From contig MFZX01000009.1 in assembly GCA_001788095.1 (NCBI GenBank), forward strand, positions 185 to 64,184: 64,000 nucleotides of DNA. The letters are read 5' to 3'. Position 1 is the stretch's first letter. Each line of letters opens with the position of its first letter. This document shows positions 1 to 64,000 of this stretch, one piece after another. The translations under genes and the position numbers were made by a program. The DNA is from Candidatus Roizmanbacteria bacterium RIFCSPHIGHO2_12_FULL_37_23. Its GTDB lineage: Bacteria; Patescibacteriota; Microgenomatia; UBA1406; HO2-37-13b. Below the pieces are notes generated by a model, which saw only the letters and a program-made list of their open reading frames with translations, had not been told where the DNA came from and made no database searches.

Positions 1-208
1 ATATGATTATTCTGTCAGGTAAAACGAAACTATAGTTGTTTCCTCGTTTTGTTTGAGGAATACCCTGATAAAAACCGAGGAGTTTCCCCCCGGGAGAATC
101 CCCTTCTTCAAGAATGAATTCTACATTATCAATGTCATTTTTTATCTGAATTGGAAGAGATTCTATTGAGTCGATAATAATCTGTTCAAATTCATCACGG
201 GTTATCAT
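1..208 (-). CDS. zincin-like metallopeptidase family protein (DUF1025-like); N-terminal part only, gene runs off the window start
   Basis: Not in the ORF track because it is truncated. Hand translation of the reverse strand from ATG at 208..206 gives MITRDEFEQIIIDSIESLPIQIKNDIDNVEFILEEGDSPGGKLLGFYQGIPQTKRGNNYSFVLPDRIII. This fits the family N-terminal pattern (LLGxYxGxPxTxR...LPDRI). Confidence 0.6.
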   Translation of the reverse strand, partial: MITRDEFEQIIIDSIESLPIQIKNDIDNVEFILEEGDSPGGKLLGFYQGIPQTKRGNNYSFVLPDRIII

Positions 209-219
209 ATGGGATCGCG

Positions 220-291
220 TCGGGGTGCCGGGAATTGAACCCGGTGCCTCTCGGTCCCGAACCGAGCGTTCTGCCGATGAACTACACCCCG
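220..291 (-). tRNA. tRNA-Pro (anticodon CGG)
   Basis: Reverse complement CGGGGTGTAGTTCATCGGCAGAACGCTCGGTTCGGGACCGAGAGGCACCGGGTTCAATTCCCGGCACCCCGA folds as a cloverleaf. Acceptor is CGGGGTG/CACCCCG, anticodon stem CTCGG/CCGAG, loop TTCGGGA, T-arm CCGGG-TTCAATT-CCCGG. No encoded CCA. Confidence 0.9.
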
Positions 292-292
292 T

Positions 293-838
293 TTATTGCT
301 TCCCAATAGCTGGCTTGTTTTCGATTGTTTGTCTTCTTCTTTTTTTTCGGGCAAAAAGACCACCTCTTTGCTCTTTTCCTTGTGGTTCCTCTGTTTGCAT
401 TGATGCTTTTCTTTTTTCCTCCTTGTGCTGGATTTTTTGAAGCTCTTCTTCCTCTTCTTTTTTCTTACGCTGGACCTCTTCGTGTTTTCTTTCTCCAATC
501 GCTTCTCGTTCCTCTCGTCTGAGTAGTTCAAACTGTCTCTTGATTGCAACTTGAGGATTTTCATCCACATGTTCTGCCAGCTTTCTTCTTACTTCATCGA
601 GTTCAGGCTTTTCCTTATTTTTAAAATGTTCTCCCATTGCCTCACGCATATTTTCATTAAATGGTGTGTAATTTTGTTGTTTTTTCTCTGGAGAATTTTT
701 AATTTCTTGACCTGTCATTTGTCCAATAATCTCTCGAGAAAGTACTGTGAAATTTTGTTTTACACTCTCGACACTTCTCATTCGCAGGGTCTCCAAGGAC
801 TCAATAGTTTTTTGTTTAATCTTCTGTTTAATAGCCAT
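293..838 (-). CDS. hypothetical Lys/Glu/Arg-rich protein
   Basis: 181-aa ORF with a low-complexity charged C-terminal half (RKKKEEEEELQKIQHKEEKRK). No motif recognised. The overlapping opposite-strand ORFs look like low-complexity artefacts. Confidence 0.5.
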   Translation of the reverse strand: MAIKQKIKQKTIESLETLRMRSVESVKQNFTVLSREIIGQMTGQEIKNSPEKKQQNYTPFNENMREAMGEHFKNKEKPELDEVRRKLAEHVDENPQVAIKRQFELLRREEREAIGERKHEEVQRKKKEEEEELQKIQHKEEKRKASMQTEEPQGKEQRGGLFARKKRRRQTIENKPAIGKQ

Positions 839-848
839 ATCTCAAAAA

Positions 849-1157
849 TTAAATCCCCATCATCGCCTTGCCTCTTTCTGACATCATATCTATATTCCAA
901 GGAGGATCAAAAACCAATTCAATAGAGATTTTTTTGATTTCTTTAAGAGAATTTACTTTATTTTTAATTTCAGTCTCAATTAAAGTAAATAAAGGACATC
1001 CTAGTGTTGTAAGAGTCATGGTTATATCGATGTTCCCGTTTTTTTCCTTTACCTTATAAATAAGTCCTAGGTCAACGATTGAAATTGAAAGTTCGGGATC
1101 ATGAACTTTTTCCAATTTTTCCCAAACCTTTTTTTCCAGAGGACTTTTCTTAGCCAC
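849..1157 (-). CDS. DUF59/MIP18-family Fe-S cluster assembly protein (SufT/PaaD-like)
   Basis: 102 aa. Family pattern VxDPELxISIVDLGLIY...TLTTLGCP...V...VFDPPW. Confidence 0.75.
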   Translation of the reverse strand: MAKKSPLEKKVWEKLEKVHDPELSISIVDLGLIYKVKEKNGNIDITMTLTTLGCPLFTLIETEIKNKVNSLKEIKKISIELVFDPPWNIDMMSERGKAMMGI

Positions 1158-1193
1158 ACCTTATTATAGCAAGATCGCTTGATCTCGTATCGG

Positions 1194-1244
1194 CCTAATA
1201 CCTAATACGTAATACCTAATACGTAATACCTAATACGTAATACG
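1194..1244. repeat. tandem 14-bp repeat CCTAATACGTAATA (about 3.5 copies) in a divergent intergenic region
   Basis: Direct reading: cctaata cctaatacgtaata cctaatacgtaata cctaatacgtaatacg, ending at the first ATG of the rnj ORF. Confidence 0.9.
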
Positions 1245-1262
1245 ATGCTGTATACTAATACT

Positions 1263-2918
1263 ATGTCTAACTTCAGAGTCCGTTTTATACCCTTAGGCGG
1301 AATTGTTGGTGTTACAAAAAATATGTATGTATATGAATTATACAAGGGTGACAAACTTCAAGATATTATCATTATCGACTGTGGTATAGGTTTTCCTCGA
1401 GAACAAGAATTTGGTGTTGATCATGAAATTCCTGATATCACATATCTTCGAGACAAAACTAAGTTTATTCGTGCCGTTCTTTTTTCCCATGGCCATGAGG
1501 ATCATATAAGTGCATTACGTTTCCATTATGAGGACCTTGGCAAACCTCCTGTTTATGCTAGTAAACTCACAGCGGTGTTTGTTAAAAATAAATTTGATGA
1601 GTTCAGAATCCCAGTAAGAATAAATGATGTTGATTTTACAAAAACATATACCTTAGGTTCATTTGAAGCCAAATTTATCCGTATGACACATTCAATCCCA
1701 GACACAACACACATACTGCTTAAAAGCCCTGTTGGAGCCTTTTATCATGGAAGTGATTATAAGATAGATCTTACTCCTCCGTTTGGACCATCCCCAGATC
1801 TATACGAAATTGCAAAAGCAGGAAAAGATGGAGTTTTATGCCTCTTTTCAGATTGTTTAGGATCTGACCGTGAAGGATTTACGCTTTCAGAGAAGGTTGT
1901 TGGTAAGACGTTTGAGGATGAAATTCGTACTACAAAAGGTAAATTTATTATGACAACCTTTGCTAGTAATATCTCGCGAGTACGACAGTGTGCTGAGGCA
2001 GGAATGAAATTTAATAGAAAGATTTGCCTATTGGGAAGATCTATGAGGGAAAACTCACGAAGCGCGCGTAAAATCGGTTATTTTCCAATCCCTGAAAAGT
2101 TTATGGTAGATGAAAGACAAGTAAACAAGCTCCGACCGAATCAAATATGTATTATTGCAACAGGCTCTCAGGGGCAATTTGGATCTGCACTTTCACGACT
2201 TGCTACAGATCAGCACAAATACATTCGTATTGAAAAGGATGACAAAGTTGTTTTTTCATCAGACCCTATACCTGGGAATGAAGAAGAGGTATACGATATC
2301 ATAGAACGCTTATATGTGCTGGGGGCTGATGTCAGATATTCGGATATTCACGAACAGCTTCATGCGTCTGGTCACGGAAGTCAGGAAGATATGAAAATTC
2401 TTATACGATTACTTAATGCGCGATATGTTATTCCAATAGGAGGGACAATCCGACATCAAAGATTATATTCCCAGCTTGCGCAGACAATGGGATATAAAGA
2501 TGATCAAATTTATCTATTAAATGAGGGTGATACAGTTTGGTTTGAACAAGGGAAGGCTAAGCGAGGAGAGCAAATTAATACAAAAAATATCTATGTTGAT
2601 GCATACGGAGTCGGAGATATAGGAGATACTATTCTTCGGGACCGTATGACACTCTCTAAGGAAGGAATCGTACTTGTTATATTAAAAGTAGATTCTCATA
2701 ATCGTATTGTCGGTTTACCTGAGTTTATCTCTCGAGGATTTATTTACAGTAAAGGAAAACAAGAAATATTTAATCAAGCTGCACAAGAAATTCAAAACAT
2801 GTACAAAGACGTAAAAAAAATTCCGCTAAGAAGAGATATAATTTCCCGATTAGAAAAATACTTTGTTAAAAAGACTAATAAGGAGCCTCTCGTAAGTCTT
2901 CAGATTGTTCGAGTTTAA
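1263..2918 (+). CDS. rnj: ribonuclease J (beta-CASP metallo-beta-lactamase RNase)
   Basis: The 557-aa ORF carries the HGHEDH motif and beta-CASP layout; N-terminus is MSNFRVRFIPLGGIVGVTKNMYVYE. I prefer the ATG at 1263, which is preceded by TATACT plus 6 nt. The track start at 1245 is an alternative. Confidence 0.9.
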   Translation: MSNFRVRFIPLGGIVGVTKNMYVYELYKGDKLQDIIIIDCGIGFPREQEFGVDHEIPDITYLRDKTKFIRAVLFSHGHEDHISALRFHYEDLGKPPVYASKLTAVFVKNKFDEFRIPVRINDVDFTKTYTLGSFEAKFIRMTHSIPDTTHILLKSPVGAFYHGSDYKIDLTPPFGPSPDLYEIAKAGKDGVLCLFSDCLGSDREGFTLSEKVVGKTFEDEIRTTKGKFIMTTFASNISRVRQCAEAGMKFNRKICLLGRSMRENSRSARKIGYFPIPEKFMVDERQVNKLRPNQICIIATGSQGQFGSALSRLATDQHKYIRIEKDDKVVFSSDPIPGNEEEVYDIIERLYVLGADVRYSDIHEQLHASGHGSQEDMKILIRLLNARYVIPIGGTIRHQRLYSQLAQTMGYKDDQIYLLNEGDTVWFEQGKAKRGEQINTKNIYVDAYGVGDIGDTILRDRMTLSKEGIVLVILKVDSHNRIVGLPEFISRGFIYSKGKQEIFNQAAQEIQNMYKDVKKIPLRRDIISRLEKYFVKKTNKEPLVSLQIVRV

Positions 2919-3535
2919 AAATCTTTTCTTCCCTCCAATGATCGTTTAAGCGTCATGTAGTCAGCGTATTCAAGATCTCCTCCTATAGGAAGACCATATG
3001 CTAGACGAGTTATTTTGACATGATTCAACTCTCCGTCAAATGTATCAGTGAGTTGTTTTTTGATGTACATTGCAGTTGCTTCACCTTCAGTATTAGGATT
3101 CGTCGCAAGTATAATTTCTTGTATTTTATTCTTTTCCTTCTTTATTCGATGGATAAACTGCGGAATATAAATATCATCCGGGCCAATATAATTCAGTGGA
3201 TCGATTCGACCGTGTAAAACGTGATATACGCCTTGATAATGATGTCCAGTTTCAAAAGATAGAAGATCAAGAACGTCTTCAACAACTGCAACAACTGAAT
3301 TATCGCGTTGCGTATCCTGACATATTGAACACAACTCCGTCTCAGAAAGATGGAAACAGCGCTTGCAGTACATGAGATTTATTTTTAACTGACTGATATG
3401 TTTACTAATCTCTTCGAGTTCTTGCTGGGGCATGCGCAAGAGATAAAATCCCAGCCTCTTCGCCGTTTTAGGACCAATCCCCGGTAATTTCTCAAAAAAA
3501 TCAATAGTTTTCTGTAGGTCTTTGGGAATATTCAT
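2915..3535 (-). CDS. recR: recombination protein RecR
   Basis: HhH motif GIGPKTAKRL, C4 zinc finger CKRCFHLSETELCSIC, and a Toprim-like C-terminal half. Sits in the canonical dnaX-ybaB-recR order. Confidence 0.95.
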   Translation of the reverse strand: MNIPKDLQKTIDFFEKLPGIGPKTAKRLGFYLLRMPQQELEEISKHISQLKINLMYCKRCFHLSETELCSICQDTQRDNSVVAVVEDVLDLLSFETGHHYQGVYHVLHGRIDPLNYIGPDDIYIPQFIHRIKKEKNKIQEIILATNPNTEGEATAMYIKKQLTDTFDGELNHVKITRLAYGLPIGGDLEYADYMTLKRSLEGRKDF

Positions 3536-3540
3536 GCGCT

Positions 3541-3615
3541 TTACGTGTTACGTATTATGTATAACGTATTAAGTATTATACGTATCGTCCTAATACATCA
3601 TACCTAATACCTAGG
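3541..3615. repeat. intergenic cluster of ACGTATTA / CCTAATAC motifs, related to and partly inverted relative to the 1194..1244 repeat
   Basis: ttacgtgttacgtattatgtataacgtattaagtattatacgtatcgtcctaatacatcatacctaatacctagg. GTATTA-type copies are followed by CCTAATAC-type copies, giving an imperfect palindrome. Confidence 0.7.
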
Positions 3616-3617
3616 AC

Positions 3618-4562
3618 TCATGTCAAATATCGTAGTTCATCTGCAAGTAGTGGTGCAATAGAGGTTTCCTCAAGTTTTTTAAATCGTTGTTGCGGGAATA
3701 GAGCGATAGTATCAGTTGTAAAGATTCTTATAAAATTCGATGATTCAAGTTTTTCCTCAGCACCATGAGCAAAATCATGATGAGTAATAGCAGCATATAC
3801 TCCTTTTACATCGTATTCAGATAACAAAAAATCAACTGCTGAAATAAGAGTTGATCCAGAAACGATCATGTCATCGACTATAATTACATGTTTTCCTTTT
3901 ACATCACCATAAAGCCCGAATGATTTTACCTTATTAAGTACATCTTGATTACGTTTTTTCTCAACGACACTGAGAGGAAAGCTCGTGGTTCCAAAAAAAG
4001 CTTCACCAAAATTCCTACTGAGCTCAATAGCACCTTGGTCTGGAGCTAAAATAGCAATATTTTCAGGTGTTAGAGTGGTAATCTTCTTTTTTACAAAGTA
4101 TTTCTTTACTTGGTGAGCTAGTAATGGAGCAGCAAAAATATGTTTAAAGGGAATTGAGAAGGCTCCTTCAGTTGCTTCATTATGTAAATCAACAGTATAA
4201 ATTTTATTAAAACCAATGGACTCGAGAAATCGTATAACAACATTTGCTGAAACGCACTCACCTTCTCTGTGTTGAATATCTTGTCGTGCATACCCAAACC
4301 ATGGAATGACACCTATCACTTTACGTGCTTCCTGCCTTTTTAATGCATCACAAAAAAAGAAAAGTTCCATCAAGCGAGTGTCAGTAGGATTCGATGTTGA
4401 TTGGATGACAACACATATTTCATTTTTTACGTCTTCCTCGATGCGAACACGCACTTCTGAGTTGTCAAATCGAACAATTTCAGCCTTTGAAAGAGTTAGT
4501 CCGAGCTTCTGAGCCACTTTTTTTGACAATTCGATATTTGAACTTCCCGAAAAGAGCTTCAT
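3618..4562 (-). CDS. prs: ribose-phosphate pyrophosphokinase
   Basis: 314 aa. N-terminus MKLFSGSSNxxLSKKVA, GYARQD motif, and PRPP-binding loop VIIVDDMIVSGSTL. Confidence 0.95.
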   Translation of the reverse strand: MKLFSGSSNIELSKKVAQKLGLTLSKAEIVRFDNSEVRVRIEEDVKNEICVVIQSTSNPTDTRLMELFFFCDALKRQEARKVIGVIPWFGYARQDIQHREGECVSANVVIRFLESIGFNKIYTVDLHNEATEGAFSIPFKHIFAAPLLAHQVKKYFVKKKITTLTPENIAILAPDQGAIELSRNFGEAFFGTTSFPLSVVEKKRNQDVLNKVKSFGLYGDVKGKHVIIVDDMIVSGSTLISAVDFLLSEYDVKGVYAAITHHDFAHGAEEKLESSNFIRIFTTDTIALFPQQRFKKLEETSIAPLLADELRYLT

Positions 4563-4564
4563 AA

Positions 4565-4825
4565 TTATTCGGATTGTGTCATTTCGATTAATTTTCTTGC
4601 TGCTAGTTCTTGAGTTTTTTTAACAGCTTCATTGATTGCATCTGCAATTCTATTATCTAAAACTCCATCAATTTCAATTTCCTTAACCTGTTGATCACCT
4701 CTTAATACAACTCGAATACCATCTTTTTCTACAATAACTTCTTCTTGTTGAAGAGCCTGCTGCATCTGTTGGGCTTGCTGCTGCATTTTTCGTAAGTCTC
4801 CTAATCCTTTAAGTGGGTTTATCAT
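4565..4825 (-). CDS. YbaB/EbfC family nucleoid-associated protein
   Basis: 86 aa with a Gln-rich N-terminus (MQQQAQQMQQALQQ). Located between dnaX and recR. Confidence 0.85.
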   Translation of the reverse strand: MINPLKGLGDLRKMQQQAQQMQQALQQEEVIVEKDGIRVVLRGDQQVKEIEIDGVLDNRIADAINEAVKKTQELAARKLIEMTQSE

Positions 4826-4848
4826 ATATACACCTCCTTAAAAATTAC

Positions 4849-5895
4849 TCAATTTAAGTCATTTTCTTCTCCCAGATATTCAATAACAGCAATCTCAAGT
4901 GGCAGTGCTTCAATCGGTGAAAATTTTAATTGATTATATGCCTTTTGAAATAATTGTATTAATCGAGCGATGTCTTTAATCCTAAAATTATACTCAGTTT
5001 GAGGATGAACTTCAATTCTATTTTTTATCAAGAGTTGTTGATGAAGAGATTGAAGAAGTGATTCGATAAGAAGTTTGAAATCCGTTCCGTGCTCTGCAGA
5101 ATTTTCAAGCCATTTTAAAGCTTCTACAGCATTTTTTTTGCTTAAAAAATCTAAGAGATCTCCCTTTACCCATGAATGTCCAAGGATTTTTTTAATTCCA
5201 TCTAAGTTGGTATCATTTTGGATAACTGCAAGCTCAAGGATCTTCGCTGCATCTCTAAAAGATCCATCAGCTGAATCAGCAATGTATGTTTTTGATTCAT
5301 GTGTGAGTTTAATTTTTTCGGATGTACTAATTCTATCAAGCATTGAAATTATATCTTCCCTTTTTGCTTTTGAAAAATTGATTTGAATACATCGAGATAT
5401 TATAGTTTTTGGTAGTTTACCTGCTTCTGTTGTTGCGAGTATAAACACAGTTGATTCCGGAGGTTCTTCAAGACTTTTCAAAAGTGCATTAAATGCCTCT
5501 TTTGTCAGCATATGAACTTCATCAATAATATAAATTTTATAACGCGACGTTAAAGGCATAAATTTTAGGTCCGAAATTAACAGTCTAATATCATCTATTT
5601 TTCTGTTTGATGCCGCATCCATTTCTATGACATCGGGAGAAATTCCTTTGGTTATAGCGCTCACGTTTTTATCTGTTAATGATGGCGTAAGTGTTTTCAG
5701 TTTCTTAATATTTTCTTCGCAATTCAAAACCTTTGCAAGGATACGCGCTGTCGAGGTTTTGCCTGTACCTTTTGGTCCAGTAAATAAAAAAGCGTGGGGA
5801 ATATTGGAAGCCTTTAAAATAGCAATCAGTTGATCGCGAACGGATTTTGAATCGAGTTCCTTAATACTTTGTGGCCGATATTTAAGGTAAAACAC
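4849..5895 (-). CDS. dnaX: DNA polymerase III subunit gamma/tau (short form)
   Basis: YRPQ start region, Walker A GPKGTGKTS, Walker B IIDEVHML, LLKSLEEPP, and SRC motif. GTG start in the track. Confidence 0.9.
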   Translation of the reverse strand: MFYLKYRPQSIKELDSKSVRDQLIAILKASNIPHAFLFTGPKGTGKTSTARILAKVLNCEENIKKLKTLTPSLTDKNVSAITKGISPDVIEMDAASNRKIDDIRLLISDLKFMPLTSRYKIYIIDEVHMLTKEAFNALLKSLEEPPESTVFILATTEAGKLPKTIISRCIQINFSKAKREDIISMLDRISTSEKIKLTHESKTYIADSADGSFRDAAKILELAVIQNDTNLDGIKKILGHSWVKGDLLDFLSKKNAVEALKWLENSAEHGTDFKLLIESLLQSLHQQLLIKNRIEVHPQTEYNFRIKDIARLIQLFQKAYNQLKFSPIEALPLEIAVIEYLGEENDLN

Positions 5896-5926
5896 GTATT
5901 ATTTACTAATTTCTAATTCTTTTACT

Positions 5927-6262
5927 TCAACTTACAATATTGTCTATACCATGCGTTAATAGTTGCATGATAGTTTCATCAACTCCTCTATCTCTTTCTG
6001 CAGCAAGTAGTATTGCCTGTGGATAACAGATAAAGATTTCTCCAAGCAATTCATTCTCTCCATACCTAAAAGATAAAACAGGAAGAGCTTCGTTTTCACT
6101 TTTAAAATCTTGTGCAATTTTTTTCATCTTTCTCGTTCCAATAAAAACAATATTTACCACCATATCGTGGTTTACGCGTTGTCTTTGAAGGTACGATTCA
6201 GCAGCTTGCACAATGCTAGAACGGTCAATTTTATACCGTGAGGTGGTAAATACTTTCACCAT
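5927..6262 (-). CDS. YbeY-like protein, C-terminally short and lacking the HxxxHxxxxxH zinc motif
   Basis: 111 aa. It aligns by eye to the YbeY core (VNIVFIG..LPVLSFRY..LLGEIFIC...) but ends at THGIDNIVS-stop, where YbeY has HGxLHLxGYDH. Confidence 0.55.
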   Translation of the reverse strand: MVKVFTTSRYKIDRSSIVQAAESYLQRQRVNHDMVVNIVFIGTRKMKKIAQDFKSENEALPVLSFRYGENELLGEIFICYPQAILLAAERDRGVDETIMQLLTHGIDNIVS

Positions 6263-6263
6263 A

Positions 6264-6461
6264 TTACCTGGAAAATCTCTTTTTTTGCATGGCTTTTCTT
6301 TTGAGCTTATCCTTCATTTTCTCCTTTTTTAAGAGCGATGGTTTTAGATAGTATTTTTTCTTATTTACATCAAATGCAATATTTTCTTCTTTCGTGATCT
6401 TAGTGAATCGTTTCAAGAGAGTGTCTGTATTTTCGCCTCTTTTCTTCTTGACCACAACCAT
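6264..6461 (-). CDS. rpsU: 30S ribosomal protein S21
   Basis: 65-aa basic protein with LLKRFTK...YYLKPSLLKKEK...RK. Strong SD AAAGGAGGTG upstream. Confidence 0.85.
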   Translation of the reverse strand: MVVVKKKRGENTDTLLKRFTKITKEENIAFDVNKKKYYLKPSLLKKEKMKDKLKRKAMQKKRFSR

Positions 6462-6518
6462 CCTAAGTACACCTCCTTTAAGGAATGTAAACGAACTATT
6501 AAATCGAGATTACAAGTT

Positions 6519-6547
6519 ATTATATTGCTTGAGTGCTTAAAAAACAA
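6519..6547 (-). promoter_or_regulatory. sigma70-like promoter for rpsU (TTGTTT-N17-TATAAT)
   Basis: Minus strand: TTGTTT at 6547..6542, 17-nt spacer, TATAAT at 6524..6519. This leaves about a 50-nt leader containing the SD. Confidence 0.45.
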
Positions 6548-6557
6548 GAAGTCAGTG

Positions 6558-7397
6558 TCATGTAATATGTTTTGTTATCTCAATAATTCTGTTAAGGGAG
6601 AGCTTTGTTGCTTTGAAATTTCTATTTTTTGAGGAAATATTTAACAACATTTTTCCTGATGGATGATAATACCAGGTTGCTATGTCATCTTCCTTTGTAA
6701 GCAAAGCATGGAGTTTATTAAGATTCTTTTTTGACTTTGGATGAAGCTTTATCCGCACGTGTCCATGTTGCTTTGATTTACGAATTGCCATCTCAAATCC
6801 TCTTTTAGCAGCGAGTTGCAAGATTTCATCATTTTCGGTTTCAACAGCTAGTGTTTTTCCCCAATAGGAAGTATATGAATGGCCTTGTGTGTCTATGATT
6901 TCCTCAGCGTGGATTTTATTTTTTAGATTAATTAATACTCCATCTAAGAGCGGTTCGCATACACGCATGACTTCCCCATCATCCTGAAGTTTGATACGGA
7001 GTCCTGCAATAGCTGATTTAAGAGAAAAATCGTGCATGTCGTCATTTGGTTCATCCAAAAAGACTTCTCGGAAGTGATCGTATCGGTTTATAACATCAAC
7101 AAGACGTTGAAGAGCTGGGATGTCGCTATTTTTTAAGTGTTTTTTGTACGATAGATATTCGAAAACCAACGTAGCAGCACATGTATCTTCATTCCCCTGG
7201 TGATGATCAAATCTTCCGAAACCAGTATCAACATGTATGATATTTGTATCCGTATCAACAGGAGCTTTGTGTAGTGTCTCACCTGCAGGAACAAATTTGA
7301 AAACTGCCTCTTTCCATCCAGGCAAAAATTGGTGAATAAGCCAAACTGAAGTTATTGCGTCAATGTCAGGCGAGGTATGAGTTACAATAGTTTTCAT
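6558..7397 (-). CDS. DHH-family phosphoesterase-like protein
   Basis: 279 aa with N-terminal HTSPDIDA (DxD), HVDTG, and FDHHQ (DHH) motifs. No DHHA1-like C-terminus recognised. Confidence 0.5.
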   Translation of the reverse strand: MKTIVTHTSPDIDAITSVWLIHQFLPGWKEAVFKFVPAGETLHKAPVDTDTNIIHVDTGFGRFDHHQGNEDTCAATLVFEYLSYKKHLKNSDIPALQRLVDVINRYDHFREVFLDEPNDDMHDFSLKSAIAGLRIKLQDDGEVMRVCEPLLDGVLINLKNKIHAEEIIDTQGHSYTSYWGKTLAVETENDEILQLAAKRGFEMAIRKSKQHGHVRIKLHPKSKKNLNKLHALLTKEDDIATWYYHPSGKMLLNISSKNRNFKATKLSLNRIIEITKHIT

Positions 7398-7402
7398 GTA
7401 TA

Positions 7403-8650
7403 TTATGCAGAATAAAAGTCTTTTAACTTTTTTATGATCTCAGTAGCTGAGAAAAGATTGATTTTATCGTCGTCTCTCAACTTCCATTCGACATTTTTTT
7501 TTGTTTTTTCCGAAACAACAAGTCTCACGGGTGATCCAATAAGCTCAGAAGTCATAAATTTTTCTCCTGCTGAGACATCTTCCCGATCATCATATAAGAT
7601 ATCAAACCCCTCGGCTTTTAGAGTGCGATATATGAGATCAGCATATGAGGAGTCATGTTTTGAAAGATTGATCAGCTGCGCGTGAAATGGTGTTACTGAA
7701 AGAGGCCACTGAATGAGATCATCCTTATGATGAACTTCAACAATAGCACCTAGCAATCTCGTTATGCCTATACCATAACAACCCATGACAATTGGGCGGT
7801 TTTCACCATTTTTATCAACATACGTAAGTTTAAATGAATTACTAAACCGGGTATGTAAATCAAATATGTTTCCAATTTCAACAGCTTTATCTGTTTTAAC
7901 ATCGCTACTTCCGCACAATGGACATTTCTTCAGATTACCTTGAATCACTTCTTCATTTTGAGCAAAACTACACGCTCCACAGTACACAAGGTTCACCTCA
8001 CCGGCTGGTGTAAGAACATTAAATTCATGCGAGTGTTTCTTACTAAAATCCCCTCCTGATGCTTCTGTTATTTTTATATCTGTAAATCCACATGTCTGGA
8101 ATATTTTTATATACGCATCTGATACCTTCTGATAATATGCATCTAAATCCTGCTGATGTGCATGAAACGAATATAAATCTTTCATTCCAAATTCTCTTCC
8201 TCTTAAAATTCCTGACTTAGGTCGGGGCTCATCTCTAAATTTTGTGCCAATTTGGTAAAGTGCCAGAGGTAAATCTCTGTAACTTTTTATATATTTTTTT
8301 GCAAGAGGAGTTACGATTTCTTCATGTGAAGCTCCGAGAGCATATTCATAACTGTGTCGACTATTGACTTTGAATAATATGTCTACACTGTTCCATCTTT
8401 CGGTTTGTTCCCAAAGTGATTTAGGATGAAGCGAGGGCATACGTATTTCTAGAGCTCCAATTTCATTCATCTCATTTCGGATAATCGCTTCTATCTTTTT
8501 CAACACTCGATCGCCAGCGGGAAGTATAGTGAAAATACCACTTGCAACTTGATCAATAAATCCCGCTCTTGTGAGTAATTCATGATTTACTGATTCAAAC
8601 TCGCGTGCTGTATCTTTAATTGATTTGATATAGTTTTGAGAAATACGCAT
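7403..8650 (-). CDS. proS: proline--tRNA ligase, short bacterial-type form without the INS editing domain
   Basis: 415 aa with class II motifs (FRDEPRPKSGILRGREFGMKD) and a C-terminal anticodon-binding domain. The INS position holds only a short segment with CGAC...CPLC. Confidence 0.9.
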   Translation of the reverse strand: MRISQNYIKSIKDTAREFESVNHELLTRAGFIDQVASGIFTILPAGDRVLKKIEAIIRNEMNEIGALEIRMPSLHPKSLWEQTERWNSVDILFKVNSRHSYEYALGASHEEIVTPLAKKYIKSYRDLPLALYQIGTKFRDEPRPKSGILRGREFGMKDLYSFHAHQQDLDAYYQKVSDAYIKIFQTCGFTDIKITEASGGDFSKKHSHEFNVLTPAGEVNLVYCGACSFAQNEEVIQGNLKKCPLCGSSDVKTDKAVEIGNIFDLHTRFSNSFKLTYVDKNGENRPIVMGCYGIGITRLLGAIVEVHHKDDLIQWPLSVTPFHAQLINLSKHDSSYADLIYRTLKAEGFDILYDDREDVSAGEKFMTSELIGSPVRLVVSEKTKKNVEWKLRDDDKINLFSATEIIKKLKDFYSA

Positions 8651-9192
8651 TATGTATGTTTTAATTTTTGTAAAACCTTCGAAACTATTTCATCAGGTTT
8701 TTTTCCCGATGTATCGATTACCATATTATAATGCTTAGGATCAAAAATATCATGACGACCATGTATTTCCTGTATTTTTTCTAAAACTTTCTTTTCTCTA
8801 TGTAATACTCTTTTCCTTGCTTGTAAAAAAGAAATATTTTCTCTTTGAGCAAATCGAGTAAAACGTTCCACATCATCACATATAAGCAAAATTTTTAATA
8901 CATCTTTTATGCCGTGAGACATGATTCCGCCCATCCATGCATCAATGACGATATGAGAATTTCCCTTAAGCACATCCCTTATCATGTTGTCAATTTTATT
9001 AGTCATTTTTTTACTCTGTTCCTGTGCGTCCTCGATAGCAAGATGATGGTCCCGAGCATAAGATCGTAAATATTGCCCTGAAGAAAAGGTATCCCATCCT
9101 AGTGCTTTAACGAGATTTTGAACCAGCGTAGATTTCCCAGTGCAGATACGTCCAGAGACAACAATTTTAGAATATTTAGGTTTTTCTTCCAT
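8650..9192 (-). CDS. P-loop nucleoside-monophosphate kinase (cytidylate/adenylate kinase-like)
   Basis: Canonical Walker A VVSGRICTGKST. Start moved to the internal ATG at 9192 (MEEKPKYSKIVVSG...), because the upstream part of the ORF overlaps the preceding gene. Confidence 0.6.
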   Translation of the reverse strand: MEEKPKYSKIVVSGRICTGKSTLVQNLVKALGWDTFSSGQYLRSYARDHHLAIEDAQEQSKKMTNKIDNMIRDVLKGNSHIVIDAWMGGIMSHGIKDVLKILLICDDVERFTRFAQRENISFLQARKRVLHREKKVLEKIQEIHGRHDIFDPKHYNMVIDTSGKKPDEIVSKVLQKLKHT

Positions 9193-9745
9193 TATGGTAG
9201 CCAAGTTTATCGAGGACCTTGCCTGCCGTTTCCATAGGGCCCGAAGCATAGGTGTCAATGACAAGATCATAATACGCAGGACTCCAAAAATCGAAATCGC
9301 CGTATAGATTTTTCCATTTTTTAATATTCTCCTCTTCTCTCTGTTTGATGTATTGTTTTGCCGTTATTACATCAATATTTTCTCTATTAACAACACGATC
9401 TATTCGTACAGCGTCGTTCGTACACATGAGAAGAACTTTAAGGACGTGAACCATATCTCGCGCAATAAACCCACTGAGCCACGCCTCATATATGATATAC
9501 TTTTCATTTTGTAGAGTTTGAACTGCCATGTTTTCCATCTCTCTTTCATGTTCGTCCGTTCTCGAAAGTGCGCCATGAAGATGCTCATTAATATTATTTT
9601 GTCGATCAAATTCACGTTGAAGTTGTCCAGCGTTAATATATTTCCACTGTAAGGTTTCTCTTAATGAAGCTGAAAGAGTTGTTGATCCTACTCCAATCTT
9701 TCCTGAAATCGTTATATTTTCATATTTAAGTTTTTTGTCTTTCAT
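9176..9745 (-). CDS. cytidylate kinase-like protein with a non-canonical P-loop
   Basis: 189 aa and a paralog of the downstream gene. Its P-loop is ITISGKIGVGSTT, with Ser where the GK[ST] lysine is expected. Confidence 0.55.
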   Translation of the reverse strand: MKDKKLKYENITISGKIGVGSTTLSASLRETLQWKYINAGQLQREFDRQNNINEHLHGALSRTDEHEREMENMAVQTLQNEKYIIYEAWLSGFIARDMVHVLKVLLMCTNDAVRIDRVVNRENIDVITAKQYIKQREEENIKKWKNLYGDFDFWSPAYYDLVIDTYASGPMETAGKVLDKLGYHNGRKT

Positions 9746-9747
9746 AC

Positions 9748-10821
9748 TTATAGGAGTTTAACAATATCATTAATAGTAACAAGGATAATAAGACCTATTA
9801 AAATTGCAAATCCAGCAAAATTGAGGCGCCTCTCAATAGTGGGATTAACTTTTCTACGTGAGACCCATTCGTAAATCACAAGCATAAGTCTTCCTCCATC
9901 AAGAGCAGGGAAAGGAAGAATGTTTATTATAGCGAGATTAAGCGAAAGTAATCCAACAAGTTGTAGAAGTGAATCATAACCTTGACGGGCTGCTTCGGCA
10001 GTCAACTTTGCAATACCTACAGGTCCTGCAATTTCTGCGTCAGGTTTTTGTAGAATAATAAGTTGAAAAAGAGTTTTAGATAACTCTTTAGATATGAGAA
10101 TCGTCATCCGTGCCGATTCTATAAGACCAAAAATCGGAGCCTTTACAATAGAGTATTTTCGAATTTCATAGTTTGAGATGAGAACACCGAGTGATCCTTC
10201 ACCTTTTGGGGGATTTTCGCGAGGTGTAATAAGAACATTCTGTGTTTCTTTATTTCTTTCTATCACAAGAGTAATTTCTTCTCCTGCAAATTTACGAGTT
10301 GTGAGTGATACATCACTAGGTTCATCAATAATTATTTCGTCATTTCCCTTTATTATTTTTCTGATACTATCTCCCTTTTGCAAACCAACGATGTACGCAG
10401 GAGAATCCTTCGTGACTTTATCAATGAGAATATTTTTTGTAGGTACTCGTACTCCTTGAATAAAGAGGAATGAAACTATTACCCAACCAAGAAGAAAGTT
10501 ACACAAAACTCCTGCCGTCAATATTAAACATTTTTGCAAAGGTTTTTTATGAGAAAAAGAACGATTAAGAAGTGTTGGTGAAATCTTTTTTCCTTCAAGT
10601 TCCGCGGCTTCTTCGCCAAATACTTTTACAAAACCACCAAGCGGTAGAAGATTAATGCTGTAAAGCGTTTCACCTATTTTGATACCGAAGATTCTTGGAG
10701 GGAGACCAAAGCCAAATTCTTCAACCTTAACATTGTTCAGCTTAGCTGCAATAAAATGACCAAGCTCGTGTATGATAACGAGCAGGACGAGAACTGGGAA
10801 AATAATAAAATTGAATAGCAT
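9748..10821 (-). CDS. rseP: RIP metalloprotease RseP (M50 site-2 protease with PDZ domain)
   Basis: HELGHF motif in the first TM region, a central PDZ-like segment, and a C-terminal LPFPALDGG motif. Confidence 0.9.
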   Translation of the reverse strand: MLFNFIIFPVLVLLVIIHELGHFIAAKLNNVKVEEFGFGLPPRIFGIKIGETLYSINLLPLGGFVKVFGEEAAELEGKKISPTLLNRSFSHKKPLQKCLILTAGVLCNFLLGWVIVSFLFIQGVRVPTKNILIDKVTKDSPAYIVGLQKGDSIRKIIKGNDEIIIDEPSDVSLTTRKFAGEEITLVIERNKETQNVLITPRENPPKGEGSLGVLISNYEIRKYSIVKAPIFGLIESARMTILISKELSKTLFQLIILQKPDAEIAGPVGIAKLTAEAARQGYDSLLQLVGLLSLNLAIINILPFPALDGGRLMLVIYEWVSRRKVNPTIERRLNFAGFAILIGLIILVTINDIVKLL

Positions 10822-10850
10822 AGTATTTCATTAATCTTAACACGTATCAA

Positions 10851-11417
10851 TTAAACCGTCATAATTTCTTCATACTTTCTTTTTTTTAGATCTTCAAGTT
10901 TGTCAGTATAATCTTTCGCAATTTTATCTATTTGCTTTTCTGATCTGAATTTGTCATCTTCTGAAATGCTTTTATCATCCAAGAGAGACCTGATTTTTTT
11001 ACGTATTTCATCACGCGCTATTCGTAGCTGAATTTTTCCCTCCTCTATTTTTTCATTTGAAAGTTTTACATATTTTATTCTCTGTTCTTCGGTGAGAGGT
11101 GGAGTAGTAATCCGAACAATTTTTCCATCAACACTTGGACTTAAGCTAAGTGGAGACAAGCGAATAGCTTTCTCAATATCTTGAATAATGCTTGGATCGA
11201 AAGGTTCGATTAATATCATCGAGGGTCCTTCAATAGCAATGCTTGCTAATTCCCTAAGTTTTAATGAAGCTTGACCATTATAAGCAGATACTTCGATATC
11301 TTCTACTAAAGTTGCATTCGCCTTTCCTGTACGAATATGTCGAAGCTCTTCAATAGTATATGTGATAATTTCCTGAGATCTTTTGGTGAATTGGTTATAA
11401 ATCGTGTCTAAATTCAT
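10851..11417 (-). CDS. frr: ribosome recycling factor
   Basis: 188 aa. Family pattern (LRHIRTGKANATLVEDIEV...) and synteny with tsf and rpsB. Confidence 0.9.
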   Translation of the reverse strand: MNLDTIYNQFTKRSQEIITYTIEELRHIRTGKANATLVEDIEVSAYNGQASLKLRELASIAIEGPSMILIEPFDPSIIQDIEKAIRLSPLSLSPSVDGKIVRITTPPLTEEQRIKYVKLSNEKIEEGKIQLRIARDEIRKKIRSLLDDKSISEDDKFRSEKQIDKIAKDYTDKLEDLKKRKYEEIMTV

Positions 11418-11435
11418 GCTATTCTAATAATAACC

Positions 11436-11885
11436 TTACAGTTCAAATCTTTCAAATCGTCCTATACTAACGTTTTCACCTAATTTTAGGATGGCATCCC
11501 TTAGAATATCTTGAATAGTAGAAGTAGGATCCTTAATGAATGGGGCTTTCATAAGTTCTTTTGCATCCTTCGGAGCGGTTGATGCAATATGCATAACAAT
11601 ATTGTTTCCGAGTTTTAGAAAGTCTTCGTTTATTGCTACAAAATCAGTTTCACAAAGGAGTTCAAGCATTGACCCCATTTTTTTATTGTGATGAATGTAG
11701 GAAAAAATTGCACCCTGTGAAGTTTCACGTGCGGATTTTTTTGCTGCAAATTCTGCCCCTTTTTGTCGAAGAATTTCTCGTGCTTTTATTACATCTCCTT
11801 TTGCTTCTTCCAAAGCTTCTTTGCATAAACTATACGAAACGTTTGTTTCTTCTCTTAGTTGTTTGAGTTTTTTTATATCGTTCAT
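11436..11885 (-). CDS. tsf: elongation factor Ts, short form (149 aa)
   Basis: UBA-like N-terminus (LREETNVSYSLCKEALEEAKGDVIKA), then SYIHHNKKMGSMLELLCETDFVA. Overlaps rpsB by 4 nt (ATGA). Confidence 0.85.
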   Translation of the reverse strand: MNDIKKLKQLREETNVSYSLCKEALEEAKGDVIKAREILRQKGAEFAAKKSARETSQGAIFSYIHHNKKMGSMLELLCETDFVAINEDFLKLGNNIVMHIASTAPKDAKELMKAPFIKDPTSTIQDILRDAILKLGENVSIGRFERFEL

Positions 11886-12610
11886 GTTTTTTTAATTTTT
11901 TTCTCTTCTTTACTATCAGCTTTTTCTTTATTTTTTCGTCCTTCATCATAAGCCTTGATAAGCTCTTCAGTAATATATTTTATACTAACGACCGCATCAT
12001 CATTTGCAGGGATTGGATAACTAACAAGATCGGGATCGACATTTGTATCTACTACGGCGATTGTAGGAATATTCATTATTTGAGCTTCAATAACTGCATT
12101 TTGCTCCTTGCGAATATCGAGTATACACAGAACATCGGGAAGTTTATCGAGCTGAGCAACTCCATCGTAAATACTTGCAATCCGGTTTATTTTTTTTTCA
12201 AGGGCAATTCTTTCATGCTTCGGCAACTTTGCCCAAGCCCCGGATTTTTGCTCTTCTCTCATAGTATTCATTCGTTCAATATTTTTCTTAATTTCAGTAA
12301 AGTTTGTAAGAAATCCTCCAACCCATTTATTAGTAATATAGAAAATATTATTTTCTTTGCATATTGTTGAAACTGGCTCTCGAGCAACTTTTTTTGTAGC
12401 TACATAGAGTAGTGTTTTGCCTTCCGAACCAAATTTTTTAAGTATCTTTATTGCTTGATCAAGATATTCGGCTGTTTTGAAAAGATCGATTATCGAAACA
12501 CCTTTTTCTACAGAGTGAATGAATTTTTTGGATTTTGGATGGACTTTTTGCTTTTTATGACCAAGATGAAGACCATACTGTAAAAGCTTCTGAGGATCGA
12601 TTGCTGTCAT
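11882..12610 (-). CDS. rpsB: 30S ribosomal protein S2
   Basis: 242 aa with LLQYGLHLGHKKQKVHPK and the NIPTIAVVDTNVDP motif. SD AAGGAGAT upstream. Confidence 0.95.
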   Translation of the reverse strand: MTAIDPQKLLQYGLHLGHKKQKVHPKSKKFIHSVEKGVSIIDLFKTAEYLDQAIKILKKFGSEGKTLLYVATKKVAREPVSTICKENNIFYITNKWVGGFLTNFTEIKKNIERMNTMREEQKSGAWAKLPKHERIALEKKINRIASIYDGVAQLDKLPDVLCILDIRKEQNAVIEAQIMNIPTIAVVDTNVDPDLVSYPIPANDDAVVSIKYITEELIKAYDEGRKNKEKADSKEEKKIKKT

Positions 12611-12724
12611 ACTGTATCTCCTTAATAATTAAATGCTATTTTCAGAACCGAAATAAGCCCCACTATGAAGCTCATTCAACAGGAGATAAAGAAAATAGCT
12701 GTGCTTCGTAAAAATGTATTACTT

Positions 12725-12753
12725 ATTGTATCAGGTAAGTATGTTTTGCGCAA
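12725..12753 (-). promoter_or_regulatory. sigma70-like promoter for rpsB-tsf-frr (TTGCGC-N17-TACAAT)
   Basis: Minus strand: TTGCGC at 12753..12748, 17-nt spacer, TACAAT at 12730..12725. About a 105-nt leader. Confidence 0.4.
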
Positions 12754-12755
12754 GA

Positions 12756-13637
12756 CTAAATGTCAAGATTCTTGAGGAATTTTCTAAACTCGCCATTGAT
12801 TTCTTTATGAGTTAAAGCAAACTCGACAATTGTTTTCATATATTCAAGCTTATTTCCTGTATCGTAATATTTTCCATCTTGTATTTCACAAGCATAGATT
12901 GGTATACCTTGGTTCTTAAGCACATTAATAGCATCTGGAAGCCATATCTCGCCGCCTTTACCAGGCTCAAGATTTTTAAGAGCCTGGAAGATTTCCGGAG
13001 GAAGAATATATGCTCCATGAGTTGCAAGGTTTGAGGGAGCTTCGTCTGGTTTAGGTTTTTCGACGATGCGGTTTATTTTGAAAACATTATCTTCAACAGG
13101 CTCATATTCTGCGATTCCATATCGACTCAAGTAATCTTTTTCTTCAATACGAACTCCTGAAATCATGACCCCTCCAAATTTTTGCCATGCTGTAATCATT
13201 TGTTTAAGACGAGGAGGTTGAGCATATATAAATTCATCACCCCACATAACAGCAAAAGATTCATTACCGATAATCGGTTCAGATGAGAGCACCGGTGTCC
13301 CATTACCATAGGGACCCTTTTGGCGAATATAGATAAAATTCGCCATCTCTGCTATTTTATTTACCTCCTGAATATAATTTTCCTTATTACCTTGTTTAAG
13401 ATTTCGAAGAAGATCTTCTGTTGGAGTATCAAAATGGTCTTCGATTGGTCTCTTACTTGATCCTGTGACAATAACAATATCTTTTACACCTGAGCTGACT
13501 GCTTCTTCAACGACATACTGAATGACCGGCTTATCAACAATTGGCAACATCTCTTTGGGCATTGCTTTGGTTTGGGGCAAAAAACGAGTACCAAATCCAG
13601 CTGCAGGAATGACGACTTTCGTTATAGTTTTTTTCAT
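12756..13637 (-). CDS. galU: UTP--glucose-1-phosphate uridylyltransferase
   Basis: AAGFGTRFLPQTKAMPKEMLPIVDKP signature; 293 aa. Confidence 0.9.
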   Translation of the reverse strand: MKKTITKVVIPAAGFGTRFLPQTKAMPKEMLPIVDKPVIQYVVEEAVSSGVKDIVIVTGSSKRPIEDHFDTPTEDLLRNLKQGNKENYIQEVNKIAEMANFIYIRQKGPYGNGTPVLSSEPIIGNESFAVMWGDEFIYAQPPRLKQMITAWQKFGGVMISGVRIEEKDYLSRYGIAEYEPVEDNVFKINRIVEKPKPDEAPSNLATHGAYILPPEIFQALKNLEPGKGGEIWLPDAINVLKNQGIPIYACEIQDGKYYDTGNKLEYMKTIVEFALTHKEINGEFRKFLKNLDI

Positions 13638-13649
13638 GGAATAGATGTT

Positions 13650-14057
13650 TTATTGAGCAAACTGAACAGATATCGGAGTTGGGATATCCATTGAGTTGTT
13701 AACTCGGCCTCGAATCTCAGCAAGCCCTTGAACGTCTGAAGTGATTACGTGATCTGAGATTCCTGATTCGTTCGTTTGAGCACATTCCGGTTCTATTGTG
13801 CCTAGCGATGTTGTTAAACAAACCTGTGCTCCTGGTATTGTTGTTTCATCACATGAACGAACGACAGCATTTAGTGTTGCTCGAACTCCTACTGGTAGCT
13901 CATTTGGAAATGCTAGAAGAAACGATGTACTTTGGCAAGGTGTGGTAGCGTTTTCTGCCTGGATCTGTCTCAGAGATGTTCTATAAAAAACGTACGAAGT
14001 GAATGAGCCTAAAACAAGAAAAAAAACGAGCACTAATAGTAATAGTTTTCTATCCAT
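13650..14057 (-). CDS. hypothetical membrane-anchored/secreted protein with an Ig-like C-terminal region
   Basis: N-terminal hydrophobic helix (LLLLVLVFFLVLGSF) followed by a beta-rich region containing paired Cys. Confidence 0.45.
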   Translation of the reverse strand: MDRKLLLLVLVFFLVLGSFTSYVFYRTSLRQIQAENATTPCQSTSFLLAFPNELPVGVRATLNAVVRSCDETTIPGAQVCLTTSLGTIEPECAQTNESGISDHVITSDVQGLAEIRGRVNNSMDIPTPISVQFAQ

Positions 14058-14093
14058 AGCCTAGCTTTTAGCATAGCATATTATTGAGAAAAG

Positions 14094-14876
14094 TCAAATA
14101 GTTGAGTCTTGTTGTTGAATATAAATAGCTTTTATATCAGCCCAATATTGTTGATCATCAAGTTTCTTCATAATTTCCAGACAAGAGTCTAAAGATATTA
14201 TGGGAATGAATTGGGAAATTTTACGCAAAGAATCCTCAATAATACGTATTGGGTCCTGAGAACTATCTATTGTTCCAAAAGCCCTTTGTTCGTTAAAACG
14301 TTTTGCGAGTTCTGGAAGCTGAAGATGATATCTTTGACGCTGTAATTGAGTACTAATATCAGATTGGTCAAATGGGATAATATCTCGATCATGAGTTTGT
14401 TTAAAATTTGTATATTGTTTTCTAAAGTGATGAATCTCTGTAAATCTTTCTTCTGGAATGAACAAAATAAGAGTTAAGTCCGGATAAAAGCCATTAACAT
14501 ATTTATTTTCAAACTCTTTTATTTTTTCAAGCTGTACTCCCCCCTCAAAACCTTGGTATACTCGAGTCGAATCAAGGTATCGGTCAACAAGAAGGATGGT
14601 ATTTTTTTCTTTACTATCTCCAAGATATGGTCTAATTACGTCATTAATATGCATTTTCCGAGCTTTATTAAAGAGAACAACTTGTTCTTCTGCAGAAATA
14701 CCTTGTCGTAATTGTTGAAATATAAAAGAACGGAATTCTTCTGCTTGAGGACTGCCACCTGGTTCTCTGCTTGTTTTAACTTGATGTCCTGCATCCTGGA
14801 GTATTTTTGCGAGTGATGGTAAAAGTGATGTTTTTCCTGTGTATTCTCCACCCTCGAGAGTAATCAAATAACCCAT
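14094..14876 (-). CDS. tmk: dTMP kinase with a C-terminal extension
   Basis: ITLEGGEYTGKTS P-loop, TSREPGG and DRY motifs. At 260 aa it is about 50 aa longer than typical. Confidence 0.8.
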   Translation of the reverse strand: MGYLITLEGGEYTGKTSLLPSLAKILQDAGHQVKTSREPGGSPQAEEFRSFIFQQLRQGISAEEQVVLFNKARKMHINDVIRPYLGDSKEKNTILLVDRYLDSTRVYQGFEGGVQLEKIKEFENKYVNGFYPDLTLILFIPEERFTEIHHFRKQYTNFKQTHDRDIIPFDQSDISTQLQRQRYHLQLPELAKRFNEQRAFGTIDSSQDPIRIIEDSLRKISQFIPIISLDSCLEIMKKLDDQQYWADIKAIYIQQQDSTI

Positions 14877-14892
14877 AGATCAATAGGCTTTA

Positions 14893-17145
14893 CTAAAATG
14901 TAATTGCTTGATTGTGTGTAACTTGTCCTTCTAATACAAGTTTTGCAACTTTATCCTCAACTTCGTCTCTAATTATTCGCTGCATATTTCGAGCTCCGAA
15001 TCGTGGATCGTATCCTTGTTGAATAAGTTTTTCAATAAATTCTTGTGAAAATTGGAGCGTGATATGATGTTTAGATTGAATATCATTCTTCATCGATTCA
15101 AGAATTTTTTGAGCAATCAGAGTAACAGTACCACTTGATAAAGGCTTATATACTACCACACCATCAAATCTATTTAAAAATTCTGGAGCGAAAATATGCG
15201 CAGCGACAAGATGATCGATGAGCTGCGTAGAAAGAGTTTGTAGGGCTTCACCGCCTTCTTGAGTTTTTTGATAAATAAAATCCGCACCCGCATTAGATGT
15301 TGCTATAACAATAAGATTTGTGCAATCAACGCGTTTTCCAAATCCGTCTGTATAATAACCTTCATCTAAAATTGTAAGAAATATATTAATCAGATCGTGG
15401 TCGGCCTTTTCGAGTTCATCAAGAAGAAGTGTGCCATATTGTTGCTCTCTGACAGATTGTGTTAATAATCCAGGTTCATTCGTTTCCGATGAGCCGATAA
15501 GTTTTGATATATCATGTTTGGATTGATAGAGAGACATGTCAAAACGAATCATGTTTTTAATATCATTGAAAAAGACCTCAGTAATTGCTTTCGCCGTTTC
15601 AGTTTTACCAACTCCGGTTGGTCCTAAAAGAAGAAATGACGCAAGAGGTTTTTTCCGCGAACCAGCTAAAACTACTGATTTTCTCAATGCCGCAGCGAGT
15701 TTTTGAAGTGCTTCATCTTGTGCTATAACGCGATTTCTAAGAGATACCTCTAAGTTTAGGAGTTTTTGCTTTATGTCTTCTGTTATCTCGGTTGGAACAT
15801 GTGTTTTCTGTTGAATGAGCGTATTAATTACATGTGGAGTCACAGCAGTACTTTTCAGATGTGATTGTGTGTACACACTAGCCTCATCTAGAAGTTCTAT
15901 TGCGTTTTCAGGTAATGGAGCGCTTGTCATAAATCGTTGTGCCATATCAACTGCCTGTTTGAGCGCAGCGAAGGTAATGGCGACTTGGTTTCTTTTTTCA
16001 AACTCTACCGCAACATCTCTTAGGATCTTGATAGCCTGTTCTGGTGTTACTTCGACTACATCGATTTTATCGAAAAGTTGAGCAATCATCTGATTTTGAT
16101 ATATATATTTTTGATAAAAATAAGGTGTGGTTGTTGCAATAAATTGCAAGGTAGGAAGTTGAGCATATTTTGTAATAACATTGGTAAGATTAATTTTGTC
16201 TTCTTCATCAGAAACATATTCATGCAGATTTGGAATCATGACGATAATATTTTTTGCATCAGCAGCTTCTTTAAATATATTCCCAAGGATTTCTTCTCTT
16301 TGAACAAAATCTGTTGAACCAGCAAGAATTTTTTCCATATCTATCTGCATAACACGCTTATATGCGAGCAAAGGGTTGCATTTCCCACCATATATTGCTG
16401 AGGATAGCGCTTCTACAATTGTTTGACGTCCAATTCCTTCCTCTCCTACGAGTAAAGCATTTGATTCGCCAGTTTTTGCTAATACTTGTTGTACTCGATC
16501 AAGCTCTTCTTTTCGACCGATAAGATGTTTATAGTGTGGTTGCGCAGTGGTAAGCTCAGTTGCATATTGGTCAAGCGTCGGAGTAAAGCCACTTGCAAGA
16601 TTTCTTCCAAGTGGAGGATTAGACATGAGACGATCAAGAGACCACCACGGGTTTTTATGGAGGTCCCTAAAATAGATTTGGAACCACTCGTCTACTTCTT
16701 GGCGACTTGATTCATCAGTAAGATGGCGTTTCATAAAATCGTTATATGCTCGTTGTTTTTCTTGATCGGGGCTTGGTTGAGCTTTGTAAAATAAATAAGC
16801 AAGAGGTAGGAAAATAATTACCATAAGATATCCTATTGGAAGGAGCAATACATAACAAATCTGTACAACGACATATGCGAACAGAATCGTTGACCGAATC
16901 CATAAGCCCATAAAGCGGGAAACTATATTGTTTGTAATCCTTTCTGTGAATTCATTCATTGAAAAACCAGCCCTTGTTTTTTTTATGACAATATTTTTCC
17001 AAGGAGCAAACAACGACTTCAGTAAGCGTTCTACTGAGAAAAAATAAGGCAGGAAGATGAACAGATTGATAATTGCAGTATGAGTATTGTGCAATTTTTT
17101 GTTAGCATATGTGACTAAGTTGTCATGCATAATTCCAGTATACAA
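14893..17145 (-). CDS. membrane-anchored Clp/Hsp100-like AAA+ ATPase (degenerate D1, intact D2)
   Basis: The N-terminal ~130 aa are hydrophobic helices in place of a Clp_N domain. D1 has GEEGIGRQT and no DE Walker B (IVMIPNLHEY). D2 has GPTGVGKTE and LLLDELEKA. A ClpB_D2-small-like C-terminus is present. Confidence 0.75.
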   Translation of the reverse strand: MYTGIMHDNLVTYANKKLHNTHTAIINLFIFLPYFFSVERLLKSLFAPWKNIVIKKTRAGFSMNEFTERITNNIVSRFMGLWIRSTILFAYVVVQICYVLLLPIGYLMVIIFLPLAYLFYKAQPSPDQEKQRAYNDFMKRHLTDESSRQEVDEWFQIYFRDLHKNPWWSLDRLMSNPPLGRNLASGFTPTLDQYATELTTAQPHYKHLIGRKEELDRVQQVLAKTGESNALLVGEEGIGRQTIVEALSSAIYGGKCNPLLAYKRVMQIDMEKILAGSTDFVQREEILGNIFKEAADAKNIIVMIPNLHEYVSDEEDKINLTNVITKYAQLPTLQFIATTTPYFYQKYIYQNQMIAQLFDKIDVVEVTPEQAIKILRDVAVEFEKRNQVAITFAALKQAVDMAQRFMTSAPLPENAIELLDEASVYTQSHLKSTAVTPHVINTLIQQKTHVPTEITEDIKQKLLNLEVSLRNRVIAQDEALQKLAAALRKSVVLAGSRKKPLASFLLLGPTGVGKTETAKAITEVFFNDIKNMIRFDMSLYQSKHDISKLIGSSETNEPGLLTQSVREQQYGTLLLDELEKADHDLINIFLTILDEGYYTDGFGKRVDCTNLIVIATSNAGADFIYQKTQEGGEALQTLSTQLIDHLVAAHIFAPEFLNRFDGVVVYKPLSSGTVTLIAQKILESMKNDIQSKHHITLQFSQEFIEKLIQQGYDPRFGARNMQRIIRDEVEDKVAKLVLEGQVTHNQAITF

Positions 17146-17171
17146 TATTATGATATAATGTCGGCTTATAT

Positions 17172-17828
17172 ATGTTTAAGATCAATAAATTTGATCTGCT
17201 TGTCTCCATTTATATCTTCTGTATAGCAGTTGCTGAATTTATGGGAGCAAAGACCTTTCCTCTTATTGCGATTGGTGATTTTAGACTCAATGCAAGTGTT
17301 GCAATCTTTGTAATTCCTATTTTATTCACCATAAATGACATCATAATCGAAGTACACGGTAAAGAACGAGCACGCAGTGTTGTAAGATCTGGATTGTTGG
17401 TTATATTTCTTATATTTCTATTTACCATACTAGCAACGGTCCTTCCACCATCGTCACGGTTTATTGAGACAGAAGCAGCGTATGATGAGGTTTTTCATCG
17501 ATCAATAAGAATTTCAGCTGCGAGCTTAATTGCATTTGCTTTTGCAGAATTTCTTGATATTTATATTTTTGCTAAAATCAGAGAATCTTTGGGTAAGAGT
17601 AAACTCTGGTTGCGCAATAATGTGTCGAACATTTCTGCTCAATTTATTGACACAGTAATATTTATGTCACTCGCCTTCTATGGATTCGATAAGACTCCCC
17701 TTTCTAATGTGACGTTTCTTGTAAGTCTGATATTACCTTATTGGCTACTTAAATCATCAATGTCTATAATAGAAACACCCTTTGTATATATAGGTGTTAA
17801 GTGGTTACGTAAGGACAAATTACCATGA
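17172..17828 (+). CDS. queuosine-precursor transporter family protein (YhhQ/DUF165, VUT family)
   Basis: 218 aa with 6 TM-like segments and an N-terminal pattern (FVIPILFTINDIIIEVHGKERAR) typical of YhhQ. Confidence 0.7.
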   Translation: MFKINKFDLLVSIYIFCIAVAEFMGAKTFPLIAIGDFRLNASVAIFVIPILFTINDIIIEVHGKERARSVVRSGLLVIFLIFLFTILATVLPPSSRFIETEAAYDEVFHRSIRISAASLIAFAFAEFLDIYIFAKIRESLGKSKLWLRNNVSNISAQFIDTVIFMSLAFYGFDKTPLSNVTFLVSLILPYWLLKSSMSIIETPFVYIGVKWLRKDKLP

Positions 17829-18355
17829 AAGTAATCGCTCTTATTGTTCAAAGCATTAACGGAAGAATCACTAAGGGATCTGACGAAAAGGTATATCAAT
17901 GGACTTCTGGTGAAGATAAGGAGCATTTAAAAAAGATGACCTCTAAAGCTTCACTTATTGTAATGGGTAGTACTACCTATGAAGCATTTAAGAAATATAT
18001 TCAACTCTCTCCTAATACCTTAAGGATGGTAATGACATCTCAACCAGAGAAATATAAGGATGATATTGTCATTGGACAACTAGAATTTGTTAATAAAAGC
18101 CCTAAGGAACTTGTTGAAAAATATGAGAAAAAAGGTTATAAAGAGTTATTACTCCTAGGCGGTTCTAAAATCTATTCAAGTTTTCTTGAAGCAGGATTAC
18201 TTAACGAGCTTCTCATAACAATTGAACCAGTACTTTTTGGAACCGGAACTCCTTTTATTGAGTCACATAAACACGTATCCTTGAAGCTTGTTTCAATAGA
18301 AAAACTCAACGATAAAGGAACATTACTTCTAAAATATAGCGTCTATCCTTCGTAG
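17825..18355 (+). CDS. dihydrofolate reductase family protein (RibD C-terminal domain type)
   Basis: 176 aa with MKVIALIVQSINGRIT...VMGSTTYE...LLLLGGSKIYSSFL. Start overlaps the yhhQ-like stop (ATGA). Confidence 0.65.
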   Translation: MKVIALIVQSINGRITKGSDEKVYQWTSGEDKEHLKKMTSKASLIVMGSTTYEAFKKYIQLSPNTLRMVMTSQPEKYKDDIVIGQLEFVNKSPKELVEKYEKKGYKELLLLGGSKIYSSFLEAGLLNELLITIEPVLFGTGTPFIESHKHVSLKLVSIEKLNDKGTLLLKYSVYPS

Positions 18356-19293
18356 AACCCTCCTGCGATAGTGAGGTCTCCTTTAATGGGAGGATGAGGA
18401 TCATAGTTTTCAAGAGTGATCTTTTCAGTTGTAAAATCTCTGATTTCGCTAAGAGAAGAATCAATCTTTACAGTAGGTAAAGTTCTTGGTTTTCTGGAAA
18501 GTTGTTCTTTGACTTGGTCCTTGTGGTTTTCATAGATATGAGCATCGCCAAACGTGTGAACAAATTCACCAGGTTTGACTTTGAGTATGTGGGCAAGAAT
18601 GAGATTTAGTAAGGCATAACTAGCTATGTTAAAGGGAACACCAAGGAAAAGATCAGCACTTCTCTGATAGAGTTGTAGATAAAGTCTATTATCCTTAATA
18701 CTTAGTTGATACATGTTATGGCACATGGGAAAGTGAGACGTATCTCTGTAATGTGCCATAGTATATAGATATTCAGGATTCCATGAAGTTACAATAGCAT
18801 TTCGTGCATATGGATCAGCTCGGAGCTCGTTAATTGCCCAGTCCAATTGATCTATAGTCTTTTTTGATCTCGTTGGCCATCTCCTCCATAATTCTCCATA
18901 AATTCTTGGCAAATTTCCCCATTTTTGCGCAAATTTAGTATCATTTCTAATTTTTTCAATAAATTTCTCCTTGGTCATTGTGGGTAGTTTGTGGGTTGGA
19001 GCTTGCTGATTGTAAATTTTATACGGATAATCATCCCAAATATGCACATTATTATCGACAAGATATTTTATATTTGAATTTCCAGAGGCAAACCAATAGA
19101 GTTCATGCAATACTCCTTTCCAGTATACGCGCTTAGTAGTTAATAGTGGAAATCCTTGTGAAAGATCGAATCGTAATTGTCTCCCAAAAACGCTGAGTGA
19201 TGTCACGCCTGTTCCGCGGTCGACATTCTCTACACCTTTTTCAAGGACTTCTCGAAGTAAATCTAAATATTGTTGTTCTGGATGAATTATCAT
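18343..19293 (-). CDS. thyA: thymidylate synthase (ThyA, long form)
   Basis: FPLLTTKRV, the catalytic Cys context FPMCHNMYQL, and QRSADLFLGVPFNIASYALL. 316 aa. Confidence 0.9.
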   Translation of the reverse strand: MIIHPEQQYLDLLREVLEKGVENVDRGTGVTSLSVFGRQLRFDLSQGFPLLTTKRVYWKGVLHELYWFASGNSNIKYLVDNNVHIWDDYPYKIYNQQAPTHKLPTMTKEKFIEKIRNDTKFAQKWGNLPRIYGELWRRWPTRSKKTIDQLDWAINELRADPYARNAIVTSWNPEYLYTMAHYRDTSHFPMCHNMYQLSIKDNRLYLQLYQRSADLFLGVPFNIASYALLNLILAHILKVKPGEFVHTFGDAHIYENHKDQVKEQLSRKPRTLPTVKIDSSLSEIRDFTTEKITLENYDPHPPIKGDLTIAGGFYEG

Positions 19294-19832
19294 ACTTGTT
19301 TTTCTCTCTTCTCAGTCGTAACTCTTCCACCTTGCCATTGACCCCTGTAGCTCTCTCCTCCTCCATCGACCCAGAAAAATTGAATATGAGCGAATCTACA
19401 GCCTAATTCCATAACTACGGGAATTGGTCCTGCATTAAATGCACCAAAGGTTAGCGAGCCTTTATAACCAGGCTGCACTGCTCCTGTACGAATTATAAGA
19501 CCACTTCTGAATGTTGTCGTACGTGGTTTTATCTGCGCTGTGATGTCAACTGGTAAATTGACTTCTTCGAGTGTCTGCAATAAGTAAAATTCTTGAGGAT
19601 TAAACCGAAGTTCTTGCTTTTTAGATTTAATATACGTATAGAGAGTCTCAATGGTTGGAGTCTCTCTATCTCTTATTCCAAGAAAAGCTGATCCTCCAGA
19701 TATTTTATGTACTGCGCCAAGACGTAGATCAAAACCTGCTCCCTCAGGATTTTCTAATTCACGCCGATCAAGTCCGGTGACAAGCCGTTCATCCTTGACG
19801 AGTTTAAGAAGTTTCTTTGGTCCAATAATCAT
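19290..19832 (-). CDS. dCTP deaminase/dUTPase-fold protein lacking the deaminase catalytic Glu (dUTPase-like candidate)
   Basis: 180 aa with GFDLRLG and the RSGLIIRTGAVQPGYKGSLTFGAFN core. The neighbouring paralog reads LVLELSN where this one reads LTFGAFN. Stop overlaps the thyA start by 4 nt. Confidence 0.55.
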   Translation of the reverse strand: MIIGPKKLLKLVKDERLVTGLDRRELENPEGAGFDLRLGAVHKISGGSAFLGIRDRETPTIETLYTYIKSKKQELRFNPQEFYLLQTLEEVNLPVDITAQIKPRTTTFRSGLIIRTGAVQPGYKGSLTFGAFNAGPIPVVMELGCRFAHIQFFWVDGGGESYRGQWQGGRVTTEKREKQV

Positions 19833-19862
19833 TTTTATAGAAACTAATTTTTAAATTATAAA

Positions 19863-20435
19863 TTATGATAAGTCTTTTTTGTCTATTTTTGATGCAACGC
19901 TCCCTTTTTGATTGACATACTTTGCCATTTTATTTTTATAATAGGGTGTTTCAGCATTACTGGTCATTTCTTCAAAAGATAATGCACACACTCTCATTCC
20001 TGGATACAAAGCGACCGGCAATCGAGCGATATTGCTTAACTCGAGAACAAGGTTTCCCCTCCACCCCGGTGGAATAAGTTGTGCGGTAGCATGGACAATA
20101 ATGCCGATCCTACCAAGCGATGATCTTCCCTCTAATCGAGCGGCAATATTGTCTGGTAGTTCGATCCATTCTGCTGTAGACGCTAAAACAAGTTCTCCTG
20201 GCTGGACAGTAAAAGGTACATTATTAGGAATTTTAATGGGTCTCGTCAATTCAGAAGGAACGCCTTTTTGAATATCAATATATGGGGTTACAGTATACTC
20301 AAATACTCTAAAATTTGTTCCCAATCGAAGATCTAAAGAACAAGGACCTAGTTGAGTGGAAAAGTCCGGAATAGGTTTAATAATAATATTTTTCTGTTTA
20401 ATATTTCTTCTTATGTCTTTATCTGAAAGAAGCAT
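19863..20435 (-). CDS. dcd: dCTP deaminase
   Basis: MLLSDKDI start, SLDLRLG, and SSLGRIGIIVHATAQLIPPGWRGNLVLELSN with the conserved Glu. Confidence 0.85.
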   Translation of the reverse strand: MLLSDKDIRRNIKQKNIIIKPIPDFSTQLGPCSLDLRLGTNFRVFEYTVTPYIDIQKGVPSELTRPIKIPNNVPFTVQPGELVLASTAEWIELPDNIAARLEGRSSLGRIGIIVHATAQLIPPGWRGNLVLELSNIARLPVALYPGMRVCALSFEEMTSNAETPYYKNKMAKYVNQKGSVASKIDKKDLS

Positions 20436-20497
20436 GAAGCGATTATAACCGAGTTCATTGCAATTTGTAAAGTCGGATATTATAATTGCTTAAGCGA

Positions 20498-20569
20498 GGG
20501 TGCGTGGCTCAGTGGTAGAGCGCGTTCCTGATAAGAACGAGGTCCCAGGTTCGATCCCTGGCGCACCCA
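20498..20569 (+). tRNA. tRNA-Ile (anticodon GAU)
   Basis: GGGTGCGTGGCTCAGTGGTAGAGCGCGTTCCTGATAAGAACGAGGTCCCAGGTTCGATCCCTGGCGCACCCA. Acceptor is GGGTGCG/CGCACCC and the anticodon loop is CTGATAA. No encoded CCA. Confidence 0.9.
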
Positions 20570-20602
20570 CAGTAGTAAAATACTTGGAAATCCCACGCCC
20601 AC

Positions 20603-21520
20603 CTATAAGAAGTCCTCTCTGATGAAAGCGAATAACAGAAATCCGGTGACCACGATCATAAACAATAAAATCGCAAAAAATGCCCATGGTTTATCTGCAA
20701 AGGGTATATTTACGTTCATTCCATAAATACTTGCAATCATTGTTGGAACAGTGAGAATAACCGTTACAGATGTCAGAAGTTTAATAACACGATTTAAATT
20801 ATTCGTCATGATTGTTGAATATGCCTCTCGAATATTGACAATGGTTCGAATACTGTCGTCTGACAATTCAATCAGCTGTTTATTTGATAACATAATATCT
20901 TCAACCAAATCTTTATCCTTTTCATAAAGCGTTACGTGCTTGCTCTTAAGTAATGCGTCAAGTATTGAGTTTGTACGGACCAAAACTGGTCTGAAATCGT
21001 TAACTATTCCTTCGTAAGTTACAAATTGCACAATGTCTTCGTTCTTAATTTTCTCAAGTTTAATTTCCTTCGCACGAATGTCTCGACTAATGCGATTAAG
21101 ATATGTGTTATAGATTTTGTTTAACTGTTGAACGAGTTGTAGTAATAATTTAATTTTTTGTGTGGTAAATAATTCTTTTGACTGTACGAGGGTTTGAATA
21201 AATTCCGGAGAAGATGGGGAGATTGTTGCAATAAATTTATCAGCGATACAAAATAGGATAGGGATTGTCTTAACTTCGTCATTGTCATCGAACGGATATC
21301 TTGTGTATATATAAACATCCCCATGTTCTATCTCAATACGGGGAACCTCATACATATCTAAAGCATCTTTTAGTAAACCTTTATCAAGATCTAATTCTTT
21401 TTCAAGAAACGTAAGTTCAGATTGTTCAGGATTGACAACATGAACCCATGATCCAACCTTAAAGTTTTCAAGTTGCTGAAGCGCATCATCCTTGATGTTG
21501 CGATAATAATACGTAATCAT
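20603..21520 (-). CDS. corA: CorA-family magnesium/cobalt transporter
   Basis: 305 aa with two C-terminal TM helices and the YGMNV signature. Confidence 0.85.
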   Translation of the reverse strand: MITYYYRNIKDDALQQLENFKVGSWVHVVNPEQSELTFLEKELDLDKGLLKDALDMYEVPRIEIEHGDVYIYTRYPFDDNDEVKTIPILFCIADKFIATISPSSPEFIQTLVQSKELFTTQKIKLLLQLVQQLNKIYNTYLNRISRDIRAKEIKLEKIKNEDIVQFVTYEGIVNDFRPVLVRTNSILDALLKSKHVTLYEKDKDLVEDIMLSNKQLIELSDDSIRTIVNIREAYSTIMTNNLNRVIKLLTSVTVILTVPTMIASIYGMNVNIPFADKPWAFFAILLFMIVVTGFLLFAFIREDFL

Positions 21521-21608
21521 ATCGATTTTTGAATTCTAATTTCCAGGAATTAATTGAATCTTATCTACAGCATATATATAAACAAGAGAGATTTCAAGCA
21601 AAAAATGT

Positions 21609-22499
21609 TTATGCAAGCCACTCAGCGATAATTTTTCCAACCTTTTTCCTATGATTATGAAATGAATGGTCAGCGTTTTTAATAATTTTATATGTAAGTT
21701 GTGGTTGGTATTCCTTAAGAATTTTGATAATTTTTGAAACATTACCCCACGCATACTCATCATTTTCGCCATATATAACTAATGATGGTTTATTCAGTGA
21801 TTTATACATTTTAAATAATTCTTGTTTACGGGATAACATTGTTTTTCTCAGGACTTCATAAAAAGGAAAAACATTATAATCTCCGTCTGGATTAGCAATA
21901 TCGAAGAAACCTTTATATGAAAAAATTTCGCCTGGCAGTAATTCGCATATTATGTCCTGTCCATTACCTTTCTTGATTTGTTGTCGTGCTTTTTCAAGAA
22001 GAGGCCAAAACTTTTCAGGACCATACATATCGTAGTATATTCCAACGTCGTCTCCCCCGCCTAGAAGTACGTATTTACTAATAGGATTTTCTGGTTTGTA
22101 AAAATGATAGATACAAATTTTATTTGCGCCTGTTGATTCTCCAATTAAATAAAATTCATTAAAGCCTTGTTGTTTCAGGAATAGAACTGCCGCGTCAATG
22201 TCTTGAATACAATCTTTAATAATTTCATAAGCCATACCAAATAGTTGATCATCATCAGTGTCCTGTATTTCAAGTTTTGTTATATAATGGGCTCCTCGAT
22301 TATTAAAAGATAAAAGAGAGACCCCTTTTTTTGCAAGTTCCTCAGCATATTCAGCACGACCTTTTCCATAAAAAACAGACGAACTTCCATTACCGTGTAA
22401 AAAAATTGCTGCTTTTGTAGATTTTGCTGCATGAAAAAGCAGTCCGGGAAGTTCTAAATTGTCTTTTGTAGTAAAGTGAATAAGTTTTGGCTCTAGCAT
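21609..22499 (-). CDS. alpha/beta hydrolase
   Basis: 296 aa with HG oxyanion region (FLHGNGSS), nucleophile elbow GESTG, and a C-terminal ADHSF His motif. Confidence 0.7.
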   Translation of the reverse strand: MLEPKLIHFTTKDNLELPGLLFHAAKSTKAAIFLHGNGSSSVFYGKGRAEYAEELAKKGVSLLSFNNRGAHYITKLEIQDTDDDQLFGMAYEIIKDCIQDIDAAVLFLKQQGFNEFYLIGESTGANKICIYHFYKPENPISKYVLLGGGDDVGIYYDMYGPEKFWPLLEKARQQIKKGNGQDIICELLPGEIFSYKGFFDIANPDGDYNVFPFYEVLRKTMLSRKQELFKMYKSLNKPSLVIYGENDEYAWGNVSKIIKILKEYQPQLTYKIIKNADHSFHNHRKKVGKIIAEWLA

Positions 22500-22546
22500 A
22501 AGCCAATTATACCATGAATATCATGTTAAAATACACGATGTTGATG

Positions 22547-23017
22547 TCATAGATGTAATATAACCTCATCATCGGGGAGAGAATGCTTTTCGCTAAAGAT
22601 CTTGATCATTTTTGGAGTAACTTTATATACTTTACTTGTCATAATTTTAGCCTGAAAATTTTTGAAGTTTAGTTTCTCCTTTGTGCTTGGGTAAAGTTTG
22701 TTATACATTCTAAGCATCCATTTAATTGTAGCTAGTTCATTTTCCATTGTAGCGTGACCGTATAATTGAAGTCCAACTTTTTTATCACGTGCTTTTTGGC
22801 TAGAGTCAGCAATAGCACATGCCACACTATTATTTTTCAAGATCTGCTTACAATGATAAGAACTAGCCGGTGAAATAAAGTATAGATTCAAATTATTGTC
22901 AGATACATAATAAACTGAGGCTATCCACGGGTGATCAGCACACGTGGCAATAGCCATGAGTCGACATTCAGCTAAAATTTCATGAACTATCTCTTTATAA
23001 TCTCGTTGAGTGGACAT
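22547..23017 (-). CDS. pyridoxamine 5'-phosphate oxidase-like FMN-binding family protein
   Basis: 156 aa with a split-barrel-family pattern (MAIATCADHPWIASVYYV...LYFIS). Its start codon overlaps the pyrD stop. Confidence 0.55.
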   Translation of the reverse strand: MSTQRDYKEIVHEILAECRLMAIATCADHPWIASVYYVSDNNLNLYFISPASSYHCKQILKNNSVACAIADSSQKARDKKVGLQLYGHATMENELATIKWMLRMYNKLYPSTKEKLNFKNFQAKIMTSKVYKVTPKMIKIFSEKHSLPDDEVILHL

Positions 23018-24141
23018 TATTTTATATTATAAGTTCCAACAGCTTGACTTATATTTGTATATCCATCCTTATTAAGCAATTCTACGAGTCCCTTATTAAT
23101 ATCACCAATGAGTTGAGGTCCTTCAAATATCATACCCGTAATTAATTGTAAAAGTGAAGCACCTCTTTTAATCTTTTCATAAGCATCTTCGGCAGAAAAA
23201 ATTCCACCCACACCTATAATTATAAATCTATTACCATATGTCTGAAAAGTTTTAGAAATAAGATTATTTGATAACTCCCAGGTTGGTTTACCACTTATTC
23301 CACCTTTTATATCTAGAGGAATCAAATCTTTTATAGCTTTGCTATGGTGATCCTTGTTAAGATTTCCTATTATCACACCAGATATCTTAAACTGCATCGC
23401 TATATCTAGAAGTTTTTTAAACTCTTTCCACGGAAGGTTTATAGGCATTTTGAGAAATATTGGCATACTAATTTTTAATGAGTTGAGTTTAAACAATAGT
23501 TTTTTGAGTCTTTCTTCTGTCGTAAAAGGTTCTCCTCCAAAAGTGTTTGGGCACGAAATATTAATGGTATAAAAATTACCGGTGTTACTCTTAACAAGTT
23601 CTTTAAGACAATTATAATAGTCATTAATGCCATTTCTTGTAGATGAGGTAGCAGAACTATTTGTTTTTCCTACGGAAACACTTAGCGGAAATTCAGGATC
23701 CTTCTGTTTTTGAATTCTTTGAATGATTTTCTTAACACCAAGGTTTTTTAACCCGTAATTTACTATGATACCTTTAGTTTGTATAAGTCGATAGAGTCGT
23801 GGTTTCGGATTTCCCTCATACGGTTTGTATGTTACTGTTCCAATTTCTGCAAAACCAAATCCTATATGGGGCAGGATATTAATTAATTGGGCATCTTTAT
23901 CAAAACCAGCAGCTAAACCTACAGGATTTTTAAATGGTATGCCATGTATCGTTTGTTCTAAAGAGGGATGTTGATATGAAAACAATAATCTTGTGAGGGA
24001 TTTTGTAATAGAGAATCTGCCTAAGATCTTTCCAACTTGTAAAAATAGATCATGAACTGTCTCAGGATCAAAACGGAAGAGAATGGGTTTAACTAAGTGT
24101 TTATAGGTGACACTAATGATTGATGATTTGTACATATGCAT
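23017..24141 (-). CDS. pyrD: dihydroorotate dehydrogenase, class-2-like scaffold with Cys at the catalytic-base position
   Basis: 374 aa with an N-terminal extension (FDPETVHD), NPVGLAAGFDKDAQ, NISCPNT, and the C-terminal GVGGIFSAEDAYEKIKRGASLLQL motif. Confidence 0.8.
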   Translation of the reverse strand: MHMYKSSIISVTYKHLVKPILFRFDPETVHDLFLQVGKILGRFSITKSLTRLLFSYQHPSLEQTIHGIPFKNPVGLAAGFDKDAQLINILPHIGFGFAEIGTVTYKPYEGNPKPRLYRLIQTKGIIVNYGLKNLGVKKIIQRIQKQKDPEFPLSVSVGKTNSSATSSTRNGINDYYNCLKELVKSNTGNFYTINISCPNTFGGEPFTTEERLKKLLFKLNSLKISMPIFLKMPINLPWKEFKKLLDIAMQFKISGVIIGNLNKDHHSKAIKDLIPLDIKGGISGKPTWELSNNLISKTFQTYGNRFIIIGVGGIFSAEDAYEKIKRGASLLQLITGMIFEGPQLIGDINKGLVELLNKDGYTNISQAVGTYNIK

Positions 24142-24148
24142 AACCTTG

Positions 24149-24219
24149 TGGACTTACTGGGAATCGAACCCAGAACTCGCCCATGCGAAGGGCGCGGTAT
24201 ACCATTTACCTATAAGCCC
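24149..24219 (-). tRNA. tRNA-Ala (anticodon CGC)
   Basis: Reverse complement GGGCTTATAGGTAAATGGTATACCGCGCCCTTCGCATGGGCGAGTTCTGGGTTCGATTCCCAGTAAGTCCA. G3:U70 identity pair is present and the anticodon loop is TTCGCAT. No encoded CCA. Confidence 0.85.
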
Positions 24220-24257
24220 ATTTTAATTGTGATATTATAGTGTATTATAATATTTTC

Positions 24258-25094
24258 ATGAGAAAACTTATTGTCATTGGTGATTATTGTAGAGATACAG
24301 TGGTTTGTCAAGAAATCCGATCAAGCGTGGATGGATTTCTTAAAAATCAGAAAGAAAGTAAAATATCATTTATCAGTGTAACTCCTTCGACGATTCATAC
24401 AAGCTATGTATTACAGCAAATTGTATTAACAGAAGAAAGATATGGTATTCCCGAGGAAACAGTTTTTTTTGTAAATACTGATCCTCGGATTGAAAGAGAT
24501 AGTTATGCTCCTGAAGCAGAAGGATCTAAAGGAGTCATCATAAAGCTTGTGAGCGGAATATATGTAACTGGGCCGAATTCCGGATTTTGCTTTTCAATGA
24601 TTAAAGAAAGAATTCAAGCAGTATTTACATATGAGCCACTCAGTAAAGGAAGTCAATTTAGATCTCGTGATAATTATCCGCGCATCATAGCACATCTTAT
24701 GGATTATATGGAGGACGAATTAGAGACAGATTCATCAAGCAAAGATATAATTAAAGAGTTAAAAGGTTTTTATGTAGGACACATAGACAATTATGGAAAC
24801 ATTAAAACTACTATAACGCACGAAGATCTTAAAGGGAAATTATCTATTGGAGACGTATCTGTAATTGAGATCAACAATACGAAACAAGAAGCAAAATATG
24901 TAGACAACTTATTTGGAGGACGTGTAGGACAGTTAGTGATTTATCCTGGATCGTCAGGAAGGCCCGATAACCCATACATGGAAATATCTTGTTGGAGCCA
25001 TTTTGGTGATACGAAGCAAGGTGAAGCTGCTAAAACAGGAAAAGATTTTTTTGAAGGTATATCTCCCGGTTCTTCAATTACTATAGATCTTTAA
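24258..25094 (+). CDS. SAM hydroxide adenosyltransferase family protein (DUF62; SAM-dependent chlorinase/fluorinase-like)
   Basis: The N-terminal domain (LIVIGDY...VFFVNTDPR) and the C-terminal GHIDNYGNIKTTI resemble the DUF62 pattern xDxFGNxxTN. I prefer the ATG at 24258 (TATAAT plus 6 nt upstream) over the track GTG at 24240. Confidence 0.55.
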   Translation: MRKLIVIGDYCRDTVVCQEIRSSVDGFLKNQKESKISFISVTPSTIHTSYVLQQIVLTEERYGIPEETVFFVNTDPRIERDSYAPEAEGSKGVIIKLVSGIYVTGPNSGFCFSMIKERIQAVFTYEPLSKGSQFRSRDNYPRIIAHLMDYMEDELETDSSSKDIIKELKGFYVGHIDNYGNIKTTITHEDLKGKLSIGDVSVIEINNTKQEAKYVDNLFGGRVGQLVIYPGSSGRPDNPYMEISCWSHFGDTKQGEAAKTGKDFFEGISPGSSITIDL

Positions 25095-25106
25095 ATGTAT
25101 CTTCCT

Positions 25107-25132
25107 CGTTAACAATGTGAATGTGGTTGGAA
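25107..25132 (-). other. 3' strand of the 16S rRNA flanking processing helix
   Basis: cgttaacaatgtgaatgtggttggaa is complementary to 26777..26802 at 24 Watson-Crick pairs, 1 G-U and 1 mismatch out of 26. Confidence 0.75.
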
Positions 25133-25170
25133 GGCTGCATGCTAAATTTAATATGCATGCAAAAAAATAG

Positions 25171-26687
25171 AAAGGAGGTGATTCACCCGCTCCTTCCAGA
25201 ACGGGTACCTTGTTACGACTTAGTCCCCATCGCCGGTCTTACCCTCCCCCGCAAAAGCAGGGTTCAGGTACTCCCGACTTTGTTGGCTTGACGGGCAGTG
25301 TGTGCAAGAGACAAGAACGTATTCACCGCGGCATGGCTGATCCGCGATTACTACTAATTCCACGTTCATGAGGTCGAGTTTCAGACCTCAATCCCCACTG
25401 AGAGATGGTTTATAGGATTAGCTCCGCGTTACCGTTTAGCAACCCATTGTCCATCTCATTGTAACATGTGTGTCGCCCAGGGCATAAGCGTCATGCTGAC
25501 TTGACGTCTGCCTCTCCTTCCTCCCCGCCATCGGCGGGGCAGTCTCCCGAGATACGTGTAACTCGGGACAAGGGTTACGTTCGTTGTCCCACTTAAGGGC
25601 ACTCCTCACGGAACGAACTGACGACAGCCATGCAACAGCTGTCCTAACGTCCTTGCGGAAAATCCTACTTTCATAAGATCGCCGTTAGGATGTCAAGCCC
25701 TGGTGAGGTGCTACGGTTTGTCTCGAATTAAACCACATGTTCCACTAGTTGTGTGTCTCCCCGCCAATTCCTTTGAGTTTCAACCTTGCGGTCGTACTCC
25801 CCAGGCGGCTCGCTTAACGCGTTAGCTTCGCCACACCCTCTCCCAAAATAAATCGGGAGAAAATGCAACTAGCGAGCATCGTTTAGGGCTAGGACTACCC
25901 GGGTCTCTAATCCGGTTCGCTCCCCTAGCTTTCGTCTTTCAGCGTCAGTTATTTTCCAGAAATCTGCCTTCGCCATTGGTGTTCTTGACGATATCAACGC
26001 ATTTCACTACTCCTCCGTCAATTCCGATTTCCCTAAAAATAACTCTATCCCGATAGTTTTTTCACCTGTTTCAAGGTTGAGCCTTGATCTTTAAACGAAA
26101 ACTTATCGGGACGCCTACAGACCCTTTACGCCCAGTCACACCGGATAACGCTCGTGGCCCCCGTATCACCGACGCTTCTGGCACGAAGTTAGCGGCCACT
26201 TTCTAGTAGGGTACCGTCAATCCGGCATTCGCCGAGACTTCTTCCCCTACCACAGTAGTTTACATCCCAAGAGATTTCTTCCTACACGCGGTGTCGCGTG
26301 GTCAGGCTTTCGCCCATTGCCAACGATTCTTGATTGCTGCCACCCGTAGGTGTGGAGCCCGTGTCTCAGTGCTCCTCTGGCTGATCACCCTCATGAGGTC
26401 AGCTACCCGTCATAGGCTTGGTAGGCTATTACCCCACCAACTACCTGATAGGCCGCAGGCCCCTCTTACGGCGAGCAGTTATGCCCTTTCCAAGTATCTT
26501 GCGACACCTGGGTATAGAGTATTACCCCCGGTTTCCCGAAGCTATTCTCTACCGAAAGGTAGGTTCCTACGTGTTACTCAGCCGTCCGCCACTACCAGAC
26601 AGTGCAAGCACTGTCAGGACGTTCGACTTGCATATCTTAAACACACCGCTAGCGTTCATCCTGAGCCAGGATCAAACTCTTAAATAA
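25171..26687 (-). rRNA. rrs: 16S ribosomal RNA (about 1.5 kb, no large insertion)
   Basis: The reverse complement starts ...AGAGTTTGATCCTGGCTCAG (26680 downward) and ends AAGTCGTAACAAGGTACCC...GAATCACCTCCTTT at 25171. The GGACTACCCGGGTCTCTAAT (806 region) and other universal blocks are visible. Ends are approximate to about 5 nt. Confidence 0.95.
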
Positions 26688-26776
26688 ATATGAATTGCGA
26701 GTTCCCGCTTTCGCTACACTCCAGCGGGACGCTAAAAATTCTTACCTCATTTACATTTGGAAAAAATTTCTAACGA

Positions 26777-26802
26777 TTCCAACCACATTCTCATTGTCAA
26801 CG
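26777..26802 (-). other. 5' strand of the 16S rRNA flanking processing helix
   Basis: ttccaaccacattctcattgtcaacg on the plus strand. See the partner at 25107..25132. Confidence 0.75.
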
Positions 26803-26884
26803 AGCTTGAAAATATACGTTATACTCAATTTAGAATACAGTATAAGTATGAAGTAACTCAATTATATAAGTTTTAACATAAAAG

Positions 26885-27943
26885 TCAACCTGCAAAAACC
26901 ACTCTATTCAATCTTTCTTCCTCTTTCATAAGTTTCTGAAGTCCATGTATAGTTGCATCTTCAGGGTTTGATGCTATAGTTGTAGGAATTTTGATGTCAT
27001 TTGAGATGTATCGATCAATTCCTGGAATTCTTGCAAACTCCCCTGTAAGCACAACACCACTTCTTATAAGTCCGTCAATTACCTCAGGGGGTACTGTTTC
27101 AATAAGTTCTTTCACACTATCTACAATTTGATTCATAGCAACAGCCAATGCTTCCTGCACATCTCTAGAAGTGACTCGAACTGATTTTGGAAGTCCGTTT
27201 TCGAGCGACTTTCCTCTTACTGCAAGCACGCCTTTTTGGTCTGAGAGATTAAATAATTTTACTTTTAAATGCTCCGAAGTTTGTTCTCCAATGATAAGTC
27301 CATATTTTAGATGAAGATAATTATAAATGAGTCTATCCATATGATCTCCCCCAGTTCTTAATACTTTTGAACTCACTATTCCACCCATAGTTATAATTGC
27401 AGCTTCGACTATTCCTGCTCCGAGATCAATAACGAATACGGGTTTATTGGTAAAAATATTATGCCCTGCTCCATATGCTTCTACAATGGGTTTTTCAATA
27501 AGATAAACAGTTTGAAACCCTGCTTTAATAAAGGCTTCTTGAAGTGCTTTTTGTTCCACTTCTGTTGAGGATGTTGGTACAACGGTGTAGCCCACAAGTC
27601 CACGTTTTATGAATGTCCCTTGATAGTAAGGATATACGGCTTTTTTAAGAAATTGTTCCATAAGATATACTGTTGCATCAAAATCTGAAATAATAGAATG
27701 TTCGATAGGTTTAATAACTTTAATATATCCAGGTGCTTTGCCATAAATATCTTTTGCGTCTGTTCCATAAAAGATATATTGACCTGTTTTAGTATTTTGA
27801 CCTACAAATGTAGGTTCACGAAGAACGATTCCCTTATTGTCTATGGCGATCCGAGTCATTGATGTTCCCAAATCTATCCCGATTTTTGTTTTTTGAAAAA
27901 CAAATGGGGAAAGTTTACGTATTTTTGATACAATTGAAATCAT
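26885..27943 (-). CDS. mreB: MreB/actin-like rod-shape protein
   Basis: 352 aa with IGIDLGTS phosphate-1, VIDLGAG phosphate-2, and TGGDHMD motifs. Confidence 0.85.
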   Translation of the reverse strand: MISIVSKIRKLSPFVFQKTKIGIDLGTSMTRIAIDNKGIVLREPTFVGQNTKTGQYIFYGTDAKDIYGKAPGYIKVIKPIEHSIISDFDATVYLMEQFLKKAVYPYYQGTFIKRGLVGYTVVPTSSTEVEQKALQEAFIKAGFQTVYLIEKPIVEAYGAGHNIFTNKPVFVIDLGAGIVEAAIITMGGIVSSKVLRTGGDHMDRLIYNYLHLKYGLIIGEQTSEHLKVKLFNLSDQKGVLAVRGKSLENGLPKSVRVTSRDVQEALAVAMNQIVDSVKELIETVPPEVIDGLIRSGVVLTGEFARIPGIDRYISNDIKIPTTIASNPEDATIHGLQKLMKEEERLNRVVFAG

Positions 27944-30142
27944 ATGAAAATTAATTTTACAACATTATTTTTCAATCTCTACGCACTTCTCTTCTTTGTA
28001 GCACCTCTCTTGATGTTTCATAAAACATCAGAGATTTTTGAATTTAACAAGATGCTCTTTATTTACTTTATGGCATTTATTGTGCTTTCACTATGGATTG
28101 CCAAAATGATTATATACAAAAGATTGATAATAGCAAAAAGTATTTTCACAATACCCTTGCTCATATTTTTAGGATCACAAATATTATCAACAATATTTTC
28201 TATTGATAAGTATACTTCTCTATTTGGGTATTACGGTCGATTTAACGGAGGATTATTATCACTCATTGCCTATATCATTCTTTTTTTTGCATTTATCTCA
28301 AACATAAACTATTCGGAAAAAGCATCTAAATTAATTCGAAAACTTCTTAAGATTTCAATGCTTTCATCTTTTATAGTAATTCTTTGGGGACTTCCAGGGA
28401 AATTCGGCTATGATCTGACATGTTTTGTATTTGGTGGAGGACTCAATGTAGATTGTTGGACAGATCAATTTGAGCCAACAGTGAGAATGTTTTCTACACT
28501 TGGTCAGCCTAATTGGTTAGGAGCATATCTCGCGATTCATTTTTTCATCGGACTTTTCTTTTTCTTAATAGCTAAAAAAAGAGTTAAGTTATATATCTAT
28601 AGTGGGTATTTATTCCTCGTTTTCGTAACTACATTGTTTACCAAATCTCGATCAGCAATTGGAGCAATAGGTGTTGGGCTAGTGTTATTTATGATCTATT
28701 TTTTTTATAAAAAGCGTACATCGGATTTCTTAAAAATTTCTCGTTTGAAGGTCGGAATTCTAACAGCGCTTGTGATTATAGGTTTATTAATTGGCAAAAC
28801 TGGCATTTCTCGTATAGATAAATATATTACTTTTCCAACTAAAGATTCATCAGTAAGTACAGAATCGCTGAAAAATGAAACCGAATCATTAAAACCAGTT
28901 TCAATAGATTCAAACATAACAGATTCATATAAAATTCGTCAGATCGTCTGGCAGGGAGGATATAGTTTAGGACTTCAATATCCACTGTTTGGTACAGGGG
29001 TCGAGACATTTGCATACGCATACAACTTTTCTCGTCCCATGGAGCATAACGCAACATCAGAGTGGAACTATGTATATAACAAAGCCCATAATGAATTTGT
29101 AAATTTTTTCGCGACAACAGGAACCATAGGTCTTCTAAGCTATCTTTTAGTAATAGCTATTGTTTTACTTCAGATAAAAATCGTAATTAATGACAAAAAA
29201 CTAGCAAGAGAAGACGAAATTCTTATAATCGCATTAATTATTGGATATATAACAATATCAATTACAAATTTTTTTGGGTTTTCCACAACAACAATTAACC
29301 TATTTTTCTATCTTATTCCTGCATGGATTTGGATAATACTTTATTCAAATCCATCAACAGAAAAGAGAATAAATATATTTTCTCTCGATAATAATCAAAA
29401 AGCTTATCTAATAGTTCCTACGTTACTTACAGTATGTGGAAGCATATATCTAGTGAGTTATTTTATAGCAGATATTCATTATGCTCGTGGAGAAAACCTC
29501 AGACTGATACAAGACTATGATTCGTCACAGAAAGAGTTATATAGCGCATATAATCTGCGAAAAGAGCATGTATATGCCGATAAAATTTCCGAAGTACTTG
29601 CGCAACAAACTTTTTTAAAAGCTCTTGGTTCCAATCGAACAGATTCAATAATTTGCACGGATCCAACTAACAAAGCAATAAACTGCGTAGACCTTTCTAC
29701 GAAATTCATGCAAGAAGCTCTTAGAAAATCTCCAAAGAATGTTTTTTATATTCGTACGAAAGCCCGTAATAATTTTCTTTATTACCAATCAACTTTAAAT
29801 GAAAAATATTTTGATGAAGCAATCTTAGCCCTTAGAGTAGCTCGAAACCTTGCTCCTACAGACCCGCGCTATCCATACACGCAAGCTCTCTTCCACCTTG
29901 CTCGATTCGAAAATTTATCCAGACCAACCCAAAAAGATAGAAATCTTTTAGACGTTCAAGGAATAGGGTCTGTAAACTTTGCCACTAAATTAAAACCAGA
30001 TTATCGAGAGGCATATCAGATGAAAGGCCTTATACATGCCGCACTCAATCAAAAAGAACAAGCGCGTTCAGCTTTCCAATATATACTCGATCACATCGAT
30101 CCTCAAGATCAACAAGCAAAAGATGAGTTAAAGCAACTTTAA
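27944..30142 (+). CDS. O-antigen-ligase-like (Wzy_C) polytopic membrane protein with C-terminal TPR repeats
   Basis: 732 aa with more than 10 TM segments, the Wzy_C-type loop motif YNKAHNEFVNFFATTGTIGLLSYL, and a soluble TPR-like C-terminal ~230 aa. Confidence 0.7.
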   Translation: MKINFTTLFFNLYALLFFVAPLLMFHKTSEIFEFNKMLFIYFMAFIVLSLWIAKMIIYKRLIIAKSIFTIPLLIFLGSQILSTIFSIDKYTSLFGYYGRFNGGLLSLIAYIILFFAFISNINYSEKASKLIRKLLKISMLSSFIVILWGLPGKFGYDLTCFVFGGGLNVDCWTDQFEPTVRMFSTLGQPNWLGAYLAIHFFIGLFFFLIAKKRVKLYIYSGYLFLVFVTTLFTKSRSAIGAIGVGLVLFMIYFFYKKRTSDFLKISRLKVGILTALVIIGLLIGKTGISRIDKYITFPTKDSSVSTESLKNETESLKPVSIDSNITDSYKIRQIVWQGGYSLGLQYPLFGTGVETFAYAYNFSRPMEHNATSEWNYVYNKAHNEFVNFFATTGTIGLLSYLLVIAIVLLQIKIVINDKKLAREDEILIIALIIGYITISITNFFGFSTTTINLFFYLIPAWIWIILYSNPSTEKRINIFSLDNNQKAYLIVPTLLTVCGSIYLVSYFIADIHYARGENLRLIQDYDSSQKELYSAYNLRKEHVYADKISEVLAQQTFLKALGSNRTDSIICTDPTNKAINCVDLSTKFMQEALRKSPKNVFYIRTKARNNFLYYQSTLNEKYFDEAILALRVARNLAPTDPRYPYTQALFHLARFENLSRPTQKDRNLLDVQGIGSVNFATKLKPDYREAYQMKGLIHAALNQKEQARSAFQYILDHIDPQDQQAKDELKQL

Positions 30143-31440
30143 TTTTCACCGTCAATATACTTTTTACCTAGGAGTTCGTTTAATATATCTACGTAGAGAA
30201 AACCTGCTATTAAAAAGTAATGATTAAAAAAGCTATGGTGTAAAAGGAGGTGAAATGTGAAGAGCGTGAGAGTAATCTTCAGAGCTAGGCCAAGATTTTT
30301 CCTACGAATTAAAGCAAATAAAAGCAAGAGAGTTAATAAAAGCGATACCACGAGATACCCAGATGTATCAACAGAGAACCCTAGGTTTCTCAAAAAAGTA
30401 CTTATAGATAGACTCATATATATGGGTGAGGTATTTTGTGAAGCTGTGAGTGAAAAGAGAGTATCATTTAAAAAAGCTTGAGGGTTAAGCACTAAGAAGT
30501 ATAAAGGCAGCATGAATGGCGCAATAAAAAAGACAATGTTTCTAGATATAATAAGGTGTTTGATTCTTGTGTTTTCAGCGAAGAGAGGCATCAGTATGAT
30601 GAGATGTTGTTTAAATGAGAAGAACAAAGCTAATATTAGGAGCAAGAGTCTTTCTTTACGTAAAACAAATATAAAACAAAATAGGATGTACAAAGCTAAT
30701 ACTATTTGATCGAGAAACATATGTTCAAGCATATAAAAAGATCTCGGGAGAAAAAGAAAACCAGCTACGGCCAGTGCACCAATTTGACTCTTATGGCTTT
30801 TTTTGAACATACTAAAGAGAGCAAAGGCAGCGAGGAGATTAAACCCGATAATAAGATAGCGTGGATCCCCAAGTAGTAGAACAGAAGGAATAGATAAAAC
30901 AAAACTCATCGGTAGAAACGTAAAATATGTGGGGTTGACATTCTGATAGATTTTAGTAAAAGTAATGTCATAAGGATTATTACCCTGTAGTAGTTGTAAT
31001 GGAGCTTCTTTCATCTGAACGAACGCATCTATAATTGGATGAGGTGATGTAGTGATTGTTAATATACTGAGAACAAGATACATAATCAAACTAAATATGA
31101 AGATTTTATTCCCAGAACTACTATGTATATAGTAGTAATAAAAAAGAAATACTACAGTGAATACTTGAATGATTTTTCCAGCCTCGACTGCGATCATTTC
31201 CTGATATAAACCACCATAGTAGAGAGATCCGTAGGTCAAAAGAATAAATATAGTCGCGACAACCAAAGGCTCGTGCTGGATTTTTTCAAATGGTAGTTTA
31301 TTGCGAAAGCTTATATAATAAAACGTTATACTTACGAGAATAAGCAAACTTAATGAAGCAGTGTTGAAAAAACCAAGGTTTGGAGTTATTGCAAAAAAAA
31401 TAATGATAAGGCCGAGAATTTTAATAAGGAAGGACGACAT
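30139..31440 (-). CDS. polytopic membrane protein, GT-C-type glycosyltransferase-like (DUF2029/GT39-like)
   Basis: 433 aa, almost entirely TM helices, with a small loop region. Called from topology and context only. Confidence 0.4.
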   Translation of the reverse strand: MSSFLIKILGLIIIFFAITPNLGFFNTASLSLLILVSITFYYISFRNKLPFEKIQHEPLVVATIFILLTYGSLYYGGLYQEMIAVEAGKIIQVFTVVFLFYYYYIHSSSGNKIFIFSLIMYLVLSILTITTSPHPIIDAFVQMKEAPLQLLQGNNPYDITFTKIYQNVNPTYFTFLPMSFVLSIPSVLLLGDPRYLIIGFNLLAAFALFSMFKKSHKSQIGALAVAGFLFLPRSFYMLEHMFLDQIVLALYILFCFIFVLRKERLLLLILALFFSFKQHLIILMPLFAENTRIKHLIISRNIVFFIAPFMLPLYFLVLNPQAFLNDTLFSLTASQNTSPIYMSLSISTFLRNLGFSVDTSGYLVVSLLLTLLLLFALIRRKNLGLALKITLTLFTFHLLLHHSFFNHYFLIAGFLYVDILNELLGKKYIDGEN

Positions 31441-31478
31441 ATAACCTATTATATAATAGACAACACTAGTAACGATGT

Positions 31479-33707
31479 ATGAAGAATGAAGTTTCTTTTA
31501 AAGATATCTTTTATATAGTTATTTTATCTCTTCTTGTTCTCATTTTTTTCTCAAGACTTTTTTATCCTACGCCTTCTGTCTTTGTGACACCTGAATTTAC
31601 CAGAGGTGATATTACTCATTTTTATCTTCCAATTAAAAAGTCTTTGTCTGAGAGCCTTAGAAATGGTAACTTACCGCTCTGGGAGAAGAATATTGGTACA
31701 GGCTTTCCCCTTCTAGCCGAGAGTCAAGTAAGTCCTTTTTTTGTTCCTAATGCAATTCTTTTTCTTCTTCTACCATATTGGACGGCATTTAATGTGAGTT
31801 TCATTGTTTCATTTCTTATTGCCGCGGTTGGTATGTACTCTTATATGAGAGTTCGAAATCATAGTCGGGAAGCAGCTTTTTTGGCAAGCTTTTCTTTTTC
31901 CTTTTCCGGATTTTTCATTACGCAGTTAAGCCATTTAAACATTGTTCAAGCATCCGCATTTCTACCATGGATTATGTTGATATATGAAAAATATAGTAGA
32001 TCTAATGGAATAAGATATATATTAATTTTCTCGCTGGTTCTTTCTCAGCAGATTTTTGCTGGTCATATTCAGATAACATTCATTATTCTTGTTGGTTTAT
32101 ATTATATGGTTCTCTCCCAAAATGCGCTTTCTCTAAAACAGCGACTAAGACAAGCTAGTATCTTGGCTATTGGGATTATTCTCTCTTTGTTCCTGACATT
32201 AGTCCAAATAGTTCCAACAAAAGAACTGGTCGATTTATCAGTTCGTTCAGGCGGGCTTACGCCCAAAGGCGCAACATTTTTTTCTTTTTCCTATAGACAT
32301 CTATTAACATTTATAGACCCATTTATTTTAGGTAAAATCTCCGATGCCACCTATACTGAATATAGACTAGACCCTGGAAATCTTTTTTGGGAAAATTCTG
32401 GTTATTTTGGCCTTATTCCACTCCTTCTCGTTCTTTTGGCGATTTTATATAAGCGAAAAAGCGTTATAAAACAATCTGTTGTTGGTTGTGGAATAGCTCT
32501 TTTACTTGCGCTTGGAAAATATTCCCCAATATACTTCCTTTTTTCTATTCCTCCACTCACGTTTTTTAGAGTTCCATCACGATTTCTGCTCCTCGCCGTT
32601 TTCTTTTCTACAATTCTCGTTGGTCATGGATTCGATATTCTCACTAAAAGTCTGAAGAAGCAAACACTACGACAATTTATAATTACGTCGACACTGATTT
32701 TATCGGTTCTGCACGTCTTTGTTTTGTGGTATGATTATCATCCTACAATTTCTACCAGAACATGGATAGAGCAACCAGAGCTTGTCAAGTTTATTAAATC
32801 CAGAGAGATACAAGGACGGACATACTCGTCTTTTGTATCTAGATATTGGCGTGAACAATTCATAACACAAGGCTGGAAAAACAACGTCGATTTTTATAAT
32901 TTTGCTCGTAACGAGCTTTCTCCTAACATTAATTTAATGTGGGATATTCCGCATTTTCAATTATATGGCGGTAATGTGTGGATTCGACGATATGTAGAAT
33001 ATGACACAATACTCAGCACTGCTCTATTCGGATTAACAAGTAAAATTGAGAGTGAACATGAAACAGCACAAAAGTTACTTAACGTAAGCAGTATTCAATA
33101 TATCATTTCTGATTCAAAGAGTAATTTTTCCGAGCCTTTGCGACGTGTCAAGGTAATCACTGATGCATCAGGGCAATATTCATACAGTCTTTTTGAGAAT
33201 ACTTCAGTTCTCCCAAGAGCAAGGATGGTATACGATTTCAGAATCGCAAAAACACTCGAAGAGCTATCTGATATTTTTCTGTCGTCTGATTACAATCCTA
33301 GAGAGGAAGTGATTCTTGAGGAGAATATCGATATAAGAGAATCTGACATCCAGATCAAGCCTAGATTCAATGTTCAAACCTTAACAGATGAAAACATGAA
33401 GCTTAGACTTTCTGTGTCAACAAATCAAAATGGGATTTTAGTCCTTGCCGATTCCTACTATCCTGGATGGAAAGCATATATAGATGGGCGTAATGCAACT
33501 ATTTATCCGGCAAATTTGAATCAAAGAGCTATTCTTATTAATAAAGGAAATCATCAAGTTACATTTTCATATGAGCCATCGTGGTTAAAACCGAGCATTA
33601 TAATAAGTGTCTTAGCTCATATTATAATTCTTTCAACAATGTTTCTTCTTCTTTTATCTTCTTCTCGTACCTTTTTTTCCACTTCTCGGCCTCTTGCTCG
33701 TCTTTGA
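31479..33707 (+). CDS. YfhO-family membrane protein (GT-C-like glycosyltransferase)
   Basis: 742 aa with an N-terminal ~430-aa TM bundle, a large extracytoplasmic domain (SYYPGWKAYIDG motif typical of YfhO), and a final TM helix. Confidence 0.6.
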   Translation: MKNEVSFKDIFYIVILSLLVLIFFSRLFYPTPSVFVTPEFTRGDITHFYLPIKKSLSESLRNGNLPLWEKNIGTGFPLLAESQVSPFFVPNAILFLLLPYWTAFNVSFIVSFLIAAVGMYSYMRVRNHSREAAFLASFSFSFSGFFITQLSHLNIVQASAFLPWIMLIYEKYSRSNGIRYILIFSLVLSQQIFAGHIQITFIILVGLYYMVLSQNALSLKQRLRQASILAIGIILSLFLTLVQIVPTKELVDLSVRSGGLTPKGATFFSFSYRHLLTFIDPFILGKISDATYTEYRLDPGNLFWENSGYFGLIPLLLVLLAILYKRKSVIKQSVVGCGIALLLALGKYSPIYFLFSIPPLTFFRVPSRFLLLAVFFSTILVGHGFDILTKSLKKQTLRQFIITSTLILSVLHVFVLWYDYHPTISTRTWIEQPELVKFIKSREIQGRTYSSFVSRYWREQFITQGWKNNVDFYNFARNELSPNINLMWDIPHFQLYGGNVWIRRYVEYDTILSTALFGLTSKIESEHETAQKLLNVSSIQYIISDSKSNFSEPLRRVKVITDASGQYSYSLFENTSVLPRARMVYDFRIAKTLEELSDIFLSSDYNPREEVILEENIDIRESDIQIKPRFNVQTLTDENMKLRLSVSTNQNGILVLADSYYPGWKAYIDGRNATIYPANLNQRAILINKGNHQVTFSYEPSWLKPSIIISVLAHIIILSTMFLLLLSSSRTFFSTSRPLARL

Positions 33708-35595
33708 TACATTTATCGTATAACTTATACATATATCCGTAATATGTCGATGGATCATAACGTACAGTTTTTTTCGCTACTCTTTCTCCTTTTTCTATTT
33801 GTTTTCTTGCTTTTTCACATCGGCCGAGTTTAATATAAGAATCCGCAATCTGGAAATACGTATCCGAGTATTCAGTATCAAGACGAAGAGCTTCTTGATA
33901 GTGTCTTAGCGCATTTTCAGGATCATCTGCTCTTAAATACATGTTCCCTATACGTATTCGTCCATTACGATAAAAATCTAAAACATTAGCTAACATGAGG
34001 TTTCTATAAGAACTTAAACTCCCCTTTAAGGGATCTTGATATGTTTGCCAAACGCGCTCTGAACGTTTTAGCAGCTCGTCTTCGTCTGGTATATCTTTTT
34101 CTTTATAAAATTTATAAATCAGACCTTGCGGTATCCAATACGACTTTTCAATGTATGTAGGAAAATTATCGGTAGAATAAATAGGAACTGCACCATAATT
34201 ACGCTCTATAAAATCACTTATGACAATAGAAGGATCCGTCCTCTGTGGTGTTTTAACCTTGGGATAGTATTTCTCAATAATCTTGTTGAATTCACCATTG
34301 TAGAGTTTGATAACATGCACCGGTACTCTATCTTTATATGTATCATATGTAAAATAAACATATTGTGTATTAAATATAAGCGTGTCTGCTTGTAGAAGAA
34401 TTATTGAATTGGGTTCAGTTGTTTTCAATACATCCTCTCCTATTCGTTCAGCAGTTCGATCGAATTTTAAAATAGACAATTTTGGATAATTGATATAAAA
34501 AAGTGAAAGAGGTATAACAAAGAAGAATATAATAATAAGCTGCGCAGTTTTTAGGTATCTTTGAGCAAAATGTAATACTGAATGTATTCCATATCCAATC
34601 CAAAGAGTAATAAATATGTATGACGGAAGCAGAAAACGCTCCATGGTAGCAAGAGTGAAATCAGAAGTTATGATATATGATGCGTAAAAAAAGAATAATG
34701 GCCCTACAGAGAGGAATCCTATTAGAAAGTACCAAAAAATAGCTTTCTTATCGCGATAAAGACCAATATTACCGATAAGGCTAAGAGCCAGACCGATGTA
34801 AGTAAAATCAGTAATATAGAATTCGAGAATTATAGGAAACTGGAGGAGTCGCGATTGCAAAGTCTGGGCATAATGTATGGCTGCCTGAAATGTTCCGTAT
34901 TGAGCTCGTGTTACGAGTTGTATGAAGCCAGTTAAAGTTGTTGGGTCATTCCAAACGATATAAGGTACTGACAGTGCTGATATATAAGCCCAAATATAGG
35001 GTATAAGGCCGAGAATGAAGAAACCCATAAGACGAATCGACATGGTTTTCTGTACTGGAAGATGTTTTTTATGGTGCCATAGTAGAGAAATGATTGCTGG
35101 TGCAAGAAAAATAATGATATGATGATGAGCGAGTCCAAGTCCAAATAGTAATGCGCCAGTATATAGATACCTTACTTGATAGTTAATGCTCCAAATATAT
35201 AGCGCATACAATAAAGAAATAGATATCGCCAAGTGTAGAGCGAATACTTCGGGCACTATACTATATAACCAGAATATATATGTACAAGCTAGAATCGCTG
35301 TTGTGATAAGAGAGATACTTATAGATTTCGTTAATTTTTTAATAAAAAGGAACAAAATAGAAAGCGCTAATGCTGAAGGAATTGACGAGAGCAATCCTAT
35401 TCGCCATGCTACAGTACTTATAGGAATTTTTGATATAAGAAATCCAAGAAAAGAGTATAGAGGATAGCCTGGAGGATGAGCAATTCCACCTACAAATGCT
35501 GCTGAAACAAGATCACCCGCATCACCTCCGTATATGCTTGTACTTTGAAAATATCCGAAGAAGATTGAATAAAGGATGAAAACGAAAAAACCCAT
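33622..35595 (-). CDS. DUF2723 (TMEM260-like) membrane glycosyltransferase-like protein with C-terminal TPR repeats
   Basis: GGDAGDLVSAAFVGGIAHPPGYPLY signature near the N-terminus, more than 10 TM segments, and a TPR-like C-terminus. Start moved to ATG 35595, because the track start at 35625 lies inside the pilin terminator hairpin. Confidence 0.7.
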   Translation of the reverse strand: MGFFVFILYSIFFGYFQSTSIYGGDAGDLVSAAFVGGIAHPPGYPLYSFLGFLISKIPISTVAWRIGLLSSIPSALALSILFLFIKKLTKSISISLITTAILACTYIFWLYSIVPEVFALHLAISISLLYALYIWSINYQVRYLYTGALLFGLGLAHHHIIIFLAPAIISLLWHHKKHLPVQKTMSIRLMGFFILGLIPYIWAYISALSVPYIVWNDPTTLTGFIQLVTRAQYGTFQAAIHYAQTLQSRLLQFPIILEFYITDFTYIGLALSLIGNIGLYRDKKAIFWYFLIGFLSVGPLFFFYASYIITSDFTLATMERFLLPSYIFITLWIGYGIHSVLHFAQRYLKTAQLIIIFFFVIPLSLFYINYPKLSILKFDRTAERIGEDVLKTTEPNSIILLQADTLIFNTQYVYFTYDTYKDRVPVHVIKLYNGEFNKIIEKYYPKVKTPQRTDPSIVISDFIERNYGAVPIYSTDNFPTYIEKSYWIPQGLIYKFYKEKDIPDEDELLKRSERVWQTYQDPLKGSLSSYRNLMLANVLDFYRNGRIRIGNMYLRADDPENALRHYQEALRLDTEYSDTYFQIADSYIKLGRCEKARKQIEKGERVAKKTVRYDPSTYYGYMYKLYDKCIKDEQEAEKWKKRYEKKIKEEETLLKEL

Positions 35596-35609
35596 TGGAC
35601 GATTATAAC

Positions 35610-35637
35610 AAAAAACCCGCTGCAAAGCGGGTTTTTT
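35610..35637 (-). terminator. intrinsic terminator downstream of the major pilin gene (symmetric A6-CCCGC...GCGGG-T6 hairpin)
   Basis: Plus strand aaaaaacccgctgcaaagcgggtttttt. On the minus strand this reads AAAAAACCCGC-TTTGCA-GCGGGTTTTTT, 24 nt after the pilin stop. Confidence 0.8.
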
Positions 35638-35661
35638 GTATTTAATAGCTAAGTGACTACA

Positions 35662-36189
35662 TCAGAATCCGCATGTCGGTCCACCTGTGCTCGAGTAAAC
35701 CTCAAAGTAATTGTTTATCACACCATCTGATGTGAGCTTTCCAGCATTTGCTGAGGACTCCATTCTTGCACATACGTTGTATCTAAGATTGTTATCCATT
35801 TGAATCTGGTATCCTAAAGCTCCGGTTTGGATTGTACCATCACTTAGAGTATATTCCCCATCTCTATTTACAGGGTCAATTGATACAGTGTTGGCATATT
35901 TACATAAATCTAGCCCATGCCATCCTCCGGTACCACATTGGTTATTTCCGCCAGTACTAAAGGCGCTCATAGCTGTGAGAGAGCTTATATTATCTCCAAT
36001 GTACTGTTCTACAATACCTTGTAAGGTACCTAGTTCCTTAAGCCTTTGAGCGTCTCGTGATCTTTTTTGGGCCTCGGCTGGGTTTATGGTAATAAGCGCT
36101 ATCACAGCGAGAATTGCAATAAGCGCAACAACTATCAAAATTTCTACAAGAGTAAAACCTTTTTGAACCTTCATAAGTTTTTTCAACAT
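35662..36189 (-). CDS. type IV major pilin (prepilin-type N-terminal cleavage/methylation domain)
   Basis: MLKKLMKVQKG|FTLVEILIVVALIAILAVIAL class III signal peptide with Glu5. Four Cys in the C-terminal globular part. Has its own promoter and terminator. Confidence 0.9.
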   Translation of the reverse strand: MLKKLMKVQKGFTLVEILIVVALIAILAVIALITINPAEAQKRSRDAQRLKELGTLQGIVEQYIGDNISSLTAMSAFSTGGNNQCGTGGWHGLDLCKYANTVSIDPVNRDGEYTLSDGTIQTGALGYQIQMDNNLRYNVCARMESSANAGKLTSDGVINNYFEVYSSTGGPTCGF

Positions 36190-36226
36190 AATGATATATT
36201 AAATATAATTTTTAACCCTTTGTATC

Positions 36227-36256
36227 ATAATAGTCTATTTTTTAAACATTTGTCAA
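36227..36256 (-). promoter_or_regulatory. sigma70-like promoter for the major pilin (TTGACA-N18-TATTAT)
   Basis: Minus strand: TTGACA at 36256..36251, 18-nt spacer, TATTAT at 36232..36227. Confidence 0.5.
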
Positions 36257-36285
36257 GTACTATTTAACAGCAGGAATGAGTAGTT

Positions 36286-37485
36286 TTAAAACGATGAAGA
36301 AAGGCTAAATATAGGAGTAATAACGGCTATAACGACAAATCCTACACCAATTCCAAGTACAATGAGTATCGCAGGCTCTATGAGCGTTGTGAGTGCTTTA
36401 ATCGCAATTTCAGACTCACTCTCGAAGTAATTTGCTAAATGTCCTAGTGTCTCGTCAAGATGTCCCGTTTGTTCTCCAACAGAAGTCATCTGGACGAGAA
36501 TTGGAGGAAATATACCAGTTTCGTCAAGCGATCTACCTAATGTTTCTCCCTTTTCTATATTAAGACGTATATTCCTGAGTGCTTCCTGATAGATAACATT
36601 ACTTGTTGTTTCTGTAATAATATCAAGAGCTTCTAATATTGAAACACCGGCTCCTATAAGAATGGAGAGGGTACGTGTAGTATCAACAAGTGCCGAAATT
36701 TTTATAACCTTATTGATGAGTGGAACTCTTAACATGATTTGATCGATGAATTTACGTCCAATCCTTGACCGATAATAGCGAAAAAACAAGGAAATTGAAG
36801 CAAAAAAACCTATAATTACCAAAAGCCAGAATTTTTGAAAGAAATCTGAAACTGCTATGAGAAAAATAGTTGGTGGAGGAAGTTCTACATCGAAATCCTT
36901 ATATATTTCCAGTAGCTTTGGAATTACAAAAGTTATCATGATAAACATAACGACCAACATCGCAAGAATAACTACAGCAGGATAAACCATTGCGCTTTTA
37001 ATTTTGCTCCTAAATGTTCGTTGTTGTTCGAGGTTACTAGAAAGTTTATTCAATATTTCATCAAGTTTTCCTGATGCCTCACCTGCTTTTACAAGCGAAA
37101 TATAGAGATTATTGAAAAGTTGTGGATGTCTTTTAAGTGCGTTGGAAAAGCTCATACCAGCTCTTACATCATCATCGATTTCATAAATGAGCTTAGCATA
37201 TGCAGTTTTTTTCGTCTGTTTTTTTAAAATATCAAGAGAGTCAATAATCGTTAATCCAGAATTCAACATGATAGAAAGCTGACGTGTAAAATCAACGATA
37301 TCTGTAAAACTTACTTTACTAAAAATAGATCGAAAGGAATCGAAGATAGGCTTAGATTTCGAGCCGATGCTCAATATAACAACGTTACTGGATCGAAGAT
37401 ATGCTATCGCTTTTTCCTCGCTTTCAGCTTCAATTATCCCACTGACTGTTTTACCTTCTTTTATTGCCTTATATTTGTAATTCAC
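36286..37485 (-). CDS. pilC: type IV pilus platform protein PilC (GspF family)
   Basis: 399 aa with a duplicated T2SSF domain architecture and 3 TM segments. Confidence 0.9.
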   Translation of the reverse strand: MNYKYKAIKEGKTVSGIIEAESEEKAIAYLRSSNVVILSIGSKSKPIFDSFRSIFSKVSFTDIVDFTRQLSIMLNSGLTIIDSLDILKKQTKKTAYAKLIYEIDDDVRAGMSFSNALKRHPQLFNNLYISLVKAGEASGKLDEILNKLSSNLEQQRTFRSKIKSAMVYPAVVILAMLVVMFIMITFVIPKLLEIYKDFDVELPPPTIFLIAVSDFFQKFWLLVIIGFFASISLFFRYYRSRIGRKFIDQIMLRVPLINKVIKISALVDTTRTLSILIGAGVSILEALDIITETTSNVIYQEALRNIRLNIEKGETLGRSLDETGIFPPILVQMTSVGEQTGHLDETLGHLANYFESESEIAIKALTTLIEPAILIVLGIGVGFVVIAVITPIFSLSSSF

Positions 37486-37497
37486 AGATAAAAGGAA

Positions 37498-38589
37498 CTA
37501 GCGAATTAATTTTTGAACCTGCTGTGGCCGGATCGCATTGTAGATTGCAGTTTCTCGGGAAATTTTTCCTTCCAGATATAAGCTTGCTAAATATTGTTCC
37601 ATTAACATCATACCTTGATCTGATGAGGTTTCAAGAACGTTGTCTATAAGGTGTGTTTTGTTTTCACGAATAATGGATGAAATAGCTGGATTACTCATAA
37701 GGAGCTCACATGCTGGTATACGCGATTTTTGGTCTATAGTTGGTACTAAGCGCTGAGATATAACTGCTTTTAATGTAGAAGCCAACTGCATGCGGACTTG
37801 GTTCTGCTGGCGTGAAGGAAAAACATCAACAATACGATCAATAGTTTGGGGAACTGAATTAGTGTGCAGCGTAGAAAAAACAAGGTGCCCGGTTTCAGCG
37901 ATAGTAAGAGCTGCTTGAATAGTCTCATAATCTCTCATCTCACCTATAAGTACGACATCAGGGTCTTCTCGAAGGGCTGATTTTAAAGCAATGGACCATG
38001 AATGGGTATCTTGCCCGATCTCTCTTTGTGAAATAATTGATTTTGAAGCTGGATAAAGATATTCGATCGGATCCTCAATAGTAAGAATATGTCGAGCATG
38101 TTTTAAATTAATTTCGTTAATTATCGCTGCTATAGTAGTCGTTTTTCCTTCTCCAGTAGGGCCTGTAACAAGGATAAAACCCTGCTTTAAATCAGTAAAA
38201 TTATGAAGAATAGGAGGTAGGTTTAATGTTTCTAAAGGACTGATTTTTGTTGTAATAAGTCGAAAAGCTCCGGCAAGAGCTCCCCGAATATAGTACATAT
38301 TTATACGAAATCTATATTCATCATAGTTATATCCGAGGTCAAGTTCTTTATTCGTAATTAAATACTCCTTTTTTTCATCGGTTAAGATTGGTAAAAGCAT
38401 TTCTTTAGTAGATTCAGGCGTAAGGACAGGATAAGTTTTTAATGCAAATAACTGTCCATTAACACGTATTGAAGGGTGATAACCAGGAATAATGTGTAAA
38501 TCAGATGCCTTTTTTTCTATTGTAATGTTTAGTAGTTCGGCAATATCCATAGTTTTAGTATACAGTATATCAATTCTCTCAGGCCTCAC
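37498..38589 (-). CDS. pilT: type IV pilus retraction ATPase PilT
   Basis: 363 aa with ASDLHI, Walker A GPTGEGKTT, Asp/His boxes, and the AHLVFSTLHTN-type motif (GHLVFSTLHTNS). Confidence 0.85.
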   Translation of the reverse strand: MRPERIDILYTKTMDIAELLNITIEKKASDLHIIPGYHPSIRVNGQLFALKTYPVLTPESTKEMLLPILTDEKKEYLITNKELDLGYNYDEYRFRINMYYIRGALAGAFRLITTKISPLETLNLPPILHNFTDLKQGFILVTGPTGEGKTTTIAAIINEINLKHARHILTIEDPIEYLYPASKSIISQREIGQDTHSWSIALKSALREDPDVVLIGEMRDYETIQAALTIAETGHLVFSTLHTNSVPQTIDRIVDVFPSRQQNQVRMQLASTLKAVISQRLVPTIDQKSRIPACELLMSNPAISSIIRENKTHLIDNVLETSSDQGMMLMEQYLASLYLEGKISRETAIYNAIRPQQVQKLIR

Positions 38590-40294
38590 AAACTCTAAGT
38601 ACTTCTTCTAATGTTGTTATTCCCTCGAGAGCCTTTAGATAACCATCTTGCTTCATAGTCATTAAACCATCTGCAACAGCTTGATCGAAAATTTCATTGG
38701 CGGTTGAATTTTTTACAATCAACTTGTCAATTGCACGATTCACTTTTACCATTTCAAATATTCCAACTCTTCCATAATATCCTGCATTTGGCCCCAACAC
38801 GCTATCAGGTTTTTTATAGAGTTTAATCTCCTGAGGATTTTTTACATATTGATCAGGCAGGAAATCACCAAGTACTTCCTGAATATTTTGAATGACTTCA
38901 GGTGAAGGGACGTAAGGAATCTTAGCTTCATCAGATACTCTCCTTACGATTCTTTGAGCAACGACAGCATTTAGTACTGATGAGATGAGGAATGGTTCAC
39001 CTCCGAGATCAATTAGACGAGGGATCGCTGTTGCAGCATCATTCGTATGTAGTGTAGAAAAAACAAGATGGCCAGTTAAGGCTGCTTGTAATGCAAGTTG
39101 CGTTGTTTCAGTATCACGAATCTCTCCAACAAGAATAATATTCGGATCTTGTCTTAAAAATGATCTGAGACCCGTGGCAAAAGTGAGTCCTGCCTGCGGA
39201 TTAATTTGAACTTGATTAACTCCTTTGAGTTGATATTCTACAGGATCTTCAATAGTAACAATATTTACAGCAGGATTATTGAGTCGACTCAGAATGGAGT
39301 ACAAAGTAGTAGATTTACCTGATCCTGTTGGGCCTGTAACTAAAACAATTCCGTATGGTTTTTGAATGGCTTCTTCAAGTATTTTAAGCTGGGGTCCTCT
39401 AAGGCCGAGTTCGCCAAGCGTTGGAATTCCCCCTGTTTTTTTAAGTAATCGCAATACAACTTTTTCGCCATTTACTGTTGGAAGAGTAGATACACGCAAA
39501 TCGACCTCTTCCTCACCCATCTTGAAATTAAATCTACCATCCTGAGGTGCTCTTTTTTCATCTATTTTTAATCCTGATAGTATTTTGATACGGGAAACTA
39601 AAGACTCGTGTATCGATCGAGGAAGAGCTAGCTTTTCCTGGAGAATACCATCTATACGGTATCTTATACGAGTACGAGATTCCTGAGGTTCAAGATGGAT
39701 GTCAGAAGCCCTTCCCTTAATTGCATATTCTAGAAGTGTTTTGACAATTTTAGCTATAGGTGCCTCTTTAATGATTTGACCAATTTGTTCTGCATGAATC
39801 GTTTTTACCTGAGGCTCGAATTCCTTAAGAGCCTCAGTTATGTTTGGAGAAAGATTTTGTGTATAAACAACATCGATTGTCTTTTCAAGATCCTCTTTTA
39901 AGCTTAGAACCGGAACAATTCTTTTCCCTGTTTTTTTTTGCAAAAAACCAATCGTTTGTACATCAAAAGGGTCAATCATCGCAATTCTGAGAATATTTTC
40001 TTTATCATTCAGCTCGAAAGGAACCAGGTGATATTTTCGAGCTATTGATTCTGGAACAAGAGCTAATGCCTGAGGAGCAATGGGCATTGTTGCTCCAGTT
40101 ATCCATCCAAGGTTGAAAACGCGTGCTTTAGCCTTGAGAATTTCTTCTCCATCTATATCAGAGTTTTCAATAAGGTATTCATCAATAGGCATTTCTTTTT
40201 GAAGTGAATCAACTTCATATTTTTCAGCTTGTTCCTGTGTGATAATCTTGCTCTCAATCAGTGATTCTAGGAACTGTTTTGTGGGTAATGTCAT
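38579..40294 (-). CDS. pilB: type IV pilus assembly ATPase PilB (GspE family)
   Basis: 571 aa with an N-terminal GSPII-type domain, Walker A GPTGSGKST, and GHLVFSTLHTND. Confidence 0.9.
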   Translation of the reverse strand: MTLPTKQFLESLIESKIITQEQAEKYEVDSLQKEMPIDEYLIENSDIDGEEILKAKARVFNLGWITGATMPIAPQALALVPESIARKYHLVPFELNDKENILRIAMIDPFDVQTIGFLQKKTGKRIVPVLSLKEDLEKTIDVVYTQNLSPNITEALKEFEPQVKTIHAEQIGQIIKEAPIAKIVKTLLEYAIKGRASDIHLEPQESRTRIRYRIDGILQEKLALPRSIHESLVSRIKILSGLKIDEKRAPQDGRFNFKMGEEEVDLRVSTLPTVNGEKVVLRLLKKTGGIPTLGELGLRGPQLKILEEAIQKPYGIVLVTGPTGSGKSTTLYSILSRLNNPAVNIVTIEDPVEYQLKGVNQVQINPQAGLTFATGLRSFLRQDPNIILVGEIRDTETTQLALQAALTGHLVFSTLHTNDAATAIPRLIDLGGEPFLISSVLNAVVAQRIVRRVSDEAKIPYVPSPEVIQNIQEVLGDFLPDQYVKNPQEIKLYKKPDSVLGPNAGYYGRVGIFEMVKVNRAIDKLIVKNSTANEIFDQAVADGLMTMKQDGYLKALEGITTLEEVLRVCEA

Positions 40295-40330
40295 ACATTT
40301 TCACTATAAAGAATTGTATGTTAAAATGCA

Positions 40331-41029
40331 ATGATTCCAACTATGCTCCCTATTTTATTAATATCACGAACCAACAAAGCTCATGAAAAGTTCATTGATG
40401 CATTTATTAAAAAACATGCTATTCATCCATCCGGCATCGTAACAATAGAAAAAGAAAAACAATCTGTATCAATAGAGCAAATCCGAGATATTCAAAAAAT
40501 GCTTAGTAGAAATACTGGCCAGATACAGCTTGTTGTAATACATGACTTTGATACAGCTCGTGAGGAAGCCCAAAACGCATTTCTTAAAACGCTGGAAGAA
40601 AAAAATGATCACACTTTTTTTATCCTTGTCGTTTTTTCAGATACAAAAATATTACCTACGATCTTGTCTAGAGCGCATATCGTGCGAACAGAAAGTGAAG
40701 ATCAAGGCGTTACTATGATACAGAAGCTCGGTCTTCTTAAAAAGACGCTTTCTCTAGAGGAATCTCTTGGGTTGACAGTTCACATAACGAAAGAAAATGC
40801 GCTAGCAACTGTAGATGAATTAATGGTTTATCTTAACAGAGCGCTATTAGCAACACAAGATCGAAAAGGATTTTCCAAGGGCTTCGCTCAAGCGATAGAG
40901 ACAAAGAAATTGATTCTAGAAAACAATACAAATCATGAATATTCACTCGACCAACTTCTCATTACTCTTTTCCATCTCGGTATTTTGCCCACGACTATTG
41001 ACTTACCTGAGGAGAAAGTGATATCCTAA
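40331..41029 (+). CDS. DNA polymerase III delta'-like clamp-loader subunit (no P-loop)
   Basis: 232 aa with AQNAFLKTLEE and LPTILSRAHIV (SRC-type) motifs. Walker A is absent. Confidence 0.55.
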   Translation: MIPTMLPILLISRTNKAHEKFIDAFIKKHAIHPSGIVTIEKEKQSVSIEQIRDIQKMLSRNTGQIQLVVIHDFDTAREEAQNAFLKTLEEKNDHTFFILVVFSDTKILPTILSRAHIVRTESEDQGVTMIQKLGLLKKTLSLEESLGLTVHITKENALATVDELMVYLNRALLATQDRKGFSKGFAQAIETKKLILENNTNHEYSLDQLLITLFHLGILPTTIDLPEEKVIS

Positions 41030-41035
41030 AATATA

Positions 41036-41494
41036 ATGAGGAAATACGCTTCAGAAGGATTCACCTTATTTGAAATGCTTATTGTATTACTTATTCTGAG
41101 TACAATTCTTTCTATCGCAACAGTATCTTTTTTTTCGGTTAGAAGAGACTCTCGCGATAGTCGTAGAAAGACAGATCTTGAAGAAGTAAGATCAGCTTTA
41201 GAGCAGTATAGAAGCAATAATAATATATACCCAACTCCTACAGGTACATTTGGATTACCGTTTGGACAGTCTGGATTAACTGATGACGATGCAAATACTT
41301 ATGTACAATTATTGCCCCAGGACCCGCTTTTTTCTAAAAGGAATTATTATTATCAAACATCTGGTGGCGACTATACACTTTCTACGGAATTGGAAACAGC
41401 TGAACCAACTCCATGCGCTACCCCACCAGGTGGAGATAGTTGTGGATCAGGTCTCGGTTGTAACTACTGCTTAGGATCTTATGGTAAGAAGTAA
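41036..41494 (+). CDS. pilin-like protein (GspG/PulG-like, prepilin-type N-terminus)
   Basis: MRKYASEG|FTLFEMLIVLLIL and the RRKTDLEEVRSALEQY helix. Cys-rich C-terminus. Confidence 0.85.
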   Translation: MRKYASEGFTLFEMLIVLLILSTILSIATVSFFSVRRDSRDSRRKTDLEEVRSALEQYRSNNNIYPTPTGTFGLPFGQSGLTDDDANTYVQLLPQDPLFSKRNYYYQTSGGDYTLSTELETAEPTPCATPPGGDSCGSGLGCNYCLGSYGKK

Positions 41495-41954
41495 GACTTA
41501 TCCCCATTATCAAAAGGGAGTAACATTTATAGAACTCATTATTGTTCTTTCTGTCATTGTGATTTTATCTACGCTTTCACTTTCATCGTACAGGAATTTT
41601 AATGAGGATAGAAAACTTGAACTTGAAGCCCAAAAATTAATAGAAACATTTGAACTTGCCAAGAAAAAAACAATATCAGGAGATAAACCATGTGGTTCCT
41701 TCCAAGGAACATATACAGTAAGCTGGACAATATCGTCCTATACTTTAACACCTGATGGATGTTCTAATCTTATGACCTACCGATTTCCAGGATCAATAGT
41801 ATTAACGACAAATAGTTCTGTTACATTCCAGCCATTTGGAAGAGGTTCAGATGAAGCATCAATTATTATTAAACACGTTAAAAAGAGTGTATGCCGCAAT
41901 GTGACACTAAATGGAGCAGGTACGGCAGATCAGGACATCATAACATGTCCTTGA
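41481..41954 (+). CDS. minor pilin (GspH/FimT-like, prepilin-type N-terminus)
   Basis: ...YQKG|VTFIELIIVLSVIVIL class III signal. 157 aa. Confidence 0.75.
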   Translation: MVRSKTYPHYQKGVTFIELIIVLSVIVILSTLSLSSYRNFNEDRKLELEAQKLIETFELAKKKTISGDKPCGSFQGTYTVSWTISSYTLTPDGCSNLMTYRFPGSIVLTTNSSVTFQPFGRGSDEASIIIKHVKKSVCRNVTLNGAGTADQDIITCP

Positions 41955-41960
41955 TTACGA

Positions 41961-42419
41961 ATGAGTTCTCCTATGAAAAGTAATATATTACAGCGAGGTG
42001 TTACACTTCTTGAAGTTCTCATATTTATAACTATTCTTTCCTTTGTTTTTATAGGAGTTGCAATTACTACAACATCGTCATTACAAAGAACTCAATACAA
42101 CCAACATAAAATTCTTGCTACGCACTATGCAGAAGAACTTGAAGAATGGATGAGAGGAGAAAAAGAGGCTGATTGGACAAGTTTTGTGAATAAATCAGCA
42201 GCACTGCCAGGAAGGATCTATTGTTTTAATAGTACGACCATTGCTTGGCCATCTGTGGGGAATTGTTCTGGTGTGTATGGGTTAGTAAATACATTCAAAA
42301 GAGAAGCCACACTTTCTGGAACTGGTTCTCAGATTACTGTTAATATAAACATAGAATGGCAAGAGGCAAGCAACCTATTTTCTATCCCAATTGATACAGT
42401 TTTTTCTCAATGGGACTAA
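41961..42419 (+). CDS. minor pilin (prepilin-type N-terminus)
   Basis: ...LQRG|VTLLEVLIFITILSFVF class III signal. 152 aa. Confidence 0.75.
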   Translation: MSSPMKSNILQRGVTLLEVLIFITILSFVFIGVAITTTSSLQRTQYNQHKILATHYAEELEEWMRGEKEADWTSFVNKSAALPGRIYCFNSTTIAWPSVGNCSGVYGLVNTFKREATLSGTGSQITVNINIEWQEASNLFSIPIDTVFSQWD

Positions 42420-42426
42420 GCGCAAT

Positions 42427-42975
42427 ATGAAAAGCAAATTACGTGGTTTCACCCTTATTGAGACAATGATAGTACTAAGCATTATCGGGTTAATTATTCC
42501 AGTAATGTTTAGTCTTTTTTTTATAAATCTGCGGTCCCAAACTAAAGTATTAATTTTGCAGGAAGTAAAAAGAAACGGAGATAACTCACTCAATACAATT
42601 GAATCTTTATCAAAACAGTTTGGCGTAAGCTTTCACCAAGCTTCCCCGCCGCTTCGCACCAACGAAGTTTGTGTTACTACGGGTTCGAATTATTCAGCAG
42701 GTAATATTTACATTCTGGATGAAAGTGGAGATTGGTTTTCATTCTATCTAGATAATGGTCGAATCGCTTCAGAAAGCGGTACAACAGGTGTTACATATCT
42801 TACTAATGATAAAGTTGTTGTTTCAAGTTTTAGCCTGACATGCGATCGTCCTATATCAGTATCACCTCCGATAATGTCTATTTCCTTTACGGTAAGCCAA
42901 GTTGGTACTCCAGGGAGACAGGAGGAAGAAGCATCTCTTAATTATCAAACAAAAATAAAACTGAGGTCATATTAG
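42427..42975 (+). CDS. minor pilin (PilW-like, prepilin-type N-terminus)
   Basis: MKSKLRG|FTLIETMIVLSIIGLI. Start set at the internal ATG 42427, just after the previous stop at 42419. Confidence 0.75.
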   Translation: MKSKLRGFTLIETMIVLSIIGLIIPVMFSLFFINLRSQTKVLILQEVKRNGDNSLNTIESLSKQFGVSFHQASPPLRTNEVCVTTGSNYSAGNIYILDESGDWFSFYLDNGRIASESGTTGVTYLTNDKVVVSSFSLTCDRPISVSPPIMSISFTVSQVGTPGRQEEEASLNYQTKIKLRSY

Positions 42976-43014
42976 GTATTGAAAACGAGGCATTAGTGCT
43001 ATAATAGTGCTTAT

Positions 43015-44424
43015 ATGCTTCCCTCCAAGTTTTTGCGTGATAGATCTTCTATTTTAAAAAAAGAACTTCAACATGTAGAGTCTACGGTAGACGAGGAAGA
43101 ATACTTTTTGAAAAGAAGCGCACAGACAATTCAGAAAAGAACACAGCAATTACGAGAAACAAAAAATCAAGCGTTTGATACAGTGTCATTATGGGGGCTT
43201 TATGGGCAAGAGGATATGAAGGCTTTCAAATCAATGACTCTCCCTCTTTTTATGTCAACGACAGGTGGTCCATTTGATTGTCTTGTTGATGGTAGTTTAT
43301 TGCTTTCATATAAAACGATCGACGATCCTAACAAAATATACACGCGAATTGATAATCAAAATCCTGATCACTTAGCGATGAAAATTGCAGCGCTAGAAGG
43401 ACTTGGCGTGCCACAATTAACACAAGGTGTTTGTACATCTTCAGGTATGTCAGCAATACTCATGGCAACAATGCCTTTTCTCGAAGCTAATGATAATTTT
43501 GTTTCGTCAAATCGAGTATATGGAGGAACGCAGCAACTATTTGAAATAACGTATCCTAAGTCAGGTTGGCGCGTTCGCTGGGTTGATAAACCGTGGGAAA
43601 TTAAGGAATGGGAAAAGAGAATTGATAAAAAAACTAAGTTTTTATATATTGAATCACCGAGTAATCCTACATTGTACATAGCAGATATTCAGGCTTTATC
43701 TACATTAGCTCATGAACATTCTATACCGTTAATTATTGATTCGACATTAGCGTCTCCTGCCTTAACGAGACCCTTTGAACATGGTGCCGACATTGTTGTT
43801 CACTCAACCTCTAAGATCGCTAATGGTAGTTGTAGAGCAATTGGAGGCGTGGTGATTTCCCTTGATACTATTACTACCAATATAGAATCTATTAAGGACA
43901 ATTTCGCATATATGTTAAAAGGTGGTCATTTCCGTAACATGGGACCATGTCTTTCACCTTTCAACGCACAAATTATTTGGGATGAACTCATCACGCTGCG
44001 CTTAAGAGTTAAACAAGTGTCAGAAAATGCTTTGATCATAGCAAAATATCTTGAAAAACATCCAAAAATAGAAAAAGTAAATTATCCTGGTCTTGCTTCT
44101 CATCCTCAGCATAGAATTGCAAAACAGCTTATGAAGCTTCCTGATGGCCAAAACGCTTATGGTCATCTTATGTCCTTTAATATCAAAGGAGGACTACGTA
44201 AAGCAAAAAAATTTGCTGAAAATTTTGAATTTGGTGTTCAGGTTACTCATTTAGGAGGTAGTTATACTGTTTGGGTACACAACGCAACAACGACACATGG
44301 TCAAATGACAAATGAAGAGAGACGAGCTGCTGGAATTTCTGATAACCTTATTCGATACTCTGTAGGCTTGGAAGGAGTACAAGATGCACTATCTGCACTT
44401 GATAAAACATTACGGAAAATATAA
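43015..44424 (+). CDS. Cys/Met-metabolism PLP-dependent enzyme (O-acetylhomoserine sulfhydrylase / methionine gamma-lyase family) with an N-terminal extension
   Basis: 469 aa. The core starts at FDTVSLWG, the PLP lysine context is VVHSTSKIANGS, and the C-terminal LIRYSVGLE motif is present. Confidence 0.75.
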   Translation: MLPSKFLRDRSSILKKELQHVESTVDEEEYFLKRSAQTIQKRTQQLRETKNQAFDTVSLWGLYGQEDMKAFKSMTLPLFMSTTGGPFDCLVDGSLLLSYKTIDDPNKIYTRIDNQNPDHLAMKIAALEGLGVPQLTQGVCTSSGMSAILMATMPFLEANDNFVSSNRVYGGTQQLFEITYPKSGWRVRWVDKPWEIKEWEKRIDKKTKFLYIESPSNPTLYIADIQALSTLAHEHSIPLIIDSTLASPALTRPFEHGADIVVHSTSKIANGSCRAIGGVVISLDTITTNIESIKDNFAYMLKGGHFRNMGPCLSPFNAQIIWDELITLRLRVKQVSENALIIAKYLEKHPKIEKVNYPGLASHPQHRIAKQLMKLPDGQNAYGHLMSFNIKGGLRKAKKFAENFEFGVQVTHLGGSYTVWVHNATTTHGQMTNEERRAAGISDNLIRYSVGLEGVQDALSALDKTLRKI

Positions 44425-44442
44425 AATTTAAATATTGTACGA

Positions 44443-45150
44443 TTAGTTTAGTACACCCTCTTTTACTAATTCTGACACAACGACAAGTCTCTCTGAGTAG
44501 GATTTTTTGATCGAGTTCCAAACACCATCACATGTTATAAGTCTGAGTGCAGTGCCTTCATAATCACCATATACATATTCAGCAGGAAAAGTATCCAAGG
44601 GATAACTTTGAAGCTCAATGACGTTAAATGTAAGTTTCAACCCGTTTTCAGTTGTTACGATTATTGCGTCTCCTGGCTCCAGAAGCGCAAGGTTATAAAA
44701 TACTGCAGGAGAACCGTCTGTACGATCAAAATGTCCATTCACAATTGCCGCTCCATACTCTCCTGGACGCACACTATGTTCATACCATCCCACCTTCTCG
44801 AAATCCTTAGGGATTTCCATAACATGTTCGGGTGTTATTCCTACATATTGTATAAGGGAGTCAACACCAATTACGGGAATTTCAATTTTTGCTGGTGGTT
44901 CAACCTGAATTGGAGTAGGTATCTCTGTTGGGCTAGGCTGCGGAGATGGAAGAGGTAGATTATGGGTAACGGTTTCTACGTCTTGACGATCTTTGGCAAA
45001 AACTCCAGCAACCTCTCCTTTTTTGTTTCCTAATGGGGTCTTAAGGATAGTGAGCTCTGTTGGGGGAAGAAAAATAGCAATGATCAATACTAAAAAAATT
45101 CCGTAGATGATTTTAGTATTTAATTCAACAATTTTATTTAAAAATTCCAT
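44443..45150 (-). CDS. sortase family transpeptidase (class E/F-like)
   Basis: N-terminal TM anchor, Pro-rich linker, catalytic His context IVNGHFD, and TLxTC-type motif LRLITCDG. Confidence 0.75.
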   Translation of the reverse strand: MEFLNKIVELNTKIIYGIFLVLIIAIFLPPTELTILKTPLGNKKGEVAGVFAKDRQDVETVTHNLPLPSPQPSPTEIPTPIQVEPPAKIEIPVIGVDSLIQYVGITPEHVMEIPKDFEKVGWYEHSVRPGEYGAAIVNGHFDRTDGSPAVFYNLALLEPGDAIIVTTENGLKLTFNVIELQSYPLDTFPAEYVYGDYEGTALRLITCDGVWNSIKKSYSERLVVVSELVKEGVLN

Positions 45151-45208
45151 TACATATTAAGCATATATAATATAGTGTAGAAAAAGCAAGATTTTTGTTC
45201 TAAACGTC

Positions 45209-45237
45209 TTGACTTATCAAACCTACTTCTCCATACT
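45209..45237 (+). promoter_or_regulatory. sigma70-like promoter for pilMNO (TTGACT-N17-CATACT), 6 nt from the ATG
   Basis: TTGACT at 45209..45214, 17-nt spacer, CATACT at 45232..45237, then taaagt and the ATG at 45244. Confidence 0.4.
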
Positions 45238-45243
45238 TAAAGT

Positions 45244-46287
45244 ATGTCTGATTCTATTTTCTGTGTAGATTTTGGGGAATATTATCTTAAAGTTGCCCAA
45301 GTTGATCATAAAAAGAAAATCTTGGAAATCAAAGCCGCCGCATTCAATGAAATACCATTTAATCCGTATGCATCTTCTGCAGAAGAAGTTTTCAAGAAAT
45401 CTGAGGAGCTTTTAGTTAAGCTTATTGCAGATGCTAGTATTAAACATCAAGATGTAAATATAATTATTCCAGATAGTCAAAGCTACACGCGGATTTTTGA
45501 AATGCCTTTGCTTACAGACAAAGAGCTTTTATCTGCCATAAAATATCAAGCTGATCAATTTATCCCAATCCCTATAGATAAAGTTAGCCTTGACGTTCAC
45601 ATACTTCACAAAGATAAACAAAACAATAAAGTTGATATTTTGCTTGTTGCAGCAGCGAATACTGTGATTGAGAATATTGTTCAGATCGTTGAATCTGCAT
45701 CACTTATGCCTGTATCCATTGAAAATGAGGCAAGTGCAACAGTCAGACTTATAACCACGATACTAAAAATGGAGAAACAGAAAAACAGGAGCACTGATGA
45801 ATGTGAAGTATTTATAAACTTCGGAAATTCTTCAACATCTCTTTATTTGTTTAGTGTAACTGAGCAACGACCATTACAGGTGCATAATTTTACTCTTGGC
45901 AGAAGTATATTTTATCGAGATATTCTATCTAATTACTCTCTTAATGATCAGCAAATAAAGGATCTTATAGAAAATATAGGATTTTCCGAGGATGATTCGA
46001 CATATGATCTACATCAACTTTTAGCTGCACCGCTTAACGAGTTTGTCTCTGAGGTCAAAAGATTTTTAATGTCTACCAAGGAAGGTGCTTCTGGTAAAGT
46101 AAGGAATATTTATTTACTCGGCGAAGGTTCCAAATTTGCTTTTCTTGATAAAAAATTATCATCGCTTCTAGGCCAGTCTATTACTCCTCTTAACCTTTCT
46201 GAATACGTTTCTAAAAATTCAGTTTCAGACTACTTCAAACAAGACTGGCCATTGCTTGCTCCTGTAATAGGTGGAGCACTCAGATAG
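45244..46287 (+). CDS. pilM: type IV pilus assembly protein PilM (actin-like ATPase fold)
   Basis: 347 aa with an N-terminal FCVDFGEYYLKVAQV phosphate-1-like motif. Followed by PilN- and PilO-like genes. Confidence 0.8.
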   Translation: MSDSIFCVDFGEYYLKVAQVDHKKKILEIKAAAFNEIPFNPYASSAEEVFKKSEELLVKLIADASIKHQDVNIIIPDSQSYTRIFEMPLLTDKELLSAIKYQADQFIPIPIDKVSLDVHILHKDKQNNKVDILLVAAANTVIENIVQIVESASLMPVSIENEASATVRLITTILKMEKQKNRSTDECEVFINFGNSSTSLYLFSVTEQRPLQVHNFTLGRSIFYRDILSNYSLNDQQIKDLIENIGFSEDDSTYDLHQLLAAPLNEFVSEVKRFLMSTKEGASGKVRNIYLLGEGSKFAFLDKKLSSLLGQSITPLNLSEYVSKNSVSDYFKQDWPLLAPVIGGALR

Positions 46288-46289
46288 AT

Positions 46290-46844
46290 ATGGAAATTAC
46301 AATAAATCTTCTTCAGCAAGAAAAAAATTACAAGAGAATAGAAAATTTTTTACATATAGCACGGATGATAGTCATTCTTTTTGGTGCTGCTACATTTATT
46401 GCATTAATAGTTATTTTTTTGCTCAAGCGCAACATTAGCCAATTAGTTGACTCAAAAAGCTCAAGAAAAGAGCAGTTACTCACTGAACTCAATCAAGTTC
46501 AGGATCTTGAAGCTAAAGTTCTTTTACTAAACCAAAAGACACAACTCATGAACCAAATCGTTATACAGGAACCTCATTACTTAGACTATTACAATACTTT
46601 AAAGAGATATCTGCCTTTGGCAACTAATTCAGCCCAACTAGGTACAATTACTCTCGATAGTAAAAAGAGCGCACAGGTACAGATTGAATTTGCAGGAATT
46701 ATTCCTCTGTCTGAATTTCTTGGACGAATTGAAGAGGATGATTTCAAAAACAGTTTTAAATTGGCACAGATCAGTAGGATATCATTCTCTGAGTCTGTAG
46801 ACGAGCAGTTAAAATTAACACTTAACGTTACGTTCAATGAATAG
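46290..46844 (+). CDS. pilN: PilN-like pilus assembly protein
   Basis: 184 aa with an INLLQQE N-terminus, a single TM helix, and a coiled coil. Confidence 0.65.
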   Translation: MEITINLLQQEKNYKRIENFLHIARMIVILFGAATFIALIVIFLLKRNISQLVDSKSSRKEQLLTELNQVQDLEAKVLLLNQKTQLMNQIVIQEPHYLDYYNTLKRYLPLATNSAQLGTITLDSKKSAQVQIEFAGIIPLSEFLGRIEEDDFKNSFKLAQISRISFSESVDEQLKLTLNVTFNE

Positions 46845-47535
46845 AAAGATTATTGGAAATAGATATTTATATCGTCTTATTAAGAGACATGTTATTTATA
46901 TTATTGGGTTTGTATTATTTTCGATTTTGGCAAGTTCTTTTATTCCTCTTCAAATTAACAAATATGGTCAGCTTAGAAAACAATCAGGCTTACTTGACGA
47001 AGAATTAGCTCGACTGGAACAAAGAAGAGCTGTTTTAACACAATATAGAAATATTAACATTGACGAGCTCATCACCCTTGTAAATACTATTTTTCCTAAT
47101 ACCGAAGATAGATTTTCAATATTTGGAGCAATGGATAATTTAGAAGTTATTACTGGAGTTCCAATTACTGATTATTCCTCTCCTTTCACAGGTCATGCAA
47201 TAGATGAAACCGTCATTAGCGCACATGGACGTGCCAATGAGACAGCTTTTATGAATTTTTTAAAGGATTATCCTTATTTATCTGGGAGGCTTATTACTCT
47301 GGATAAAATAAATTTTAATCCTAAGGAAAATTTGATTAATTTTTCAATAGTCTTTCATACTAGAGATATTCCACCTTCAGAAAATCTTATTCCAGAATAT
47401 AATGCTACAGTTGTCTTGCAAATTAATGCTCTGAGGGATGAACTTGAAGCTCGTAATCCTGCATTTGCTCAAAATAGCAGAGAGGAAGAAGTAATACCTA
47501 TAAATTATTCAACAAAGACTAATCCATTTGAATAG
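46837..47535 (+). CDS. PilO-like pilus assembly protein
   Basis: 232 aa with a single TM helix followed by a coiled coil (LDEELARLEQRRAVL). Called mainly from its position after pilM and pilN. Confidence 0.5.
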   Translation: MNRKIIGNRYLYRLIKRHVIYIIGFVLFSILASSFIPLQINKYGQLRKQSGLLDEELARLEQRRAVLTQYRNINIDELITLVNTIFPNTEDRFSIFGAMDNLEVITGVPITDYSSPFTGHAIDETVISAHGRANETAFMNFLKDYPYLSGRLITLDKINFNPKENLINFSIVFHTRDIPPSENLIPEYNATVVLQINALRDELEARNPAFAQNSREEEVIPINYSTKTNPFE

Positions 47536-47537
47536 GA

Positions 47538-47783
47538 TTAATTTTCAGTTACGTTTATAAAAACTCTTCTTCTAAGGTCCGGGTATTTCTTGACATCATA
47601 TAAACGCAGAACGTCAGTAATAGCTTTAATAGTAAGTCCTCTTTTACCAATTACGCGAGGATAATCTTCGTCATGAAGCTCTATATTGAATCGTAATACG
47701 TCGCTTTCTTCTTCCTTTGTGATTTTTACCTCTTGCTCGTGGTCTACAATTCCAGACAAGATATAGTTAAGAAATTCTTCCAT
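47538..47783 (-). CDS. KH-domain RNA-binding protein (UPF0109/YlqC-like)
   Basis: MEEFLNYILSGIVDHEQEVKI...VIGKRGLTIKAI (GxxG loop). Start set at the internal ATG 47783, immediately after the rpsP stop. Confidence 0.8.
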   Translation of the reverse strand: MEEFLNYILSGIVDHEQEVKITKEEESDVLRFNIELHDEDYPRVIGKRGLTIKAITDVLRLYDVKKYPDLRRRVFINVTEN

Positions 47784-47785
47784 AA

Positions 47786-48025
47786 TTATTTGAGATGGTG
47801 TCGCAGTAATCGGGCAGTTCCTTTTGTTAATTGTGCCCCTTTTCCAAGCCACTCCCTAAGTTTTTGTTTATCGACTTCAAGAATATGAGTAGTAGGTAAA
47901 GGATCATATCGTCCTATTAAGTCAATATAGGAACCGTCACGTTTACTTCGAGCCTCGGCTACAATGATCCTATATTTAGGATCATTTCTTCTTCCAATTC
48001 TTGTGAGCTTAATTCGTAGTGCCAT
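47786..48025 (-). CDS. rpsP: 30S ribosomal protein S16
   Basis: MALRIKLTRIGRRNDPKYRIIVAEARSKRDG. ATG at 48025 preferred over the track TTG at 48040. Confidence 0.9.
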   Translation of the reverse strand: MALRIKLTRIGRRNDPKYRIIVAEARSKRDGSYIDLIGRYDPLPTTHILEVDKQKLREWLGKGAQLTKGTARLLRHHLK

Positions 48026-48081
48026 AGTTATTTGTCGCAAAGCGACGTCATAATTTCCTACTCAATTGAATTATAGCATAT

Positions 48082-48777
48082 CTAAAGTTTTTGTAAAGCC
48101 TTGCGGGCAGCCTCTTCTTCAGCTAATTTTTTGGATTTTCCTTGACCCTTTGCTAAAAGTTTTTCATCATCATAAACACCAATTTCATATTGTTTATTAT
48201 GTTCAGGACCGCTTTCATTCAAAACTTGATACCGCGGCAATTTTTTGTATCTATCCTGGTAATATTCTTGTAAAACATTTTTGGCAGGTAAGTATAATTT
48301 TTTTCGAATAATAGTATCGAGTGTATCCTTAAATAAAAATGTAGTAACAAATGTATATGAAGTCTTAAATCCTTTTTCAAGATATATGGCTCCCAAAAGT
48401 GCCTCGAAACAGTCTGCGAGAATCGAAACATTCTCTCTTCCATTATTTTCCTGTTCTCCTTTCGATAAATGTAGATATTTTCCTAGATTCAATTCTTTTG
48501 CCGCGGCATAAAGACTGGCAGTGTTTACGACTGCAGCTTTAATATCAGTATAATCACCCTCTTGATGGTCTGGATAATTACGGTATAGATGTTCAGATGT
48601 AATAAGAGATAATACGCTATCTCCTAAAAACTCAAGTTTTTCGTTTGATGGTAATGGGAAACCGGCATGTTCATTGAGGTATGAACGATGTACAAAAGCC
48701 GTTTGTAGTAATTGTTTATCTTTGAAGACAATTTTAATCTTTTCTTCAAGAACAGAAGTATCAAGTGTTTTGCTCAT
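48082..48777 (-). CDS. rnc: ribonuclease III
   Basis: FVHRSYLNE, the signature LEFLGDSVL, and a C-terminal dsRBD (GPEHNKQYEIGV...GKSKKLAEEEAA). The start is ambiguous among 48777, 48786 and 48807. Confidence 0.9.
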   Translation of the reverse strand: MSKTLDTSVLEEKIKIVFKDKQLLQTAFVHRSYLNEHAGFPLPSNEKLEFLGDSVLSLITSEHLYRNYPDHQEGDYTDIKAAVVNTASLYAAAKELNLGKYLHLSKGEQENNGRENVSILADCFEALLGAIYLEKGFKTSYTFVTTFLFKDTLDTIIRKKLYLPAKNVLQEYYQDRYKKLPRYQVLNESGPEHNKQYEIGVYDDEKLLAKGQGKSKKLAEEEAARKALQKL

Positions 48778-49123
48778 CAGTTTCATAAATTTTCCCAAGC
48801 ACTGCATTTATAAATGATGGGGATTTCTCTCCTCCTAGCTCTTTGCCAAGTTCGACAGCCTCGTTGATAACAACTTTTGGTGGTGTTTTCCGCTCAATAA
48901 GTAACTCGAATAATGCGAGTCGAAGTATAGATAGATCTACTCGTGCAATCTTATCAACACTAAATTTCTTCGCAAATTCCTCAATGTGTTTATCAATTTG
49001 TACTGAATGCTTGAGAATTTCCTGAGTGCGCTCTGTTAATTGGATTTTGCTTTGGTCGTTTTTATACATTGATGCGTAAAGATTCTGAACAGTTTTGACT
49101 CTACGTAGATGTCGTCTATCCAT
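48761..49123 (-). CDS. nusB: transcription antitermination factor NusB
   Basis: 120 aa with MDRRHLRRVKTVQNLY and the VINEAVELGKELGGEKSPSFINAVLGKI motif. Confidence 0.85.
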   Translation of the reverse strand: MDRRHLRRVKTVQNLYASMYKNDQSKIQLTERTQEILKHSVQIDKHIEEFAKKFSVDKIARVDLSILRLALFELLIERKTPPKVVINEAVELGKELGGEKSPSFINAVLGKIYETDEQNT

Positions 49124-49129
49124 TATAGT

Positions 49130-49279
49130 TTATTTTCCGCAATGTGGACACACCCGGTGCGATAATTTAGGTTTATTGCAGTTTTTACATACAACATATT
49201 GACCTAAAGATATCTTCCGAGCCGTTCGTCGCTTACCTTTTCGACGTGTAGAGTGCTTGCGTTTTGGTACTGGAGCCAT
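49130..49279 (-). CDS. rpmF: 50S ribosomal protein L32
   Basis: Not in the ORF track (49 aa). Hand translation: MAPVPKRKHSTRRKGKRRTARKISLGQYVVCKNCNKPKLSHRVCPHCGK-stop, showing the L32 N-terminal motif and a C4 knuckle. Confidence 0.9.
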   Translation of the reverse strand: MAPVPKRKHSTRRKGKRRTARKISLGQYVVCKNCNKPKLSHRVCPHCGK

Positions 49280-49286
49280 AGAGGGT

Positions 49287-49315
49287 ATTGTACAGACAAA
49301 TGTGAAATTTTACAA
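49287..49315 (-). promoter_or_regulatory. sigma70-like promoter for rpmF (TTGTAA-N17-TACAAT), 7 nt from the ATG
   Basis: Minus strand: TTGTAA at 49315..49310, 17-nt spacer, TACAAT at 49292..49287, then accctct and the ATG at 49279. Confidence 0.5.
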
Positions 49316-49319
49316 GATG

Positions 49320-51398
49320 TTAATCTCTCGATATATGATCAATCTTATATTTCATGATTCGTTCTTCAAGAAACGGGAAGTCTTTTAGTGCATATGAAGA
49401 TTCCAGAAATGTCTTGACGGTCTTCTGCGCTTGTCTAATGAGTTGTGTATCTGAAAGTGAAGCAATATTGAGTCTATCTATGCCATGCTGTTGCGTTCCA
49501 AATATATTACCCGCTCCTCGATGCTTGAGATCATATTCTGCAAGTTTGAACCCATCATAGACTTTTGAAAACATCTCAAGTCTTGTACGAATATTTTCAG
49601 CATTTTGCTCAGTAAATAATAAACAATATGATTGCTTATCTGATCTTCCTACTCGTCCGCGGAGTTGGTGTAGTTGAGCCATACCAAACCGTTGGGCAGC
49701 TTCAATCATCATGATGGTAGCATTAGGGATATCGATACCAACCTCAACAACAGGAGTCGAAACAAGAATATCAATTTTTCCTTTTGCGAAGTCAGATATA
49801 ACAGTATCTTTTTCATTTGATTTCATACGACCATGTAAAAGTCCAAGCTTAAGATCTATGAAGATTTCTTTTGATAATCTTTCAAATTCAGCTTTTACAG
49901 CTTTAACATTTTGCATACTTTCTGAGGAGGATTCTTCTATAAGTGGGCAAACAATAAAAACTTGAGCCTTGTTATGCTTAACTTCTTTTGTAATCCAATT
50001 ATATGCATCCTGTCTTTTCGAAGGTAGAACACAGTACGTTTTTATCTTTAGACGTCCTTGTGGAAGTTCATCGATTATCGATACATCGAGTTCCCCATAG
50101 AGAGTCAACATGGCTGTACGAGGTATAGGAGTAGCAGTCATTGAGAGAAGATGAGGATTAATACCCTGCTCTTTAAGTTTAGCTCTTTGAATAACGCCAA
50201 ATTTATGCTGCTCGTCTACGACAACGTATCCTATATTATCAAAACTGTTTTTACCGGAAATAAGCGCATGTGTACCAATAATTATTGATGCTTTGTCAAG
50301 CTCATTTTTCGATACTTTTTTATTTGAGGTAATAAGTACGGTGTGCGGTCTTAGATTTTTTTTGAGATTTTCAAACACTTTTTGCACACTCGCGTAATGT
50401 TGTTGTGCTAGGATTTCAGTTGGTGCCATAAAAAGGGTTTTATAACCATTGAGAAACGCGAGGAAAGCACCAAACGCAGAAACTACTGTTTTACCACTTC
50501 CTACATCACCTTGTAGCAACCTGTTCATCGGGGTAGATGAGGAAAGATCGTTGATAATCTCAGAAACACATCGTTTCTGTGCTTTAGTTAACGAAAACGG
50601 TAAGCTTTTTTCGAATGTTTTTAATAGTTTTTCATAAGGTTTCAATTTGAATGCATTTCCTATAACATCTTTTTTCCATTCCTGTCGAATGAGAGTAGAT
50701 GATAACTGAATAATAAATAGCTCATCAAAGGATAAGCGGTTTCGAGCAGCCTCTAGGCCATTTTTATTACTTGGAAAATGAATTTGAGCGTATGCTTTCT
50801 GCTCTTCGATCATTTTGAGGTTTTTTAACAAAGGAACTGGAAGAATGTCTTGAATGTCATCACCATACATGAATAACACATAATATATTTTTTCACGAAT
50901 TGTTTTCGTTGAAAGGCCGCGTGTTTGAGGGTAAATCGGAACTATGCGTCCAGAATGCACGGTTTCATCAGATAAACCCTTGAGTATTTCAAATTCTTCA
51001 GCCTGGAAGCTTAGTGTACCCTTAAATGATTTTATTCCCCCTGCGAGAGATACGATGGTTCCAGGCTTTAAAATTTCTCTTAAGTAAGGTTGATTGAACC
51101 ATGCTACCTCTATTTCACCAGAACTATCATACACTTTTGCTTTTTGTATAGTAAACCGTCGACGTGTATAAATATTTTCACATGTCCTTACTATGGCTTT
51201 TATCGTAACCTTTTGCTGCGCATAGATTATATTATCGAGATCAGTAATTCTGATAATTGTGGAATAATCCTCATGCCGTAAAGGAAAATAGTTAAGGAGT
51301 TCAAAAAACGTAGTTATTCCTAGTTTATGAAAAATATGAAAAGTTCTTGGCGCAGTTCGTGGGAGTAAAGAAATGGACTGATTAAGCGCTTGAATCAT
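49320..51398 (-). CDS. recG: ATP-dependent DNA helicase RecG
   Basis: 692 aa with an N-terminal wedge/OB region, GDVGSGKT, DEQHKFG, and helicase C motifs (QLRGRVGR). Confidence 0.9.
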   Translation of the reverse strand: MIQALNQSISLLPRTAPRTFHIFHKLGITTFFELLNYFPLRHEDYSTIIRITDLDNIIYAQQKVTIKAIVRTCENIYTRRRFTIQKAKVYDSSGEIEVAWFNQPYLREILKPGTIVSLAGGIKSFKGTLSFQAEEFEILKGLSDETVHSGRIVPIYPQTRGLSTKTIREKIYYVLFMYGDDIQDILPVPLLKNLKMIEEQKAYAQIHFPSNKNGLEAARNRLSFDELFIIQLSSTLIRQEWKKDVIGNAFKLKPYEKLLKTFEKSLPFSLTKAQKRCVSEIINDLSSSTPMNRLLQGDVGSGKTVVSAFGAFLAFLNGYKTLFMAPTEILAQQHYASVQKVFENLKKNLRPHTVLITSNKKVSKNELDKASIIIGTHALISGKNSFDNIGYVVVDEQHKFGVIQRAKLKEQGINPHLLSMTATPIPRTAMLTLYGELDVSIIDELPQGRLKIKTYCVLPSKRQDAYNWITKEVKHNKAQVFIVCPLIEESSSESMQNVKAVKAEFERLSKEIFIDLKLGLLHGRMKSNEKDTVISDFAKGKIDILVSTPVVEVGIDIPNATIMMIEAAQRFGMAQLHQLRGRVGRSDKQSYCLLFTEQNAENIRTRLEMFSKVYDGFKLAEYDLKHRGAGNIFGTQQHGIDRLNIASLSDTQLIRQAQKTVKTFLESSYALKDFPFLEERIMKYKIDHISRD

Positions 51399-51601
51399 GA
51401 TGACGTGATAACCCGCGCTTTATCTGAGCGAATAAATAAGTAAAGGTAGTAGTGAGGTTGAAATAAGCAAAATAGTTGAAATCACAATAACTATTTTCAT
51501 AAGCAGTTGCTTATTTGTAATAAGTTTTTTGAATCTTCTAAACATTTTAGAGATAAAAGTTAAAAATTTAGAATTGAGACCTACTATAGTATACTATACG
51601 T

Positions 51602-54157
51602 ATGCAAAACCCATCAAGACGACTACGCAGGATGAAAAGCGGGTTATTCAAGGAGAAGGTAGTCTCCTATGCGCTTAAGAGTGCTTTGATAGGAGTTGTG
51701 GCCTTTTTTCTATTAGGAATGGCTGCTTTTGCATATTTTTCAAGAGACTTACCAGAGCCAGGAAAAATTCAACGAAGAGAAGGATTCTCAACCGTTTTTT
51801 ACGATCGGAATGACAAAGTCTTATTCGAAATGTTTGAAGATAAAAATAGAATTCCCGTTGATATAGAAGATGTCCCAGAAGATCTTAAAAATGCAACGGT
51901 TGCTGTAGAAGATAAAACTTTTTTTAAACACAAAGGTTTCTCTACCCCAGGAATCGCCCGCGCAATGCTCACCATAGTATTGAGGGGACGACTTGCAGGT
52001 GGCTCAACACTAACTCAACAACTTGTAAAAAATGTTTTATTAACTCAAGAGAGAACAGTTACGAGGAAAATAAAAGAATTGGTCCTAGCTGTAGCTATTG
52101 AACGTAAATTTTCAAAGGATGAAATACTTGAAATGTATCTCAATGAGTCTCCCTATGGTGGTACATTTTGGGGTGTACAATCTGCCTCAAAAGGATATTT
52201 TGACAAGGATGTTAAAGATTTGAAGCTTGTTGAATCTGCAATTATCGCTGGTTTGCCGCAACGGCCTTCGGTTTATAATCCGGTGACTGGACAACCCGAT
52301 GCTTACAAGACTCGTGCAAAAGATGTGTTACGAAGAATGCGTGAGGATGAATATATTACACAAGCGCAGGAACAACAAGCTCTTAAGGATCTCCAGAAAG
52401 TAACCTTTGAAAAAGCTCATCTTGCTATAGAAGCACCGCATTTTGTATTTTATGTGCGAGAGTTAGTGGTAAAACAATTTGGGGAGAAGATACTTGATCA
52501 GGGAATTGAGATAAAAACAACACTTGATTCTGATGTTCAAAAAGAAGCTCAGAAAATTGTTGCAGCAGAGATCAAAAAAACCAAAGCTCTTCATGCTACA
52601 AACGGTTCAATGGTAGTGCTGGATTCACAAACAGGTGAGATACTAGCTATGGTTGGATCTTATGATTATAACGATGAAGAATTTGGTCGTTATAATACTG
52701 CAGTTGCCCACAGACAACCTGGCTCTGCTGTTAAGCCTATCACCTATGCTGTTGCATTTGAGCAAGGCTATACACCTTCTTCTGTAGTTATGGATATTCC
52801 TACAGAATTTCCAGACCAAGGGGGAAAGACATATAATCCAATCAATTACGATGGCAAATTCAGAGGTCCTTTGCAATATCGCTTTGCACTTGCAAATTCA
52901 ATTAATGTCGCAGCGGTTAAAGTACTTGCAAATGTGGGTATAAAAAATTTTCTACAAAAAGCATATGATATGGGAATGAACGATTTTGAACCTACTGATG
53001 AGAATCTTAAGCGATTTGGTCTTTCTATTACATTAGGCGGTGGTGAAACAACTTTACTTGATTTAACATCCGCGTATTCGTCTTTCGCCCGAGGAGGAAC
53101 ATACATAGAGCCAAGTTCGATTCTTGAAATAAAAAATCATAAAAACAAAACTATTTTTAAAGCAAAAAAACCATCAAGTAAAAATGTTTTATCTCAAGAA
53201 GTCTCTTTTTTAATATCGCATATTTTATCGGATAATAATGCCAGAGCTGATGCTTTTGGAACAAATAGCTACCTTAATATTCCCGGTAAAACAGTCGCAG
53301 TAAAAACAGGAACTACTAATGATAAACGTGATAACTGGACAGTCGGATACACTAATGACGTAACCACTGGAGTTTGGGTAGGAAATAACGACAATTCTCC
53401 TATGAATCCAGAAATAGCCTCAGGACTTACAGGAGCATCAAGTATTTGGCATAAAGCAATGCGAGAGTTTCTTAAGAAATATAAAGATGGTATCATAGAA
53501 AAACCAAGTAATGTAGAAGCTCTTCAAATAGATGCATTTTTAGGTGGTTTACCAAGAGAAGGACAGCCTATACGATCTGAATACTTTATTAAGGGGAGTG
53601 AACCAACTGACATTTCTCCATTCTATAAAAAACTTAAGATATCAAAAAATACAGGTAAGTTAGCCAATGAAATCGAGATCAAAGCAGGCGAATTCGAAGA
53701 AAAGGATTTTATTGTTATTGCTGAAAGCGACCCTATTTCTACTGATGGAAGAAACAGATGGCAAGAAGCGATTATTGCTTGGACAACACAACAGGCAAGC
53801 GACATATTTAGACCGCCAACAGAGCTTTCAGATACGAAGAGTGATGAAATTATCATAAGCTTTAAAGAACCGGAAGATAGCAAAAGAATTAATTCAAATA
53901 GCATTCAGGTGAAGGCAAAAATAACATCACTTCATAGCATTAAGAAGGTGGAAATTCTCGTTAATGACAATCTTGTTCAGCAATATGATGGAGATAAACG
54001 AGAGATTGATGAGCCGCTTAATTTGCCTGATGGAATATATGAAATTAAAATCCGTGCAGAAAATGTTAAAGGTACAGTTAAGGACAATCGTGTACGTATT
54101 GGTATAAACAAGGAGTGGAACGAATTGGGTTCTGAACCTACTCCAACGCCTGAATAA
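51602..54157 (+). CDS. bifunctional class A penicillin-binding protein (PBP1A-type glycosyltransferase/transpeptidase) with a C-terminal Ig-like domain
   Basis: GT51 motifs EDKTFFKHKGF and GGSTLTQQLVKN. Transpeptidase motifs SAVKP (SxxK), SIN (SxN) and KTGTT. N-terminal TM anchor. Confidence 0.9.
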   Translation: MQNPSRRLRRMKSGLFKEKVVSYALKSALIGVVAFFLLGMAAFAYFSRDLPEPGKIQRREGFSTVFYDRNDKVLFEMFEDKNRIPVDIEDVPEDLKNATVAVEDKTFFKHKGFSTPGIARAMLTIVLRGRLAGGSTLTQQLVKNVLLTQERTVTRKIKELVLAVAIERKFSKDEILEMYLNESPYGGTFWGVQSASKGYFDKDVKDLKLVESAIIAGLPQRPSVYNPVTGQPDAYKTRAKDVLRRMREDEYITQAQEQQALKDLQKVTFEKAHLAIEAPHFVFYVRELVVKQFGEKILDQGIEIKTTLDSDVQKEAQKIVAAEIKKTKALHATNGSMVVLDSQTGEILAMVGSYDYNDEEFGRYNTAVAHRQPGSAVKPITYAVAFEQGYTPSSVVMDIPTEFPDQGGKTYNPINYDGKFRGPLQYRFALANSINVAAVKVLANVGIKNFLQKAYDMGMNDFEPTDENLKRFGLSITLGGGETTLLDLTSAYSSFARGGTYIEPSSILEIKNHKNKTIFKAKKPSSKNVLSQEVSFLISHILSDNNARADAFGTNSYLNIPGKTVAVKTGTTNDKRDNWTVGYTNDVTTGVWVGNNDNSPMNPEIASGLTGASSIWHKAMREFLKKYKDGIIEKPSNVEALQIDAFLGGLPREGQPIRSEYFIKGSEPTDISPFYKKLKISKNTGKLANEIEIKAGEFEEKDFIVIAESDPISTDGRNRWQEAIIAWTTQQASDIFRPPTELSDTKSDEIIISFKEPEDSKRINSNSIQVKAKITSLHSIKKVEILVNDNLVQQYDGDKREIDEPLNLPDGIYEIKIRAENVKGTVKDNRVRIGINKEWNELGSEPTPTPE

Positions 54158-56135
54158 TTTTCTTTAATTCAGATTTTGCTTCTTCTTCAGTAATATTTCT
54201 GTCTTTTCGTTCAAAACTTAAGCGGAGAGTAATCTTATTTTCAAATGTATCAAGGAGAGCTATGTCAGTAATATATTTTGATGTTGCGCGAATGATTTTT
54301 ACTACCGAATCATATGGCTGTTTTTTTATCAATGGTACCGTCATATCAAGTTTTACTATTGCATAAGGATTGATCGGTTGATATGTAGAGACCGTTTGAG
54401 AGGCAGAAACAAGATTTTTCATTGTAAGCCCAGCTAAATAAAGAGGGTCTTTTAGCCCATGTCTCTCTTGGTAAGATGGTGCAATTTGTCCAATCCAACC
54501 AAAGATCGCTCCATCAGGTGTTAGGAGCTCGGCTTGGGTAGTATGCGAAAGATATGGAACTTGAGATGTTGGTTGAAATGATACAGTGATGTTACATTCT
54601 TGACATAATGCTTCAAGAATTCCTTTAATATCAGCATAAGATGTATTAGTAACTAAACCAAGTTGTTTTTCCTCATCTGGTAGGTCGTTTTTTTTAGGAT
54701 GATATACATTTGCAATTTCGAAAAAACGTAGTTGTTTTCTCTTACCTTGATTATCCTTGATATTTTGAATAAGCGAAGAAGTAAGCGAGGTGCGTAAGTA
54801 CTCTATTTCTTGAGAAATGGTATTTTTAATATGTAAATGCGCATGCACATCAAGACCAAGTGCTAAAATTTGGGCTTTTGAAATCATCGAGTAGTTATAG
54901 ACCTCATGAAGACCTAGATGTTTTAATAAATATTTGATTTTATTTTCCATTCGTAGGAGATTGTTTATATCCTGCGGTTGTTCAGCAAGGGCTGTTTGCT
55001 GGACCTTTGAAGGGATAAGATGGTATCCATATATTCGGGCGATTTCCTCAACAATATCTGCTTGAATGGAGATGTCATCGACTCGGTATGACGGAGGTGA
55101 CACTCGTATCTTATTGGTTGTACCAGAGGTTTTAAAGTTGAGGCGGTTAAGTATTGAGATGATATTTTTGTACCCAACTGGTGCTCCGATATCGCGTTGG
55201 ATATTCGAAAAACTGATGCTGAGATTTTTCTTTTGCGCCTTCTGAGGATAAGTGTCCAGAACCTTAGATGCTATCGTAGCTTCTGCATGTGTGCCAAGAA
55301 GCTCTGTACCATATACAAGTGTTGTCTCAGTCCTTTCTGGATCAAGTCCTTTTTCAAAATAAGTAACACTAGGGGTCCGTTGTCCAGTAAGCATCGAGGT
55401 CCTTCTGACAAATTTTTTGTTGAAGGATGGAACAAAAAGCAGAATATTTTTTGTCTGATCGGTGACTTCAGAATTTTGAGCACCCATGATTCCAGCTAAG
55501 TCAATCAGTCTGCCCTGAACGTCTTTGATGATGATATCATTTCCTGGAAGTATAATTTTTTTTCCATCAAGCGTGGTTATAGTTTCATTCTTCACACTCT
55601 TGGTAATAGCTATCCCAGATGCACCAAGTCGGTCTAAATCAAATACATGCACCGGCTGGCCAAAAGCAATTCGAATATAGTTTGAAATATCTACAACATT
55701 ATTTATCGGGCGTTCATCGCACAGAGAAAGCCTTTCTTGTATATACGCTGGAGATGGCTTAATAGTGATGTGAGTAAGTGCAACAGCAGTTATTCGACGT
55801 GCTAATGTTTTATCAGCGAGATGAATGATAGGTGTTGGTGCTTTACGACGTATATCTAGATAACGCAGTCTATATTTTTTAAAAGGGTCGATTTTTAAGC
55901 GGGCCTTTTTCTTGAATTGAGGCAATATAGCATAACACTCCTGTGCAATGCCGTATACAGAAGCGGTATCAATTCTGTTTGATGTAATTTCAATATCAAA
56001 CACGTAGTCGTCCCCCATTTTGATTACAGATTCAACAGAGGGCCCACAGAGCGAAAGATATTTTTGGATTTCAAAGGGATCAGCGTTTGTATCAAGATAT
56101 TCCAAAAGCCATTTATATGTAATTTTGATGTTCAT
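54138..56135 (-). CDS. pheT: phenylalanine--tRNA ligase beta subunit (short form, no N-terminal tRNA-binding/OB domain)
   Basis: 665 aa with B3/4, B5 and FDX-ACB-like C-terminal layout. Directly downstream of pheS. Confidence 0.85.
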   Translation of the reverse strand: MNIKITYKWLLEYLDTNADPFEIQKYLSLCGPSVESVIKMGDDYVFDIEITSNRIDTASVYGIAQECYAILPQFKKKARLKIDPFKKYRLRYLDIRRKAPTPIIHLADKTLARRITAVALTHITIKPSPAYIQERLSLCDERPINNVVDISNYIRIAFGQPVHVFDLDRLGASGIAITKSVKNETITTLDGKKIILPGNDIIIKDVQGRLIDLAGIMGAQNSEVTDQTKNILLFVPSFNKKFVRRTSMLTGQRTPSVTYFEKGLDPERTETTLVYGTELLGTHAEATIASKVLDTYPQKAQKKNLSISFSNIQRDIGAPVGYKNIISILNRLNFKTSGTTNKIRVSPPSYRVDDISIQADIVEEIARIYGYHLIPSKVQQTALAEQPQDINNLLRMENKIKYLLKHLGLHEVYNYSMISKAQILALGLDVHAHLHIKNTISQEIEYLRTSLTSSLIQNIKDNQGKRKQLRFFEIANVYHPKKNDLPDEEKQLGLVTNTSYADIKGILEALCQECNITVSFQPTSQVPYLSHTTQAELLTPDGAIFGWIGQIAPSYQERHGLKDPLYLAGLTMKNLVSASQTVSTYQPINPYAIVKLDMTVPLIKKQPYDSVVKIIRATSKYITDIALLDTFENKITLRLSFERKDRNITEEEAKSELKKIIQALE

Positions 56136-56138
56136 ATT

Positions 56139-57188
56139 TTAAAATTGTTCTAAAAAGCGTATATCTCCACTGTATAGAATTCTAATATCATCTACGTTGA
56201 GTCCTTGTTTCATCATAAAAACCCGTTCGATACCAAAACCAAAAGCCCATCCGCTATATTTTTTGGGGTCTATTCTGCCCTCTCTTAAAACATTTGGGTG
56301 CACCATTCCTGCCCCACCAAGTTCTAACCAACCAGACTTGCACACTTTACACTTAAGGTTTTTTACTTTTCCTGTTCCTTGGCAGATATCACAGGTAACA
56401 TCGACCTCGAACGAAGGTTCCGTAAATTGAAAGTGAAAAGGACGAAGACGAATCTCTCGATTGTTCCCAAAAAAAGATCGAGCGAAATATTCGATCGTAC
56501 CCTTAAGATTTGTTATATTAATACCTGAGTCTATGCAAAGCCCTTCAAATTGATGAAACATTGGTACGTGAGTTGCATCCCAATTGGGACGATATGTTTT
56601 AGCAATATTAATCATCTTGATAGGAGGTTTCTTACTTCTTATCATTTCTCTGACCTGACCTGATGATGTATGAGGAGTAAGTACCATTTTTCCGTATTCT
56701 TTATGAGGTGGAAAATCGATAAAAAAGGTTTCGAAATCATCTCTCGCTGGGTGGTCTTTCGGCATATTAAGACTCTCAAACGAAAAATATTCCCATTCCA
56801 CCTCGCGGTATGACATTCGAATGAATCCTAGGCGTTCAAATATTTGAGAAATTTCTTCTATTGCGTACGTAACGATGTGCAAACTACCATGTGGATATGG
56901 TAGTCCGGGAAGAGTTGGATCGATATAATGCTCACGGTCTTTTTTTTGGAGTATTATCCCTCTTTTTAGGTCAATAGATTTCTGGATGAAAAATTTTAGT
57001 GTATTTACAGATTCTCCAAAAATTTTTCTTTTTTCTTTAGGGACATCTTTTATTGATAAAAGAACTTCATTGACACGCCCTTTCCTTCCTAGATAAGCAA
57101 TGTTTAGAAGATTAAGTTCTTCGATAGATGTAATCTTTTTAAGATCTTTTTCGAAGTTTTGTTTTACATGTGCTATGTCGGAGTTCAT
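56139..57188 (-). CDS. pheS: phenylalanine--tRNA ligase alpha subunit
   Basis: 349 aa with class II motifs (HPARD, FRPxxxDATHxPxFHQxEG, GxGxGxER) and a Zn knuckle CDICQGTGKVKNLKCKVC, as in Bacillus-type PheS. Confidence 0.95.
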   Translation of the reverse strand: MNSDIAHVKQNFEKDLKKITSIEELNLLNIAYLGRKGRVNEVLLSIKDVPKEKRKIFGESVNTLKFFIQKSIDLKRGIILQKKDREHYIDPTLPGLPYPHGSLHIVTYAIEEISQIFERLGFIRMSYREVEWEYFSFESLNMPKDHPARDDFETFFIDFPPHKEYGKMVLTPHTSSGQVREMIRSKKPPIKMINIAKTYRPNWDATHVPMFHQFEGLCIDSGINITNLKGTIEYFARSFFGNNREIRLRPFHFQFTEPSFEVDVTCDICQGTGKVKNLKCKVCKSGWLELGGAGMVHPNVLREGRIDPKKYSGWAFGFGIERVFMMKQGLNVDDIRILYSGDIRFLEQF

Positions 57189-57199
57189 ACTCGCGGAAC

Positions 57200-57550
57200 T
57201 TAAGTCTTGTTGACTTCATCAACAATTTGTTTAAAGATCTTAGGTTTCTTGACAGCAAGCAATGCAAGTATTTTTCTATCAAGCTCGATATGGTGGTCCT
57301 TCATGTGTTTTATAAAAACACTATATGTTGTTCCAAGATCTCTTAATGATGCATTCATACGTGTAATCCAAAGGCTTCTAAAATCTCTCTTTCGAAGTTT
57401 TCTACCCATGAATGCGTACTCACCAGCGTGTAGGACGGCCTCTTGAGCGGTTTTGAAAAGTCGTCTTCGCGCCATTCTATATCCCTTTGCTTGTTTAAGG
57501 ACTTTTTTATGGCGTCTTCGCGTTGTTATACCAGCTTTAATTCGTACCAT
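57200..57550 (-). CDS. rplT: 50S ribosomal protein L20
   Basis: MVRIKAGITTRRRHKKVLKQAKGYR... Confidence 0.95.
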   Translation of the reverse strand: MVRIKAGITTRRRHKKVLKQAKGYRMARRRLFKTAQEAVLHAGEYAFMGRKLRKRDFRSLWITRMNASLRDLGTTYSVFIKHMKDHHIELDRKILALLAVKKPKIFKQIVDEVNKT

Positions 57551-57553
57551 ATT

Positions 57554-57751
57554 TTACACTCCCAGCATTTTTTTAATCTTTGCTTTATATCTACCTGTTA
57601 GTTTTCTAGGAACGTTGAGGCTTCGTAGCTGTTTTTTTGACTTATTGCTTCTTAGATGACGAATTCCATGTCCTCGGTGAAGTATCTTTCCTGACTTAGT
57701 AACTTTAAATCGTTTAAGAGCTGCTTTTTTTGTTTTCATTTTTTGTTTCAT
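57554..57751 (-). CDS. rpmI: 50S ribosomal protein L35
   Basis: MKTKKAALKRFKVTKSGKILHRGHGIRH... Confidence 0.9.
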   Translation of the reverse strand: MKQKMKTKKAALKRFKVTKSGKILHRGHGIRHLRSNKSKKQLRSLNVPRKLTGRYKAKIKKMLGV

Positions 57752-57753
57752 AG

Positions 57754-58287
57754 TTATTTTCTTCGAGAGATAACTGCAATGAGCACTTTTCCTTGAAAAC
57801 GTGGTTCTGATGCTGTTTGTACGTTTTCTAAAGATTGAATAAATCTATTCATTAGTTCAAATGCCATATCTCGTTTACCTAACTCTCGACCAAAAAGAGG
57901 AAGTTTGAGTCTCACTTGATGACCGTCTTGTATAAATTCCTGAGCTCTTTTTTCAAATCTTCCGAGGTCATTCTCACTGATAAAAAGTGAAATTTGCAGA
58001 TCCTTCATCTGACTCTTTTTTATTCCCTTCTTACCTTCTCTTAATTTTTTTTCCTCCTGATATTGATGTTTATGTACATCAATCGCTTTTACAACAGGAG
58101 GTGTAATACCAGGGGCAACTAAAACCAAATCCACTCCTCGCTCCCGAGCATAAGTGAATGCTTTGTCTCGAGGTAATACTCCTACCTGTTTTCCGTCTGC
58201 ATCTATAACTCGAAACTCGTCCCCACGAATTCTTTCATTAGTAATGTATGAAACTCTCGTCTTTTGGCTTCTAAATTTTCTTTCCAA
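57754..58287 (-). CDS. infC: translation initiation factor IF-3
   Basis: ITNERIRGDEFRVIDADGKQVGVL N-domain plus C-domain. The track start is a TTG that overlaps the thrS stop by 17 nt. A non-ATG start fits known infC autoregulation, but the exact start is uncertain. Confidence 0.85.
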   Translation of the reverse strand: MERKFRSQKTRVSYITNERIRGDEFRVIDADGKQVGVLPRDKAFTYARERGVDLVLVAPGITPPVVKAIDVHKHQYQEEKKLREGKKGIKKSQMKDLQISLFISENDLGRFEKRAQEFIQDGHQVRLKLPLFGRELGKRDMAFELMNRFIQSLENVQTASEPRFQGKVLIAVISRRK

Positions 58288-60022
58288 TGTCTTGTTTAAG
58301 TTGTTTTATGAACTCGTAAATATTTTGAAGACCAAGATCTTTTCCATCCCGAGTTCGTACCGAGATAGAATCACCTTTCTCCGCTTCCTTGTGGCCTATT
58401 ATACACATGTAAGGAACCTTTTTCAATGTCCACTCACGGATTTTTGCAGGCAATGTTTTAGCTTCAGTATCAAGTTCGACACGAATATCAGCCTCATTAA
58501 ATAATTCGAACATTTTTCTGGCTACATCGTTTATTTTATCACTCACCGGTAACACGGCTACCTGGATCGGAGCAAGCCAAAGGGGAAAGTTACCCGCTGT
58601 ATGTTCAATATAAACTGCTAAAAAGCGCTCAAGCGATCCGACAAGTGCGTAATGGATCATAACTGGTATTTTTTCCACGCCGTCCTTATCAGTATATTTT
58701 AGGCTGAATCTGCTTGGTTGCACAAAATCGAGTTGAGCTGTTGCAATTTGCCATTCACGACCTAATGCATCAAGAATCATAAAGTCTATCTTTGGTCCGT
58801 AAAATGCAGCCTCACCTGGAGCTTCGTAATATTCTAGCTTGTTTTGTTGAGCTATTTTTTGTATGATTTCTTGTGCACTTTCCCAAAGCTTAGGATCACC
58901 AAGATATTTATCTGGTTCGTGGGGATCTCTGTATGAGAGACGTACCCTGAACTTCATATCTAAAGCTTGATAGAATTCTTTTGAGATCTCAATGAGCATT
59001 TGGAATATGTCAGAAATTTGCTCTGGAGTAGAAAAAATATGGCTATCATCTTGCGTTACCGATCGGACTCGGCTAAGGCCTAATAATTCCCCAGCCTTTT
59101 CATCTCTATAAATAGTCGTTGTTTCAAGGTATTTAATTGGAAGGTCTTTGTAGCTTCGTGGACGACTTGCATAAATTTGTTGGTGATGTGGGCAATTCAT
59201 TGGTTTCATAACGAGCTCATCATTGGTCTCCTGGCTTTTCACCAGAAAAAGCTCGTCGCCAAACTTATCCCAATGCCCTGATGTCTTATATAAGTCATTT
59301 TTCGTAATATGTGGTATCCAAACTTTCTGAAATCCTCTTTTCTGACGCAATCCTTGTGAGAACGCATTGAGCTCTTCTCGAAGCACTGTGCCCTTAGGGG
59401 TGAAGAGTGGAAGACCTCTGCCAACGAGATCCGAGAAATAAAAGAGATCGAGATCCCTACCAAGCTTTCTATGGTCTCTTTTCTTTGCTTCCTCAAGGAG
59501 TGTAAGATGTTTGTCGAGCTCATCCTTTGACTCAAATGCTGTTCCATAAATTCTTGTCAGCATTTTATTTTTCTCATTACCCTTCCAATACGCTCCGGCT
59601 ACAGATAAGAGTTTAAAATATTTCAATTCTTCTTTTGGTTTTTTGACATGACCACCTCGACACAGATCAATAAAACTTCCTGATGTTTGGAGTTTAACTT
59701 GCTCATCCCGAGCAAGAATATCATCGACGATCTCTCTTTTATATTGATTCCAATGGAAAACTTCTTTTGCTTTTTCAGGTGTAACAATTTCTTCATTCAT
59801 TGAATCCCATGATTCTAGGATTTTTTTCATTTTTTCTTCAATACGAGGTAAATCGTCCTCAGATATTACATGATCACCAAGATCAAAGTCTTGATAGAAA
59901 CCATCTTCTATGGCTGGTCCGATTGCGTTTTGTGCTCCCGGATAAAGATCAATAACGGCAGCAGCTACTAAATGAGCGCATGAATGTCGAAGATTGTTAA
60001 GATATTCTTTATCGTTGTTCAT
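58271..60022 (-). CDS. thrS: threonine--tRNA ligase (no N-terminal TGS domain)
   Basis: 583 aa, starting in the editing/SAD domain (RHSCAHLVAAAV). Class II core and a C-terminal anticodon-binding domain are present. Confidence 0.95.
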   Translation of the reverse strand: MNNDKEYLNNLRHSCAHLVAAAVIDLYPGAQNAIGPAIEDGFYQDFDLGDHVISEDDLPRIEEKMKKILESWDSMNEEIVTPEKAKEVFHWNQYKREIVDDILARDEQVKLQTSGSFIDLCRGGHVKKPKEELKYFKLLSVAGAYWKGNEKNKMLTRIYGTAFESKDELDKHLTLLEEAKKRDHRKLGRDLDLFYFSDLVGRGLPLFTPKGTVLREELNAFSQGLRQKRGFQKVWIPHITKNDLYKTSGHWDKFGDELFLVKSQETNDELVMKPMNCPHHQQIYASRPRSYKDLPIKYLETTTIYRDEKAGELLGLSRVRSVTQDDSHIFSTPEQISDIFQMLIEISKEFYQALDMKFRVRLSYRDPHEPDKYLGDPKLWESAQEIIQKIAQQNKLEYYEAPGEAAFYGPKIDFMILDALGREWQIATAQLDFVQPSRFSLKYTDKDGVEKIPVMIHYALVGSLERFLAVYIEHTAGNFPLWLAPIQVAVLPVSDKINDVARKMFELFNEADIRVELDTEAKTLPAKIREWTLKKVPYMCIIGHKEAEKGDSISVRTRDGKDLGLQNIYEFIKQLKQDIGKKI

Positions 60023-60042
60023 TATATCTTACTATTATAAAC

Positions 60043-60065
60043 AAAAAACCCCGGCAAGCGGGGTT
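60043..60065 (-). terminator. intrinsic terminator in the thrS leader (AACCCCG-CTTGC-CGGGGTT plus U-tract)
   Basis: Minus strand: 5' arm at 60065..60059, loop at 60058..60054, 3' arm at 60053..60047, then TTTTGTTT. It ends about 17 nt before the thrS ATG. Confidence 0.7.
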
Positions 60066-60091
60066 ATATATTGCATATTACAACCACCGCC

Positions 60092-60139
60092 CTACGGACA
60101 GCTTGTGGTGGTAGTTGTAAAGCAATTACGCGTATTCAT
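60092..60139 (-). CDS. candidate Thr-rich leader peptide of thrS (MNTRNCFTTTTTSCP); an in-frame upstream ATG at 60172 would give a 26-aa version
   Basis: Hand translation of the minus strand: ATG AAT ACG CGT AAT TGC TTT ACA ACT ACC ACC ACA AGC TGT CCG TAG. The Thr codons lie inside the 5' arm of a hairpin that competes with the antiterminator/terminator pair. Confidence 0.55.
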   Translation of the reverse strand: MNTRNCFTTTTTSCP

Positions 60140-60200
60140 TATTCCATTAGTCGGTATCAATAATAAAATCATGTTTATATATAGTCTTACATTATGTTTG

Positions 60201-60274
60201 TGGGCGAAGAGGGACTTGAACCCCCGACCTCTGCAATGTCAATGCAGCGCTCTGGCCAGCTGAGCTATTCGCCC
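60201..60274 (-). tRNA. tRNA-Val (anticodon GAC)
   Basis: Reverse complement GGGCGAATAGCTCAGCTGGCCAGAGCGCTGCATTGACATTGCAGAGGTCGGGGGTTCAAGTCCCTCTTCGCCCA. Anticodon stem is CTGCA/TGCAG and the loop is TTGACAT. No encoded CCA. Confidence 0.9.
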
Positions 60275-60331
60275 AATGCAATATGATTAGACTAGGGAAT
60301 ATTATAGCAAAGAGATGAGATAGACGAAAGA

Positions 60332-60892
60332 CTACATTACATTTCGTGCAGCTTGAAGTTCCTGAGACATGGAGTACTGTGTTCCTTTCTTTTTAGATCG
60401 GACAACAAATGCAGAGCCTCTTTTAGCTTTTTTTGATTGCATGGCCATAAGCCATGTTTTTGCTTCGCCAACCTTTACTTTAAGTCCTTGGAGAAACGAA
60501 AGAATTAATTCCAGATATCGAATATGATAGACTCCTGGCCTTTCAGGCAGGGATTGAAGAGTGATTTTTTCAATATTTTCTACCTCGGAAGTGAGACTGT
60601 CACTTCTACTTTTAATGTCTTTTACTTCAATTCTGATTTGCTCAATGAGTTGTTGCATCTCTTTGATTTTCTGATGTCGCTCTTTGGTTTCGTAGTGTTC
60701 GTGGAAAGTAAAAATCGTTTTAAACTCTGGATTAGCTTGTGCTTCCTTTTGACTGTGAGATCGATATTCCTGTTCGATGATACTTTTTTGCAAATCAAAG
60801 TCAAATATATCAGATGAAGGTGCTGACTGAACCTGAGATTCAATAGGATTTTTATATTTTAATCCCTTTTTTACATTCTGTTGGATACTCAT
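60332..60892 (-). CDS. hypothetical coiled-coil protein
   Basis: 186-aa ORF with a central heptad-like region (IKEMQQLIEQIRIEVKDIKSR) and a basic C-terminus. No motif recognised. Confidence 0.5.
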   Translation of the reverse strand: MSIQQNVKKGLKYKNPIESQVQSAPSSDIFDFDLQKSIIEQEYRSHSQKEAQANPEFKTIFTFHEHYETKERHQKIKEMQQLIEQIRIEVKDIKSRSDSLTSEVENIEKITLQSLPERPGVYHIRYLELILSFLQGLKVKVGEAKTWLMAMQSKKAKRGSAFVVRSKKKGTQYSMSQELQAARNVM

Positions 60893-60907
60893 TATATGCT
60901 AATTTTA

Positions 60908-61780
60908 CTATAAGCTAGCTAGATAATCAATAACCTTTTGTTTTCTCATTAAAGATGCATAAAGATACCTATTCTTTTCAGCTTGCTCTCTCGTTTGAAC
61001 ATCAGTTATAGATGAAATAAACGTATCGATTTCATTCTTCTCAACAGTAATTTTTTCCTTATCAGCAATCTCAGCAAGGATGAATTCAAGAGTATAAGTT
61101 TGAATAATCTCTTGTTGAATTTGTTCTTTGATTTGATCAGATGTTATTTTTTTTGATTGCAGATATGCATCCATAGTCATTCCGATTTTTTGTATATCAT
61201 CAACTAGTCGTGCTAGTTTTGCATTAACTTCTTGATCGATAATAAGTTGAGAAATTTCTAAGGTGGAATTCTTAATAATCTCTCCTAATATATCGTTAAC
61301 TATTTTTTCTTGTTTCTTACGTTTTTCAGCTTCGTCTTCCTTAGTTTGTGATTTTCCAGGTACCCAAATATCCTCTTTTTTTAGACCAGCTTTTATGGTT
61401 TGAGCAATTTTTTTATAGTCTGGAACTGCAACTATTGGACGTAGAGCGATAGTGATTTCAATAATCCAATCTTTTTCTTCTTTAGCTTGCTTAAGCTCTA
61501 TTTTAGGTGACATTGCTGGCTGTAGCTTCTCATTTTTTAGAATGTATTCGTATATTTGAGGTAAAAGATGATGAATGAGTCCATCATATATTTTTTCCTT
61601 CCCGATATGTTTTCGAGCAACATCTAAAGGTACTTTTCCTGTTCGAAATCCTTCTACTTTTACACTCTGCGCGAGTTCTTTGAATGACTCTTCGTATCGT
61701 TTTTGTATATCGTCTTTTGGTATGGTAACAACAAATTGAAGTGTACTCTTCTCAAGATCTTTTTTAGTGTAGTTAAACAT
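60908..61780 (-). CDS. tig: trigger factor, short form without a recognisable FKBP/PPIase domain
   Basis: 290 aa. N-terminal ribosome-binding domain with GFRTGKVP (the GFRxGxxP signature), followed directly by the helical C-terminal arm region. Confidence 0.75.
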   Translation of the reverse strand: MFNYTKKDLEKSTLQFVVTIPKDDIQKRYEESFKELAQSVKVEGFRTGKVPLDVARKHIGKEKIYDGLIHHLLPQIYEYILKNEKLQPAMSPKIELKQAKEEKDWIIEITIALRPIVAVPDYKKIAQTIKAGLKKEDIWVPGKSQTKEDEAEKRKKQEKIVNDILGEIIKNSTLEISQLIIDQEVNAKLARLVDDIQKIGMTMDAYLQSKKITSDQIKEQIQQEIIQTYTLEFILAEIADKEKITVEKNEIDTFISSITDVQTREQAEKNRYLYASLMRKQKVIDYLASL

Positions 61781-61806
61781 GATATTTCTTAATTAGTAAT
61801 TCAACG

Positions 61807-61887
61807 TGCCGGAGAGAGGATTTGAACCTCCACGCCTTACGGCACAGGATCCTAAATCCTGCGTGTCTGCCATTTCACCACTCCGGC
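61807..61887 (-). tRNA. tRNA-Leu (anticodon UAG), long variable arm
   Basis: Reverse complement GCCGGAGTGGTGAAATGGCAGACACGCAGGATTTAGGATCCTGTGCCGTAAGGCGTGGAGGTTCAAATCCTCTCTCCGGCA. Anticodon loop is TTTAGGA and the variable arm is GCCGTAAGGCGT. No encoded CCA. Confidence 0.9.
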
Positions 61888-61946
61888 AGAAATTTATACG
61901 ACCATTATATCATTGAGGAGTAGCAAATGGAGATGAAGATGAATTA

Positions 61947-62525
61947 TTACAACAGCTCATAATAGCGGTTAATTCTCTCTTCTTCTTCATCAAACGTGTT
62001 CATAATCCTGGCAACCTTTGGTGCCCAGGTTGTAGAACCACCAGCATATATGTGTCCTATCTCGTGCAATGAGGTTGCTCCTTTATCCATGTATCTAAAT
62101 TTAAGCGCATATCCTACTCGAGATATACCATCAGACCAGCTCGTGAACCTGATTGTTCCTTTACCGTATCCAAATGGATTAAATGTTCCTTGAATCATGT
62201 GTTGCGCAAATGTAGATTCAACTCCTGTAATAGAAGGGAGTAGATAGGGATCAAGTTTAAGTGCTCTCGCGACCATAGTAAAGTGTTCTGCTTCATGGAC
62301 AAGTGGAGAATTGTATTTCGCAAGGACATTTCTAATAACCATTGTATGAATAAGCTCTTTCTGTAATTTGTTTTGATCTTCCCTTGAAGATTGATAGAAT
62401 TGCTCAAGTTGAGCCGATTGTTCAGAAATTTCGCTTGCGTAAGCACGACTCTGAGTAAACAGAAAAATGGCCGTCAAAATTATTGTTTGAAATATTTTTT
62501 GTATCATAGTATTTGTTATATTCAT
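61947..62525 (-). CDS. secreted glucosaminidase-domain-like peptidoglycan hydrolase (paralog A)
   Basis: Signal-peptide-like N-terminus ending AYASE. Core is NSPL...LDPYLLPSITGVESTF...FNPFGYG, resembling the FlgJ/glucosaminidase pattern (ES...N.FG). Paralogous to 62644..63264. Confidence 0.45.
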   Translation of the reverse strand: MNITNTMIQKIFQTIILTAIFLFTQSRAYASEISEQSAQLEQFYQSSREDQNKLQKELIHTMVIRNVLAKYNSPLVHEAEHFTMVARALKLDPYLLPSITGVESTFAQHMIQGTFNPFGYGKGTIRFTSWSDGISRVGYALKFRYMDKGATSLHEIGHIYAGGSTTWAPKVARIMNTFDEEEERINRYYELL

Positions 62526-62530
62526 AACTG

Positions 62531-62581
62531 AAAAAGATCCTAGAGCCTCTCGATAAATAAATAACGAGAAACCCTAGGATC
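62531..62581 (-). terminator. long hairpin plus U5 between the two hydrolase paralogs (terminator-like; also the predicted 5' end of the downstream transcript)
   Basis: Minus strand GATCCTAGGGTTTCTCG-ttatttatttat-CGAGAGGCTCTAGGATC followed by TTTTT. About 17 bp including 3 G-U pairs. It ends 5 nt before the ATG at 62525. Confidence 0.6.
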
Positions 62582-62588
62582 TAGATAT

Positions 62589-62616
62589 ATTATATCATAA
62601 ACTATAGGCTTGTCAA
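62589..62616 (-). promoter_or_regulatory. near-consensus sigma70-like promoter (TTGACA-N16-TATAAT) firing into the hairpin
   Basis: Minus strand: TTGACA at 62616..62611, 16-nt spacer, TATAAT at 62594..62589. The predicted +1 is about 62582, the first base of the hairpin. Confidence 0.5.
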
Positions 62617-62643
62617 GTTTTGCATATAGAAGTAAAATGGAGA

Positions 62644-63264
62644 TTATGAGGACTCAATTTTACCAAAAAAATAACGAACAGCCCGAGCCCAACTATGAGA
62701 GCTTGGTGTATATTTTTTCATAATATCTTCAGTTGTTATGAGTCCATGATCGATATATTGAGCCTTAATACCCTCAGAAACCGTATGAATTGCGTCTTCA
62801 TATGATGCAAACCTTGTAACTGTATCGCCATAAATACCCCAACCCCAGCAATTGTGTGAGTTCTGAGGAATGAACCTGCAACCTGTTGATTCTTGTAATG
62901 CAATTGCTACAAGAAGTCTGTAGTCATATCCTTTGTCGTCAGCTTCTGCTACCAAAAGGTCAGTATGCTCAAATAAAGGAGAATTAATTTTACGCAGGTA
63001 TCTCTTGAGGTTAGCTGAGCGTCCATCAACAAGTTTGACCTCAGAATCGATTACTCCGGAAATAAACGGGCCTGTAGACTGTTGTGAACTGCCATCAGTA
63101 GCCTCAATTTTCTCAAGCTCACTCAATATTTTGGCTTGAGTTAGCCTCACATTATGAATCTGGTAATAGGAATATATAAGCGATATATTAAGTACTAAAA
63201 CTGCGAAGAAAGAAACAAGTAGAAATAGGTTATGTTTTGCTACACCATATAAAAAATGTCTCAT
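62644..63264 (-). CDS. membrane-anchored glucosaminidase-domain-like peptidoglycan hydrolase (paralog B)
   Basis: Start set at the internal ATG 63264 (MRHFLYGVAKHNLFLLVSFFAVLVL), right after the upstream stop. Core is NSPL...YRLLVAIALQESTG...NCWGWG. Confidence 0.45.
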   Translation of the reverse strand: MRHFLYGVAKHNLFLLVSFFAVLVLNISLIYSYYQIHNVRLTQAKILSELEKIEATDGSSQQSTGPFISGVIDSEVKLVDGRSANLKRYLRKINSPLFEHTDLLVAEADDKGYDYRLLVAIALQESTGCRFIPQNSHNCWGWGIYGDTVTRFASYEDAIHTVSEGIKAQYIDHGLITTEDIMKKYTPSSHSWARAVRYFFGKIESS

Positions 63265-63265
63265 T

Positions 63266-63811
63266 TTACAAGCGATAATAATATGTATTAAATTGTTTCC
63301 CTTTAGCTTCTTTATACAACAATTTCTCAAAAGATTCAATCTTAAAGCCATGAGAAACAACAACTGTTCCTCGCTTACATTCTGCCATAATTTTTGGAGC
63401 TAATAGTTTAAGGAGTTTGGGAAGAAGAAACACATAAATGATATTTGCATGAGAAAGGTCAACTACTTGTACTTTTGAGTATATAAAATGTGCTTTGCTG
63501 TGATAAAGGCCTTTGTTTATTATTTGAGAAAATACATAGAGAAATGGATTGAATTCTACTCCATATGTTTGAGCATCATGTGTTTTTTTAATATAAAAGA
63601 CTATGCGACCGTCGCCAGATCCGAGATCGTAAAAGATATCTTTTGACCTAATATGTACCGGTTTGAATATGTGATCTAAAAGCTTTTTTTGTGTCCCTAC
63701 ATAGGGTACTGAAAAGATCGCTGACATAAACGATGTAAAGAGATATATCATAACCAAGATCAGATATATCAAAATTAATTGGAGCACTATGAGGTAAACA
63801 AGTTGAACCAC
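63266..63811 (-). CDS. class I SAM-dependent methyltransferase with an N-terminal TM helix
   Basis: 181 aa with motif I FYDLGSGDGRIV and an acidic post-I residue (YGVEFN). Confidence 0.65.
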   Translation of the reverse strand: MVQLVYLIVLQLILIYLILVMIYLFTSFMSAIFSVPYVGTQKKLLDHIFKPVHIRSKDIFYDLGSGDGRIVFYIKKTHDAQTYGVEFNPFLYVFSQIINKGLYHSKAHFIYSKVQVVDLSHANIIYVFLLPKLLKLLAPKIMAECKRGTVVVSHGFKIESFEKLLYKEAKGKQFNTYYYRL

Positions 63812-63932
63812 AAAAGTAGTATACCCTATCGAATCTGCTATACCCCTTTGCTTTCGAATTGTGGGGTATAATACCTAACGGAGCCCCGAGTAAATCGGGG
63901 CGGAGTGGTATATAATTATCCTATTGGAGTAA

Positions 63933-64000
63933 GCCTCCGTAGCTTAATGGATAGAGCAGCGGTCTTCGGAACCGCTGATGGGGGTTCGATTCCCTCCGGA
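63933..64000 (+). tRNA. tRNA-Arg (anticodon UCG), truncated by the window end
   Basis: GCCTCCGTAGCTTAATGGATAGAGCAGCGGTCTTCGGAACCGCTGATGGGGGTTCGATTCCCTCCGGA.... Anticodon stem is GCGGT/ACCGC and the loop is CTTCGGA. The last ~4 nt of the acceptor stem are missing. Confidence 0.8.

Follow-up and report, generated by a model that had tools for sequence, protein, structure and literature searches.

A probable monoderm-type, secretin-less type IV pilus cluster of a Microgenomates bacterium, interleaved with three genes that do not resemble pilus components

The 64-kb stretch of DNA analysed here as a whole (hereafter the window) comes from a Candidatus Roizmanbacteria bacterium, and the nearest sequences to its PilB in a similarity search all belong to Microgenomates. 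Type IV pilus genes lie on both of its strands, and every open reading frame reported in a preliminary description of the region was recovered at its position. On the minus strand, the gene of the major pilin PilA (35662..36189) encodes 175 amino acids with the cleavage motif G↓FTLVE and matches PF07963 (N_methyl, E=1.9e-8) and TIGR02532. It is followed on the same strand by an intrinsic terminator (35608..35639), a GC stem between an A-tract and a U-tract, whose hairpin (-22.1 kcal/mol, z=-5.25) was equalled in none of 200 shuffles. Upstream of pilA, also on the minus strand, a candidate sigma-70-like promoter (36227..36256, TTGACA-18-TATTAT) agrees with the consensus at 11 of 12 positions; it scores highest in the region and is to be read as a consensus match only, the region's total of promoter-like sites being no higher than in shuffled sequence. 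Both elements fit the earlier proposal that pilA has a promoter and a terminator of its own. A glycosyltransferase cluster adjoins pilA. The placement of pilC, pilT and pilB on the minus strand is borne out by coordinates and profile matches: the platform protein PilC (36286..37485) contains two T2SSF repeats (PF00482, E=1.9e-66), the retraction ATPase PilT (37498..38589; 350 aa from the start at 38550 chosen by gene callers) reaches 437 bits against TIGR01420 (cutoff 319), and the assembly ATPase PilB (38579..40294) combines a T2SSE domain (PF00437, E=2.6e-123) with an N-terminal MshEN domain (PF05157, E=4e-14), scoring 540 bits against TIGR02538, under the cutoff of 676.

The plus strand carries four prepilin-type genes (41036-42975), with the very cleavage motifs that had been read from them. 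Minor pilin 1 (41036..41494, G↓FTLFE) is GspG/PilE-like (PF08334, PF07963) and minor pilin 2 (41481..41954, G↓VTFIE, PF07963) weakly GspH-like (PF12019, E=0.0027); minor pilin 3 (41961..42419, G↓VTLLE) scores exactly at the PF07963 cutoff, and minor pilin 4 (42427..42975, G↓FTLIE; PF07963, E=4e-6) begins at 42427 according to gene callers (182 aa), the longest open reading frame starting at 42391. Orthologues of minor pilins 1 and 3 occur in relatives. Further along the same strand, PilM (45244..46287) matches PF11104 (PilM_2, E=2e-21) over its full length. It is followed by two putative pilus proteins, both bitopic: a PilN-like protein (46290..46844) with an N-terminal INLL motif, encoded directly after pilM in relatives as well, and a PilO-like protein (46837..47535) with a conserved C-terminal NYSTKxNPF motif and conserved orthologues after pilN. 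The profile searches that had been proposed identified families for most products and confirmed pilM; the PilN-like and PilO-like proteins gave no Pfam or PDB sequence match. Their names are suggested by their position after pilM, by the PilN motif, of which I5-N6-L7 are invariant among 6 orthologues, and by the similarity of their profiles to each other (hhalign E=1.7e-5). A single-sequence AlphaFold2 model of the PilO-like protein was unusable (pLDDT 51).

Secretin-less sets of PilB, PilC, PilM, PilN and PilO with a PilT retraction ATPase are characteristic of the type IVa pili of monoderm bacteria (Streptococcus sanguinis, Clostridium) and of ComG competence pili, and monoderm type IV pili, like the host locus, possess some four minor pilins whose signals read G↓(F/V)TxxE; such pili were reportedly treated by Melville and Craig in 2013. 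The present locus differs from them in its strongly diverged sequences, with PilN and PilO falling under the Pfam detection limit, and in showing neither a large tip adhesin gene nor a PilY1-like one. It also resembles the clusters of CPR/Patescibacteria (Méheust et al., 2019, PMC6744442; Microgenomates Ch65, PMC7143001; Saccharibacteria, PMC11623550), in which PilB/T/C/M/N/O and several pilins are co-localised, PilQ secretin and PilP are missing, and a sortase is found in the same genomes. A monoderm-style, secretin-less pilus, as had been proposed for the region, is supported and was already published for CPR generally (PMC6744442, PMC7143001); for Microgenomates, both the co-localised secretin-less clusters and near-universal sortases were known (Méheust et al., 2019, PMC6744442). 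Unlike those clusters, the locus lacks PilD in the host's sub-lineage, its minor pilins and pilMNO come after a clamp-loader delta' gene and not after pilA and pilD, and one sortase gene and one pyridoxal phosphate (PLP) enzyme gene are embedded in it.

The reported lack of a secretin, PilP and prepilin peptidase extends to the whole window. Four PilD sequences from relatives gave no tblastn match across its 64 kb, and neither Secretin nor Peptidase_A24 domains occur in the open reading frames that were scanned or carry precomputed Pfam annotation; the remaining ones, read by eye only, resemble housekeeping genes. It had also been considered that PilQ and PilD might lie just outside: the adjoining 10 kb on the left side contain housekeeping genes only. 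Since PilD is encoded inside the pilus locus of 17 relatives, we read its absence here as a split locus in the sub-lineage and not as a peptidase-free system; the prepilin peptidase would then be encoded elsewhere in the genome. That contrast with the 17 relatives could also mean that the locus is degenerate and its pilus genes non-functional relics, which we consider most improbable: all pilus reading frames are intact with conserved motifs, the intact gene order recurs in many samples, PilD is reported to be widespread in CPR (PMC6744442), and the four closest GTDB relatives have intact clusters and likewise no PilD within 10 kb of pilB.

Between pilB and minor pilin 1 lies, on the plus strand, a gene for a short DNA polymerase III delta' (HolB)-type clamp-loader subunit (40331..41029; PF13177, E=1.3e-19), whose best NCBIfam matches are all holB. 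PF13177 aligns only over positions 70-157 of 161, and the protein thus lacks the P-loop part; this, together with the 6 nt that separate the gene from minor pilin 1, agrees with what had been noted before. The family consensus opens with MxPILL, which suggests a start at 40343. Across 40 homologues the QNAxLKxLEE helix and the arginine finger T..SR are invariant, and F84 and T87 nearly so. The AlphaFold2 model (pLDDT 89.8) has the AAA+ clamp-loader fold, its top three Foldseek matches being TM0771 of T. maritima, B. subtilis HolB and E. coli delta'. The protein has 228-232 aa, compared with about 330 in typical delta' such as that of E. coli (1A5T/1JR3 chain E); its N-terminus is reduced and its C-terminal collar short. 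Being some 100 aa shorter, it stays below the holB cutoffs (76 bits against 180.6).

Synteny was compared in about 34 related pilus loci, with delta'-pilB counts out of 33. The delta' gene stands back-to-back with pilB, at no more than about 300 bp, in 26 of these 33; in the closest relatives only 2-36 nt separate the two genes. Together with the missing P-loop, the reduced length, the sub-cutoff scores and the database naming, which is mostly just 'hypothetical protein', this could indicate that a degenerate AAA+ paralogue was co-opted by the pilus system, where it might for example regulate PilB, serve as its adaptor or link DNA uptake to replication; such a role would explain the adjacency to pilB across Microgenomatia. 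We regard it as very unlikely. Loss of the P-loop combined with retention of an SRC-type arginine finger is precisely what marks a delta' protein, and delta'/HolB chains rank first among the structural matches. Short delta' proteins also exist elsewhere, since PRK08485, an NCBIfam delta' model of 206 positions, aligns with most of the protein. On its far side the partner of delta' on the same strand is mostly gyrB (21 loci, directly downstream in several) and not a pilus gene; one locus (L072) reads delta'-gyrB-...-gyrA, and in a Saccharibacteria locus (L071) delta' is away from pilB. Moreover, dnaX is the only other clamp-loader gene seen within the window. The gene is a housekeeping clamp-loader delta' subunit (HolB) placed by class-wide synteny, not a pilus component; its linkage to pilB is real, but the gene heads a replication cluster with gyrB, which speaks against the earlier suggestion of a pilus accessory. 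It would be the sole delta' of the genome, the cell's own minimised HolB. We would like to point out that the delta'-pilB adjacency was kept across the whole class despite rearrangement of other pilus genes, and chance retention alone does not fully explain it.

The second interleaved gene (43015..44424, plus strand) encodes a Cys/Met-family PLP enzyme with a full-length PF01053 match (E=2e-96) and the catalytic lysine in HS(T/I)SK. It falls in the family of O-acetylhomoserine sulfhydrylase (MetY) and methionine gamma-lyase, with 8SF5, 7KB0 and 2RFV as its best-scoring solved relatives, and would be a stand-alone metabolic enzyme resembling one or the other. It differs from both in belonging to a separate subfamily, whose members are about 470 aa long and carry a helical N-terminal extension and an insertion (about 10 aa) within the chain; no NCBIfam equivalog cutoff is reached. 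The extension, put at 50-55 aa in the preliminary description, measures about 48 aa, solved O-acetylhomoserine sulfhydrylases aligning from residue 49; it is conserved, together with K267, in CPR, DPANN and Asgard homologues. The subfamily spans domains: named members, mainly DPANN/Asgard archaea with scattered CPR bacteria, include Nanoarchaeota, Woesearchaeota, Asgard archaea and Magasanikbacteria at 55-76% identity, in unrelated neighbourhoods. None of the 34 related pilus loci contains the gene. DNA homology to the sister-species locus L053 ends exactly at 42975, the stop codon of minor pilin 4, and resumes inside the sortase gene, L053 having different open reading frames in this slot. 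Given the variable slot and the archaeal subfamily members in unrelated contexts, we take the gene to be a recent, species-specific insertion. Its GC content (0.374) is taken as equal to that of the host (0.363), and there is thus no compositional signal of recent transfer.

The third gene, on the minus strand and divergent from pilM, encodes the expected membrane-anchored sortase (44443..45150; PF04203, E=2.8e-20). It is nearest to class F, which scores best among the sortase classes (NF033748: 139 bits, E=7e-41, under the cutoff of 166), and shares with that class an N-terminal membrane anchor, a Pro/Thr-rich linker and the catalytic His (GH), Cys (LITCDG) and Arg; the GH and LITCDG motifs are invariant among its relatives, and the Arg is present in 5 of 6. 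It differs by its sub-cutoff score and by the lack of a sequence match to solved sortases at E<=0.01. The search for a substrate detected no LPXTG-like sorting signal in the window, as had been noted, nor in L053 or beside any related sortase. A sortase occupies the same site in L053-55 and L059-60; the position next to pilM is common only to the window and the sister species L053 (PilB 86% identical, sortase 52%). No sortase was found there in the next-closest relatives L001 (PilB 78%), L015 (73%), L002 and L003, in which pilM comes immediately after minor pilin 4, and 33 of the 34 related pilus loci lack the gene. Five further relatives of the sortase (L056, L064, L066, L067, L069) have no pilus neighbours.

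The preliminary description proposed that the interleaved genes may be co-regulated accessories, the sortase for instance anchoring a pilus-associated or cell-wall protein. In such a scheme the sortase, with or without the PLP enzyme and the delta'-like protein, would serve the pilus, for example through covalent anchoring of a protein that the pilus needs. CPR bacteria are enriched in sortases as well as in type IV pili (PMC6744442), and the divergent arrangement of sortase and pilM occurs in two species despite a sortase identity of only 52%. From the delta' gene through the minor pilins to the PLP gene, the gaps measure no more than 39 nt and contain no convincing terminator; these six genes are therefore probably co-transcribed and may be co-regulated in this trivial sense, since tight spacing would lead to read-through without a common function. 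We nevertheless judge a joint pilus function unlikely. Conserved linkage across relatives fails for the PLP enzyme and, beyond one sister species, for the sortase; other members of both groups sit away from pilus genes, and the window, L053 and the surroundings of related sortases yielded no sorting-signal protein. Common descent suffices for the shared sortase arrangement, because the two species are close relatives. The sortase-pilM adjacency did survive while the neighbouring slot was remodelled in the two species, which is weakly compatible with selection.

None of the delta'-like gene, the sortase and the PLP enzyme resembles a pilus component. The region is in all likelihood a standard secretin-less, monoderm-type, type IVa-like pilus cluster of a Microgenomates/CPR bacterium, laid out as pilB-pilT-pilC-pilA on one strand and four minor pilins with pilM-pilN-pilO on the other, in which the three interleaved genes stand for unrelated historical reasons. 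From the observed gene identities, synteny counts, insertion boundaries and delta' fold, a possible order of rearrangements can be proposed. In Microgenomatia, delta' stands beside pilB and opens a delta'-gyrB replication cluster; in the host's sub-lineage the minor-pilin and pilMNO block would have replaced gyrB downstream of it. A sortase of a family near-ubiquitous in Microgenomates would have moved beside pilM in the common ancestor of the host and one sister species, and the PLP gene, presumably of horizontal origin, would have been inserted into the variable slot that separates minor pilin 4 from the sortase, its subfamily having been exchanged, we infer, between CPR bacteria and DPANN/Asgard archaea.

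Four genes of the pilus locus lie on the minus strand: pilA (35662-36189), pilC (36286-37485), pilT (37498-38589, with its start codon probably at 38550 according to gene callers) and pilB (38579-40294). PilC is a polytopic platform protein with two T2SSF repeats (PF00482, E=1.9e-66), PilT is a retraction ATPase that scores 437 bits against TIGR01420 (cutoff 319), and PilB is an assembly ATPase with a full-length T2SSE match (PF00437, E=2.6e-123) and an MshEN domain, whose match to TIGR02538 (E=8e-162, 540 bits) stays below the equivalog cutoff of 676. The plus strand carries four prepilins with class III cleavage motifs (minor pilins 1 to 4, 41036-42975, the fourth probably starting at 42427 according to the same gene callers), pilM (45244-46287; PF11104, E=2e-21) and two genes for bitopic proteins, one PilN-like (46290-46844) and one PilO-like (46837-47535). 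The motif G↓F/V-T-x-x-E is found within the first 25 residues of five ORFs and of no others in the window, and PF07963 matches these as well. The ORF map and the Pfam and NCBIfam scans reproduced the gene list of the preliminary description at its coordinates, and the four cleavage motifs came out exactly as quoted there. Its private promoter and terminator for pilA also held: the best promoter match of the region (11/12 positions) lies upstream of pilA, and a strong hairpin with a U-tract terminator is found 3' of the stop codon (-22.1 kcal/mol, z=-5.25). Note also that the GspG-like minor pilin 1, present once in the window, occurs in 2-4 tandem copies in four of the related loci fetched for comparison (L002, L003, L025 and L044), its copy number differing among lineages. 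Spans of ~2.5 kb, shown by many tblastn matches and considered as possible inteins in PilB, were identified by ORF mapping as PilB plus the adjoining homologous PilT, and not as insertions.

The PilN-like protein has an invariant N-terminal I-N-L-L, and PilN binds PilM through an INLLP motif; the assignment of the PilN-like protein also rests on position and topology. The PilN-like and PilO-like profiles match each other (E=1.7e-5), and both genes come after pilM in relatives. PDB profile searches and permissive Pfam scans with six orthologues of each protein gave no match, and an AlphaFold2 model built from the PilO-like sequence alone reached a pLDDT of 51, too low for use. Sequence comparison supports the two genes as candidate pilN and pilO. 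The PilO-like protein ends in a motif N-Y-S-T-K-x-N-P-F (47503-47529); its residues Y224, K227, N229, P230 and F231 do not vary among six species, although identity over the rest of the protein is only 24-50%. This motif is not a sorting signal, since no hydrophobic segment follows it.

CPR genomes are reported to co-localise PilB, PilT, PilC, PilM, PilN and PilO and to be without PilQ (Méheust et al., 2019, PMC6744442), and a paper on a closed Microgenomates genome agrees with a secretin-less CPR pilus (PMC7143001). The absence of a secretin in the window agrees with this literature, and the secretin-less, monoderm-style reading made in the preliminary description is correct and already known, because both studies report the same. 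That the locus has no PilQ, PilP or prepilin peptidase was likewise borne out: no Secretin or A24 peptidase domain occurs in the ORFs scanned or with precomputed Pfam annotation, four PilD sequences of related bacteria gave no tblastn match in the 64-kb window, and pilO is directly followed by a convergent KH-domain gene, with no PilQ or PilP in the scanned ORFs. Read by eye, the remaining ORFs of the window resemble housekeeping genes. Housekeeping genes, and no A24 peptidase domain, are likewise found in the 10 kb left of the window; to the right there are only contigs of ~2 kb or less. The nearest PilB sequences all belong to Microgenomates (Woese-, Gottesman-, Roizman- and Daviesbacteria), the gene order of the window recurs in many metagenome assemblies, and Candidatus Roizmanbacteria RIFCSPLOWO2_02_FULL_37 has proteins identical to the sortase and to the delta'-like protein. 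We class the locus with the secretin-less type IV pilus clusters already known from CPR, of which it is an ordinary example.

The preliminary description had regarded three interleaved genes, encoding a delta'-like protein, a PLP enzyme and a sortase, as possible co-regulated accessories of the pilus, and this part of its interpretation was not supported by synteny. We retrieved 44 loci centred on PilB, each with flanks of 10 kb, and located in them the homologues of all genes of the window, a PilB query having no bias toward loci with the interleaved genes; loci reached through sortase and delta' homologues were added, and 34 CPR loci were tabulated. Linkage to pilus genes stood for delta', a homologue of which is encoded no more than ~300 bp from pilB, on the other strand, in 26 of the 33 loci with enough flank, but not for the sortase, found in the pilus locus in 1 of the 34, nor for the PLP enzyme, found in none. 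The far side of delta' is occupied by gyrB in 21 of the 34 loci. In the commonest Microgenomates layout, delta' is followed by gyrB on one strand and pilB, pilT and pilC run in the opposite direction, followed by pilA, pilD and the minor pilins (L004-L029, e.g., L009 7236-9970 and L017 7314-9924; also L072 6001-12642). In the window and in loci L001, L002, L003, L015 and L053, the place after delta' is taken by the minor pilins and pilMNO. PilD is found inside the pilus locus in 17 of the 34, between pilA and the minor pilins in genomes with the gyrB-delta'-pilB order, and no PilD lies within 10 kb in the sub-lineage formed by the window and these five loci: its pilus locus is probably split from its PilD. 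A by-product of this comparison is a map of the Microgenomates pilus locus, in which an ancestral-looking order of gyrB, delta', pilB, pilT, pilC, pilA, pilD and minor pilins can be set against the rearranged layout of the window.

For the delta'-like gene (40331-41029, plus strand), the family consensus, with MxPILL at its N-terminus, makes 40343 the probable start. Its PF13177 match begins at profile position 70, the P-loop half being absent. The segment QNAxLKxLEE (Q81, N82, A83, L85, K86, L88, E89 and E90) does not vary in 40 homologues, where F84 and T87 are nearly constant. T110, S113 and R114 of an SRC-type arginine finger, which reads TILSRA in the window, are invariant in these 40 homologues too. 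Together, these features form the sequence signature of delta'. An AlphaFold2 model built from the alignment of these 40 homologues (pLDDT 89.8) has the three-domain clamp-loader AAA+ fold, and its top Foldseek matches, all with a probability of 1.00, are 2gno (TM0771), 9a80_B (HolB), 3glh_E, 1jr3_E and 1a5t (E. coli delta'), at TM-scores of 0.42-0.56 that are modest because the delta'-like protein is shorter. Matches in the PDB are led by the delta'/HolB chains of T. maritima, B. subtilis and E. coli, with gamma and RFC subunits after them. The best NCBIfam matches are all holB models, of which PRK08485 (206 positions) covers most of the protein; the match to TIGR00678 (76 bits, below the cutoff of 180.6) is partial because the protein is truncated relative to that model. 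We conclude that the gene is predicted, from sequence and modelled fold, to encode the cell's own minimised delta' (HolB). Its synteny with gyrB in 21 loci, and with gyrA in L072, lends indirect support to a role as the genome's one delta', which would assemble with DnaX and delta. As a by-product, a minimised delta' of ~220 aa, which many databases still name "hypothetical", is recognised. The window also holds dnaX (4849-5895), encoding a DnaX of 348 aa that matches just the N-terminal gamma-like part of dnaX models and has no tau C-terminal domains; with this DnaX and a delta' of ~230 aa, the clamp loader looks minimised.

The start of gyrB lies within ~100 bp of the delta' stop codon in several loci, the order in L072 is delta'-gyrB-...-gyrA, and in a Saccharibacteria genome the delta' gene is found away from pilB. 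We conclude that the linkage of delta' to pilB is conserved gene order; in the sub-lineage of the window, the block of minor pilins and pilMNO would have taken the place of gyrB downstream of delta'. In the window, 36 nt separate the start codon of pilB from that of delta', and in L002 and L003 the distance, measured between longest ORFs, is 2-22 nt; the intergenic stretch at 40295-40342 has overlapping promoter-like hexamers on both strands. At such spacing, the predicted divergent promoters of pilB and delta' must either overlap or be placed within the adjoining gene, and the delta' transcript leader would be very short or absent. There is a slight chance that this divergent arrangement, found class-wide with almost no spacer, is a shared control region that would couple expression of a pilus for DNA uptake and attachment to the replication machinery in Microgenomates. 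The strength of the adjacency between delta' and pilB is an unexplained residual novelty, of a low order.

The membrane-anchored sortase (44443-45150, minus strand; PF04203, E=2.8e-20) is closest to class F, scoring 139.4 bits with NF033748, where the cutoff of 166 is not reached, and 33 bits with the next, class E; searches by sequence against solved structures gave no match. Its catalytic H140 (in GH) and C207 (in LITCDG) are invariant, and the Arg is present in 5/6 relatives. In one sister species (L053-55 and L059-60; PilB 86% identical), a 52%-identical orthologue occupies the same site and is likewise divergent from pilM. In L001 (PilB 78% identical), L015 (73%), L002 and L003, minor pilin 4 adjoins pilM with no sortase, and other relatives of this sortase (in L056, L064, L066, L067 and L069) have no pilus neighbours. 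A metagenome scan with the sortase alignment yielded no more than 12 loci, for the most part short contigs and further copies of the sister species. The statement in the preliminary description that no LPXTG-type substrate is visible in the window was upheld: a relaxed LPXTG/LAXTG-type regular expression and a generic detector of a C-terminal hydrophobic segment with a basic tail, applied to the window, L053 and the loci of related sortases, gave spurious or polytopic-membrane matches only, and no ORF adjoining a sortase has a sorting signal. A sortase near delta' in Saccharibacteria (L071) was considered as a recurring link and dismissed as coincidence, as those sortases differ by eye, and the ORF between the two is neither a pilin nor a substrate. 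Common descent of two close species suffices to account for the adjacency of sortase and pilM; there is only a slight chance that, in the Roizmanbacteria sub-lineage, this pilM-adjacent sortase has become a pilus accessory, e.g., anchoring a pilus-associated protein to the wall.

The Cys/Met-family PLP enzyme (43015-44424, plus strand; PF01053, 323 bits) falls below all NCBIfam equivalog cutoffs (MetY, MetZ, MGL, CGS and CBL; the best is TIGR01326, 325 vs 495 bits), and its nearest characterised relatives are sulfhydrylases and gamma-lyases. The N-terminal extension noted in the preliminary description is real, amounting to ~48 aa relative to solved O-acetylhomoserine sulfhydrylases. Within it is an EE-YF-KRS-T-R motif region, and both the extension and the PLP-binding K267 (invariant in 10 members) are conserved throughout a distinct ~470-aa subfamily that also has a small internal insertion. 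Named members are found in Nanoarchaeota and Woesearchaeota (70-71% identity), in Asgard archaea (55-63%) and in scattered CPR bacteria, e.g., Magasanikbacteria, with 55-76% identity overall; our literature search found no description of this subfamily in DPANN, Asgard archaea or CPR. DNA homology between the window and the sister species stops exactly at the stop codon of minor pilin 4 (42975) and resumes inside the sortase gene at ~44651, delimiting a variable slot (42976-44650 in the window, 7924-9538 in L053) that holds the PLP gene in the window and, in L053, a 91-aa ORF, ribbon-helix-helix-like by eye, and two unknown ORFs. Three homologues on long contigs are set among unrelated genes, which in one case include many of mobile-element and toxin-antitoxin type. 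The base composition of the PLP gene does not deviate and adds no sign of horizontal transfer. We read the gene as a species-specific insertion of what appears to be a horizontally mobile, stand-alone enzyme. There is a possibility that the enzyme represents an uncharacterised, N-terminally extended Cys/Met subfamily moved between CPR and DPANN/Asgard archaea; a distinct PLP-enzyme subfamily common to both domains is a further by-product of this work.

Directly beyond pilA, four large polytopic membrane proteins are encoded at 27944-35625. The first (27944-30142) is Wzy_C/O-antigen-ligase-like and has TPR repeats at its C-terminus, the second (30139-31440) is an unknown membrane protein of 433 aa, the third (31479-33707) is a YfhO protein, and the fourth (33622-35625) is a TMEM260-like GT-C/PMT_2 protein that also has TPR repeats. 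In L001, L004-L007, L012 and L015, pilA or pilC is followed by the pair of TMEM260-like and YfhO genes. PglL and TfpO, which are pilin O-oligosaccharyltransferases, belong to the Wzy_C proteins; TfpW belongs to the GT-C enzymes, and its gene comes after pilA. Because of these parallels, the Wzy_C, YfhO and TMEM260-like genes may form a candidate pilin-glycosylation cluster beside pilA. Further along, a complete 16S rRNA gene stands alone at 25171-26687, with no 23S or 5S gene in the 64-kb window, and a gene with a SAM_HAT_C domain (24240-25094) separates it from a tRNA-Ala; the rRNA genes are, on this arrangement, unlinked. An ORF at 26291-26683, inside the 16S rRNA gene, is spurious.

Each of the three interleaved genes has a mundane explanation of its own, independent of the other two. 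Little residual novelty is left, comprising the adjacency of delta' and pilB, the glycosyltransferase cluster beside pilA and the cross-domain PLP subfamily, and beyond good annotation there is little here. The apparent "embedded accessory genes" amount to replication-gene synteny, a genus-level neighbour and a species-specific insertion, a result that cautions against reading too much into gene adjacency where genomes are very compact.

Follow-up and report, generated by a model that had tools for sequence, protein, structure and literature searches.

A candidate threonine leader-peptide attenuator upstream of thrS in a Patescibacteria genome

What does the short stretch of DNA between tRNA-Val and thrS do in Candidatus Roizmanbacteria bacterium RIFCSPHIGHO2_12_FULL_37_23, a member of the CPR/Patescibacteria? 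The known controls of thrS are the T-box in Firmicutes and, in E. coli, a translational operator that mimics the anticodon arm and is bound by ThrRS. The CPR/Patescibacteria are uncultured, have reduced genomes, and their gene regulation is almost unexplored. In the 64,000-nt stretch of DNA analyzed here (the window), thrS occupies 58271..60022 on the minus strand, with its ATG at 60022, and encodes a threonine--tRNA ligase of 583 aa (TIGR00418, 628 bits) identical in sequence to OGK33643.1 from Candidatus Roizmanbacteria. The genes infC, rpmI, rplT, pheS, and pheT follow on the same strand (54138..58287; NCBIfam matches), and the spacing from thrS to pheT consists of gaps of 2-11 nt or overlaps. 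These downstream genes may be co-transcribed with thrS, and infC may also be transcribed on its own from a promoter-like site at 58426..58398. On the evidence presented below, the element on the minus strand before thrS is most likely a leader-peptide transcription attenuator of the ribosome-mediated kind, which would respond to charged tRNA-Thr by adjusting how much transcription continues into thrS and, probably, into infC-rpmI-rplT-pheS-pheT.

The element contains a short leader ORF ('thrL', 60092..60139, minus strand), which begins with ATG at 60139, ends with TAG at 60094..60092, and encodes MNTRNCFTTTTTSCP. Thr accounts for 6 of its 15 codons, five of them in a row. An in-frame ATG at 60172 yields a longer leader peptide of 26 residues, MILLLIPTNGIMNTRNCFTTTTTSCP. 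Both the Thr-rich ORF and the alternative start had been named in the original prediction, and they, like every other sequence detail in it, were recovered at these positions. The five consecutive codons ACA ACT ACC ACC ACA (60104..60118, minus strand), recognized in the sequence and in the stall scan described below, fall within segment 1 and form the proposed regulatory run. Among the short ORFs on both strands of the window, this leader is the only one with at least four Thr in its richest six-codon stretch. The window's other synthetase genes carry no such leader: proS (7403..8650) is operon-internal, and pheS starts 11 nt after rplT. Neither leader ATG is preceded by a -10 box or a clear Shine-Dalgarno sequence, which leaves the translation start uncertain. 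Lacking a recognizable promoter or Shine-Dalgarno sequence of its own, the leader is probably co-transcribed with tRNA-Val (anticodon GAC; 60200..60274, minus strand; ARAGORN, and 70.1 bits to the Rfam tRNA model), which lies directly upstream. The extended -10 promoter box TGCTATAAT (60301..60309, minus strand), located by sequence upstream of tRNA-Val, is the probable origin of the transcript carrying the leader, a role that we infer. The terminator scan detected no terminator-like site between tRNA-Val and the leader, and tRNA-Val also stands ahead of the leader in several related loci (L046, L047, L086, L144, L165, and L167).

The RNA of this region folds by computation into alternative, mutually exclusive structures. 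Segment 1 (TTACAACTACCACC, 60107..60120, minus strand) is the 5' strand of hairpin 1:2 in the minimum-free-energy fold, and segment 2 (GGCGGTGGTTGTAA, 60078..60091, minus strand), which starts right after the leader stop, is its 3' strand in the folds. This pairing, proposed from the sequence, was confirmed by hand as 12 Watson-Crick pairs, one G-U pair, and one mismatch, and the hairpin alone has a folding energy of -17.3 kcal/mol. Segment 2 can alternatively pair with segment 3 to form an antiterminator. Here the prediction was correct about the partners and too modest about the length: the helix had been described as 8 bp with one bulged U, and constrained folds extend it to 13 bp (60056..60092, minus strand; -14.9 kcal/mol) with a single bulged U. 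In this helix, GGGCGG-U-GGUUGUA (60092..60079), comprising segment 2 and G 60092, pairs with UAUAACCCCGCUU (60068..60056). The antiterminator takes up the entire 5' arm of an intrinsic terminator 3:4, AACCCCG-CUUGC-CGGGGUU (60047..60065, minus strand; -9.9 kcal/mol). Its U-tract, UUUUGUUUAU, extends over 60037..60046 on the minus strand, and the stem holds two further U. At the DNA level, this 7-bp GC-rich hairpin, AACCCCG-CTTGC-CGGGGTT, followed by TTTTGTTT, is the only terminator-like site on the minus strand within 56000..64000. It was found by both the terminator scan and the folds, bearing out the claim that segment 3 is the 5' arm of a canonical intrinsic terminator. Free of ribosomes, the RNA adopts hairpin 1:2 together with the terminator (z = -3.69), and none of 200 shuffled sequences was as stable. 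When compared with swapped upstream regions, the antiterminator of the window ranked first of 16.

Ribosome stalling was simulated thermodynamically, with a fixed 30-nt ribosome footprint and no co-transcriptional kinetics. Placing the footprint at codon one, three, or five of the Thr run gives a best fold that contains the antiterminator (-14.9 kcal/mol) and lacks the terminator (-9.9 kcal/mol). In a scan of every codon, the terminator was lost for all five Thr codons in the A site (mntrnCFTTTTTScp*). With the simulated ribosome at the stop codon, or with no ribosome, the terminator forms. The 1:2 / 2:3 / 3:4 logic that had been proposed for the window thus holds in these models, in which masked and free folds switch as predicted. 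In 19 related loci, the stall positions that lose the terminator comprise 81 of 99 Thr codons versus 90 of 210 other codons (Fisher p = 5e-11), and the last leader codons and the stop restore the terminator in every one of the 19. In six loci, the free-RNA minimum-free-energy fold favors the antiterminator over the terminator. The modeled geometry of an attenuator, in which segment 2 is released by a stall on the Thr codons and hidden by a ribosome that has reached the stop codon, appears in the window as well as in these 19 loci.

The structures, their mutual exclusivity, this dependence on ribosome position, and the conservation described below were obtained by computation; translation of the leader, its coupling to transcription, a response to Thr-tRNA, and activity of the promoters are inferred, and the whole would operate as follows. 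The most likely start of transcription would be the upstream promoter of tRNA-Val, TGCTATAAT (60309..60301), from which the RNA would run through tRNA-Val into the 15- or 26-codon leader ORF, which would then be translated. With plentiful Thr-tRNA, the ribosome would reach the TAG (60094..60092) and cover segment 2, allowing 3:4 to form and transcription to terminate at the U-tract (60046..60037). With scarce Thr-tRNA, the ribosome would stall on the five ACN codons (60118..60104) in segment 1, leaving segment 2 free to pair with segment 3. The resulting 13-bp antiterminator would block the terminator, and transcription would proceed into thrS. If the leader were not translated, hairpin 1:2 and the terminator would both form.

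Conservation of the Thr run and of the pairings in orthologous leaders had been set beforehand as a test of this proposal, and both the run and the three-helix architecture recur in many divergent loci of Patescibacteria. The ThrRS sequences of the related loci are 51-69% identical to that of the window, and the loci are not assembly duplicates of one sequence; the nearest ThrRS relatives in the GTDB and JGI scans are 66-68% identical. The relatives with 99-100% identical ThrRS found by a protein search have leaders identical to that of the window and are hence uninformative, and the contig of one 84% relative stops 25 nt before thrS. Of 152 loci, 23 have a Thr-run short ORF ahead of thrS; the background rate in other parts of the loci is 0.73% per 350 nt, and the enrichment is approximately 20-fold (binomial P = 3e-23, for loci that are not fully independent). 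After the removal of duplicates, such ORFs were found in 23 of 141 distinct thrS upstream regions, with three weaker cases in addition (about 16-18%), and 70 of the 141 have no recognized leader. The runs contain 4-7 Thr, and the peptides differ outside them, as exemplified by MKSQIALQTTTTTS, MAFVTTTTTTP, MKVKSFVTTTTTTTFPV, MLSQLNTTTTTTRLMRVVV, and MKKLVILTTTTLFS. An unbiased search for any homo-amino-acid leader followed by a terminator ranked Thr first, with 22 hits; 19 of these lie within ~300 nt upstream of thrS. A -10 box is located 4-9 nt upstream of the leader start in 13 of the 23 loci versus 3.6% of all ATGs. This distance suggests, as judged from sequence, that the leader mRNAs in these loci are leaderless and that the ORFs are translated units.

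Nearly all loci with a Thr-run leader also contain the hairpin, the antiterminator, and the terminator, in sequences that differ from locus to locus. Terminators analogous to that of the window were found in at least 19 related loci. Their arms vary (AACCCCG, AACCTCC, AACCCGC, AACTCTCC, AATCTCTCC, and AAAGCTCCCC), and segment 2 changes along with them, so that segments 2, 3, and 4 have locus-specific sequences and keep their mutual complementarity. An alignment of 18 leaders by MAFFT, analyzed with RNAalifold, yielded no consensus structure, as the helices are out of register. Alignment-independent swap-permutation and shuffle tests were therefore used, and structural conservation rests on these tests rather than on column-wise covariation. 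With the terminators entered by hand from the sequences for the cross-locus tests, the native 2:3 pairing in 16 loci had a mean energy of -12.3 kcal/mol versus -9.6 kcal/mol for swapped partners (permutation p = 1.5e-4), and the corresponding permutation test for 1:2 gave p = 0.013. In 15 of 19 loci, the fold energy of the stalled state was reached by at most 10% of the shuffled controls. These data also bear on whether the element could be a coincidence, in which an ordinary terminator after tRNA-Val adjoins a chance short ORF and hairpin in AT-rich intergenic DNA. AT-rich sequence commonly yields short ORFs and hairpins, and the promoter/terminator scan found terminator-like sites about as numerous as in shuffled sequence. 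Nevertheless, the fold z-score, the uniqueness of the Thr-rich ORF in the window, the enrichment upstream of thrS, and the significant swap and stall-position tests all argue against chance, as does the retention of the architecture in distant relatives with wholly different helix sequences. Coincidence is accordingly extremely improbable.

An attenuator read by the ribosome differs from an RNA switch read by another factor, and the ACN repeats and hairpins could conceivably be recognized by uncharged tRNA-Thr in the style of a T-box or by ThrRS in the style of an operator. Both kinds of regulation are established for thrS, in Firmicutes and E. coli, respectively. Furthermore, related thrS leaders of the Saccharibacteria type contain a T-box-like bulge, UGGAACC, and the window's hairpin 1:2 happens to have CGU in its loop. 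Against such a switch, neither a T-box nor any other Rfam family was detected in the region, where the best relevant match is Thr_leader at 14.6 bits (E = 8), and the bulge of the antiterminator is a single U, not the 7-nt UGGN bulge. The loop sequences vary between loci. The ACN repeats always share the frame of a start codon, often at leaderless-promoter distance, and a stop codon just before or within segment 2 always follows them. The hairpins stop at least 25 nt short of the thrS start, without overlap, and so cannot work as an E. coli-type translational operator. A switch of either style is very unlikely, and the reading in which a translating ribosome senses Thr-tRNA is preferred.

The mechanism itself is textbook; its occurrence on thrS in CPR bacteria would widen the known range of the device and leave the concept as it is. 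The element combines a cluster of cognate codons, a terminator before the gene, and an antiterminator that excludes this terminator and has a strand that alternatively pairs with the Thr-codon region. The closest parallel in design is E. coli pheM-pheST, where a leader-peptide attenuator with cognate codons and 1:2 / 2:3 / 3:4 logic precedes a synthetase gene in the same conserved neighborhood, thrS-infC-rpmI-rplT-pheST; one related locus (L120) even has a pheM-like Phe leader before pheS. In contrast to pheM, the element studied here involves Thr and thrS, its sequence is unrelated, and pheS in the window follows rplT by 11 nt without its own leader. The leaders are also apparently leaderless or post-tRNA rather than led by a Shine-Dalgarno sequence, and a promoter-like box follows the terminator. 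The thrL leader of Gammaproteobacteria (Rfam RF00506) is likewise built from a Thr-run short ORF, competing hairpins, and an intrinsic terminator, and senses Thr-tRNA by ribosome stalling, as proposed for the present element; in locus L082, a leader of the type described here stands before thrC. However, RF00506 is a defined family that controls the biosynthetic thrABC genes and mixes Thr with Ile codons, whereas the gene here encodes a synthetase. The 14.6-bit Thr_leader match compares with a gathering score of 55, and membership in RF00506 was rejected: nothing exceeded the threshold in the window, a permissive Rfam scan of 59700..60600 returned only tRNA with Thr_leader and Leu_leader far below threshold, and a scan of the whole window returned only 16S rRNA and tRNAs.

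The T-box of Firmicutes, as on thrS and thrZ of Bacillus subtilis, shares with this element the gene, the tRNA-Thr charging signal, and the choice between antiterminator and terminator as output, and Saccharibacteria-type loci hold a T-box-like leader at the same place. A T-box, however, works without translation, through direct binding of uncharged tRNA. Assignment of the window's element to RF00230 was discarded, since no match appeared even at E <= 10 and no T-box motif is present. The E. coli thrS operator similarly exerts autogenous, Thr-specific control through structure in the 5' region, but it acts on translation initiation, overlaps the ribosome binding site, and has neither a leader ORF nor a terminator. 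This type, including ThrRS mimicry, was also set aside: the hairpins in the window stop at 60047, at a distance of 25 nt from the ATG, with the U-tract behind them, and their loops are not conserved between loci. The original prediction had been unable to match a Thr-leader attenuator on thrS to a described system. This doubt was reasonable, as our literature search found no description of one in CPR bacteria and only a weak 'thrL-thrS' precedent in Streptomyces. In Streptomyces lividans, a leaderless short leader ORF 'thrL' was proposed to attenuate thrS, with similar cases at alaS, trpS, and leuS; its peptide, MKRVRPFLETTPGFVPAR, has only two Thr, and the authors saw no clear intrinsic terminator (PMC8079986). 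The two systems share a short leader ORF before thrS. They differ in that the leaders described here have runs of 4-7 Thr, together with a terminator of canonical form and an antiterminator that can be demonstrated, and belong to another phylum without sequence similarity.

A further question is how much of thrS transcription passes through the leader. A TATAAT box (60034..60039, minus strand; identified by sequence), the candidate proximal promoter P2, is found 11 nt upstream of the thrS ATG; a transcript from it would have a very short leader. The caution that this box might be an independent thrS promoter proved well placed, as the box is present and the pattern is general: most related loci, like the window, have a -10-like box after the terminator and before thrS. 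Such boxes were found before thrS in 37 of 156 related loci versus 3.6% of all ATGs. In 11 of the 23 leader-bearing loci, the box precedes the thrS ATG by 4-9 nt, and other loci, like the window, have one slightly further upstream. In this genome, -10-like boxes also stand just before the start codons of 15 of 60 genes versus 6.7% at random. Given these boxes behind the terminator, thrS transcription may run largely independently of the leader.

In its strongest form, this view holds that the leader and terminator stand alone as a self-contained unit, which could be a gene for a small RNA or micro-peptide or just the place where the tRNA-Val transcription unit ends, and that thrS is expressed essentially only from the proximal promoter. 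Besides the TATAAT box and the genome-wide enrichment, it draws on the -10 boxes, often of the extended form TGnTAnnnT, that occur 6-8 nt before the thrS ATG at many loci with and without a leader. In the accounts cited, the attenuator RNA rnTrpL and the leader peptide peTrpL can act in trans in other bacteria (PMC6614838, PMC7298713). A plain terminator, however, requires neither a Thr run nor a locus-specific antiterminator over its 5' arm. The element is tied to the Thr-related genes thrS and thrC, and the Thr run is the only thing that the peptides have in common. In addition, a downstream promoter is compatible with the presence of thrS on a read-through transcript, as operon-internal genes are translated without a Shine-Dalgarno sequence. 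We consider the self-contained unit unlikely and favor the attenuator, which, in view of the -10 boxes after the terminator, probably modulates expression above a basal promoter rather than providing the sole route into thrS. P2 would probably supply the basal level of ThrRS, an essential enzyme, and the attenuator would add an inducible share. Shine-Dalgarno sequences are not enriched in this genome (8 of 60 genes versus 9.6% at random) and are also missing from operon-internal genes, which makes translation of thrS from the read-through transcript plausible.

An attenuator based on ribosome stalling would imply that CPR bacteria monitor the charging of tRNA-Thr and couple translation to transcription. 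An essential synthetase, and possibly IF3, L35, L20, and PheRS, would be matched to the amino-acid supply, which fits organisms obliged to import most amino acids. The short, self-contained element is testable in vitro or in a surrogate host, and when metagenome-assembled genomes are annotated, it can serve as a signature of small ORFs and regulatory RNAs. A broader reading, to which we assign slightly less than an even chance, is that leader-peptide attenuation constitutes a lineage-wide system in Microgenomates-type Patescibacteria. It would replace the T-box of Saccharibacteria and Firmicutes on thrS, pheS, and the few remaining amino-acid pathway genes, with leaderless or post-tRNA-Val leader mRNAs, an anti-Shine-Dalgarno sequence that is kept although Shine-Dalgarno sites are unused, and a second leaderless promoter nested behind the terminator. 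If true, it would offer the first evidence of physical transcription-translation coupling in CPR bacteria and a natural case of attenuation by 70S-type leaderless initiation. The thrS loci of the Saccharibacteria type have the T-box-like leader instead, which Rfam did not match as a T-box. Some CPR lineages apparently control thrS through a leader peptide and others through a T-box-like RNA, a clean exchange of sensors at one locus. Leaders are also found on other genes: L082 has a Thr leader ahead of thrC-thrS, and Phe leaders were found ahead of pheS in L120, of a DAHP-synthase-like gene in L004, and of a chorismate-mutase-like gene in L017.

The minus-strand thrS gene of the window starts at 60022 (TIGR00418, 628 bits) and is followed by infC, rpmI, rplT, pheS, and pheT in that order. 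Its product exactly matches OGK33643.1, the ThrRS of Candidatus Roizmanbacteria bacterium RIFCSPHIGHO2_12_FULL_37_23 (Microgenomates group, Candidate Phyla Radiation, CPR). This ThrRS (58271..60022, minus) is short, with 583 residues. It begins at the tRNA_SAD editing-domain motif (HSCAHL, residues 13–18), and its recorded domains are limited to PF07973, PF00587, and PF03129; the N-terminal TGS domain of E. coli-type ThrRS is therefore missing. A tRNA-Val(GAC) gene (60274..60200, minus) lies upstream, and between the two genes is a short leader ORF (ATG at 60139 to TAG at 60094..60092, minus) encoding MNTRNCFTTTTTSCP; an alternative in-frame ATG at 60172 (minus) would give a leader of 26 residues. 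No other short ORF on either strand of the 64-kb window has a richest six-codon stretch containing at least four Thr. Most of the Thr run resides in segment 1 (60120..60107, minus), which pairs with segment 2 (60091..60078, minus) through 12 Watson–Crick pairs, one G-U pair, and one mismatch. The terminator AACCCCG-CUUGC-CGGGGUU (60065..60047, minus), followed by a U-tract, is the sole terminator-like site on the minus strand from 56000 to 64000. The original prediction of a Thr-rich leader ORF, competing hairpins, and a terminator ahead of thrS was thus found in the sequence in every detail, covering the coordinates, ORF, segments, terminator, and thrS start. The proposed pairing of segment 2 with segment 3 also exists, but its length had been underestimated: GGGCGG-U-GGUUGUA (60092..60079) pairs with UAUAACCCCGCUU (60068..60056) on the minus strand over 13 bp (-14.9 kcal/mol).

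The 177-nt region folds at -47.5 kcal/mol, compared with -34.1 ± 3.6 kcal/mol for dinucleotide shuffles (z = -3.69; equaled by 0 of 200), and its minimum-free-energy structure includes both hairpin 1:2 and the terminator. Ribosome stalling was simulated by folding 60172..60040 with a 30-nt stretch barred from pairing, an equilibrium calculation with an assumed footprint that does not describe kinetics. Without a ribosome, 1:2 (-17.3) and 3:4 (-9.9) both form. Placing the A site on codon one, three, or five of the Thr run yields a best fold with the 2:3 antiterminator and no terminator; a ribosome at the stop codon masks segment 2 and the terminator forms. A codon-by-codon scan of the leader gives the pattern mntrnCFTTTTTScp*, in which upper case denotes loss of the terminator; the antitermination range is therefore centered on the Thr run. 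The 1:2 / 2:3 / 3:4 logic originally proposed is reproduced in these simulations, and the fold behavior is the same as that of trp-type attenuators.

For comparison, thrS loci with ThrRS 50–68% identical to that of the window were collected from GTDB species representatives (80) and JGI metagenomes (80), and six further loci were added through a protein database. A short ORF with at least four Thr in six codons, located within 350 nt upstream of thrS, is present in 23 of 152 loci, against a frequency of 0.73% per 350 nt elsewhere in the same loci (binomial P = 3e-23, with some of the loci being related). With duplicates removed, such an ORF is present in 23 of 141 distinct upstream regions, and three more have a weaker version with three Thr. 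The leader peptides, such as MKSQIALQTTTTTS, MITQNIFITTVTTTPQ, MAFVTTTTTTP, MKVKSFVTTTTTTTFPV, MITFFSITTTTFS, MLSQLNTTTTTTRLMRVVV, and MKKLVILTTTTLFS, have only the Thr run in common. Their Thr codons are skewed toward ACC and ACU (64% versus 40% in thrS genes, p = 2e-6), perhaps owing to pairing with GGU in segment 2 or to the sensing of one isoacceptor.

The 19 loci viewed in detail share a Thr run, a hairpin whose loop contains or adjoins the stop codon, and then a GC-rich hairpin with a U-tract. The terminator arms vary by locus (AACCCCG, AACCTCC, CCCGC, ACCCCTC, AATCTCTCC, AAAGCTCCCC, AACCCGC, and AACTCTCC), and in each locus segment 2 complements its own arm, so that conservation across orthologous leaders extends from the Thr run to the alternative pairing. 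When upstream regions were swapped among 16 non-redundant loci, the mean energy of the 2:3 duplex changed from -12.3 kcal/mol (native) to -9.6 kcal/mol (permutation p = 1.5e-4). The corresponding result for 1:2 is weaker (p = 0.013), as expected because every segment 1 consists of ACN repeats. In 15 of the 19 loci, no more than 10% of shuffles of the segment 2 region reach the stalled-state fold energy. Across these loci, simulated stalling is antiterminating at 81 of 99 Thr codons and 90 of 210 other codons (Fisher p = 5e-11), and the last codons and the stop lead to termination in all 19. The closest informative relatives, two Roizmanbacteria-like contigs with ThrRS 68–69% identical and the same tig-DUF5660-tRNA-Val-thrS synteny, preserve the complete device, its helices being built from wholly different sequences. 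MAFFT and RNAalifold did not bring the helices of the leaders into register, and the support for the pairings comes from the swap and shuffle tests.

These comparative statistics exclude a chance co-occurrence of ORF, hairpins, and terminator. A switch bound by tRNA or ThrRS is unlikely: Rfam finds no T-box in the region, the antiterminator lacks the 7-nt UGGN bulge, the loop sequences are not conserved, and the thrS start lies outside the hairpins. The attenuator reading gains independent comparative support, and a ribosome-mediated attenuator that senses Thr is the probable identity of the element.

All loci were also scanned, with no residue specified in advance, for short ORFs in which four of six residues are identical and behind which a terminator lies. 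Thr ranked first, with 19 of its 22 hits within about 300 nt upstream of thrS. Two Thr-run leaders with antiterminator and terminator lie farther upstream of thrS, at 1.35 kb in locus L082 (103–150), ahead of a threonine-synthase-like gene, and at 2.1 kb in locus L020 (833–883), ahead of genes for an unknown 336-residue protein and an M20-type peptidase; in both loci thrS comes next. Phe-rich leaders with intrinsic terminators precede pheS in L120 (MKLFTFTGFFFRI, 4441–4482), as pheM does, a DAHP-synthase-like gene in L004 (MIYKVKTGFYFTFFASQTGR, 5871–5933), and a chorismate-mutase-like gene in L017 (MKSTNKKSFGFFFYFTP, ~5899–5952); these are predicted to be further leader-peptide attenuators of the same bacterial group. 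These bacteria thus seem to employ leader-peptide attenuation generally, and the thrS case gains credibility from this.

Other thrS leaders differ in form. In 48 of 141 distinct loci, of the Saccharibacteria type, a structured leader of about 200 nt replaces the Thr ORF (e.g., L030, ~2750–3000; L034, ~1450–1700). It comprises an antiterminator-like helix whose UGGAACC bulge agrees with the UGGN bulge of T-boxes, together with a terminator and a loop containing ACC; a strong Shine–Dalgarno sequence lies before thrS. These leaders may represent a divergent T-box class; the Rfam T-box model gives no match to them even at E <= 10. In four loci labeled Dojkabacteria or Patescibacteria BroJett037 (L036, L039, L044, and L062), Thr-run leaders about 65–165 nt upstream of thrS end in TTP-stop, and a small CCCC-loop-GGGG hairpin spans the stop codon. 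No U-tract terminator or antiterminator is recognizable there, and the mechanism may differ, perhaps being Rho-dependent or translational.

Three pointers suggest that the leader ORFs are translated. In 13 of 23 loci, a -10 box (at least five of six matches to TATAAT) ends 4–9 nt ahead of the leader start codon, as against 3.6% for all ATGs; leaderless mRNAs have this geometry. A gap of 5 nt separates the 3′ end of the tRNA-Val gene from the leader ATG in L046, L047, and L144, so that tRNA 3′ processing could yield a leader mRNA with almost no leader of its own. The Thr run invariably shares its reading frame with a start codon of this sort and a stop lying just ahead of or inside segment 2. 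The window leader has neither a -10 box nor a clear Shine–Dalgarno sequence. Because an extended -10 element (TGCTATAAT, 60309..60301, minus) lies ahead of tRNA-Val and the stretch from the tRNA to the leader contains no terminator, the leader RNA most likely arises by co-transcription with tRNA-Val. The tRNA-Val(GAC) gene is conserved directly upstream of the thrS leader in the window (60200..60274, minus), L046 (2779–2852), L047, L086, L144, L165, and L167.

The TATAAT at 60039..60034 (minus), between the terminator and thrS, had been flagged as a possible leaderless thrS promoter; it is present, and the pattern is general among related loci. A -10 box, often TGnTAnnnT, lies 4–9 nt before the thrS ATG in 11 of 23 leader-bearing loci and slightly farther upstream in others, including the window; many loci without a leader also have one. 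A quarter of the window genes carry a -10-like (TATAAT-like) box 4–11 nt before the start, versus 6.7% at random, which suggests that mRNAs with no or very short leaders are widespread. Shine–Dalgarno sequences are not enriched in the window genome (8 of 60 genes versus 9.6% at random positions), and the 16S rRNA (25171..26687, minus; 3′ end ~25171..25185) retains the anti-Shine–Dalgarno sequence CACCUCCUUUCU. The boxes before thrS and at other gene starts indicate that thrS is very probably transcribable from its own proximal promoter. The serious rival builds on this promoter, making the leader a self-contained unit and expressing thrS from the proximal promoter only. We regard it as improbable; it leaves unexplained why the Thr run and a locus-specific antiterminator persist beside Thr-related genes. 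The proximal promoter does not abolish attenuator function. The read-through transcript should express thrS, since pheS and pheT inside the operon are likewise devoid of Shine–Dalgarno sequences yet have to be translated. Most economically, a basal promoter would secure the essential ThrRS and read-through would add an inducible share; how much each route contributes is the main uncertainty as to the effect of the element. A strong promoter-like site (TTGAAA, 17 nt, TATAAT; 11 of 12 matches) lies in the 3′ end of thrS (58398..58426, minus), about 110 nt ahead of infC, which starts at 58287; infC and the subsequent genes may own a promoter independent of the attenuator.

In its mode of action, the device resembles the thr operon leader of Gammaproteobacteria and the E. 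coli pheM-pheST attenuator, which controls a synthetase gene in the same gene neighborhood. Membership in Rfam RF00506 was rejected (14.6 bits versus a gathering score of 55). Leader peptides preceding Bacillus hisS paralogs provide a further synthetase precedent (PMC2965389). At thrS, the searched literature holds only the proposed Streptomyces lividans 'thrL', with two Thr and no clear terminator (PMC8079986). No attenuator or leader peptide from CPR/Patescibacteria was found in the literature searched, in which coverage of subscription journals was thin and earlier comparative genomics was possibly missed. The element belongs to a well-known kind of regulator, at a gene and in a bacterial group where it appears to be undescribed. 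Its setting is somewhat unusual, with leaders either leaderless or located behind a tRNA, no reliance on Shine–Dalgarno sites, and a nested basal promoter. Elsewhere in the window, tandem copies of a ~14-nt unit (taatacgtaatacc) fill the intergenic DNA at ~1200..1244 (plus) and ~3536..3580 (minus), directly in front of the RNase J gene (1245..2918) and the divergent gene at 2915..3535.
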